The notes under the pieces are model-generated. The model saw only the letters and a list, made by a program, of their open reading frames with translations. It did no database searches and was not told where the DNA came from. The position numbers were made by a program, and so were the translations under genes. A DNA stretch of 32,000 nt, from assembly GCA_004284765.1 (NCBI GenBank), contig NQJD01000016.1, forward strand, positions 1 to 32,000. The letters run 5' to 3'. Of this stretch, positions 1 through 32,000 are shown one piece after another. Numbering within the stretch: the stretch's first letter is position 1; each line of letters opens with the position of its first letter. The stretch comes from Candidatus Electronema aureum (GTDB lineage: Bacteria > Desulfobacterota > Desulfobulbia > Desulfobulbales > Desulfobulbaceae).

Positions 1-762
1 TATTGGTATCTGTTCCGCCGACAATGCTCACCGTGGCCGGAACAATCGCGTCGCCCGTGGTGTCGTTGTCCAAAACAGCGACTGTCTTCGCTACGCCCGG
101 TGTATATGCGTCGCTGTCATCAACCGCGACAGGCAGCGGGTCGGCGGTCAAGCTCACTGTGGCTTGGTTCGAGACATTGCCCTGCGCATCCTTGCCCGTG
201 TACTGAATCGGGGTCGGGTTGCCGGTGAAGCCAGACTCTGGCGTGAAGACGATCTGCCCGCTGGCGTTGACCGTCCAAACACCCTCGCTGGACACGGTCA
301 GCGAGTCTAGCGTGCCGTCACTATTGGTATCTGTTCCGCCGACAATGCTCACCGTGGCCGGAACAATCGCGTCGCCCGTGGTGTCGTTGTCCAAAACAGC
401 GACTGTCTTCGCTACGCCCGGTGTATATGCGTCGCTGTCATCAACCGCCTTGGGCACATAATCAATCGTGATCATGGCCTGATTGGACACCAAGCCCGTG
501 CTGTCGCTGACCGTGTAAGGAATAGAGGTCGGATCGCCTGTGAAGCCGGCTTCTGGCGTGAATGTCACGTTACCGAGATCATCCACAGTCCAATCGCCCT
601 CGCCGCTTACCGCCAAACTAGTCTGGCGGCCCGGTGTAGCTGGATCCAAGTCCACCGTGCCAACATCTAAGTCATTGTTCGGATCGCTGTCGTTGGCGGT
701 CACGCTTAAAGTCATATTTCCCGGCTGGTTGCCGGTGCTGCTGTCATCTGCCGCAACAGGAG
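1..762 (-). repeat. Tandem adhesin repeats of about 104-107 aa (CshA-fibril / cadherin-like type) inside the giant CDS; 3 units, the last cut by the window edge
   Basis: Unit signature: (A/V)DDSxxxTPGxxxTVxVLxNDxxGD...GxWTVxxxGxVTFTPExGFTGxPTxIxYxxxDxxGxxSNxAxV. Units lie at about 759-449, 448-128 and 127-1. Nucleotides 1-127 are identical to 322-448, an offset of 321 nt (107 codons). Confidence 0.75.
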
Positions 763-3700
763 GGTCACCCAACCCAAAATCAACACCCGTAACATCTCCG
801 CCTCCAGAAACAGCGGCATTTTTTGGATTCGGCGCGTTGGTCAGAAGTGTGCCTACTGGCGGCATAACAAGAACCTGATAGTCGTCGCCGTCAGCACTGT
901 CAGGCAAACCGGTAAAGCTGTAACTTCCATCCGGGCCACTGAGGATGACTGCCAGCGGCTCATTAGTTCCGATAACTGTCCCTGGTGCGTACAGTTTAAC
1001 TGTGACAGCAGGATACCCAAGCTCGCCTGAATCCAACGTGCCGGTAGCATTAGCATCACTCCAAACTGTGCCGCTGATACTGCCGGTGTTGGTAGCGGGG
1101 ACATATCCCACATTATGAACCGTCGTGGCACCGCTGACTAACGTAAGAGTGGCGTTGTTGTTCTTGTCCACTCCGCTGGTCAAAACATAGCCGTCAGGAG
1201 TGCTGACGCTCACCGTGGTTGAACCTGCTGGCAGAACAAGTTGGTAAAAACCGTTGTCATCTGTGTACGCTGTGTAATACAGGCCGTTTGAGGCCAGCAC
1301 ATTGACCAGAACCCCCGCCAGCGGAGTATCTACGAGATTGATGCCGCCGTCGCTGGTGTTTTGGTCATGATAAATGGTGCCTTGCAAAACTGCGGTGCCA
1401 GCTCCAAGCACCGTGACGTTTTCGACTGTGGTGGAAGTAGGATCGAAGGGGATGATGCCTACGCCAGCTTTGATCAGGCCCACTTCATTATCGTAGGTGC
1501 CCGGAGAAGTGCCAGCGGCGATGTCAGCTTGGAAGGTGATGGTCACGCTGCCAGTTGCTGGAACAGTAATTGTCCAGACTGGAATGGCGGAACCTGTCGG
1601 TTCACCAGCTCCAGCGGTTCCGCCGGTGCTGCCAGCTTTGTAGGTGAAGCCCGGCGGCAGCTGGTCAGTCACTGCCACGCCAGCAATAGCCGCAGCAGTT
1701 GAATTGCCGACTGTGATAGTGTAGCTTGCAACGTTATCTGGTGCGGTCACGCTGCGCACTGCTGTACTCGTGGACTTCGTGACGCTCAGGCCACCGATAT
1801 TGATGTTCAGCGAGTTGGAAACTTCGGTGGTTTCGCTGCTGTCAATCTTGGCCGTATTGGTCACAGTGCCTGTGCCGGTCGGGAAGACAGTCACCTGCAC
1901 TGTGCCGCTGGCACCGGCAGTGAGGGTGCCGATATTCCAAGTAACGTCTTGCCCGCTCACTGTACCTGAATTGCTGCTGCTGAAATATTCCAACTCCGCA
2001 GGCAAGGTATCCGTCACCACCACATTGCTGGCATCAGCATTGCCAGTGTTCTGGTAAATCAGGCTATATGTGGCACTGCCGAAAACATTCGTTCCGCTGC
2101 TGGCTGTGATGGCAGCATCTACGGTCAAACTTTTGCTGCTCAGGCTCACAATACGGGCTGTAGTGCTGCCCACTTTGATATATTGCCCCACTTCAAAGGC
2201 AGCGGTACTGCTGACAAACAGGGTTGTGCCGTTTGCAGCTGCCGTCAATGTGGCCGAAGGATAGGCCAAGCTGGTGGCTCCGCTCTTTTGAATGGTCAGC
2301 AACGGGGCGGCAGTGACCGTGCTGCTGGCTGTGGCTTGACGGCTGCCGTGGTTGCTGGCTGAAGCCGTAGCGGTGTTGGGAACGTCTGTCGCTCCCGCAG
2401 GCATGGTGCTGTTGACAAGCACCTTGAAGCTCATAGTCACAGTGGTGCCGCCATTCACATCGCCCAGATCAAAGCGAACCCGGTTGCCCACAGGATCGAA
2501 GGAAGCGGTGCCTTGGTTTGTCGTTACACTTGCTGGCACATAGCTAGTATAGGTAGGAATTGGGTCTGTCACCAGCACCCCAGTGGCAGCACCGGAGCCG
2601 TTGTTGACCAAGGTCAGCGTGTAGGTGAGTGTGTCACCGGGGCTGGAGGCGGTTTTGTCCACCGTCTTGCTCAGGGCAAGGTTGGGGTTAGTGCTGATGG
2701 CGACGGTGACGGTGTTGCTGGTGGCCGTGCCTGTTCCGCCGCCTCCATAAATGCCGGTGGCCAAGTTGTCCTTTTCAGTCACGCCGTTGGGCGCACCAGC
2801 CTGAACCGTCATGGTGAAGGTGGCGGTTTTGGTTGCTCCGGCGGCAAGGGGGCCGATGTTCCAAGTGAGAACCCCGGCGGTTTGGGAGCATGTGCCCGCA
2901 CCTGTGCTGCACGAGCCGTAAGTGAACCATGCCTCATCAGGGAAGTTGTCCGTAACTGTCACACCGGTGGCATCAAGGGTGCCGCTGTTGACCGCCATCA
3001 GGGTGTAGGTGACAGTGTCGCCCACTGTCAGCAAGGTCTTGTTAGCAGATTTGAAGATGCGGACATCAGGCTGACGGGTGTCTACCGTGGTGGTGGCCGA
3101 GGCACTGGCCGGTGTAGCCGCCGTGGCCGAGAAGGTAGCGTTGTTGACCAGACTGGTTTTTCCCGTCAGGTCGTCATCCACATTGACCGTAATGGTCACA
3201 CTGCCCGTACCACTCGCAGCAACACTCGCTCCGGTAAAAGTCACAACCCCGCCACTGTGCGAGCAGCCGGTAAAATGCGACGAACCGACACTGCACGATG
3301 AATAGGTCGTACCCGCCGGAAGGTTATCCGAGATTGATGGACTCGATACCGCTGTCGCAGAACTGGTGTTCGCGTACTTCAAGGTGTAGGTGAGCTGCCG
3401 ACCCATTCCATTCTTCGCTATGGACGGAGTGTTGACCTCTTTTTCCAAGGCGAGTTTGGGATTGGATATACAGACGTTGCTCTTTGACAGTGCCAATTGG
3501 ACGGTGCTATCAATCGGGCTGGTAGTATTTCCGTCCCATTCCAACGCAATTCGCCTGCTAGTGCTTTGGGCCTCAAGCACCCAGCGAATCATGTGTCCGC
3601 TTGGCAGAGTCGTTGAGGCATTAGTAACCGTTAGATCGACAAACGACGACTTGTTGGCCGCAGCTACACTTGGAGATGTGCCTATCGCAGTAAAAATTCC

Positions 3701-6700
3701 GGTGGTTGGGTTATAAGTTCCTACAGTAGCTCTAATGTTTGGGTTGGTTCCATTAACACGGTCATAGTAGACCGTCAGGGTAATATTGCCCGTAATGGTC
3801 TGGGTGCTCGCAGCTACGGCTGAATAGAACCTGGCCACTTCATAATACGAAGCGTCGCGTGTAGCAAGTTCAATTGCCTCACCGGTATCACCAGCGACCG
3901 GAACGGGCGAAGTGCTTGCAATTCGCCGTGTCCCATCGTTGGCAATCCCGGCAGTCTCGTTGCGAAAATAGTAATCTGTACAAACAGAACCAGTTTCGGA
4001 GATGCCCACATTCGCCGTGTCTGTCACTGAATCCGCATTTGCAGCAGTCAATGTGGCGGTGTTCACGGCTGGATTGCTGGTGCCTATGAAAGGATTGCTG
4101 GCTTGCGCGGTGACGGTCACTGAGGCTGTTGCATCCACTGCCAAATCGCCGATGGTCCACGTCACAGTGCCGTTAGATCCCACCGCTGGCGCAGAACTGG
4201 GTGAACCTGTGGCGCTGACGTAGGTAAATCCATTCGGCAACGGATCAGTCAGAGTTACTCCGGTGGCAGCCGCTGTGCCTATGTTCCGATAGGCCAAGGT
4301 ATAAGTTATGTTTCCGCTAGGATTGACCGTGGCTGCGCTGGAGGTTTTCTCCAGCACAAGCACCGGCCTTGGGGCATTAATATAAACCGAGGCCGTAGTG
4401 CTGGCCGGATCAGTCTTGTTGCTGTCTATCGTGACGGTGTTGACGCTGTTTGCCGGGCCGCTGTAAGGAGTATCTACCGTGACGCTGTAGGAAACAGTGT
4501 ACGGCCCTTCGCCTGCATAGAGACCAGCACGGTTCCACGTCAGGGTACGGGTAACGCTGTCGTAGGCGCATCCGTCACTGCAACTGCCGAAAGTGAGACC
4601 AGCAGGCAAAATGTCAGTGATGACCACACTGCTGACATCTACGGTGGAGTCGTTGGAATAGCGGATGGTGTAGTTTATTGTTTCGCCCGGCGCACGGGTG
4701 AAATTGTCCGGGGTCTTGCTGATGGTCAGCCGGGGTGCTCCGACATTAATGGTCACTGGCGGGCTGACTATCGGACCATAGCTGGTTGCAGCATTGGCGG
4801 TGTTGGTGTAGTTGCCCACCACAGAGCTGGCGATGGCAACGAATGTCAGAGACAGGCTGCTGTCGGGGGCTATGCTTAATGGATTATTGTTATTACTCCA
4901 AGAAAGTATTTGCCCAGTCTCGCTTGGTTCACTATCATCAAAATCGCCAGTCGTGCTGTTAGGCTTATAGCTGAATCCCGGAGGCAAGGTGTCTTGAACT
5001 GTTGTGACCGTGATGGGCGATGGGTTTTTCAACGGATTTGTAACAGTCAGGGTGAAAGTGACTTCTCCGCCTACAGAAACTTCACTGACAGACGCTGTTT
5101 TTGTAATAACCGGCTCTACACCACAGACGTTCACAGAAAGCTCGGTGCCTGTGGTGGCGATTTTGGTGCCGGTCTCGTCGGGATTGCCCCACCAGTCTTC
5201 TTTTTCGTCAGGCGTTGCGGAGCTGTCATGCTGCGCGTCGTAAATGGCCTCTTGACCGTCGAGCCATCCAACCACGCCGCTGGGCTGTTCCCATTGCTTG
5301 AGGTCGCCGTTCCAGACCCAGCCGTTGGAATACACCTTGGCGGTGGGAGAATTTTCAGAAGGCGTGTAGCCCGCCAAATAGGAAAAAGTGCGGTTGGCCA
5401 CCGGCGCATTGGGAACGTCGTCATCCACCTTCGCCGGATCATCCACCGCTTGAACACCGATCAGGTAGGCACCTTTGAGCAGGCCGGAGGAATCCCAGTT
5501 CGCCTGCCACGTGTTGAGCGTGCCAGCTTTCTGTGTGCCGGTGGCGGCGTATGTCCACTCGCCTCCTGTCTCATCCGCCGCGCCGTTACCGTTCACATCA
5601 TGCCAGTAGTAGAAATCGACACTGGCGATGGATGGCTCAACCACCCCGCTGTTGTTATTCACATACAAGGTGTCCTGCACTCTGGCGGTGAGCTTGGTGG
5701 TGGTGCTCGACGCGCAGTTGGTGGAGCCTTCAGCTAATACTTCGGAAACGATGGGCTGGGCGTAGGGTTCGTCCCGGTTGAAGGAAAGATAATCGCCAAA
5801 CGGGGCTGGTTGGTTGGGGTCAGCAAGCCAAGTGCGGTTGAGGGCGCAGTCTTTCTGCAAAGGATTGTTTAAGCTGTTCGCTGTGCAGAACAGCATGGAA
5901 ATCGGCGTGTTACGGGTGATCGTCGGGCCGCCGTGCGCACTGGCATCCAGCATCTTGATCGGAATTTGATAATCCACAAAATACTCGGTGCAGCTATTGG
6001 CGGAAACTTTGATGGCGCGGGTTGTGCCGAAATCGTAGAAAACTTCAGCCGCTCCATTGGGCCAAGAAGTGTCAGGCGCGTTGCTGTTGTGATAATTAAG
6101 AAGGACACCGCTTGGATCTGCCACAGCAGCAGGATTATGGCCCAGCAGAAAAATGTTAGGATCGTCCACGTAGCTGATTGATTGTGTGGGCATCTTGCCG
6201 TAGATGCCTGCAACGGTGTCAATAGCGGTAGCCGGGCCACCGGAAGAGCCGTTGAGGTGGGCGGCCAAGTCGCGGTAGCCGGTACCGTCAATATCAAAGA
6301 ATACGGTCCAAAGGCCGGATTTCCACGGGTCGGTGCTGCCGTAGCTGCCGCCTTTATCATAAGAATGAGCAATCTGTTCAACACGCCAGCGAAAAAAAAG
6401 GACATCTTCCGACCCATCCGCCGCTGCCCCTTTTCTCATGCTGTAATAGATGCTGGGCAGATTCTTGTCAATGCACGAGGAAGCAATATTGACGTAGTTT
6501 TGAGGCGAGGTGCCGCCGTTGGAGGGATCCTGCACACGCGGGTCGTTTGCTCCAGTCTGGAAGCGGGTGTAAGGCTTCCAGTCGCCGCAGCTAGTGCCGC
6601 AGTTGAGCGGATTGGTTGGTTCGCTGGGCCAAGCGGCAACAGGGAAATGCAGCGCGGTGTTTGCTGTTGTGGGTGGATAGGGATCCGCCTGCGCCGCTGA

Positions 6701-6793
6701 AAATGGCATCGCCGCAGTCAGCATCGCCGCAGCAACGGCAAGACGAACTATAAAACTTCGGCCCGCTGAATAGTTTCTTCTTAATTTTTTCAT
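1..6793 (-). CDS. Giant secreted adhesin-like surface protein (N-terminus complete, C-terminus beyond window; at least 2264 codons)
   Basis: ATG at 6793-6791 is preceded by GAGGAG. Hand translation of the reverse complement stays open to position 1, in a frame that no track ORF occupies. The Sec signal is MKKLRRNYSAGRSFIVRLAVAAAMLTAAMPFSAAQA|DP. An unassigned domain of about 520 aa follows (about 5116-6685). Then come 8 DUF11-type 'conserved repeat domain' units (about 1400-5115), with signatures such as VTLTDPLPNGFTYVS, VTVTDNFPDEAWFTYGSC, VLVTDPIPTYTSYVP and VAVTDQLPPGFTYKAGS. Two SdrD-B/Cna-B-like units follow (about 766-1385), e.g. GTVWSDANATGTLDSGELGYPAVTVKLY...DGSYSFTGL. CshA-type repeats occupy 1-762. 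Confidence 0.85.
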   Translation of the reverse strand, partial: MKKLRRNYSAGRSFIVRLAVAAAMLTAAMPFSAAQADPYPPTTANTALHFPVAAWPSEPTNPLNCGTSCGDWKPYTRFQTGANDPRVQDPSNGGTSPQNYVNIASSCIDKNLPSIYYSMRKGAAADGSEDVLFFRWRVEQIAHSYDKGGSYGSTDPWKSGLWTVFFDIDGTGYRDLAAHLNGSSGGPATAIDTVAGIYGKMPTQSISYVDDPNIFLLGHNPAAVADPSGVLLNYHNSNAPDTSWPNGAAEVFYDFGTTRAIKVSANSCTEYFVDYQIPIKMLDASAHGGPTITRNTPISMLFCTANSLNNPLQKDCALNRTWLADPNQPAPFGDYLSFNRDEPYAQPIVSEVLAEGSTNCASSTTTKLTARVQDTLYVNNNSGVVEPSIASVDFYYWHDVNGNGAADETGGEWTYAATGTQKAGTLNTWQANWDSSGLLKGAYLIGVQAVDDPAKVDDDVPNAPVANRTFSYLAGYTPSENSPTAKVYSNGWVWNGDLKQWEQPSGVVGWLDGQEAIYDAQHDSSATPDEKEDWWGNPDETGTKIATTGTELSVNVCGVEPVITKTASVSEVSVGGEVTFTLTVTNPLKNPSPITVTTVQDTLPPGFSYKPNSTTGDFDDSEPSETGQILSWSNNNNPLSIAPDSSLSLTFVAIASSVVGNYTNTANAATSYGPIVSPPVTINVGAPRLTISKTPDNFTRAPGETINYTIRYSNDSTVDVSSVVITDILPAGLTFGSCSDGCAYDSVTRTLTWNRAGLYAGEGPYTVSYSVTVDTPYSGPANSVNTVTIDSNKTDPASTTASVYINAPRPVLVLEKTSSAATVNPSGNITYTLAYRNIGTAAATGVTLTDPLPNGFTYVSATGSPSSAPAVGSNGTVTWTIGDLAVDATASVTVTAQASNPFIGTSNPAVNTATLTAANADSVTDTANVGISETGSVCTDYYFRNETAGIANDGTRRIASTSPVPVAGDTGEAIELATRDASYYEVARFYSAVAASTQTITGNITLTVYYDRVNGTNPNIRATVGTYNPTTGIFTAIGTSPSVAAANKSSFVDLTVTNASTTLPSGHMIRWVLEAQSTSRRIALEWDGNTTSPIDSTVQLALSKSNVCISNPKLALEKEVNTPSIAKNGMGRQLTYTLKYANTSSATAVSSPSISDNLPAGTTYSSCSVGSSHFTGCSHSGGVVTFTGASVAASGTGSVTITVNVDDDLTGKTSLVNNATFSATAATPASASATTTVDTRQPDVRIFKSANKTLLTVGDTVTYTLMAVNSGTLDATGVTVTDNFPDEAWFTYGSCSTGAGTCSQTAGVLTWNIGPLAAGATKTATFTMTVQAGAPNGVTEKDNLATGIYGGGGTGTATSNTVTVAISTNPNLALSKTVDKTASSPGDTLTYTLTLVNNGSGAATGVLVTDPIPTYTSYVPASVTTNQGTASFDPVGNRVRFDLGDVNGGTTVTMSFKVLVNSTMPAGATDVPNTATASASNHGSRQATASSTVTAAPLLTIQKSGATSLAYPSATLTAAANGTTLFVSSTAAFEVGQYIKVGSTTARIVSLSSKSLTVDAAITASSGTNVFGSATYSLIYQNTGNADASNVVVTDTLPAELEYFSSSNSGTVSGQDVTWNIGTLTAGASGTVQVTVFPTGTGTVTNTAKIDSSETTEVSNSLNINIGGLSVTKSTSTAVRSVTAPDNVASYTITVGNSTAAAIAGVAVTDQLPPGFTYKAGSTGGTAGAGEPTGSAIPVWTITVPATGSVTITFQADIAAGTSPGTYDNEVGLIKAGVGIIPFDPTSTTVENVTVLGAGTAVLQGTIYHDQNTSDGGINLVDTPLAGVLVNVLASNGLYYTAYTDDNGFYQLVLPAGSTTVSVSTPDGYVLTSGVDKNNNATLTLVSGATTVHNVGYVPATNTGSISGTVWSDANATGTLDSGELGYPAVTVKLYAPGTVIGTNEPLAVILSGPDGSYSFTGLPDSADGDDYQVLVMPPVGTLLTNAPNPKNAAVSGGGDVTGVDFGLGDPPVAADDSSTGNQPGNMTLSVTANDSDPNNDLDVGTVDLDPATPGRQTSLAVSGEGDWTVDDLGNVTFTPEAGFTGDPTSIPYTVSDSTGLVSNQAMITIDYVPKAVDDSDAYTPGVAKTVAVLDNDTTGDAIVPATVSIVGGTDTNSDGTLDSLTVSSEGVWTVNASGQIVFTPESGFTGNPTPIQYTGKDAQGNVSNQATVSLTADPLPVAVDDSDAYTPGVAKTVAVLDNDTTGDAIVPATVSIVGGTDTN

Positions 6794-6909
6794 GACGGTC
6801 TCCTCAGTATCTCGACAGGATGCACCTTGCCGATCCTGCATTGTACCACAATGTTCTTTTTGCATTCTTTTCCATTATTACCTGCTAACAATATTGATTC
6901 CCTTTTAAA

Positions 6910-6938
6910 ATTATATATTTTTACAGTGAAAACAGCAA
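6910..6938 (-). promoter_or_regulatory. Candidate sigma70 promoter of the giant adhesin gene
   Basis: On the minus strand: TTGCTG (6938-6933), a 17-nt spacer, then TATAAT (6915-6910). This implies a 5' UTR of about 110 nt before the ATG at 6793. Confidence 0.5.
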
Positions 6939-6962
6939 GGGGAAAATGCTTTTCTTTTGTTA

Positions 6963-6971
6963 CCCCCCCCC
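6963..6971. repeat. C9 (G9 on the adhesin strand) homopolymer tract, 24 nt upstream of the candidate -35
   Basis: Counted directly: ...tttgttaCCCCCCCCCataacg... Confidence 0.9.
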
Positions 6972-6977
6972 ATAACG

Positions 6978-7013
6978 TAACAATGCAAAATAATAAATTA
7001 TTTTGCATTGTTA
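6978..7013. promoter_or_regulatory. 36-bp perfect AT-rich palindrome (17-bp arms, 2-nt centre); candidate operator
   Basis: TAACAATGCAAAATAAT-AA-ATTATTTTGCATTGTTA. It lies upstream of the adhesin promoter and 90 nt downstream of the CDF stop. Confidence 0.5.
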
Positions 7014-7102
7014 ATCATCGGCTACGTAAGTGAATACAGCAGATTTTGTGGTATCTAAACACTGAGTTCAGCAACGCAATATTGTCAGGAGAATAATTCC
7101 AG

Positions 7103-8023
7103 TTAGATGTCAGAGGGTATCTCAACACGGTCCAGCTCGGTATCATGCCAAGAAGCAGGATCATTGAGTGATTCCAAATGAGTGAATGCTGTAGTGTTTG
7201 GCACAGCACGGTAAAGGTCGGCTTCAATCTGCTCCAAAAGTTCATGTCCTTTTTGAACTGTCCATGCACCGGGCACCAGCACATGCAAGGAGACAAAACG
7301 GCGCACTCCCGCTCGGCGGGTGCGTAGGGCGTGGAACTGCACACTGTTTTGACTGTGCTGATCCAAAACCCGCTGAATTGCTTCCAGCTCATCAGCGGGC
7401 AGGGCTGTATCCATCAAGCCCAGAACCGAACTGCGCACGATGCGGATTCCTGCCCAGATGATATTACCCGCCACGATGAGGGCAACAAGAGGATCAAGCT
7501 GCTGCCAGCCGGTCAGTTCCACCGCGCTGACACCGATGAGTACCCCTACTGATGTCCAAACATCGGTCAACAGGTGCTGGGCATTCGCCTCAAGGGTGAT
7601 GGAATGATAGCGTTTGCTGGCTTTTAATAAAAAAAGGGCGACAAAGAGGTTCACCAACGAGGCTACAACGGACACCGCTATGCCGATTCCAATCTGCTCT
7701 AACGGCTTTGGGGCAAAAAAACGTTGCACAGCGGTCACGCCGATGCTTACTGCTGCGACCAAAATCAATATTCCTTCCGCACCGCTGGAGAAATATTCGG
7801 CTTTACTGTGGCCATAGGCATGATCTTCATCTGCTGGGCGAGCTGCTATTGTCAGCATGGCCAAGGCCATCAGCGCACCAGCTAAATTGACAAGGGATTC
7901 AACGGCATCGGAAAGCAAGCCGACTGAACCTGTCATTAGGTAGGCTGTAGTTTTGAGAATAATAGTGAGAACAGCAGCAGCAATGGAAAGCCACGCAAAG
8001 CGAGTCAGCGATTCTGATGGCAT
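7103..8023 (-). CDS. Cation diffusion facilitator (CDF) metal efflux transporter, FieF/YiiP-like
   Basis: 306 aa. It aligns by eye with E. coli YiiP: [31 protein letters not shown] and the TM5 HLLTD (HxxxD) motif. A C-terminal cytoplasmic domain is present. Confidence 0.85.
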
Positions 8024-8109
8024 ATTTCAGTAGTAGATGCGCGAGATGTAGTCAAAAAATGCCGGCTCCAGAACAGAACCGGCAGGCTGATCAGTCTGTT
8101 GTTACAGCA

Positions 8110-8454
8110 TTATTTGGAATCATACTGACCGTCTTCCGTCACCTTTTCCATGATTTCAGAGACCTCATAATAGGTATGACCGAACAAAGAGGCAGCCGCA
8201 CTGTAGGTGTAGGTGATTTTCACTCTCCGTCGCTCCAGCAGCTCAAACTTGAACTCTGTTGGTAGCTTCAAGAGTTCAAGCTCCTTTTTCAGATAACCTT
8301 TTACCAGCTCTTCGTTATCGTACTTCTTAATTTTGTTAGCCTGCTCCTGAATCACGTAGCCGGTTTTCTTTTTCTGGATCATAATAGTACCGATCTGCCA
8401 AGATGGCACCCCGACAACGGCCAGAATTAAAACTATCACTATGTTGCGAACCAT
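8110..8454 (-). CDS. Hypothetical protein with an N-terminal membrane anchor
   Basis: 114-aa ORF. It has one N-terminal hydrophobic helix (IVIVLILAVVGVPSW) followed by a Lys/Glu-rich soluble part. I recognise no motif. Confidence 0.5.
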   Translation of the reverse strand: MVRNIVIVLILAVVGVPSWQIGTIMIQKKKTGYVIQEQANKIKKYDNEELVKGYLKKELELLKLPTEFKFELLERRRVKITYTYSAAASLFGHTYYEVSEIMEKVTEDGQYDSK

Positions 8455-8606
8455 AATTGCATCCTCCTGTGGTTAGAGCTGCCTAAAAAATATCCTGTCT
8501 TTCTTTATCATAGTATGGAACTGTTATCTTAGCAAAATAAAAAATTATCCGCCCGACAGCAGGTCTGGTTCTGACTTGACAAAGCAAAGCCGGTTCGGTA
8601 GAGAAG

Positions 8607-9101
8607 GTGCAGATAAGCAAAAAATTTAACCGTATTGTGCTGGAGGGCCTCCGCTATGCCGCCGTGCAAGAGGAACATTTCAAAAAAATGAAGCCAGGTG
8701 TGAGCAAGGCCGTGCATTTCTTTGCCGCGCCACTGATCTGGACGGCAGTTGGTATCATGCTAATGGAACGCGGCTTGGGATGGATGGGTCTGCATATCAC
8801 CCTGCGTCTGTTGCTGATTGCTCTGCTGGTTGGCACCGCCAAGTCCCTGACCGTGCTGGACAAGACTGTGAAGAAAACCCTAAGCAGAATCATGGGATTT
8901 GGCGATAATACTTGCATCGGCGCGGTCTATCCGTGGAAGACTTGGCTGCTCGTTCTCCTGATGATGGCTTTCGGTATTGCCCTCCGCATCTTAACTGAAC
9001 CGGGTCTTTTCCTCGGCGCGATCTATTTTGCCATTGGCTGGGCCTTGCTGCTCTCCAGTCGCCACGGTTGGGCGCAGTGGTTGCACTGGCTGCGCCGCTA
9101 A
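8607..9101 (+). CDS. Hypothetical integral membrane protein (about 4 TM segments)
   Basis: ORF from GTG at 8607. An alternative ATG at 8688 (MKPGVSKAV...) has AGAGGA upstream. Hydrophobic segments run throughout. No family recognised. Confidence 0.55.
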   Translation: MQISKKFNRIVLEGLRYAAVQEEHFKKMKPGVSKAVHFFAAPLIWTAVGIMLMERGLGWMGLHITLRLLLIALLVGTAKSLTVLDKTVKKTLSRIMGFGDNTCIGAVYPWKTWLLVLLMMAFGIALRILTEPGLFLGAIYFAIGWALLLSSRHGWAQWLHWLRR

Positions 9102-9130
9102 TTTTTTTCCCCTTCTGAGACAACAACGCC

Positions 9131-10291
9131 ATGCAGCAATCTGTTGCTGATTTATACCATCGCTCGGCGGCGGTGGTTGATTTATCTTGCATCACGCATA
9201 ACCTGAACGAGGTGCGAAGAAAAGTTCCCGGACGCAAGATCATCGCCATGATTAAGGCCAATGCCTACGGCCACGGATTGACGCGGGTAGGTGCGCATTT
9301 AGCGGCGGAAGGCGTGGATTACCTCGGCACCGCTTTTGTCGAAGAAGCCTTAGAACTGCGCAAGGCAGGCATCACCATTCCGATCATTACTTCCGGGCCA
9401 TTCTCCAAATTTCAGATTGGCCTGTTTATTGAGAATCAAATTGATTTTACTGTCGCCTCAGTTGATGCCCTCCATTTAATCAGCGAATCAGCCGCCTTTT
9501 ATAAAAAGCGGGTCAATGTTCATTTGAAGATAGACACCGGCATGATGCGGATTGGCATCCGGCATTCCAATGCTGACCAGCTTTTTGCTGCTGCGCTGAA
9601 GGTAGAAAAGCAGGTCAATGTGGTGTCGATTTTCTCCCATTTCGCCAATGCAGATAGTGAAGACCTCAGCTTTGCCCGCCTTCAGCTCGAACGCTTCTTA
9701 GAGGCTGCTCATTTTTATGACAAGCACAATCTGCCCAAGCCACTACTGCAAATCGCCAATTCCGCCGCCATCCTGCGAATGCCGGAAAGTCTGCTTGACA
9801 TGGTCAGGCCAGGGATTATGCTGTATGGCTATCATCCTTCGCAGTGTTGCAAGGCCGAGGCGAAGCTGCTTCCTGCTCTGTCGCTGCGGGCCAAGGCGAT
9901 GTATTTCAAAGTGATCCTCGAAGACAGCACGGTGGGCTACGGCAGGACATGGACAGCATCAGAAAATTGCCGGGCCGTCACTCTGCCGATAGGCTACGGC
10001 GACGGCTATTCGCGGGGTTTGTCGAATAAGGGACAGGTGCTGCTACGCGGCAAGCGATATCCAGTGGTCGGCACGGTCTGTATGGATCAAATCGTGGTCT
10101 GCATCAGCGATGGCGAGGCGTACAACGGCGAGGAGGTCATCCTCATCGGCAGGCAGGGCGAGGAAACAATCACGGCAGATGAGATTGCCGGGCAGCTTGG
10201 CACGATCAGCTATGAGGTGCTGACGGGCATCAGCCAGCGGGTGCCGAGGATTTTTATAGATAAAAAGCGAGGACAAAATAATGGAATCTGA
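9131..10291 (+). CDS. alr: Alanine racemase
   Basis: 386 aa. It has the PLP-lysine motif AMIKANAYGHG and a C-terminal ...GYGDGYSR...VCMDQ... region typical of Alr. Confidence 0.9.
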   Translation: MQQSVADLYHRSAAVVDLSCITHNLNEVRRKVPGRKIIAMIKANAYGHGLTRVGAHLAAEGVDYLGTAFVEEALELRKAGITIPIITSGPFSKFQIGLFIENQIDFTVASVDALHLISESAAFYKKRVNVHLKIDTGMMRIGIRHSNADQLFAAALKVEKQVNVVSIFSHFANADSEDLSFARLQLERFLEAAHFYDKHNLPKPLLQIANSAAILRMPESLLDMVRPGIMLYGYHPSQCCKAEAKLLPALSLRAKAMYFKVILEDSTVGYGRTWTASENCRAVTLPIGYGDGYSRGLSNKGQVLLRGKRYPVVGTVCMDQIVVCISDGEAYNGEEVILIGRQGEETITADEIAGQLGTISYEVLTGISQRVPRIFIDKKRGQNNGI

Positions 10292-11396
10292 AATTCACAT
10301 ACATCCAGATGCCGCTAAAAATATCAATAAAAGAGCGAATGAAATTCTATCGCTTGTACACGAAGTCCAACCAGTGAAATGCACAGAAAATTCTTCTTTC
10401 AAGTCTGAGAGAGTCATTTGTCATGATTTAGATGAACATGAATACACCGTAGATTACGAAGAAAGGATAGATTTAAAAGATGCTGAAAGGAAATTTATCG
10501 AATTCTCTTTCTATATAGGAGGGAGAAAGTTTTGCCTTGATAAAGATCATTACCATTTAGTTGCAGCTCTTTCAAGTCAAATAATATCATGTTTTTGCAA
10601 TAAAATTAGCAAAAAAATATCCATACAGCTTATATATAATTGGATTAAATTAAACTACGCAACTAATTATAGAAATATTATTTTTGATAGATACCTCGAA
10701 GAGGAAGCGAGAAGAAATATACGCGATATCACATGTTACATTCCAATAGCCAATCTTGAGATTGAAGAATCTTTTTTCGTTGGAAAACATGAACTGCGAC
10801 CATTATCAGAGATGGTAATAAATGAATGGGCAGAAAAATTATCGAGCAAGGAAAAAAATGATTTTTCTAACGATACAGCGTCGTTAATAGAAGATATTAG
10901 GCGTGAATGGCAAGGTCTTGCGGTTGTCGTATGCAAATACAATTCCGATGAATACCATGCTCATGCTTTGGCACGAGAAGAGGCAAGCAAGATTATTTCT
11001 ATTCTTGCGATATTTTTGCGAGAGATAACAATACCTAACATAAAAATATCATTGGGGCGATCAGAAGGAAATGATTTCATATCACGCGCAACATCTATTT
11101 CTCTGGCAGATAATAGGTTGACAATATATAAAGATTTTGAAAACAGGATGACATCAGTTCCATATCATAGAATAGATAAAAAATATATTAACTTATTGAA
11201 TGACCTTTGCTTTGAAAAAATATCCTGTCTTCTGGCTAAAGAAGAAAAGAGTTTAAATAAATTTCAGGAAAGAACGCTTGCTTCTCTGTTTATGTATTCC
11301 AAGTCTGCGTTTACCTCGGAACCAACCGAGAAGATAGTTTATACATTGACATCATTAGAAATAATACTTCTAAAAAACGACAGCGAACCAATTTAG
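10281..11396 (+). CDS. N-terminal part (about 366 aa) of an AT-rich HEPN-domain protein; the frame is interrupted, see next feature
   Basis: The ATG overlaps the last 11 nt of alr, with GAGGA 8 nt upstream. The region is strongly AT-rich relative to its flanks. The frame ends at TAG 11394, 16 nt after an A6 tract (11372-11377). The sequence ...EKIVYTLTSLEIILLK resembles the first HEPN helix. Confidence 0.7.
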   Translation: MESEIHIHPDAAKNINKRANEILSLVHEVQPVKCTENSSFKSERVICHDLDEHEYTVDYEERIDLKDAERKFIEFSFYIGGRKFCLDKDHYHLVAALSSQIISCFCNKISKKISIQLIYNWIKLNYATNYRNIIFDRYLEEEARRNIRDITCYIPIANLEIEESFFVGKHELRPLSEMVINEWAEKLSSKEKNDFSNDTASLIEDIRREWQGLAVVVCKYNSDEYHAHALAREEASKIISILAIFLREITIPNIKISLGRSEGNDFISRATSISLADNRLTIYKDFENRMTSVPYHRIDKKYINLLNDLCFEKISCLLAKEEKSLNKFQERTLASLFMYSKSAFTSEPTEKIVYTLTSLEIILLKNDSEPI

Positions 11397-11674
11397 CAGA
11401 ACGATTTGCATTTTTTCGTTCAAATAAATTTTCAGAAACAAAGGAATTGGTTAATATTATACGAAAAATTTATTCGATCAGATCAAAATATCTGCATCAT
11501 GGTTATTCAAGTTATGAACTCGAAATATCTTCAAAATTTATGTGTGAAGCATGGCTGTTTTTCATGCAATTGATAGCTGTTTCAGATTGCTTTCAAACTA
11601 AAGATGATTTTTTGTGTTCGATTGATGATAAAAAATTTGGCGGCGGAATATTTCTGCCGAAGAATGTAGTTTAA
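11378..11674 (+). CDS. C-terminal HEPN (Rx4H) part of the same gene, in the -1 frame
   Basis: The -1 frame is open from 11261. It reads ...NLAERFAFFRSNKFSETKELVNIIRKIYSIRSKYLHHG..., with R at 11480-11482 and H at 11495-11497 (Rx4H). The track lists only the TTG-started 11447-11674 portion. The stop lies 15 nt before the argS ATG. Confidence 0.65.
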   Translation, partial: RQRTNLAERFAFFRSNKFSETKELVNIIRKIYSIRSKYLHHGYSSYELEISSKFMCEAWLFFMQLIAVSDCFQTKDDFLCSIDDKKFGGGIFLPKNVV

Positions 11675-11689
11675 CAAAGAAATCCTTCC

Positions 11690-13345
11690 ATGATCCGATC
11701 ACGACTGAAAAACCTTCTTGACCACTGCTTCCAGCAGGGCGTGGAGCAGAACCTCTGGTCTGCCGCCGCTGCGGGCCTATACAATCTGGAAACGCCCAAG
11801 CACGAGGGCCAGGGCGATTTCGCCACCAACTTCGCCATGATCGTCGCGGGCAAGGAGCGGCGCAAGCCCCGCGAGGTCGCCGAGCAGCTCGCCGCGCTGC
11901 TCCGGCAGGATGCCGCCCTTTTAGACAAGGTGGAGATCGCCGGGCCGGGCTTTGTCAACCTTTTCGTCAATCCGGCGGTCTGGAGTTCAGTGCTCGCGCC
12001 GATTGCCGAGCAGCAGGAGCATTTCGGCCTCTGCGACATCGGCAAGGGCATGAAGGTGATGGTTGAGTTTGTCAGTGCCAACCCCACCGGCCCCTTGAGC
12101 GTTGGGCATGGCCGCAATGCCATCCTCGGTGACAGCATCGCCCGCTTGCTTATTGCTGCGGGCTACGATGTGACCCGCGAATACTACTTCAACGATGCCG
12201 GGCGGCAGATGCGCGTTCTCGGCGCATCGCTTCAGGCGCGTTACTTAGAAAAGCTGGGTCTGCCGAATGAATTCCCGGAGGACGGCTATCAGGGCGGCTA
12301 CATGTACGACATCGCCCAAGGCATGATTGACGAGGCGGGCGACGGCTTCAAGGACGCGGACGTAGATGTCTTCCGCAAGAGGGCGCAGGAAGCCATCTTT
12401 GCTGACATAGACGCGACCCTGAAGCGCATCGGCATTATCTTCGATTCCTACTACAACGAGCACGATCTCTACGAGAAAGGACTGATTGACGACGTAGTAA
12501 CAACGCTTCGGGCCAAGGGGTTAGTCTATGAGCAGGACGGCGCGACGTGGTTTAAGACCACTGAGTTCGGCCAAGCGCAAGACCGGGTGATCATCAAGAA
12601 CACCGGCGAACCGACCTACCGCCTGCCAGACATCGCCTATCACCGCGAGAAGTTCCGGCGCGGCTTTGAGCGGATGATCAACGTCTTCGGCTCTGATCAC
12701 ATCGCCACAGTGCCGGACGTGCTGGCCGGAGTCGAGGCTCTTGGCTTTGACAAAACCAAGGTGCAGGTCATCATGCATCAGTTTGTCACTCTGATGCGCG
12801 GCGGAAAGCAGGTGAAGATGTCCACCCGCAAGGCCACCTTTATCACGGTTGATGAGCTGGCCGACGAGGTGGGCATTGATGCGCTCCGCTTCTTCTTCCT
12901 CATGCGCAAGCCGGATTCCCAGCTTGAGTTTGATCTGGAATTAGCTAAGAGCCAGAGCCAAGAAAACCCAGTTTATTACGTGCAATACGGTCATGCTCGA
13001 CTCTGTTCCATTGAGCGGATGGCAGTAGAGCGCGGCGTGGTTGTGCCTGAACTGGCTGATGTGAATTTGGACTGCCTGCGCGAGCTGGAAGAATATCAGC
13101 TCCTCAAGACATTAGCCGCCTATCCCAGCTTGATCGCAGATGCGGCCAATGATCTTTCCCCGCACCGCATTATCTTCTTCCTGATGGATTTAGCTGGACA
13201 GTTCCACTCTTTCTACAACAAGCACAAGGTGATGACTGAGGATGCGCAGCTCACAGCAGCGCGGTTCTGTCTGTGCCGGGGAATTAAGACTGTGCTGGCG
13301 AATGGGTTGGGGCTGGTCGGCGTAACTGCGCCGGAAAGGATGTAA
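11690..13345 (+). CDS. argS: Arginine--tRNA ligase
   Basis: 551 aa. It has the class-I motifs SANPTGPLSVGHGRN (HIGH-type) and KMSTRK (KMSKS-type), plus a DALR-type C-terminal anticodon-binding region. Confidence 0.92.
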   Translation: MIRSRLKNLLDHCFQQGVEQNLWSAAAAGLYNLETPKHEGQGDFATNFAMIVAGKERRKPREVAEQLAALLRQDAALLDKVEIAGPGFVNLFVNPAVWSSVLAPIAEQQEHFGLCDIGKGMKVMVEFVSANPTGPLSVGHGRNAILGDSIARLLIAAGYDVTREYYFNDAGRQMRVLGASLQARYLEKLGLPNEFPEDGYQGGYMYDIAQGMIDEAGDGFKDADVDVFRKRAQEAIFADIDATLKRIGIIFDSYYNEHDLYEKGLIDDVVTTLRAKGLVYEQDGATWFKTTEFGQAQDRVIIKNTGEPTYRLPDIAYHREKFRRGFERMINVFGSDHIATVPDVLAGVEALGFDKTKVQVIMHQFVTLMRGGKQVKMSTRKATFITVDELADEVGIDALRFFFLMRKPDSQLEFDLELAKSQSQENPVYYVQYGHARLCSIERMAVERGVVVPELADVNLDCLRELEEYQLLKTLAAYPSLIADAANDLSPHRIIFFLMDLAGQFHSFYNKHKVMTEDAQLTAARFCLCRGIKTVLANGLGLVGVTAPERM

Positions 13346-13355
13346 TGTTGTAAAG

Positions 13356-13379
13356 AGTGGGCAGTAAACACTGCCCACT
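13356..13379. terminator. Bidirectional hairpin between the convergent argS and OMF genes
   Basis: AGTGGGCAGT-aaac-ACTGCCCACT: a 10-bp perfect stem, flanked by aaa/tt. Confidence 0.6.
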
Positions 13380-13384
13380 TTGCC

Positions 13385-14791
13385 CTACTCCACTTTGGGG
13401 GTCTTCACTTGTACTTCCAAGAGATCGGTGAACGGCTCCAGATTTTTCCCTGCTGCCGCGAGCAATTGATGCCGGGCTTGATGATAGGCAACAACTGCCT
13501 GCGCCAGTCGCCCGTATGTGGTGGTCAAGTCACGCTGGGCCTCGTTGAGCCGAACAAGTGAGGATGCTCCTGCCTCGTATTCACTCTGAGCCAGTTTTCG
13601 GTTTTCTTTGACTAAATCGACGCTTTCCTGCTGAAGCCGCACTAATTTGGCTGCTGCTACGAGCAGAGCAGCATCTTGCTTTATTTCCGCCGTAATGCTA
13701 TTGCGTAAATCAGCGTAGCCGTAGGCGGCTTCCCTTTTCGCCTGCCGTGCTTCCATCGCCGCTGCCTCGACCGCGCCGCCAGAATAAAGATTCCAGCTCA
13801 AGCTCAGGCCCACGGACGCGCCGATATCATCGCTTTCCGGGAAAAGGTTCTTTTGACTGACCGCCCCGGCCTGCCCCTTGACTTGTACTTTGGGCGAATT
13901 CTGCGCCTCGGCCTGCTGAACTCCAGCCTCCGCTCCCTTGATTTGCAAGGTCAGCTTTTTCACATCCGGTCGATTTTTCAAAGCTTCGCTGATCAAGGTC
14001 TCGGTGTTAACGGCCATGCTGTCATCGGGCGGATTAAATTTTTTATCTAACTCGGACAGCTCTGGCAAGGCAGAATCCTCAACGCCGAGTAAGGCTGATA
14101 AACCGTAACGCGCCGCCTCATGCTGCCGCTGCGCACTGATGACGCTGTTTTTAGCCGAATTGACCTGCACTCTGATGTTCAACACGTCGCCCCAAGAACC
14201 GGTGCCAGCCTGAAAGCGGTGCTGGGCATCTTTGAGCTGTTGCTCGTAAAATTCCTGATCTCCGGCAGCGATTTCGATGGAGGTTTTCGCTAATTGGGCA
14301 TTGAAAAAGGCATCGGCAACCGCAGCGATCAATAATCGCTGACTATTCCGTTTAGCAGCGGCGGAGGATTTTTCGCCGTACTCGGCCTGCTCTTGCTGAA
14401 ATTTGCGAGCATATCCGTCGAACAGCAGCCAAGAAGCCTGTAAACCGAGAGAGCTGTTTTCGCTGATCTCACCCTCTTGATCGCTTTGCGCACCTAAATT
14501 CGCCACCACATCGACGCTGGGCTGCTGGGAGGCAATCACCTGCTTGATCTTGGCCTTGGCTTGCTCAATCCTTGCCTGCGCCGCGCCGATGCCCGGATTA
14601 CCTTGCAAGGCGATCCGCTGGGCTTCTGGTAGCTCCAGCATTTTAGTCTTAACAGGAGGGGGGGCCACAGGTTCGGCAGCTATCGCCTGCTCCTCGACAG
14701 GTTTAGGTTTCTCTTTTGTTTTTTTGCCCCAAGCTGGTGGGGTGAGCATCAAACAACCAGCTAATAAAGCAAACGTTATCCGTTTCATCAT
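13385..14791 (-). CDS. Efflux outer-membrane factor (TolC/NodT family), probable lipoprotein
   Basis: 468 aa. N-terminus MMKRITFALLAGC carries a lipobox. It has two-fold internal repeat, coiled-coil-rich TolC-type sequence and is the last gene of the RND operon. Confidence 0.85.
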   Translation of the reverse strand: MMKRITFALLAGCLMLTPPAWGKKTKEKPKPVEEQAIAAEPVAPPPVKTKMLELPEAQRIALQGNPGIGAAQARIEQAKAKIKQVIASQQPSVDVVANLGAQSDQEGEISENSSLGLQASWLLFDGYARKFQQEQAEYGEKSSAAAKRNSQRLLIAAVADAFFNAQLAKTSIEIAAGDQEFYEQQLKDAQHRFQAGTGSWGDVLNIRVQVNSAKNSVISAQRQHEAARYGLSALLGVEDSALPELSELDKKFNPPDDSMAVNTETLISEALKNRPDVKKLTLQIKGAEAGVQQAEAQNSPKVQVKGQAGAVSQKNLFPESDDIGASVGLSLSWNLYSGGAVEAAAMEARQAKREAAYGYADLRNSITAEIKQDAALLVAAAKLVRLQQESVDLVKENRKLAQSEYEAGASSLVRLNEAQRDLTTTYGRLAQAVVAYHQARHQLLAAAGKNLEPFTDLLEVQVKTPKVE

Positions 14792-14887
14792 CTTCTCCTG
14801 TGTGTATCAAAGGTAGGGAAATTCATTTTCTGCCATGCAATTGCAGGGCTTTGTCCCATAAAAACTATGAAATTTCAATCCAGAAGG

Positions 14888-17800
14888 CTATATTTCCTCC
14901 CCGGAAAGCAAAGAATACAGCTCCTGTCTCTTCCTGTCGAGTCTCTTTTTGCCAAGTACCAGATTCTCCTTCCCCTGCTCCAGCAAAAAATAGAGCGTGG
15001 GTACAACAACTAAGGTCAGAAAGGTGGCTGCCAGCAGGCCGAAGCTAACTGCAACCGCCATCGATTGCCAGAACTGGCTGGACTCGCTGACCCAAGACAT
15101 GATGAGGTTGCGGAAATCGTAGGATACGCCGGTGATCATTGGCACGAGGCCAAGAATGGTAGTGATCGCAGTTAGCAGCACAGGCCGTAAGCGGGTAGCG
15201 CCGGCCAGCACCACTGCCTCGCGGACAGCAAAGCCGTTACTTCGCAGCTGGTTGGTATAATCGATCAGCACAATGGCGTTATTCACCGCTACACCTGCCA
15301 ACGAAATCACGCCAATACCAGTCATGATGATACCAAAAGGCATTTGGTAGAGCATTAGACCAAAGAACGCGCCGCCCATCGACAACACCACCGAAGTCAT
15401 GATCAGGAAAGGCTGACTGATTGAATTGAATTGCGTGACGAGAATCAGGAAAATGAGCAGCAGGGCGACGGCAAATGCTTTGCTGAGGAAAGCCTGCGAT
15501 TCCTCCTGATCTTGATTTTCACCAGTGAAGGTAATTTTGTAGCCAGGCGGCAGCGGTATCTGGGCCAGCAGTTTCTCAGCCTGCATCCGCACCACTGAGC
15601 CAGTGACTTTGGTCTCATCAACATTGGCCTTCACCGTCACCACTCGTTCGCTGTTGATCCGACTGATGTTGCCCACTGAGCCGGTAATATCAACGGTGGC
15701 CAAGGTAGAGAGTGGCACAGCAATGCCACTTGGCGCGGGAATCAGGAGGCTGCGCAGTACATCAGCGTGCCGCCGCTCCGCATCGGGGAGCTGCACAGTG
15801 ATGTCATAGTCGTCGTTCCCTTCCCGATACGAAGAGACCGCCAAGCCGTTATAGGCCGATTTGAGGGCGAAACCGATCATGCCGCTACTTAGGCCGAATA
15901 AGGCCGCCTTTTGTCGGTCGATTGTAACGCGCACTGAAGGTGTACCTTCAATATAGTTATCCCGGATGTCCTCTACATGCGGCAGTTTTTCCAGCACTTT
16001 TTTAATCTCTTTGGCAAGGCTGCCTATGACAGCAAAGTTGTCACCAGCTATTTCAAGATTGATCGCTGCACCGGTGGGTGGCCCTTCTGCCTCCAAGGCC
16101 ACCGTGAGCTTGGCACCGGGAATGTTGGCAATCCGTTTCCTGATTTCCTCTACAGTATCATTGCTCGACTGCGAGCGATCAGCCAGATCAATAAAACGGA
16201 TGCCAATATAATTGGGCGTGTTGGCCTCAAAAGCCGAGCTGCCGCTGCTGGCCGAGACAGCTCGGGTGTAGATGATCTTTATATTTTCCAAATCGCTCGG
16301 CCCAGTGACGGTTTGCCCGGTTTTCAGACGATGTCCTTTGGGCTGAAAGGCTTGAGCATGACGGTTGCCGAGACTGCCCTTTTCTCCACCGCCACCCGCT
16401 ACAGCTATCTCTACTTGACGGAGAATGCTGTCGATGTATTCTAAATCAGCACCTTCTGGCACATCAACATTGACATAAATGCCCTTGGGATCAGTAGCTG
16501 GGAAAAATTCCACCGGCGTTTTCAGACCAACTTCCAAGAGCCAGCCCTGTACCATAAAAACCATCAGCAGAACCGTTCCAAAAATCAACACAAGAGGATG
16601 ACGAAGAAAAAAACGCAGCTGACCTGCATACGTCCGCAGGATGAATCCTTTAATTTCAAGTGGTTTTTCCCAAGAAACTTCCTCATCAGCTGCTTTGCGT
16701 CGCCGCGCTTTTTTTGAGCTTTTCATGAACAAGGAGGCAAAGGCCGGATTGATCACTAAGGCAACAAAGAGGCTGGCGGTCAGGGTGATGATCAAGGTTA
16801 AAGGCAGGTAGCCCATAAATTCACCCATAAGACCAGGCCAGTACAGCATCGGCGCAAAAGCAGCTAAGGTAGTCAACGTGGAACCAATCACGGGCATGGC
16901 TACTTCAGACGTTGCCTTCATCGATGCTTCGACCCTGCTTGCGCCCTGTTCCATAAAGCGGTAGATGTTCTCGATAATGACGATGGCGTTATCGACCAGC
17001 ATTCCCAGAGCTAAAATCAGGCTGAAAAGGACAACCATGTTTAAGGTAATCCCCAGCATCTGAAGAATGGTGAAAGAGAGCAGCATAGAAAAAGGGATAG
17101 CGAGACTGACCATCACCGCATTGCGGAAACCCATGCCGAGAAAAACCACCGCCAGCACCAACACTAAGCCGGTAAGGATGTTGTTCTCCAAATCCGCCAC
17201 CATAATTTCGGTGTCCTTAGCCTTATCTAATACCTTCGTGATGTCAGTATCCTTCGGCCAAGCAGTCTTGCGTTGGTTGATAATATCCTGTACGGCTTGA
17301 GCAATGGCGATGATGTTTTCTCCAGCCCGTTTTTTCACCGCGATGTTGACCGCTTGCCGCCCGTTCATCCGTGAACGGCTGGTCTCTTCCTTGAAGCCAT
17401 CCAAAACCGTGGCTACTTCTTTGAGATAAACCGGCTGACCTTTGTGGGTGGTCAGCACGAGATTGTAAATTTCTTCTGGGGTGGCAAATTCGCCCGGCAC
17501 GCGGAGCTGAAATTTGCCATCACCCAGATGAAGAACACCGCCAGAGGTGTTACTGTTTTCGCTCTGAACAGCGGTTTGGAGGGAATTTATGCTCAAACCA
17601 TAGTGTGACAGCTTTTCTGGCGAGACCTCAATACGAATTTCCCGCTCTTGGCCACCTGTAATATTTACTTCCAGCACACCTGGTACGGCCTCAATTTCAT
17701 CTTCTAAGTCATCGGCAATTTCCTTCAGACAGTGCAAGCCGCAGGTGCCAGAAAGTGAAAAGACCAGAATCGGCATTTCCGAGATATTGACCTCGAAAAT

Positions 17801-18184
17801 ACTGGGATCATCTTCTAAATCAGTAGGTAGCTCGCCCTTGGCTTGATCGACCTTGTCTTTGACCTTGCGCAGGGCATCGTCGATATCAATACCAGTAGTG
17901 AACTCGACATCAATCAGTGACTCGCCTTCAGAACTGACCGACTTAACGTTCTTTACTCCGTCCAATCCCTTGAGCTTGTTCTCAATCTTGATCGTGACCG
18001 AGGTTTCCATATCGCCGGGAGCCACGCCCCGATAAATAGTGGAAACAAAGACATGCGGAATGCTGACATCCGGCTCTGCCTCTCGCGGCAGAGTCAGATA
18101 GCTGTAGGTACCCATGACCAAGATGAGAGCGGCCAGCACCATCACCGCGATATTCTGCCGGACTGCGGTGTCGGAAATGATCAT
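14888..18184 (-). CDS. RND efflux transporter permease (AcrB/HAE-type)
   Basis: 1098 aa. It has the typical N-terminus ...[33 protein letters not shown] and a 12-TM organisation with two large periplasmic loops. Its start overlaps the MFP stop by 4 nt. Confidence 0.92.
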
Positions 18185-19335
18185 GGCAGCAGCTCCTTCA
18201 TGTCAGTGACAGACTTTACTGCCTTAATTTTTTGGCCATCTTCCACGCTGCGGTGGCCTTCAATAATGACCTTGTCGCCTGCTTGCAGACCGCTGTTAAT
18301 CAGCACCTGCCAACCTTCCAAAAAGCCGGTAGTCACGACTCGTCGCCGTGCTATCCCATTTTCATCAACATAAACGAAATGCTCGTTATTTCTCGAAATC
18401 ACGGCATAAAGTGGCACAGCTAAGGCCTGCTCTTGCGCTGTCTTGATGATCTCAGCTCGAACCAGCATTCCCGGTAAAATGCGATGGTCTATGTTGATCA
18501 GAGCTAATTCCAAACGATATACATGCGCTGAAGATTCTGGCGCGACTGCGAAATAATGAACCGGTGCAGCAATTTTTTTTCCACCTATAGCCTGCACTAC
18601 CACCTCTACCTCATGCAGTTGGCGCACCGCTTCCGCATCAGATTCAGGGATAGAAACCACTGCCTTAACTCGATCAATTTCTAAAATTTCGGCTATCTGC
18701 GCCGGGGCTAACGAATTGACTAAAAGGCCAACTTCCGCATCAAGGCGGCTGATCACTCCAGCCATCGGCGCGGTGATCTGACAGCGAGAAAGCCGAAGTT
18801 CCGCTTCTTCCAAATGAGCTTTGGCTTGGCGGAGCTGATTTTGCTGTTCATCCAAGTTGGCTTGAGTGGCAATCCCTTTGCTGCGCAGATTCTCATTACG
18901 GGCAAGATTGATCTGGGCTAACTCGTAGGCGGCTTTGGCTGCATCTAAGGTGATCTGGTAGTCTTTGCTTTCGATTCGGGCAATCAGCTGTCCTTTTTTT
19001 ACCCGCTCACCTTCACGAACAAAAATTTCCTCGATGCTGCCGCTCACCTTAGCCATCAGCTGTAGCTGCGTCCACGCCTCTACTTTGCCGGGCAGATTGA
19101 TCTTATCCCGCATCGTGGTCGGTTTAAGTTGCAGCGTAACTACGTTGATGGGCGGAGTTTCCACCGCCGTGGCGTTTTTCAGCTCCTCTTCCAGCATTGC
19201 CCTTTTTTCTTTAATCTTTTCATTGGTCAGCGCGGCAATACCAAGCAGTAGCAGGATGAAGAGAAAGCCGGGCAGATTATGCAGGAAAAACCAGACAATT
19301 TTCCCGCGCAAGGTTCTGGGTTCAGGCGTATTCAT
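18181..19335 (-). CDS. RND periplasmic adaptor (membrane fusion protein, HlyD/AcrA family)
   Basis: 384 aa. It has an N-terminal TM anchor, a lipoyl-like plus coiled-coil hairpin (ARIESKDYQITLDAAKAAYELAQ...) and a beta-barrel C-terminal part. It has 4-nt overlaps with tetR and the RND gene. Confidence 0.88.
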   Translation of the reverse strand: MNTPEPRTLRGKIVWFFLHNLPGFLFILLLLGIAALTNEKIKEKRAMLEEELKNATAVETPPINVVTLQLKPTTMRDKINLPGKVEAWTQLQLMAKVSGSIEEIFVREGERVKKGQLIARIESKDYQITLDAAKAAYELAQINLARNENLRSKGIATQANLDEQQNQLRQAKAHLEEAELRLSRCQITAPMAGVISRLDAEVGLLVNSLAPAQIAEILEIDRVKAVVSIPESDAEAVRQLHEVEVVVQAIGGKKIAAPVHYFAVAPESSAHVYRLELALINIDHRILPGMLVRAEIIKTAQEQALAVPLYAVISRNNEHFVYVDENGIARRRVVTTGFLEGWQVLINSGLQAGDKVIIEGHRSVEDGQKIKAVKSVTDMKELLP

Positions 19336-19955
19336 GATTTTTCAATCTCGCTCTTTGGTTTCAAACCAACTAATGCTTGGCTGAACATCACTTGAAGGGC
19401 GTTACGAACATCTTCTTCACTGAGCAATCGCCCGGAATACCAAGCAGAAAGGGCCATTAAATAAAGGGCGTAAAAATGGCCACAGGTCATAGTCAGCTCA
19501 ATATCTTGCCGCAGCTGCCCTTTTTCTTGCGCTTCTTTGAAAATGAGAACAAAGAGCTGAATGAATTGCTCTTCAATCTCCTGCGATTTTTCACGAGCCA
19601 AGGCTTTGGGAAAGATCATCTCGCGCATCAGAGTACGGCCAAATTCTTTATTCTTGGTGATATAGCGGAATTCATACATGAAGATCAGCAGCAGTTTTTC
19701 CTCCAGCAGCGCATTTACAGGAATTTTTTGCTGAAGTTCGAGATGTAGACAAGCCAATTCCTCTTCGGAAAAGGCCAGTAGAATGTCGCTTTTTGAGCTG
19801 AAATAGGAATAGATTGTCCCTTTACCAACCCCAGCAGCACGTGCCAGCGCGGCAATGCTAGTGTTTTCGTAGCCTCGCTCGCCAAAGAGAGTGATGGCAG
19901 CATCCATAATAGCGGCTTTGGTTTCCTGTTTCTTTTGCTCCCGCAATCCTGCCAT
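19332..19955 (-). CDS. TetR/AcrR-family transcriptional repressor
   Basis: 207 aa. N-terminal HTH: FGERGYENTSIAALARAAGVGKGTIYSYFSSK. It is the first gene of the efflux operon. Confidence 0.9.
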   Translation of the reverse strand: MAGLREQKKQETKAAIMDAAITLFGERGYENTSIAALARAAGVGKGTIYSYFSSKSDILLAFSEEELACLHLELQQKIPVNALLEEKLLLIFMYEFRYITKNKEFGRTLMREMIFPKALAREKSQEIEEQFIQLFVLIFKEAQEKGQLRQDIELTMTCGHFYALYLMALSAWYSGRLLSEEDVRNALQVMFSQALVGLKPKSEIEKS

Positions 19956-19993
19956 AATCTGTCCTTGAAGAAAAAAATAACGGTTTCGGTCGA

Positions 19994-20040
19994 ATTTGAC
20001 CCCAGTCGAAGTTTACGAATTTTTGCGGTCAGGGTCAAAT
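19994..20040 (-). promoter_or_regulatory. Candidate tetR-operon promoter bracketed by a 9-bp inverted repeat (possible TetR operator)
   Basis: Minus strand: TTGACC (20038-20033), 17 nt, then TAAACT (20015-20010). The arms ATTTGACCC (19994-20002) and GGGTCAAAT (20032-20040) flank it. Confidence 0.4.
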
Positions 20041-20252
20041 GAAAAATGACTACGGTCAAGTTTTGCTTAAAAACACTTCACAGTTTCTTTGCTGCAAAAA
20101 TTCCGTTTTTTGACGCATTAGAGCCTTTAGATGAACGCGCAAATCAGTTACCATGTTTTTGTATAAAAAATCTGTCTAAGCCTTGGCAGATTACTGATTT
20201 TAGAGTAGCATTTAATTCGTGCTGTTAACCCACCCATCAAAAAGGAGGAATC

Positions 20253-21977
20253 ATGTCCACCCCGCCTAAAAAACACGACTGTCCCATACTCAATCTCATC
20301 AAAGGCTGTGGCTGCCAGAGCAACACCACGTCCTCATCATGCTGTGGTGATGACCACAATCACCCGCATGACCATGTAACAAGTTCTGGTAATCAAGAGA
20401 AACACAGTCATTCTCACGATCATGCGCATGACAGCAGCCATACGCACAGTCATGAAACAGCCGCTGCGTCAACGCCTCCTGTTACTGTGCCCGACGAAGC
20501 TACTGAGAATGACGCAACACCCGCTATCAGCGCAGAGCAAGAAAAGGAGCTGCTGGCAGACTTGCAAGACTTCGATAACAATCCAGCGGAATTCATGGAT
20601 CGCTCACCGCGCAAACGGGTGGAGCAGGCAGGTGGCACGGACACGAATCTTCCTTTCTTTGACCAAGCTGCTATCGACAACAAAGCCTATGTTGGTGCCC
20701 GTGATGAGCTGCGGACCAGTTTTGAGGCTAATGATGCAGACCATGCCACTCGTGCTGCCTTTACTTCTAACGATCTGGCGCAGAACTTGGTTGACAGCTA
20801 CAGCTACACCAGTTTGCAAAGTATGCAGGCGAACAACCTGATGAACGTTCGTCTGAATAACCAGCCCTGGTCAGACGACTACTGGGCGATCTGCCGAGGT
20901 ATCATTGGCAAACGCTATGCTGATCCCGGCTTTCCTAAGTCCTCTGATTGGAACACGTGCCATAACTACGTATCGAGCCGCCCCGCTGCCTCTGTTCTTA
21001 CGAGCGGTAGCACGACGGCGATCAACAATCTCTCGCCTTCGGAAAAATACGACATCTTAGTCGGCGACAGCAACTACACCCTAACAAAAAAAATGTGGGC
21101 TGAAGGGGCTAAATTCGGAGGCAACGTCGCTCCTTGGATGGGCATTTGCCACGGTTGGGCACCTGCCAGCTACATGTTACCTCGTCCGACCAAGGCCATC
21201 ACTGTGCTGGCTGCGGATGGACACACCCAGCTGACCTTTTATCCTTCAGACATCAAAGGACTTGCCTCCCTGCTCTGGGCTAATGCCAGCCCTGGAACTA
21301 AGTTCATCGGGGGCCGCTGCAATGTTGAGAATCCGGCCAGAGATATCAATGGTCGCCTGATTGAGGCCGCTTGTTTTGACACTAACCCTGGTACGTGGCA
21401 TCTCGCCGTAGTCAACCAGATCGGTGTGTCCAAACGCAGCATGGTGCTGGATGTAACCTTTGATTATGAGGTTTGGAATCAGCCAGTGCTGGGCTATAGG
21501 TACCTCCATTTTAACCCGCAAAGCATGACCTACCAAAGCTCGCTGGCCGCCGCTGCTGTGTCGAGAGCTAACTACACCAGAGACAAGTTCTCCTCATACC
21601 ACAGCAACCAGACTGCCAGCATTGTTGGCATTAAAATGTTTGTATTGTACATGGTGGAGACCACTCCCAGCCACAACTCACCAGATAGTTCCGGCAAGGA
21701 CGTGATTAATGAGGTTGAATATATGTACGACTTGGAGCTTGATTTTTCCGGCAAAATCATCGGCGGCGAATGGCGGAGTATTAAGCATCCTGACTTCCTC
21801 TGGACTCCGACCAAAAGCAGCAGAGCAAGAACTAACTATGAACCCAGCGGAACGTGGCAGAGCGGTCAGTCTGTGCCTTCCTCGTGGAGATCAGCGGCTG
21901 TTTCCGCCTCAAACGCAGCCAAACCCGCACCTTTGGCTGCAATTGTCGAGCAATTGATCAGTCTGTCCAACAGCTAA
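20253..21977 (+). CDS. Protein with a Cys/His-rich metal-binding-like N-terminal tail and a C-terminal transglutaminase/papain-like Cys-His domain (resembles the GP42 'transglutaminase elicitor' family)
   Basis: Strong SD: AGGAGGaatcATG. Residues 1-70 contain 5 Cys (CPILNLIKGCGC...SCCG) and 12 His in HxH arrays (HNHPHDH, HSHSHDHAHDSSHTHSH). An acidic linker follows. The domain carries SPSEKYDILVGD, APWMGICHGWAPASY (Cys299 at 21147-21149), NPGTWHLAVVNQIG and EVWNQPV. Confidence 0.8.
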   Translation: MSTPPKKHDCPILNLIKGCGCQSNTTSSSCCGDDHNHPHDHVTSSGNQEKHSHSHDHAHDSSHTHSHETAAASTPPVTVPDEATENDATPAISAEQEKELLADLQDFDNNPAEFMDRSPRKRVEQAGGTDTNLPFFDQAAIDNKAYVGARDELRTSFEANDADHATRAAFTSNDLAQNLVDSYSYTSLQSMQANNLMNVRLNNQPWSDDYWAICRGIIGKRYADPGFPKSSDWNTCHNYVSSRPAASVLTSGSTTAINNLSPSEKYDILVGDSNYTLTKKMWAEGAKFGGNVAPWMGICHGWAPASYMLPRPTKAITVLAADGHTQLTFYPSDIKGLASLLWANASPGTKFIGGRCNVENPARDINGRLIEAACFDTNPGTWHLAVVNQIGVSKRSMVLDVTFDYEVWNQPVLGYRYLHFNPQSMTYQSSLAAAAVSRANYTRDKFSSYHSNQTASIVGIKMFVLYMVETTPSHNSPDSSGKDVINEVEYMYDLELDFSGKIIGGEWRSIKHPDFLWTPTKSSRARTNYEPSGTWQSGQSVPSSWRSAAVSASNAAKPAPLAAIVEQLISLSNS

Positions 21978-21993
21978 CCGTGTAATAAAAAAA

Positions 21994-22032
21994 AGCCTGT
22001 GCGACTCAAGTTGCACAGGCTTGCTCTTTCTT
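21994..22032 (+). terminator. Rho-independent terminator after the 20253-21977 gene
   Basis: AGCCTGTGC(gac-tcaa-gtt)GCACAGGCT followed by tgctctttctt, and preceded by an A8 run. Confidence 0.7.
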
Positions 22033-22059
22033 ATGATTAATTTCAGGCACAGGTGCTGG

Positions 22060-23070
22060 ATGATGTCTAATAAGCAGCATTACGCTCTTGTCATTGGTAT
22101 TAATGACTATCCTCTGAGCGGACTTGAGCCGCTTAAAGGGCCAGTCAACGATGCCAATGATTTTTATTCTTGGCTCTGCAACCCAGAAGGTGGCAATCTG
22201 CCCACAAAAAATATTCGGCGCATAGTCTCTTCCGATTACCCTGCGCACACTGCCTGCCCAACTCCAAACCAAGTGGAAGCCCTGTTTGAGCCGTTTATTT
22301 CCGATTATTATGACGGAAAAAAAGAGGGCGAACGACTTTACATTTTTGCAGCAGGCCACGGTTTCGGCGATCCTAACGATATGGGCAAGACCGCCCTGTA
22401 TGCGGCCAATGTCAAAAATATGTTTCCGTGGCACATCGCGGTGACAGAGTACGCCGAATGGCTACGCCGCCATGCGGTCTTTAATGAAATTGTCCTGATT
22501 ATGGACTGCTGCCGCACTATTAATGTGCCACATCAAATTAGAGAACCACAGTATGTGACCCTTCAAGGCAATGTGAATGCTGATAAAGTAAAATATTTTT
22601 ACGCCTTTGCCGTGGGAAGCGGCAGGAAAGCCCGTGAGCGACTGTTTGAAGATGGCAAAAACGCAGGTATCTTCACTAAAGTGCTTTTGGATGCTTTGAG
22701 AAACGCTCGACCAGTGCAGGGTGTAGTTACAGGACAAGCACTAAAAAACCATATTCATAACAGCATTTCCCGGTTTGCAGGCGACCATGAAGCCGAGCCG
22801 CCGGAAATCCGCCTTGATTCTAACCAAGACATCAGCTTCTTTAAGCGTAAGTCAGCTGGCACGGTGCCGGTCATGGTCAATATTCAGTCCTACAGTGACA
22901 CGGATATGCTAATTCTCTATGACGGTTTGTCTCAAAAAATCAGGCAGGAAGCGGCAACAGCTTCAGTGATGACGCTGGATTTAGAGCCAGGGATATACAA
23001 AGTCAAAATCGGCAACACGGGCCGTGAGAAACTTTTCGAGGTGCCGAACAATGAGCAAATCACCGTCTGA
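22060..23070 (+). CDS. Caspase-like (peptidase C14) cysteine protease with a C-terminal beta-sandwich-like module
   Basis: HYALVIGINDY...NDANDF...LYIFAAGHGF (His at 22357-22359)...IVLIMDCCRT (Cys at 22507-22512) is the classical caspase His/Cys dyad context. The start is uncertain: ATG at 22060, 22063 or 22033, all downstream of the terminator. The C-terminal ~70 aa carry LDLEPGIYKVKIG. Confidence 0.85.
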   Translation: MMSNKQHYALVIGINDYPLSGLEPLKGPVNDANDFYSWLCNPEGGNLPTKNIRRIVSSDYPAHTACPTPNQVEALFEPFISDYYDGKKEGERLYIFAAGHGFGDPNDMGKTALYAANVKNMFPWHIAVTEYAEWLRRHAVFNEIVLIMDCCRTINVPHQIREPQYVTLQGNVNADKVKYFYAFAVGSGRKARERLFEDGKNAGIFTKVLLDALRNARPVQGVVTGQALKNHIHNSISRFAGDHEAEPPEIRLDSNQDISFFKRKSAGTVPVMVNIQSYSDTDMLILYDGLSQKIRQEAATASVMTLDLEPGIYKVKIGNTGREKLFEVPNNEQITV

Positions 23071-24184
23071 GCAGATTGCCCTGACTGTCAGGGCTGCGGA
23101 CAACATGACCGAGGTTTTTCTTGCGGACAGTCGCTTTGAGCTGATTGCCAACGGCATCGGCAGGACAGAGGCTACTGTTGCGCCGGGTCTGTACAAGGCC
23201 CGCTTCCGGGTTGGCCAAGTGCAAACCGACAGCCTGATTGAGGTAGAGACTGGCGGAGCAAGCAAGATTTTTGATGGTACGGCAGTGCAATTTGCTTCGC
23301 CAGTGCCAATGCCGCAAACGCTGACATACCGGCAAGCCCAAGCTGAGGCTGCGCAACAGCTGTCCCGCGTAATTAACCTGAAACAAGGCACCGGCAGTCA
23401 GCTCTTTCTTTTCCTCCGGGGATTGACCGCAGAAGCCTCCCGCCCTTGGGTAGGCGTGTCGCTGCATGACCTTAGTGGTAAGCAATTCGCAGAAGCAGGG
23501 CAGGGTACCTGTGATACAGCTAACTGCTTTTGTGGCCTGAACATCGAGCTTGACCCAGGCACGTACCGTTTGCGGGTGGAGGAAGAGCCGGGCGAAATCT
23601 ACGAGATGTTTATAGTCACGCTGGCGGGCTGGCAGACGCAGGTCTTTGCCTTAGCAGAAACCTCGTGGCAGCCGGGTGTGCAGGCAGTACGAGCCGCGCT
23701 GCCGGATGCCGCTGTGCTGATGGCAGAAATCGACAAGGGTTTTGATCCGGCTAACCCAGCGGTGCGCCAAACTGAGTTGCTTCGGCTTGGTCTGATGCAC
23801 GGACGCAAGATTCTAACGGAAATAGGGCTGAAAAATCTGTTAGCTGGAACATTAAATCCGATGAATGCGGTTTTTATCGCTCATCTGCTGGCTCGGCGGG
23901 AGGATGAAGTTCTTCAGGCGTTGGCAGTGGATTTGGTCGGACACATCGACAGCAGCTTGGCCGCGCATCCTGATTTGCGAGCCGCCTTACTCGTACCGCA
24001 GTTCGTTACCAGCAACGAAACGCCGCCTATCTTTACCGCGCCGCCTATGCTCAACAGCAGTTGGCAGCTCATCACGCAGGCTGTTGACAAGGAAAAGGCA
24101 GTAATTCCATCTGGCTCACTCAACGAGCAGATCAAGGCCGGGGTGTTGAACACCGCGCTCTGGTTGTTGCATCGACTACCATAA
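23051..24184 (+). CDS. Uncharacterised partner of the caspase-like protease: two beta-sandwich-like modules plus a C-terminal helical region of about 190 aa
   Basis: The ATG at 23051 overlaps the protease stop (23068-23070) by 20 nt. The modules carry TVAPGLYKARFRVG and ELDPGTYRLRVEEE, paralleling LEPGIYKVKIG in the protease. I recognise no motif in the C-terminal part. Confidence 0.75.
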   Translation: MSKSPSEQIALTVRAADNMTEVFLADSRFELIANGIGRTEATVAPGLYKARFRVGQVQTDSLIEVETGGASKIFDGTAVQFASPVPMPQTLTYRQAQAEAAQQLSRVINLKQGTGSQLFLFLRGLTAEASRPWVGVSLHDLSGKQFAEAGQGTCDTANCFCGLNIELDPGTYRLRVEEEPGEIYEMFIVTLAGWQTQVFALAETSWQPGVQAVRAALPDAAVLMAEIDKGFDPANPAVRQTELLRLGLMHGRKILTEIGLKNLLAGTLNPMNAVFIAHLLARREDEVLQALAVDLVGHIDSSLAAHPDLRAALLVPQFVTSNETPPIFTAPPMLNSSWQLITQAVDKEKAVIPSGSLNEQIKAGVLNTALWLLHRLP

Positions 24185-24268
24185 GCATGGGCTTTCTTTG
24201 AAACATCAGTAGCTTTATGGTATAAGGCCCTGAGTAGCTTAGTAATGCATCCTGTTTTTTCAATAGAC

Positions 24269-24386
24269 ATAGGAGTTACGCAGTTGAAATGAAAAGTTCA
24301 ACCATTACAGCAAGTTGTCTTTTTATCGTATAAATCGCCAGTTGAATAAAATCAACGGGTTGGCAATCGAACTGCGTAACTCCTAT
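24269..24386. repeat. 118-bp element bounded by a perfect 17-bp inverted repeat, with two internal hairpins
   Basis: ATAGGAGTTACGCAGTT (24269-24285) pairs with AACTGCGTAACTCCTAT (24370-24386). Internal hairpins: GTTGAA-N8-TTCAAC and CCAGTTGA-ataaaa-TCAACGGG. The motif CAGTTGAA occurs twice. Confidence 0.6.
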
Positions 24387-24590
24387 CAAATACGAAACAG
24401 TGCATAGCCTCAGTGAGGAAGAGGTGCAGCAACATCTCCTGCGCAACGCCCTCATCGCGATCAGCCATGCGACCCGGTAAACGAAGGTGCGGGTCTTACC
24501 GTTGCCTGCCCCTGTGATCACCAAAGCCGGGCAGCCGGAATGAGTGACGGCTGATTCGGGTCACTGAGATCAAACTCAAGGCACGGAGAA
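24387..24590 (-). pseudogene. Decayed N-terminal fragment of a UvrD/Rep/PcrA-like helicase
   Basis: The minus strand reads ...PESAVTHSGCPALVITGAGNGKTRTFVYRVAWLIA (Walker A GxGxGKT; compare UvrD ...AGAGSGKTRVLVHRIAWL). It is preceded by an in-frame TGA, with DLSDPNQ in another frame. Downstream similarity (EGVAQEMLL..F.TEA) appears only in a shifted frame. The fragment stops at the inverted-repeat element. Confidence 0.5.
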
Positions 24591-24598
24591 TGAGCGTG

Positions 24599-25183
24599 TC
24601 AGAGAAACAGCTCTCTGATGTCTTGCCAAGAAGTAACCACAGGAAAGCAATGACCGTTTTGATTCCACGGCTGATTGAAGACTAAAGGCTGGATACCTGC
24701 GACATGGAGCTGCTGGCAGGTTTCAGCTCGGTCATCGATGAAACAGTCTAAGCCCTGCTCCAAGATGTGGCGGGCTTTGTCATCATGATCGCCCATTGCC
24801 ACAACCCGGACGTGTGCCATAGCTGACGCAGGCAGAGCTTGTTCAAACCAGTCTAAGACCGGGTGCAGCAGAGGCCGAGCTGTGATGACCGTGACCCCGG
24901 CGGTTTCTGCTAACTCGGTCAGTACGTCTAACGCACCGGGGAGAGGCTGTAGTCTTGTGCCAACGGAATCATGCAGAATCTTCCTAAAGATATCAGCTAC
25001 GGTTTCAGAATCAATGGGAAGACAATGCTCCACCTCGAAACGAGTGATGTCTTCCAAGCGGAAGCCGCACAGACCGTAGTCCTCACAGGCGATGCGCAGA
25101 AAGGCCTCTGCTGTATCGGCAATCACACCATCAAAGTCGAAACCAAGCCGGGCCGGATGAAGCCCGGCAGGATACACAGGCAT
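24599..25183 (-). CDS. HAD-superfamily hydrolase (possibly NT5C-like 5'(3')-nucleotidase)
   Basis: 194 aa. HAD motif I is GFDFDGVIADT. It has a later ...VITARP... segment and CFIDD (motif IV-like). The C-terminal FNQPWN is reminiscent of NT5C. Confidence 0.75.
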   Translation of the reverse strand: MPVYPAGLHPARLGFDFDGVIADTAEAFLRIACEDYGLCGFRLEDITRFEVEHCLPIDSETVADIFRKILHDSVGTRLQPLPGALDVLTELAETAGVTVITARPLLHPVLDWFEQALPASAMAHVRVVAMGDHDDKARHILEQGLDCFIDDRAETCQQLHVAGIQPLVFNQPWNQNGHCFPVVTSWQDIRELFL

Positions 25184-25192
25184 CGCAGAGAG

Positions 25193-25984
25193 TTACTTAA
25201 CTACCTTGGCATCTTCGACGATTGCGTCATACTTGTAGCCCGCACCGAAATCCTTGGCCTTACCCAAAGTTCCTTCAATCACCACGACAGTATCCTTTGC
25301 TGCTGTTTCTGAAGTGGTAACAACGAGATCGTGGGTGTTCTTCATCGGATCACCGCTACCGTCTTGAAGATGAATCCAGTTTTTGCCCATGATCTGCGGG
25401 GTGAACTTGACTACTTTGCCCCGCACTCGCACTTTCTGCCCATTTAACTTTTCAGCTTCGGCAAAGCATTGCTCAACCGTGCGACCAGTCTCACCCTCAG
25501 CTTTTTCGACTTTTACGTCGCTCGCTGGAACAACAGCCCGTGAAGAACCACCGGACATAGCTGCCAGCGTGGCCTCGTCAACAGGCTTGTCCATTGCTCC
25601 GGCTAACTTTGGTGTACCGCCTTCAACGGCAGGAGCAGCAGTGGTGGTGTCAACTAAACCCGGTGAAAAGATGATGGTCTCAAACTGTTTATTCAGAGCC
25701 TTAGACTCAAAGGCTTTCATTACCATACCCGGTTGAACAGCAACTTCTTGGCCCACTGTAACCTTGCTCTCTGGGATAGCTACCCACGTCTTGTCCTGCC
25801 CGTCCTCAACCAGTAGATAGGTGTAACCTGCCCCGGACATACTTTCTAACACCTTGCCTTTGATGGCTTTCTGTACTGGAGCAGCAGCGGCTTCAGTGGC
25901 AGCTGGCGCGATTTCTTCAGCCATCGCAGGATGAGTCAGCAACAGGGTCAGCAGCAAGGCGGCAGGAATGTATCGAGTGTTCAT
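25193..25984 (-). CDS. Exported protein with two OB-fold-like modules
   Basis: The preferred start is the ATG at 25984 (AGGAG 8 nt upstream); the track ORF extends to 26086. Signal peptide: MNTRYIPAALLLTLLLTHPAMA|EE. Modules: GKVLESMSGAGYTYLLVEDG...VAIPE... and VRVRGKVVKFTPQIMGKNWIHLQDGSG. Confidence 0.7.
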   Translation of the reverse strand: MNTRYIPAALLLTLLLTHPAMAEEIAPAATEAAAAPVQKAIKGKVLESMSGAGYTYLLVEDGQDKTWVAIPESKVTVGQEVAVQPGMVMKAFESKALNKQFETIIFSPGLVDTTTAAPAVEGGTPKLAGAMDKPVDEATLAAMSGGSSRAVVPASDVKVEKAEGETGRTVEQCFAEAEKLNGQKVRVRGKVVKFTPQIMGKNWIHLQDGSGDPMKNTHDLVVTTSETAAKDTVVVIEGTLGKAKDFGAGYKYDAIVEDAKVVK

Positions 25985-26228
25985 TGGCATGTCTCCTTGA
26001 AAGGGAATGGATACTAAGAAGCAGGGCATTGCGGCCCTTATTTTCGCACACCTTGTATTTATAGAAAATTGCCCGCACTCTGTCAACAGAACCCGGTTGT
26101 AATTGCTCTTACAGCTTCTTCTTTTTCAGGCGAGAGAACGGAATAGACAGCCTTCTGCCTTGTTTTTTCCGGTAAATCTTGTATAACCGTCTCGCAACTG
26201 CCAGAAACATTATAGAAGGAATTTCTCT

Positions 26229-26786
26229 ATGCCGCGTCTTTTCGTCCTCCATCTTTTTCTTACTCTCCTGTCTATCGTCTTCCCGACTGCCTCAAGTTTT
26301 GCGCAGATGAATACCATGCCTCAGTATGATAGATTTTCTTTTATGCGGGTCATGGTTTGGGTGGAAAGCGTCAACACGTTGCAAAATCCGCATATCGGTA
26401 GATTTGGACTGCATCTATTTGCCAAGGATTCGTTCTCCAATAGATATTTAGTTCATATCTGCCCACAATGGTATGCTGACAATCATCCTGATCAATTCAC
26501 CTTTAAGCCGGGCGAGCAGTTGATCATCTCTGGTTCGCGTTTTGCCACTGGTCTTACGGAGAACAATATATTTGCCGCAACCATCATTAACTGTTCTCGA
26601 AATAATTTGGAACTGAACGTGCGAGACCCTTACACTGGCAATGCCTTATGGCACAATCAACCTGATAATCTCTTGGAGAAAATTCAAGAAGTACAAAGGA
26701 GATTGTTCTCAAAGCGATCACAGGCCATACAAAAGAATATAAAAGAAAATTTCCCTGTCGGTAAACCTTCTTTGGTCTCTCAGTAA
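26229..26786 (+). CDS. Hypothetical exported protein
   Basis: 185 aa. Signal peptide: MPRLFVLHLFLTLLSIVFPTASSFA|Q. No motif recognised. Confidence 0.6.
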   Translation: MPRLFVLHLFLTLLSIVFPTASSFAQMNTMPQYDRFSFMRVMVWVESVNTLQNPHIGRFGLHLFAKDSFSNRYLVHICPQWYADNHPDQFTFKPGEQLIISGSRFATGLTENNIFAATIINCSRNNLELNVRDPYTGNALWHNQPDNLLEKIQEVQRRLFSKRSQAIQKNIKENFPVGKPSLVSQ

Positions 26787-26973
26787 GAGATCAAGATTCA
26801 GTCGTACTCTATCTCAGAAAATAACGGCAAACACTACCTCCTTTGCCCCAGCCTTCCTTTCTTTACTTTCAATTAATCACCTGTTTTTTCTGCCACATGA
26901 CTGCTAACAGAGGACTGTCTCGTGCGCCGCCTCTGCTCGCTATGCTGTCAGAGTTCCGTTTTTTGACGCAATA

Positions 26974-26993
26974 GGCCACTTCAAAAAGTGGCC
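26974..26993 (+). terminator. Hairpin GGCCACTT-caaa-AAGTGGCC followed by a T-rich tail; possible terminator of 26229-26786
   Basis: 8-bp perfect GC-rich stem, followed by catatcctttatcttctttt. Confidence 0.4.
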
Positions 26994-27055
26994 CATATCC
27001 TTTATCTTCTTTTCATAAGCTTAATAAACCCCCAATCAACAAGGAGAGAACCTTC

Positions 27056-27568
27056 ATGAGACCTTGGAATCTCTTGGCTCTATTCGTAGTTTCAGTTGCT
27101 CTGCTTACAGGTGGTTGCTCTTCAAAAAAGACCAAACCTGCGCCACAGCCCAAGCCATCAGCTGTCTCTGCTGTTAAGGCCAATACGGAGTTGAAGAGCA
27201 CCAGCGAGGAGCTAAAGGGTACTTCGTGGAAAGTGAGCCGCTACAACGACGGACAGGGCGGCATGACCGATGTTATCGTTGGTAAAGGTCGGACACTGAC
27301 TGCATTATTCGGCTACAGCAAGCGATTCAGCGGTTCAGCGGGCTGCAATAATTATGTAGCTCATTATACCTATTCTCCTACTGAAAAAACCTTCAGCTTT
27401 GAAATGATCTCGATGACTACCAAACAGTGCGAAACAGATGTAATCATGGAACAAGAAGGCCAGTTCATGGCCGCGTTATATACAGCAGTTTCTTTCCGTA
27501 TTATAGGAAATACTCTGACTTTGAATGATGATAGTGGCAATCCAGCTGTAATCTTGACCAAAAATTGA
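27056..27568 (+). CDS. META-domain (HslJ-like) lipoprotein
   Basis: 170 aa. It has the lipobox LLTGGC, and the META signatures LKGTSWKV and FSGSAGCNNYVAHY. Confidence 0.8.
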   Translation: MRPWNLLALFVVSVALLTGGCSSKKTKPAPQPKPSAVSAVKANTELKSTSEELKGTSWKVSRYNDGQGGMTDVIVGKGRTLTALFGYSKRFSGSAGCNNYVAHYTYSPTEKTFSFEMISMTTKQCETDVIMEQEGQFMAALYTAVSFRIIGNTLTLNDDSGNPAVILTKN

Positions 27569-27569
27569 T

Positions 27570-27593
27570 CTTCGCAGGCAAGCGAAGTTTTTT
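27570..27593 (+). terminator. Rho-independent terminator
   Basis: CTTCGC-aggcaa-GCGAAG followed by TTTTTT. Confidence 0.6.
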
Positions 27594-27622
27594 ATTAATA
27601 AAAACCCAAATAGGAGAACAAA

Positions 27623-28378
27623 ATGAAAGTACAACACGTTGTTGCAGCAATGATGATGTTTGCTACGTTGGTTCTATCGGCAGGATTTGCGCCAGCAGCT
27701 TCATTGAACGGTACCAGCTGGCTTCTGAAAACACTGAATGGGCAGCCGCTTAAATCAAACCTCCAGCTAACGCTGAATATTGAGAACGGCAAAGCATTTG
27801 GTGATGCCGGTTGCAATAATTACTCCGGTAAGTACACAGAGGGAGGCGGAAACTCGTTACATATTGAGAAAATATACAGAACCTTAGTGATGTGTACGCC
27901 GGATCAAATCATGACACAAGAGTCGCAGTTTGTCAGCGCATTAAAGGATGCTACCATATATCACCTTGTTGGAAAAATGATGACACTGAAGAATAAGAAT
28001 GGTGTGTCTTTGGCTGTCTTTAATTCTCAGAGCCAAGTGATCAAGGGCACGTCATGGAAGGTAGGATCAATTGAAGGAAGTAATGTCATTGATGGCTCAA
28101 AGTTAACTGCAACCTTCGGCACTAACGGTACAGTTAATGGATCGGCAGGCTGTAACAGCTACTCTGGCTCTTACACTTCGTCGATTTCTGGCAAAAAAAT
28201 TAACATTAACAAACTCGGATTAACGAGGATGAGCTGTCATAAACCGGTGGGTGTAATGATGCAGGAAAATAAATTTGTTGAAATGATGGAAGCAGCAAAG
28301 ACCTACCGGATTGAAGCCGATAGATTGACAATAAGCAAGGCTGATGGATCGAGAGCTGTCGTCTTGTACAAGAAGTGA
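27623..28378 (+). CDS. Exported protein with two META domains
   Basis: 251 aa with a signal peptide. Two copies of the LxGTSW...G(D/S)AGCN(N/S)YSG(K/S)Y pattern. Confidence 0.8.
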   Translation: MKVQHVVAAMMMFATLVLSAGFAPAASLNGTSWLLKTLNGQPLKSNLQLTLNIENGKAFGDAGCNNYSGKYTEGGGNSLHIEKIYRTLVMCTPDQIMTQESQFVSALKDATIYHLVGKMMTLKNKNGVSLAVFNSQSQVIKGTSWKVGSIEGSNVIDGSKLTATFGTNGTVNGSAGCNSYSGSYTSSISGKKININKLGLTRMSCHKPVGVMMQENKFVEMMEAAKTYRIEADRLTISKADGSRAVVLYKK

Positions 28379-28402
28379 TCTGAATATCAACGCAATAGTT
28401 CT

Positions 28403-28433
28403 TCGGCCCGGAACCAGCATTCCGGGCCGATTT
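28403..28433. terminator. Hairpin terminator between convergent genes
   Basis: TCGGCCCGGAA-ccagca-TTCCGGGCCGA (11-bp perfect stem) followed by ttt. Confidence 0.65.
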
Positions 28434-28453
28434 GCTTCACATGGTGCAGAAAA

Positions 28454-29629
28454 TCACTCCAGCTTATACCCGCATTTCAGCGTGGCATGGAACGTACAGC
28501 TCTGCTTGGGGTCCCACGAGGGGCCTCTTTCATTTTCACTGGCGATGTTGTACAGCTCTACATCTTTGATCACCGCTTTGAGACCAGATTTTTGTTTATT
28601 CTTCTTTTCCGCCCAAGCTTCGCATCGTTCCCAAGCCTGATTATTGATCCGCGATGTTCCGCAGTTCGTAACACCACTTCCTTGAATAGAAAATAATTTT
28701 GACCAGCGCATTCCATCGCTGTCCACAAATTCCTTTTCAATAGGTGCTGTTTTCTTTTTTGTTTCCGCTTTGGCTGATTCATCCAAAGTGTATCGACATT
28801 TTATACCAGCATGAAAAGAACATCCTGCGGTAGAATCTGCCGGATTTTTATTCTCAGTCGCAATATTGTACAGTTCAACACCCTTGATCACCGGTTTTCC
28901 TGAAAGCCCTTTTTTCTTTTTCGCCCAATTGTTGCATGTTTTCAACGCCTCAGTGGTAATGCGGGGGATTTCGCAGTTGGAAGTAGTGTCACCTGTGCCT
29001 TTGATAGAAATTAGCCCAGAACGCTTAAACGTACTTCCTGTGGCTCCAACAGAGAAAACGGTACCTTCTTTCGCTTTGTCGTTCTGCTCAACAGGATTGG
29101 CATCAGTATTTTTCGGCAGAGACGGAGCAGCTATAACCACCGTCTGTATTGCAGCAGCAGCTTTTCCGGTAGGTTTGGCAGAGGAAACAAGTTTTTCTCC
29201 TGCGCCTTTGTCCTCACATTTTCCTAATAGAACTTCATCGTCTTTAACAGGCGTGCCACAGCCTACTGCATCCGTTTCTTTTGGCTTCAATAACCCAGTC
29301 AGCTTGAGTTTTACGCCTTTCTCTGCACTGTAACCGCATTTTACATTAGCATGAAAAGTGCAGTTTAACTTTGGATCCCAATAAGTTCCTTTTTCATTTT
29401 CAGTCGCAACATTATATAGTTCTATATCCTTAATAACAATTCCTTTGTTTTGCTTTGCAAAAGATTCACATTGATCCCAAGCCTCGTTGGTTATACGCGT
29501 TTTGCCGCAGTTGGTTGCGCCTGCGCCTTTAATATAGATCACATCTGACCATTTTAGTTCTTCGCTGAAGCCCTTTAGTGGAAAAATAAAATTCACCAAA
29601 AAACATGCTGCAATCATTATCTTCTTCAT
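28454..29629 (-). CDS. Exported protein with three copies of an unrecognised ~85-aa four-cysteine repeat
   Basis: 391 aa. Signal peptide: MKKIMIAACFLVNFIFPLKGFS. Repeat signature: W(S)xxxxI(K/Q)G(A/S/T)GxTNCGxxRIxNxAWxxCExxAxK...IKD(I/V)ELYN(V/I)AxENExGxxWDPKxxCTFHAxxKCGY. Copies lie at roughly aa 26-112, 205-292 and 306-391. Confidence 0.75.
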   Translation of the reverse strand: MKKIMIAACFLVNFIFPLKGFSEELKWSDVIYIKGAGATNCGKTRITNEAWDQCESFAKQNKGIVIKDIELYNVATENEKGTYWDPKLNCTFHANVKCGYSAEKGVKLKLTGLLKPKETDAVGCGTPVKDDEVLLGKCEDKGAGEKLVSSAKPTGKAAAAIQTVVIAAPSLPKNTDANPVEQNDKAKEGTVFSVGATGSTFKRSGLISIKGTGDTTSNCEIPRITTEALKTCNNWAKKKKGLSGKPVIKGVELYNIATENKNPADSTAGCSFHAGIKCRYTLDESAKAETKKKTAPIEKEFVDSDGMRWSKLFSIQGSGVTNCGTSRINNQAWERCEAWAEKKNKQKSGLKAVIKDVELYNIASENERGPSWDPKQSCTFHATLKCGYKLE

Positions 29630-29690
29630 CGTCCTCTCCCGGCTTGGTGTTGCAGTAGTTCGTCGATAACGTCACAATAGATATATTCCC

Positions 29691-29719
29691 ATTATAAACA
29701 GGAAGGTATTACCGGTCAA
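29691..29719 (-). promoter_or_regulatory. Near-consensus sigma70 promoter for the triple-repeat gene
   Basis: Minus strand: TTGACC (29719-29714), a 17-nt spacer, then TATAAT (29696-29691), about 60 nt upstream of the ATG at 29629. Confidence 0.55.
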
Positions 29720-29782
29720 ATCTTTTTCCGCAAGGTATTAGCAAGATGCGTGAAAGTAGGCGTTTTTTTCTACCGTCTGCTT

Positions 29783-30709
29783 TCAAGCGCCAGCCATCAG
29801 CTCGGTGCTGAGATACCGCTCGCCAGTGTCGGGCAGCAGCACCACAATCCGCTTACCTCTACTCTCAGGCCGCGCCGCGATCTTTTGGGTCGCAACTGCT
29901 GCCGCACCGGAGGAAATACCACAAAGAATGCCTTCCAACTGGGCCAAGCTGCGCGCCGCTGTCATTGCTTCTTCGTTACTCACCTGTACTACTTCGTCAA
30001 TCAACTGCTGATCCAAAATCTTCGGAATAAAACCCGCCCCAATGCCCTGAATTTTGTGCGGGCCGGGCTGACCGCCAGACAGCACCGGCGAGGCGGATGG
30101 CTCCACCGCAATCACCCGCACAGCAGGATTTTGCTCTTTGAGGAAGCGGCCCGTACCGGTAATCGTGCCGCCAGTACCCACGCCAGCGACAAAAATATCA
30201 ACCGTACCATCAGTTTGCCGCCAAATTTCCGGCCCGGTGGTGCGGTAGTGCATAGCTGGGTTGGCTGGGTTCTCAAACTGATTGGGCATCCAAGCGGATT
30301 CGTGTTCGTGCAGCAGTTCTTGAGCGCGGGCGATGGCCCCTTTCATGCCTGCCGCTCCGGGCGTGAGTACCAATTCTGCGCCGAGATACGCCAATAGCTT
30401 GCGCCGCTCGATGCTCATAGTTTCGGGCATGGCCAGAATCAGCCGATAACCCCGATGAGCGCAGACAAAAGCGAGACCGATGCCGGTGTTGCCGGAAGTT
30501 GGCTCGATGATCACTGTCTTGGGCGAAAGTAGATTTGCTGCTTCAGCGGCTTCGATCATCGCTACAGCGATGCGATCTTTGACGCTGCCGAGGGGATTAG
30601 CCGACTCTAATTTGACCACGATCTCTGCCCCGCAATCCGCACCGAAGCGGTTGAGGCGCACCAACGGCGTATTGCCCACGCTGTTCGCTAAATCCTTAAA
30701 TATTTCCAT
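29783..30709 (-). CDS. cysK: Cysteine synthase A (O-acetylserine sulfhydrylase)
   Basis: 308 aa. Motifs: GNTPLVRL, the PLP-lysine motif NPLGSVKDR, and the TSGNTG loop. Confidence 0.92.
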
Positions 30710-31697
30710 CGCCTTTTCCTCCTTTCTGCTTGGTTTCGCCGTCTTTGCCGATGTAGATTAGCTCCGGCTGTTTGAGCAGCACTTTGGTGTCTGGGCCGAT
30801 GCTCTTGGTCAGCCAGACATTACCGCCCACAATAGAACGCGCTCCGATCACAGTGTCGCCGCCGAGAATAGTGGCGTTGGCATAGATAATCGCATCATCT
30901 TCAATGGTCGGATGCCGCTTGGCATTCTTCAGCCGCTGTACTGCATCTTTGGGCAAGGACAGCGCACCAAGCGTTACGCCCTGATAAAGTCGCACCCGCC
31001 GACCAATGGTACAGGTAGCACCGATCACCACGCCCGCGCCGTGGTCAATAAAGAACGAATCGCCGATAACTGCGCCGGGATGAATATCAATCGCGGTGCG
31101 GTGGTAGGCGTATTCGCTCATGATGCGCGGCAGCAGCGGTACTTCCAGCTCGAAAAGCCGGTGGGCCAAACGATACACTAAGACAGCAAACATACCAGGA
31201 TAGCTGAAAATGATTTCATCGGCATTAGCCGCAGCTGGGTCACCTTCCAAAGCCGCGCTGATATCGGTCTCCAGTGTTTCGCGGATTTCTGGCAGCGAAC
31301 GGACAAAGGCAGCAGCTATCTGACTGCTGCGCTCGCCGCAGTGCGAACAGGAATGATTGCGACGAAAACATTCGTGGCGAAGGGCAGAGTTGACCTGTTG
31401 ACTCAGATTTTTGTGGAAGAGAGTCAGATTGTGTCCTATATGATAGCCCAAACTGGAACTGCTGGGGAGGGTTGAAGAGCTGAAATAACCGGGAAAGAGA
31501 ATGCGTTGGGCCTGTAAGATCAGATCAACGGTTTCCCGCCAAGAAGGTATCTCCACCGGCTCAATGTGACTTGACCATCGGCGCGAGGTGAAGCCTTCGG
31601 CTAATTGACTGACCACCGAAGGAATGAAATCAGCCTCCGATATGCACGGCAACCGCACTTCCGAGGCGCAGCTGCAAGGTTCTGTTGTTTTAGACAT
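30696..31697 (-). CDS. cysE: Serine O-acetyltransferase (long, EpsC-like form)
   Basis: 333 aa. Motifs: DPAA...EIIFSYPG...YRLAHRL, and the hexapeptide-repeat core [24 protein letters not shown]...[20 protein letters not shown]. It overlaps cysK by 14 nt. Confidence 0.88.
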
Positions 31698-31733
31698 AAG
31701 GAAGACTCTGGGCAGCTTTTTAGGATTTATTTG

Positions 31734-32000
31734 TCACATCAGCAAAATAACGGCCAACCCAAGCACGGCACAGTATCCGGCAAACAAATAGAGTGAATGC
31801 TTGCTCAGATAAGCGATCAACCAGCGGATGGCAATATAACCAGAAATCATGGCGGTCAAGAAGCCAACCAACAATGGCGGCAAAAATTCGCTGATAGTAT
31901 GCAGTGCCAACAAATCTTTGACCGCCAGTACCCCAGCACCGACCATCACCGGCACTGACATGAGGAAGGAGAAGCGGGCCGCAGCGGGCCGGTCAAGATG
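31734..32000 (-). CDS. uppP: Undecaprenyl-diphosphatase, C-terminal part (5' end outside window)
   Basis: The frame is open to the window edge: ...HLDRPAAARFSFLMSVPVMVGAGVLAVKDLL...GYIAIRWLIAYL... matches the UppP/BacA C-terminal motif RxxAxRFSFLLSxP. Confidence 0.8.
   Translation of the reverse strand, partial: HLDRPAAARFSFLMSVPVMVGAGVLAVKDLLALHTISEFLPPLLVGFLTAMISGYIAIRWLIAYLSKHSLYLFAGYCAVLGLAVILLM

Follow-up and report, generated by a model that had tools for sequence, protein, structure and literature searches.

A putative HEPN ribonuclease gene between alr and argS of Candidatus Electronema aureum, very probably inactivated by a 10-nt deletion

ApeA is said to be a single-gene HEPN anti-phage system, reportedly described by Gao et al. 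in 2020. Its structures (bioRxiv 10.64898/2026.01.26.701840) revealed a mainly alpha-helical protein of ~580 aa, composed of N-terminal, Mid and split HEPN domains. DARNA is a HEPN tRNase that is activated by SSB-bound ssDNA (bioRxiv 10.64898/2026.02.22.705581), and HEPN domains have been described as carrying a conserved acidic residue in their second helix and an insert that separates this helix from helix 3 (PMC3710099). Here, we analyzed a gene of Candidatus Electronema aureum that lies between alr and argS and belongs to a family of ~450-aa proteins with a probable HEPN domain. As read from the assembled sequence, the segment 10281–11674 is very probably a pseudogene that arose through a 10-nt deletion.

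The window analyzed comprised 32,000 nt (positions 1 to 32,000 of contig NQJD01000016.1, GenBank assembly GCA_004284765.1), and all the features described below are on the forward strand. The segment 10281–11674, ~1.4 kb long, occupies the whole alr–argS gap and has a GC content of 32.4%, 19 points lower than the 51.5% of the rest of the window; in local windows of 300 nt, the GC content was 29–36% within this stretch and 55–65% in the flanks. Both neighbors are housekeeping genes. The upstream one is alr (alanine racemase, 9131–10291), an ORF 85% identical to a gene carrying Pfam Ala_racemase_N/C in another Electronema lineage (L003), and the downstream one is argS (arginyl-tRNA synthetase, 11690–13345), 89.5% identical to the L003 gene carrying Pfam tRNA-synt_1d/DALR_1. 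The ATG of the inserted gene, at 10281, is within the final 11 nt of alr, with which it overlaps by 11 nt, and its last stop codon, TAA at 11672–11674, is separated from the argS ATG at 11690 by a spacer of 15 nt (11675–11689). The same spacing was found in two other Electronema lineages (L003, from 11422 to 11438; L001, from 5007 to 5023). The first-pass annotation of this DNA, made from the letters alone, had described the AT-rich stretch filling the gap, the start codon inside alr and the stop 15 nt before argS, and in all three respects it was accurate.

As judged from the sequences, comparison with related contigs shows a horizontally acquired gene inserted into an ancestrally tight alr|argS junction. 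In 53 of the 80 related contigs, alr ends at most 150 nt before argS, and none of these 53 has the family gene. The empty site in relatives, the deviant composition and the patchy distribution of the family are all features of an islet. The insertion is old and common to the Electronema lineages, because two other lineages, L003 and L001, hold the gene at the same spot, 15 nt before argS and equally AT-rich. The earlier reading of the stretch as a foreign insert was upheld; its arrival was not recent. The insertion took place before the sampled Electronema lineages split, and the gene has stayed since then, co-directional with alr and argS. In cable bacteria, the alr|argS junction stands out as a place where insertions and rearrangements recur.

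The inserted gene is read in two parts. The 5′ part (10281–11396, 371 codons in frame 0) aligns to residues 1–371 of intact relatives and encodes an N-terminal alpha/beta domain and HEPN helices 1 and 2, ending at a premature TAG (11394–11396). The 3′ remnant (11393–11674, in the −1 frame), recognized by ORF reading, protein alignment and an AF2 model of the C-terminal domain, is now disconnected from the 5′ part and encodes the insert helix (LAERFAFF..), HEPN helix 3 with an R-x4-H motif, helix 4 and a C-terminal helix. In the window sequence and the family alignments, the motif is R-S-K-Y-L-H at 11480–11497, followed by H-G, which is where it had been placed initially. The division of the gene between two frames was likewise recognized correctly; however, the break had been assigned to the run of six A residues (A6) at 11372–11377, as the only place where a change of frame made sense. 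Frame 0 is open at 10281–11396 and the −1 frame from before 11270 to 11674, both being simultaneously open over more than 120 nt, and the alignments place the break at ~11390/11391.

All the intact relatives (448–474 aa) show LKNxxEPIQQNLAER, and because of this frame 0 can be followed through the A6 run to ..EPI. Immediately after the heptamer that includes the run (A-AAA-AAC, 11372–11378), frame 0 still encodes the conserved NDSEPI, and homology to the relatives continues for 13 nt, as far as EPI. In the protein alignment, EPIQQNLAER spans the break site in 19 of 19 intact relatives, while in the DNA alignment exactly 10 nt are missing with respect to four contigs (L001, L002, L003 and L004) from two lineages. 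The segment absent from the window at ~11390/11391 (junction at 11389–11392) and carried by two other Electronema lineages is AATCCAGCAA, equally alignable as ATCCAGCAAA or TCCAGCAAAA, with a 2-nt microhomology (AA). Its deletion takes out the near-invariant Q-Q-N, shifts the frame and cuts the catalytic motif off from the first 371 codons. Among 140 more distant family members, Q/N and E-P-I are invariant or at least 90% conserved. The lesion is a deletion of 10 nt located 13–20 nt downstream of the A6 run, and not the 1-nt homopolymer change that had been suggested. In the assembled Ca. Electronema aureum sequence, loss of these nucleotides at 11390/11391 has removed Q-Q-N and shifted the frame, and translation from the ATG now stops at the TAG at 11394–11396, giving a 371-aa product that is cut short before helices 3 and 4 and the catalytic motif. 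In annotation, both ORF pieces are to be labeled as one pseudogene.

Signs of decay were also present. At 11438–11440, downstream of the deletion, the codon ACA encodes Thr (SETKEL) where at least 90% of the 140 aligned members have Arg (SKRKEL in relatives), which is a second damaging change. Counts of lineage-specific codon changes, which are small, were 7 nonsynonymous to 0 synonymous for the window and 3:4 for L001 on the 3′ side of the deletion, and 8:13 and 6:11, respectively, on the 5′ side; they suggest that the 3′ remnant is starting to decay. The lack of a nonsynonymous excess in the 5′ part would also fit a broken gene that is still useful, either through the 371-aa N-terminal product, a separate C-terminal piece or both, or through argS expression signals in the DNA. 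The promoter-like sites in the AT-rich DNA (for example, at 11431–11460) point in the same direction, as does the distance of 15 nt that separates the gene from argS, which is essential, in each of the three lineages. However, a recent deletion would equally well account for the similar rates on the 5′ side, and the promoter-like sites, 8 against 6.0 ± 2.0 in shuffled sequences, are not enriched. Moreover, the first start codon of the 3′ frame, TTG at 11447, directly touches its only AGGA and lies past the insert helix, so that helix 3 would be made without its partners. We consider such residual use unlikely.

Quite unlikely, too, is a sequencing or assembly error that conceals an intact gene in the real genome. 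Although the genome was obtained from an enrichment or metagenome, and long-read assemblies are prone to homopolymer errors, the relatives differ by 10 nt that are not part of a repeat, the damaging Arg-to-Thr substitution is found further downstream, and the A run has six residues in an intact relative as well. In addition, the same 371-aa product (P0002) is found under two NCBI protein accessions (TAA74831.1 / CAK8722394.1) and in a Logan assembly; an exact look-up of this product on contigs returned no record. The repair by a seventh A, which the first-pass annotation had offered as giving an intact protein, was rejected, as it destroys conserved residues, replacing EPI and QQN by KRQRT.

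Programmed −1 ribosomal frameshifting at A-AAA-AAC, as a low-rate source of the full-length HEPN protein, had also been proposed, and it is very improbable here. The heptamer is formally of the X-XXY-YYZ type in frame 0 (cta-aaa-aac, 11370–11378), with the TAG following 16 nt later, as had been noted correctly, and the −1 frame is open onward to 11674. According to the DNA and protein alignments and the RNA folding, however, it only represents the Lys-Asn codons of the conserved LLKN and is not the site of the frame change, the true discontinuity being the deletion further downstream. The relatives are single unbroken ORFs: an identical heptamer is in frame within the intact L001/L002 gene, the closest relative; where the gene is 85% identical and uninterrupted, CTAAAAAAC is present as in the window, and L003 reads TTAAAGAAC. 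A slip at the heptamer would exchange the invariant E-P-I and near-invariant Q-Q-N for KRQRT. No stimulatory hairpin or pseudoknot was found 5–9 nt past the heptamer, where the RNA folds no better than shuffled sequences (minimum free energy −11.8 kcal/mol against −9.2 ± 2.4; z = −1.1; 25 of 200 shuffles fold as well), and AAAAAAC is found at 16 places in the window, so that this heptamer is nothing special. A reversible phase-variable switch, known at times for toxic defense genes, is hardly credible, since the 10 nt are outside any simple repeat, with just 2 nt of flanking microhomology and no mechanism of restoration; of the earlier suggestion of an inactivating or phase-variable indel, only the genuine inactivation stood. 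Frameshifting, homopolymer error and phase variation were all rejected because of the 10-nt deletion, the conserved EPI/QQN, the unbroken relative and the lack of RNA structure. The alr–argS locus is in this way withdrawn as an example of programmed frameshifting, attractive but mistaken, and illustrates how the codons of a conserved Leu-Lys-Asn can mimic a slippery site when the gene is AT-rich.

The pseudogene belongs to a large and widespread family, defined here, which comprises 3,724 clusters at 50% identity (E ≤ 1e-3; 958 at E ≤ 1e-30), nearly all of ~450 aa (range 440–475 aa), scattered patchily over many phyla. No curated model covers it: scans with Pfam, NCBIfam and PADLOC gave no match for the repaired protein, 20 and 73 members, C-terminal fragments or the consensus. 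A second word-index homologue search with an alignment query recovered the same family only, with no Pfam labels, no relatives were found in the IMG/VR viral contigs scanned, and nothing relevant was found in the literature on the accessions or on cable-bacteria HEPN or pseudogenes. The gene stands alone, with no conserved neighbor across 18 loci, and is AT-richer than its flanks in 22 of 22 loci. Its neighbors include WYL/PDDEXK/Fic/AAA_15 genes, IS elements, HicA, TIR+GIY-YIG+integrase and phage-plasmid genes. The family gene also adjoins argS in L105, a lineage unrelated to Electronema. The model of the N-terminal region has beta strands at residues 72–86, 148–174, 214–222 and 272–298, and the full-length model had no match in the PDB.

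The identity of the C-terminal domain was examined by alignment and modeling. Among the 140 members aligned, the R and H of R-x4-H never vary, and the residue next to R is Ser in at least 90%. In the AF2 model of the domain (pLDDT 91), according to its secondary-structure assignment and not its coordinates, helix 92–111 ends with R109-S110, H114-H115-G116 are in a loop, and the next helix is 119–141; an extra helix (76–88) is placed between the hairpins, that is, between helices 2 and 3, and the invariant E65 is in helix 53–68, within the preceding hairpin, with the spacing E-x4-K and not E-x3-[KR]. This placement of motif and helices is consistent with the description of HEPN domains (PMC3710099). 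The best fold matches in the PDB were HEPN toxins (8xeh, 8xdj, 8yuf and 4nqf), at non-significant scores (E 0.8–3, TM 0.27–0.38), while a PDB sequence search with the family profiles gave chance bromodomain matches only. When the family consensus was compared with plasmids by tblastn, 8 of 8 matches were in genes annotated by NCBI as “HEPN domain-containing protein”, and the 371-aa product is named “Apea-like HEPN domain-containing protein” in UniProt. There was no signal in hhalign against a HEPN profile of four sequences (L001 HEPN, 1wol, 1ufb and 1o3u), which is too thin to be informative. From the motif placement, the weak fold matches and the links to HEPN-annotated proteins, the C-terminal domain is probably HEPN. 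The large N-terminal domain followed by a HEPN-like domain with an invariant R-x4-H, as first proposed, is in agreement with the family alignment and the model.

The ancestral gene would have had ~467 codons, specifying an N-terminal alpha/beta domain of ~300 aa, probably a sensor or regulator, and a C-terminal helical domain of ~160 aa, most probably a HEPN ribonuclease. If ApeA and other HEPN proteins made of a single polypeptide are a guide, the N-terminal domain would hold intact members inactive; upon infection or stress, these would cut tRNA or mRNA, thereby aborting phage growth. On this analogy, we put the chances that the intact family acts in abortive infection as even. Only tentatively do we suggest that the family is an undescribed single-protein anti-phage system, with a divergent HEPN RNase under the control of an alpha/beta sensor domain of a new kind; more speculative is that the proximity to argS in Electronema and L105 could reflect a link to arginyl-tRNA. 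If true, Electronema supplies the gene both intact (P0001 and P0003) and broken (the copy in the window) at the same fixed position of the chromosome, and bacterial immunity could gain a new sensor–effector pairing from work on an intact member.

Among the described systems, DARNA is also a single protein (~456 aa) with a HEPN nuclease and a large non-catalytic sensor domain but, compared by description, it has HEPN at residues 1–159 and an all-helical C-terminal domain; it was rejected as a match because of this opposite domain order. HepT/HEPN-MNT toxins (8xeh, 8xdj, 8yuf and 4nqf) would have in common with the modeled C-terminal domain a core of four helices, with R-x4-H where helix 3 meets the loop, but they have ~130 aa and are paired with an MNT antitoxin, whereas the domain of the family follows an N-terminal region of 300 aa in the same protein and lacks a partner gene; no DUF86/HepT genes were found in any of the fetched loci. 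Two proteins from defense-island or mobile settings show the same ..LE.LL..I.Q.L..R......R......Y.LRS..vH pattern: WP_065658973.1, of an Agrobacterium pAt plasmid, aligned by hhalign over the N-terminal part and HEPN (346 columns, 96.6% probability), and WP_047719672.1, of a Klebsiella phage-plasmid, over the HEPN core (94.8% probability). Their identity to the family is just 14–23%, they are likewise uncharacterized, and neither matched a Pfam or NCBIfam model. With respect to ApeA, the family differs in its length of ~450 aa and the mixed alpha/beta N-terminal region, the copy in the window is broken, and no member was matched by the PADLOC ApeA models or by Pfam HEPN_Apea / ApeA_NTD1. Both are, nevertheless, stand-alone polypeptides in which non-catalytic N-terminal domains precede a C-terminal HEPN domain (a probable one in the family), with R-x4-H in helix 3, extra insertions and variable, defense-like neighborhoods. 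In joining an unassigned N-terminal domain to a probable HEPN nuclease, the family has the same architecture as ApeA and other abortive-infection effectors, and the likeness to single-gene abortive-infection proteins that had been remarked on at the outset is supported.

The AT-rich gene occupies positions 10281-11674 of the window on the forward strand, from an ATG (10281) overlapping the final 11 nt of alr (9131-10291) to a TAA (11672-11674) located 15 nt upstream of the argS ATG (11690). Its GC content is 32%, against 52% in the remaining window, and local values range from 29-36% within the gene versus 55-65% in the alr and argS genes on either side. In frame 0, 371 codons are open before a TAG at 11394-11396, while the -1 frame is open from upstream of 11270 through 11674 and encodes RSKYLH at 11480-11497. 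Re-reading the window confirmed every coordinate of the first-pass annotation, as well as the heptamer in cta-aaa-aac (11370-11378), and its observation of an AT-rich, two-frame gene between alr and argS is real. Immediately before the insert, within the alr 3' end, a terminator-like hairpin was also observed at 10226-10255 (GGCATCAGCCAGCGGGTGCC, then GAGGATTTTT), which may still act, or may once have acted, as a termination or attenuation signal between alr and the genes after it.

The frame change had been placed at the A6 run of this heptamer, but protein and DNA alignments with intact relatives locate it further downstream. A search of 5.8 billion proteins detected 19 relatives that are intact, with lengths of 448-474 aa. 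The nearest are P0001, encoded on a JGI metagenome contig (85% identical), and P0003 of Ca. Electronema sp. (67%). In all 19 the critical region is LLKNxxEPIQQNLAERxA. In the window, frame 0 reads LLKNDSEPI followed by the stop, and the -1 frame picks up at LAERFAFF, with the three residues Q-Q-N absent at the break. Because the first segment matches the relatives and the second resumes only in -1, frame 0 is the true frame through and past the A6 run. In the DNA alignment, two contigs of another Electronema lineage (L001 and L002) read GAGCC-AATCCAGCAA-AATTTAGCAG, a further pair (L003 and L004) reads GAGCC-AATCCAACAA-AATTTAGCAG, and the window has GAACC-AATTTAGCAG. What broke the gene is the loss of 10 nt at about 11390/11391, with microhomology of only 2 nt at its edges. 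The deletion truncates the product at 371 aa, ahead of the R-x4-H motif and of HEPN helix 3.

The first-pass annotation offered a homopolymer error, in which A7 would give an intact protein, as one explanation of the split. However, either this repair or a shift at the A run would yield LLKKRQRTNLAERF on translation, so that E-P-I is lost and Q-Q-N is still missing, and the explanation was rejected; E-P-I is invariant in 19/19 intact relatives, with E and I at least 90% conserved in 140 more distant members. Moreover, sequencing errors do not typically leave 10-nt gaps in non-repetitive sequence, and the truncated product is also recorded under two NCBI accessions (the identical proteins TAA74831.1, CDV28_1167, and CAK8722394.1) and in a Logan assembly of public reads. 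Programmed -1 frameshifting, suggested by the canonical form of the heptamer, was also wrong, as the break is the downstream deletion and an identical CTAAAAAACG lies inside the unbroken ORF of L001 and L002 (the L003 counterpart is TTAAAGAACG). The RNA downstream of the heptamer is not more stably folded than shuffled sequence (z -1.1), and the window contains 16 copies of AAAAAAC; the heptamer is simply Leu-Lys-Asn written in AT-rich codons. Finally, of the proposed "inactivating or phase-variable indel", the inactivating part stood, while phase variation was rejected since a 10-nt deletion with 2-nt microhomology is the lesion.

Signs of decay were found 3' of the deletion, where an ACA codon (Thr, 11438-11440) occupies a position at which at least 90% of the 140 aligned family members carry Arg. 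With codon changes polarised using L003 as outgroup, nonsynonymous and synonymous changes after the deletion numbered 7 and 0 in the window lineage and 3 and 4 in the L001 lineage; before it, they numbered 8 and 13, and 6 and 11, respectively. The counts are small; they fit a gene that was inactivated fairly recently and whose untranslated 3' part has since been under relaxed constraint. The locus is an ordinary pseudogene; its DNA or the truncated protein may keep a residual role, though this finds no support.

The AF2 model of full-length P0001 (pLDDT 79) has about 300 N-terminal residues in a mixed alpha/beta region, followed by a helical C-terminal domain, and found no fold match in the PDB. 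Modelled alone (pLDDT 91), the C-terminal domain shows, by secondary-structure assignment, an invariant R (R109) closing a helix, an invariant H-H-G in the next loop and an invariant Glu in the preceding hairpin, with an extra helix between the two hairpins; this is the published layout of HEPN domains (PMC3710099). Its top Foldseek match in the PDB was the HEPN-MNT toxin 8xeh_B, and 10 of the top 50 chains came from four HEPN toxin entries (E 0.8-3.4, TM 0.25-0.38), all of them non-significant. By tblastn, the family consensus matched eight plasmid genes, distant relatives that NCBI annotates, all eight of them, as "HEPN domain-containing protein". In hhalign, the family profile aligned with an Agrobacterium protein (96.6% probability, 346 columns), whose HEPN-annotated gene adjoins those for a TIR protein, a GIY-YIG nuclease and an integrase, and with the HEPN core of a Klebsiella phage-plasmid protein (94.8%). 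UniProt names the window product (A0A521G1T8, 10281-11396) "Apea-like HEPN domain-containing protein". Yet no Pfam, NCBIfam, PADLOC or PDB-sequence model matched any member, fragment or consensus, and the database HEPN names were not reproduced with our Pfam and NCBIfam copies even at E up to 10. The initial HEPN call is therefore retained as probable, on the R/H layout and the HEPN-annotated matches, rather than rigorously shown, given silent curated models and non-significant fold matches.

With respect to the origin of the gene, an ArgS scan of metagenomes returned 80 related contigs (ArgS identity 62-91%), in which the alr-to-argS gap was 150 nt or less in 53 and 166-651 nt in 10 more, none carrying a family member. 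The close pairing of alr and argS is therefore ancestral and the 1.4-kb gene an insertion, as the island reading held. The insertion is not recent, however: the family gene lies exactly 15 nt before argS, at equally low GC, in both L003/L008 (identity to the window 85% for Alr, 89.5% for ArgS) and L001/L002 (95% for the ArgS N-terminus). Divergence has been faster in the inserted gene (67% identity) than in the flanking genes (85-89%).

The junction itself is unstable in this group. In L003 (Ca. Electronema sp. GCA_052784925.1) a Uma2 gene (9355-9954) separates alr from the family gene; only the final 32 codons of alr are left in L001 (3516-3611), preceded by PemK and HEPN-MNT toxin-antitoxin genes; a TPR-methyltransferase gene lies between alr and argS in L084 (707-2164); and unrelated genes replace alr upstream of argS in L023 and L024 (encoding a 248-aa protein and a caspase-like/FGE-like protein). 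The alr 3' tail of L003, ahead of the Uma2-family and HEPN-family genes, is a 55-nt copy (9162-9216) of an internal argS segment, 96% identical to its own argS (12360-12414) and 94.5% to window 12612-12666, and looks like the scar of an older rearrangement or partial argS duplication.

With a profile of the relatives, 3,724 family representatives (clusters at 50% identity) scored E<=1e-3, of which 958 reached E<=1e-30; nearly all are about 450 aa long and matched end to end. By pattern scan of species-representative genomes, members occur in Desulfobulbaceae, Desulfocapsaceae, Scalindua, cyanobacteria, Cellvibrio, Hydrogenovibrio, Aeromonadaceae, Hyphomicrobium, Chloroflexia, Nitrosomonas and Pyrinomonadaceae; IMG/VR viral contigs yielded none. 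No neighbour was conserved across 18 loci, the surroundings including WYL regulator, PDDEXK_4, Fic, AAA_15 and HicA genes, IS elements, toxin-antitoxin pairs and plain housekeeping operons. The family gene was AT-richer than its flanks in 22/22 loci (L001-L022, L103-L107), by a mean of 12 GC points and at most 28 (L106), and this AT-richness persists even where the gene has evidently been resident since before a species split. In L105 (ENA ERZ928181 contig, 4429-8353), from an unrelated organism whose ArgS is just 27% identical, argS is followed after 830 nt by a family member of 36% identity. No such proximity is present in about 20 other family loci; it may be fortuitous or may point to a connection with arginyl-tRNA.

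The gene is an old insertion between alr and argS and a decayed member of an uncharacterised family, probably of HEPN type and probably related to defence. Intact members would act as self-inhibited effectors in one polypeptide, with the N-terminal domain gating the HEPN RNase until infection leads to cleavage of tRNA or mRNA; the window copy, being truncated at 371 aa before helix 3 and R-x4-H, is incapable of such action. Cleavage of tRNA or mRNA on infection by such a gated HEPN RNase has been shown for ApeA (bioRxiv 10.64898/2026.01.26.701840) and the tRNase DARNA (bioRxiv 10.64898/2026.02.22.705581). ApeA is the nearest analogue in logic, but the family does not match the ApeA profile and differs in size and N-terminal architecture, so membership fails; in DARNA the domain order is reversed, and with HepT toxins only the minimal fold is weakly shared. 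The family is best described as a variant of the known plan that joins a sensor domain and a HEPN nuclease in one protein.

Follow-up and report, generated by a model that had tools for sequence, protein, structure and literature searches.

A caspase-like protease and its overlapping partner gene in Candidatus Electronema aureum as the possible core of a widespread caspase cassette

[quoted passage not shown] In this study I propose, at about an even chance of being right, that these two genes form the constant core of a caspase cassette that is widespread and horizontally mobile and that has a swappable third gene. That this core and an exchangeable effector next to it form a protease-triggered death or defence cassette is a reading drawn from sequences and predicted folds, and it could equally well prove right or wrong. 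The first-pass annotation described a two-gene module; the conserved pair stands, but its limitation to two genes does not, as a third, swappable neighbour gene appears to belong to it as well. The features that are referred to below are the following.

20253-21977, plus strand: transglutaminase-elicitor-like gene, 574 aa, candidate variable effector (Pfam, synteny)
21993-22022, with a T-rich tail to 22032, plus strand: GC-rich terminator-like hairpin of 13 bp between the transglutaminase and caspase genes
22033-22059, plus strand: probable actual start of the caspase gene, coding for the peptide MINFRHRCW (in-frame ATG, conserved peptide)
22060-22845, plus strand: caspase (Peptidase C14) catalytic domain (Pfam, PADLOC, alignments, AF2, Foldseek)
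22852-23070, plus strand: beta-sandwich at the C-terminus of the protease (residues ~265-336, motif LEPGIYK), then stop (AF2, hhalign)
23038-23070, plus strand: putative translational-coupling region, with SD-like GAGGTG at 23038-23043, partner ATG at 23051 and caspase stop at 23068-23070
23051-24184, plus strand: partner gene, 377 aa (open reading frame)
23051-23290, plus strand: partner beta-sandwich 1, residues ~5-80, invariant P45, G46 and Y48 (alignment, AF2, hhalign)
23372-23740, plus strand: partner beta-sandwich 2, residues ~108-230, invariant P169, G170, Y172 and W194 (alignment, AF2, hhalign)
23756-24184, plus strand: conserved helical domain of the partner, residues ~236-377 (alignment, AF2)

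The first gene had been read as a C14 caspase from its FAAGHGF and MDCCRT motifs, and Pfam, PADLOC and the predicted fold all agree. The Peptidase_C14 model (PF00656) matches residues 7-218 with 33.6 bits (cutoff 21.4), and the generic 'caspase' model of PADLOC, the only one of that collection to match any component, does so with E 9e-18. With the AF2 model of the protease (pLDDT 90.9), Foldseek retrieves MALT1, metacaspases 9 and 4, Yca1 and caspases-3/7/8/9 from the PDB at E 1e-12 to 1e-6, the best matches being those to MALT1 caspase-Ig3 (E 2.5e-12). Two residues, His100 in GHGF (codon 22357-22359) and Cys151 in MDCC (Asp149-Cys150-Cys151, 22504-22512), are the same in all homologues compared, 29 from the loci and 33 from databases. 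Cys150, initially named as the catalytic residue, varies among these homologues, and it is the second cysteine of MDCC that aligns with the DACR/DSCR of the relatives. By alignment, the protease is an intact C14 enzyme with a predicted His100/Cys151 dyad, Cys151 being the catalytic cysteine. The Asp-x-Cys catalytic motif goes with Arg specificity; from Asp149-x-Cys151, together with the R/K sites of the hydrolase described below, I infer that cleavage would take place after a basic P1 residue. The ATG at 22060 is also probably not the true start of the gene. An in-frame ATG at 22033 opens a peptide of the form M-x-(x)-F-x-H-[RK]-C-[WLR], which is kept in Electronema and Electrothrix; because this peptide is conserved, its codons vary synonymously (ATT/ATC/ATA, CAC/CAT, TGC/TGT, AGG/AGA/CGA) and the downstream indels are in frame, the caspase gene probably begins at 22033, with a product of 345 aa.

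The two genes are tightly linked. The overlap in the window is 20 nt, as first noted, with the GAGGTG motif inside the caspase gene, and most homologous loci keep an overlap of 14-23 nt, so that the partner appears to be translationally coupled to the caspase gene. The earlier suggestion to check the neighbourhood in other genomes gave a clear answer: caspase and partner lie side by side, overlap and share a strand in each of the 41 partner-anchored loci (41/41), a set that spans cable bacteria and no fewer than 14 further lineages; the two co-evolve (Mantel r 0.92, with 0/2000 permutations as high), and single-chain fusions of the caspase domain with the partner are found (P0220 and P0227). 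Outside the cable bacteria the core is patchy across many phyla, and no match to it was found among 50,697 phage records.

A second link between the proteins lies in their shared modules. The C-terminal sandwich of the protease has seven strands in the AF2 model, and a beta-sandwich is predicted in all three of the regions that had been described as paralogous. Profile-profile alignment with hhalign relates caspase residues 265-336 to partner residues 5-80 with 97.9% probability (E 3.5e-13) and to partner residues 108-206 with 74% (E 2.8e-5), and relates the two partner segments to each other with 83% (E 8.5e-6), while the helical and caspase domains, used as controls, give 2.1% at most. Homology of the three sandwich modules, the basis of the original proposal, is thus supported, and as this homology is genuine, homotypic docking of the partner on the protease through paralogous sandwiches would be a reasonable inference. 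The sandwiches have no match to the CarboxypepD_reg and PEGA models of Pfam at E<=1; their likeness in Foldseek searches with the partner is a generic one to Ig/prealbumin-like sandwiches, including carboxypeptidase D domain II (E 0.011). Some NCBI records label relatives as 'Carboxypeptidase regulatory-like domain-containing'.

The partner could not be assigned to a family when it was first read, and it cannot now. Neither the protein alone nor a profile of 36 sequences matches anything in Pfam, NCBIfam, PADLOC or the PDB sequences, DUF7113 being found below threshold only, and Foldseek searches with the model against the PDB and BFVD return only generic tandem beta-sandwiches with TM < 0.2. 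With 2,614 representatives at 50% identity the family is large, and as far as these searches reach it belongs to none that has been described. The helical domain following the sandwiches carries a set of invariant or nearly invariant residues (R239, R245, R252, P270, H278, D308, PP331-332, SW337-338 and W371-L372-x-x-R375). The triplet 'HPD' at residues 306-308 was considered as the mark of a J-domain and rejected, as D308 alone is invariant in the 36-sequence alignment and the context is unfit. The window partner stops two residues past R375, at a point where most homologues go on with a tail of about 110 aa, and comparison with these homologues indicates that the cable-bacterial partner has lost this tail. 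In partners from other bacteria the tail resembles a helix-turn-helix (L-S-x-L-E-Q... / L-G-V-P-x-x-T-V), and the matches of its profile to MarR-type regulators in the PDB are not significant (E 0.2-1.2).

It had been suggested that the helical end of the partner is an effector released by the protease. In the corresponding explanation the partner is substrate and effector at once, and the protease, docked through the sandwiches, would cut it and free an active helical C-terminal region. The sandwich homology on which such docking would depend is real, some relatives have a TIR, PLD or zincin domain at the C-terminus of the partner, where a released piece is plausible, and the nearly invariant R375 lies just ahead of where such tails start. 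However, the partner of the window has no tail to release, and its helical domain is part of the constant core of the family, matches no known toxin or enzyme in Foldseek (PDB, BFVD) and profile searches, and forms one rigid body with sandwich 2 in the AF2 model (pTM 0.91). There is no flexible linker between the two, and no conserved R/K-Gly/Ser site was found in the alignment of the partner. For these reasons, and because the variable parts of the system are neighbouring genes or fusions placed after the helical domain, a role of the helical region (~140-190 aa) as a protease-released effector is unlikely, and I regard the partner-as-effector explanation as a whole as improbable. The partner is probably a regulator or sensor of the protease.

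The gene next to the pair differs from lineage to lineage. Outside the cable bacteria, the commonest neighbour is an alpha/beta-hydrolase of ~500 aa (hydrolase X) directly upstream of the pair, and in most lineages the end of X is no more than a few nucleotides from the start of the caspase gene. An alignment of related loci shows two 100%-conserved [RK]|[GST] sites in X, some 30-40 aa apart and ahead of the GHSTGA nucleophile. This recurring abutment and these conserved sites lead me to argue that the neighbour is a substrate. Starting from X, the cassette is recovered in the cultured Parasedimentitalea marina and Marinicella sp. W31. In other loci different genes occupy the vicinity of the pair: rhizobial plasmids have an S8 peptidase and an endonuclease beside it, another has a PLD fused to the partner, and two of these rhizobial-plasmid cassettes adjoin IS or transposase genes. 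In some relatives TIR, PLD or zincin domains are attached to the C-terminus of the partner, and astacin-like and lectin-like domains are also found fused to it. A fourth gene shared by the non-cable loci was sought, and their flanks turned out to be unrelated to each other.

Alternatively, the neighbours could be irrelevant and the two genes a toxin/antidote-like pair, with a caspase that is toxic by broad proteolysis and a partner that acts as its stoichiometric inhibitor. A tight overlap with translational coupling is typical of toxin-antitoxin pairs, an effector-less defensive caspase has been reported as an E. coli homologue (PMC12642450), and the TIR-activated caspase-like protease of 10.1101/2024.10.24.620036 is reported as another example. 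Moreover, one Electronema locus (L008) has no transglutaminase match in the span available, 7 kb upstream and ~3.7 kb downstream. Against this explanation, an enzyme-type gene recurs beside the pair, abutting the caspase in most lineages where it is X, and X carries conserved R/K|G sites. I therefore consider an inhibitor-controlled toxin to be very improbable, and retain a core with a swappable effector neighbour as the preferred reading.

In the window the scanned neighbours contain no alpha/beta-hydrolase according to Pfam. The place of X is taken by a transglutaminase-elicitor-like gene, which matches TGase_elicitor (PF16683) over residues 184-525 with 140.2 bits (cutoff 25, E 9.5e-41). 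Its product has a conserved N-terminal Cys/His peptide, then a His-rich low-complexity linker before the catalytic domain, and 10-31 homologues all keep its motifs WMG(I/L)CHGW and HPDFLW. Almost every cable-bacterial locus has such a gene immediately 5' of the caspase, and most have a further paralogue on the downstream side; it is also found next to the pair in Crocosphaera, Thiocystis and 12 metagenome loci. Of 80 metagenome loci with this transglutaminase, these 12 have the caspase and/or the partner and none of the 12 has X; adjacency of the pair to the transglutaminase and adjacency to X are mutually exclusive save in Thiocystis. The remaining 68 stand alone. As most of these loci lack the pair and as the terminator-like hairpin separates the genes, the transglutaminase may be only adjacent to the pair and no member of the cassette. 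Its linker holds no conserved R/K-G site, such sites being located only inside conserved domain segments, where they are uninformative.

The hairpin was presented as evidence that the pair has its own transcription unit. A hairpin with a T-rich tail is indeed present, and other Electronema species have a strong one of different sequence in this place, but the separate transcription unit is unproven: no sigma-70-like promoter was found ahead of the caspase gene, and the T-tract ends at 22032, immediately 5' of the probable start. Of the decayed DNA that was reported downstream, a perfect inverted repeat of 17 nt (24269-24285/24370-24386) is present beyond the partner gene, whereas the supposed helicase pseudogene comes down to a short, weak remnant of a UvrD/PcrA Walker-A (E 0.008) in a minus-strand open reading frame at 24276-24524. 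The look of an accessory or conflict locus is not borne out. The genes around the pair are housekeeping genes (ArgRS, alanine racemase, an RND efflux pump with TetR, cysteine synthase), and the arrangement of the locus is syntenic throughout Electronema. Being syntenic, nearly universal in cable bacteria and surrounded by housekeeping genes is atypical for a defence system.

These observations bear on another explanation, namely that the pair has been domesticated for cable-bacterial physiology, where caspase and partner would process or regulate the flanking transglutaminases without any anti-phage role. Protein cross-linking, programmed 'ghost-cell' formation and filament fragmentation are possible tasks. 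All species representatives of cable bacteria that were found have the pair (18/18, both genera), in a conserved order with the transglutaminase genes and in housekeeping synteny. The cable forms are also derived, the partner having lost its tail and the caspase and the upstream transglutaminase each having gained a short conserved Cys/His N-terminal peptide. A 2025 paper on ghost cells states that caspase-domain genes exist in cable bacteria and that what they do is unknown (PMC12163305); in the literature searched, cable-bacterial caspases are mentioned in this one sentence only, and nothing was found that links these bacteria with transglutaminase. However, the patchy presence of the core over many phyla, and on plasmids near IS together with nuclease, PLD and TIR, points to the ancestry of a conflict system, and of the downstream transglutaminase paralogue E. 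nielsenii has a decaying copy and E. aureum none. I consider a purely physiological role unlikely, if less so than the two explanations above.

Under the preferred reading of a constant core with an exchangeable effector, the partner would bind the protease by way of their paralogous sandwiches and serve as its regulator or sensor, in place of the STAND, vWA-MoxR or WD40 sensors of described caspase-hydrolase modules. A trigger such as phage or stress would lead the protease to cut after Arg/Lys, and this cleavage would activate the adjacent effector, by which the cell is killed or arrested. The cable-bacterial version would be a derived one, in which transglutaminases replaced the hydrolase, the partner tail was lost, and the cassette was retained vertically in both genera.

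A broader interpretation is more doubtful, and I offer it tentatively: the pair may represent a large undescribed family of NTPase-independent immune or death systems, with the partner as sensor or regulator and interchangeable effectors, one version of which was domesticated in cable bacteria, its effectors being transglutaminases and its partner lacking the tail. If true, the domesticated version could be a switch for programmed cell death or differentiation in multicellular filaments. The centimetre-long filaments of cable bacteria may undergo programmed cell death, as ghost cells or fragmentation, and their conserved, intact caspase module with lineage-specific effectors could be put to a direct test. 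The ancestral three-gene cassette in the cultured P. marina and Marinicella sp. W31 and on rhizobial plasmids makes experiments feasible. The licensing of death effectors by proteases is emerging as one of the main strategies in bacterial immunity and has parallels in eukaryotic caspase biology; an understanding of how the partner controls the caspase would bring a new principle of regulation.

The resemblance to MALT1 caspase-Ig3 extends to the layout, a caspase followed by a sandwich, and to the Asp-x-Cys motif. However, the window protease is bacterial, has ~13% identity to MALT1 and lacks death and Ig1-2 domains, and its sandwich is prealbumin/CarboxypepD_reg-like and paralogous to one in a second protein, the partner, so that the resemblance is one of architecture, not of family membership. 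With the orthocaspases and type I metacaspases (C14B) the protease has in common the His-Cys dyad, the p20-like fold and the Asp before the catalytic Cys, which in the window protease, as in C14B metacaspases, suggests cleavage after a basic P1; both also occur in multicellular or filamentous bacteria. In contrast to the orthocaspases, it belongs to a small distinct subfamily of ~335-370 aa, always with the C-terminal sandwich and the partner gene, and no described orthocaspase has such an obligate partner. The transglutaminase resembles the GP42-type transglutaminase of Phytophthora in its strong PF16683 match and its Cys-containing WMGxCHGW, but is bacterial, lacks a signal peptide and has the extra N-terminal Cys/His peptide and linker; a link to a caspase cassette, as seen in the window, is not described for the TGase_elicitor family.

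The gasdermin-caspase, EACC1 and TIR-caspase ('type IV Thoeris') systems follow the common logic of a protease that licenses a death effector. Similarity of the protease to the EACC1-associated caspases (NF047832 caspase_w_EACC1) is weak, 48.4 bits against a cutoff of 140, and there is no EACC1-like gene. The window also lacks gasdermin and TIR genes, and the fold of the partner, two sandwiches and a helical domain, is not gasdermin-like and matches no Pfam or PADLOC model. As the first reading stated, no gasdermin, CHAT, NACHT or STAND gene lies near the pair among the flanking open reading frames of the window. STAND, vWA-MoxR and WD40 sensor domains are likewise absent from caspase, partner and flanking genes.

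The further statement that the locus matches no known caspase-linked system does not hold, as a published class fits. Kaur, Burroughs, Iyer and Aravind (2020, eLife, PMC7159879) predicted caspase/alpha-beta-hydrolase protease-effector modules, and Evans et al. (2025, bioRxiv, PMC12642450) demonstrated one experimentally in Lysobacter capsici, where LcHydrolase is activated by LcCaspase through double cleavage at R73|G and R117|G. As in these modules, most relatives of the present locus have a caspase beside an alpha/beta-hydrolase and a patchy, mobile-looking distribution, and the two basic|Gly/Ser sites of X parallel R73|G and R117|G. X is longer (~500 aa against ~300 aa for LcHydrolase), and its profile search finds relatives of ~490-530 aa with no Lysobacter among the best 120 homologues. 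The window itself differs from these modules in having transglutaminase-elicitor-like genes where they have the hydrolase, and in the absence of a STAND, vWA-MoxR, WD40 or GTPase sensor, the partner being the sole other constant component. Protease-effector modules of caspase and alpha/beta-hydrolase are thus already known; what is new here is a widespread cassette without an NTPase sensor, whose constant second protein is absent from Pfam, NCBIfam and PADLOC, and the locus looks like an undescribed variant of that class.

In all 41 partner-anchored loci, collected by scanning one genome per GTDB species and by contig look-ups, a caspase gene of the subfamily found in the window is located immediately upstream of the partner gene, on the same strand and overlapping it. 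The pairwise divergences of the two proteins co-vary (Mantel r 0.92, 0/2000 permutations), and in two partner-family proteins (P0220 and P0227) a caspase domain and the partner are fused in one chain, so that the proposed two-gene module is indeed a conserved unit. It is present in 18 species representatives of the cable bacteria, covering both genera (Electronema and Electrothrix; the window itself matches Candidatus Electronema aureum, which lives in freshwater), and in single members of Crocosphaera, Chlorobium, Thiocystis, Holophagae, Planctomycetota, Gemmatimonadales, Desulfuromonadales, Acidimicrobiaceae, Verrucomicrobia, Mariprofundus, Myxococcales, Thiobacillaceae, Longimicrobium, Ectothiorhodospiraceae and unclassified Gammaproteobacteria. 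An exhaustive profile search puts the partner family at 2,614 representatives at 50% identity. The features of the locus are as follows.

Features of the locus (window coordinates)
20253-21977, directly upstream of the caspase gene: transglutaminase (TGase) gene, TGase_elicitor (PF16683), E 9.5e-41
21993-22032, between the TGase and caspase genes: terminator-like hairpin with T-tract
22033-22059, plus strand: probable extra 5' segment of the caspase gene, in-frame ATG, peptide MINFRHRCW
22060-23070, plus strand: caspase open reading frame from the ATG at 22060 to the stop at 23068-23070, 336 aa
23051-24184, plus strand: partner open reading frame from the ATG at 23051, 377 aa
24269-24285 and 24370-24386: 17-nt perfect inverted repeat, beyond the synteny break
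24276-24524, minus strand: UvrD-like remnant, its first 25 aa matching the UvrD/PcrA Walker-A region (E 0.008)
27056-28378: two tandem META-domain genes

As the first-pass annotation described, the two plus-strand reading frames overlap by 20 nt, and the first encodes a C14 caspase-like protease: it matches Pfam Peptidase_C14 with 33.6 bits (cutoff 21.4) and the PADLOC caspase model with E 9e-18, while it stays far below the cutoff of the NCBIfam EACC1-caspase model. The catalytic dyad is intact, but the cysteine had been placed one residue too early, at Cys150; the catalytic residue, which is invariant, is the second C of MDCC, Cys151, and aligns with DACR or DSCR in the homologues. This is the Asp-x-Cys context of metacaspases and paracaspases, and in MALT1 and metacaspases the S1 pocket is lined by the Asp that precedes the catalytic Cys. 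Members of the subfamily, which is small, are uniform in length (~335-370 aa), and every one of them has a C-terminal sandwich. In Ca. Electrothrix aarhusensis MCF (L018:5936-7017) the caspase match is split between two frames (6029-6670 and 6643-7017), owing either to a frameshift or to faulty assembly.

The caspase start is most likely at 22033 rather than at 22060, giving a predicted product of 345 aa, because the peptide encoded by the extra segment is conserved in Electronema and Electrothrix as M-x-(x)-F-x-H-[RK]-C-[WLR], its codons vary synonymously (ATT/ATC/ATA, CAC/CAT, TGC/TGT, AGG/AGA/CGA) and the indels 3' of it are all in frame among cable bacteria. Such a peptide is absent from the non-cable caspase homologues. 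The hairpin upstream is real, and other Electronema species have one of different sequence in the same position. However, that the pair forms its own transcription unit, as had been suggested, is unproven, since the T-tract directly abuts the probable start at 22033, leaving no room for a leader, and a search for a sigma-70-like promoter for the pair found none.

The partner, which is preceded by a GAGGTG motif 7 nt 5' of its ATG and is identical (100%) to the hypothetical protein CDV28_11615, could not be assigned to a family in the first pass, and neither the single sequence nor a 36-sequence profile matches anything in Pfam, PADLOC, NCBIfam or the PDB sequences. Confident AF2 models (partner, pLDDT 92.6 and pTM 0.91; caspase, pLDDT 90.9 and pTM 0.78) contain the following domains.

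Domains in the AF2 models
Caspase residues 269-335: C-terminal seven-stranded sandwich, after the caspase fold
Partner residues 9-75: beta-sandwich 1
Partner residues 116-226: beta-sandwich 2
Partner residues 236-364: helical domain

In profile-profile comparisons of the family alignments, the caspase sandwich matches partner sandwich 1 (probability 97.9%, E 3.5e-13) and sandwich 2 (74%, E 2.8e-5), and the two partner sandwiches match each other (83%, E 8.5e-6), against at most 2.1% for control comparisons with the helical and caspase domains. A plain tblastn search likewise connects the C-terminus of the caspase with the N-terminus of a partner in one homologous locus (L030), and the paralogous modules noticed on protease and partner are therefore confirmed.

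The first-pass annotation suggested that the helical region could be an effector released by the protease. This now seems decidedly improbable, as the region is the rigid, constant core of the partner, has neither a linker nor a conserved site, and in the window is followed by no tail that could be released. Most family members are 470-525 aa long with a C-terminal tail of ~110 aa, whereas the cable-bacterial partners stop two residues after a near-invariant W-L-x-x-R375; the tail is lost in the whole cable-bacterial clade, while the Crocosphaera partner retains it. Tail bearers include L003, L020, L122-L124 and most of P0155-P0296, and in their tails a conserved helix, L-[ST]-x-L-E-Q-x-I-L, is joined by a variable linker to the motif L-G-[VI]-P-x-x-[ST]-[VI]-x-x-A-x-x-x-L-x-x-K-L. 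The latter resembles a helix-turn-helix, with matches of the tail to MarR-type regulators among PDB profiles not significant (E 0.2-1.2).

Outside the cable bacteria, a gene for a protein of ~490-530 aa, here called X, ends almost at the caspase start, at most a few nucleotides away. X is an alpha/beta-fold serine hydrolase with HxHGG, GHSTGA (nucleophile elbow) and HGDFD motifs; Abhydrolase_6 matches are weak, and RefSeq labels a plasmid copy 'alpha/beta hydrolase'. X is the commonest form of the variable neighbour of the pair. Upstream of its nucleophile, two sites with a basic residue before Gly, Ser or Thr, ~30-40 aa apart, are conserved in 18/18 X sequences. An X-anchored search recovered the same three-gene operon, which I term the ancestral form, in cultured Parasedimentitalea marina (CP033219) and Marinicella sp. 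W31 (CP171822), with products of 497 aa (hydrolase), 340-344 aa (caspase) and 483-502 aa (partner); both are convenient experimental models. In these complete genomes the reading frames overlap.

At other loci another gene replaces X or accompanies it. On rhizobial plasmids, the caspase gene of M. huakuii is immediately preceded by an S8 peptidase gene, the partner gene of S. mexicanum is closely followed by one for a DNA/RNA non-specific endonuclease, and in M. onobrychidis the partner core forms the N-terminus of a 1,449-aa PLD-like protein, with an X homologue retained upstream and a trypsin-like peptidase downstream; IS or transposase genes adjoin two of these three cassettes. Further partner relatives carry C-terminal TIR_2, astacin-like or lectin-like domains. 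No fourth conserved gene was found, and the flanks in one lineage have no relation to those in another. Mobile conflict systems usually show this pattern, in which enzyme genes are exchanged beside a core that stays the same.

The explanation I favour, which taken as a whole has about an even chance of being correct, is that a sandwich-bound partner controls an Arg/Lys caspase that activates a neighbouring effector. The protease would cleave after Arg or Lys, as its Asp-x-Cys context suggests, and the partner would bind it via the sandwiches and serve as its regulator or sensor, a role that falls to NTPase sensors in the modules described so far. A trigger would release the protease activity, which could turn a neighbouring zymogen into a harmful enzyme; in the window this zymogen may be the transglutaminase.

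X is absent from cable bacteria. In nearly all of their loci, as in the window, a TGase gene directly precedes the caspase gene, and most species carry a second TGase paralogue 3' of the partner. TGase also accompanies the pair in Crocosphaera and Thiocystis and, among 80 TGase loci of metagenomic origin, in 12; as none of these 12 contains X, TGase and X look like alternative third components. The link is nevertheless weaker than that between caspase and partner, because TGase occurs without the pair in the other 68 loci, a terminator-like hairpin separates it from the caspase gene, and a search of its sequence for cleavage motifs gave nothing informative. The upstream TGase begins (window 20253-20530) with a conserved peptide, M-S-T-P-P-K-K-H-[ND]-C-[PF]-[IL]-L-[ND]-[LF]-[FI]-K-G, followed by a variable low-complexity linker. 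In Electronema this linker is His-rich (HDHxHSHSHDHAHD...), in Electrothrix acidic or Pro-rich; neither peptide nor linker is present in the downstream paralogue. This peptide and that of the caspase both contain an H-x-C motif, perhaps a common tag for docking or metal binding. Six metagenomic TGase loci lacking the pair (L056, L057, L059, L063, L073 and L087) share a giant neighbouring reading frame of ~1,900 aa with an alpha/beta-hydrolase look at its N-terminus (…ILVFIHGAASSTVGSFGKL…), and may represent another TGase-linked system.

Alternatively, the system may have been domesticated in cable bacteria and serve the physiology of the filament. This main rival is rather unlikely; it fits the near-universal, syntenic occurrence of the pair in these bacteria and the lineage-specific changes of their version. 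The ghost-cell paper (PMC12163305) remarks that the caspase-domain genes of cable bacteria have not been studied. The window is syntenic with Ca. Electronema nielsenii (L006, 95% identity) up to 24238, 54 nt past the partner stop, beyond which that species has a second, apparently frameshifted TGase paralogue. Elsewhere the window carries housekeeping genes, for arginyl-tRNA synthetase, alanine racemase, an RND efflux pump and its TetR neighbour, an NT5C nucleotidase, META-domain proteins, cysteine synthase and serine acetyltransferase. Four sizeable reading frames near the locus have no significant Pfam match (10281-11396, plus; 25193-26086, minus; 26229-26786, plus; 28454-29629, minus); a hydrophobic N-terminus and an Ala/Pro-rich region suggest that the product of 25193-26086 is secreted.

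In the searched databases and literature I found no description of the partner family, of a caspase module without an NTPase sensor, or of the transglutaminase-elicitor variant in cable bacteria. The class, a caspase licensing an adjacent effector, is already known. The best PDB match of the caspase model, MALT1 caspase-Ig3 (E 2.5e-12), offers a precedent for a sandwich regulating a caspase domain, though at only ~13% identity it is an analogy. Kaur et al. 2020 (PMC7159879) noted that an alpha/beta-hydrolase always neighbours conflict-system caspases, and Evans et al. 2025 (PMC12642450) showed that a Lysobacter caspase cuts its hydrolase at Arg73 and Arg117, both of them R|G sites, the cleaved form being lethal to cells; the location of X beside the caspase and its two basic|small sites match this published work.
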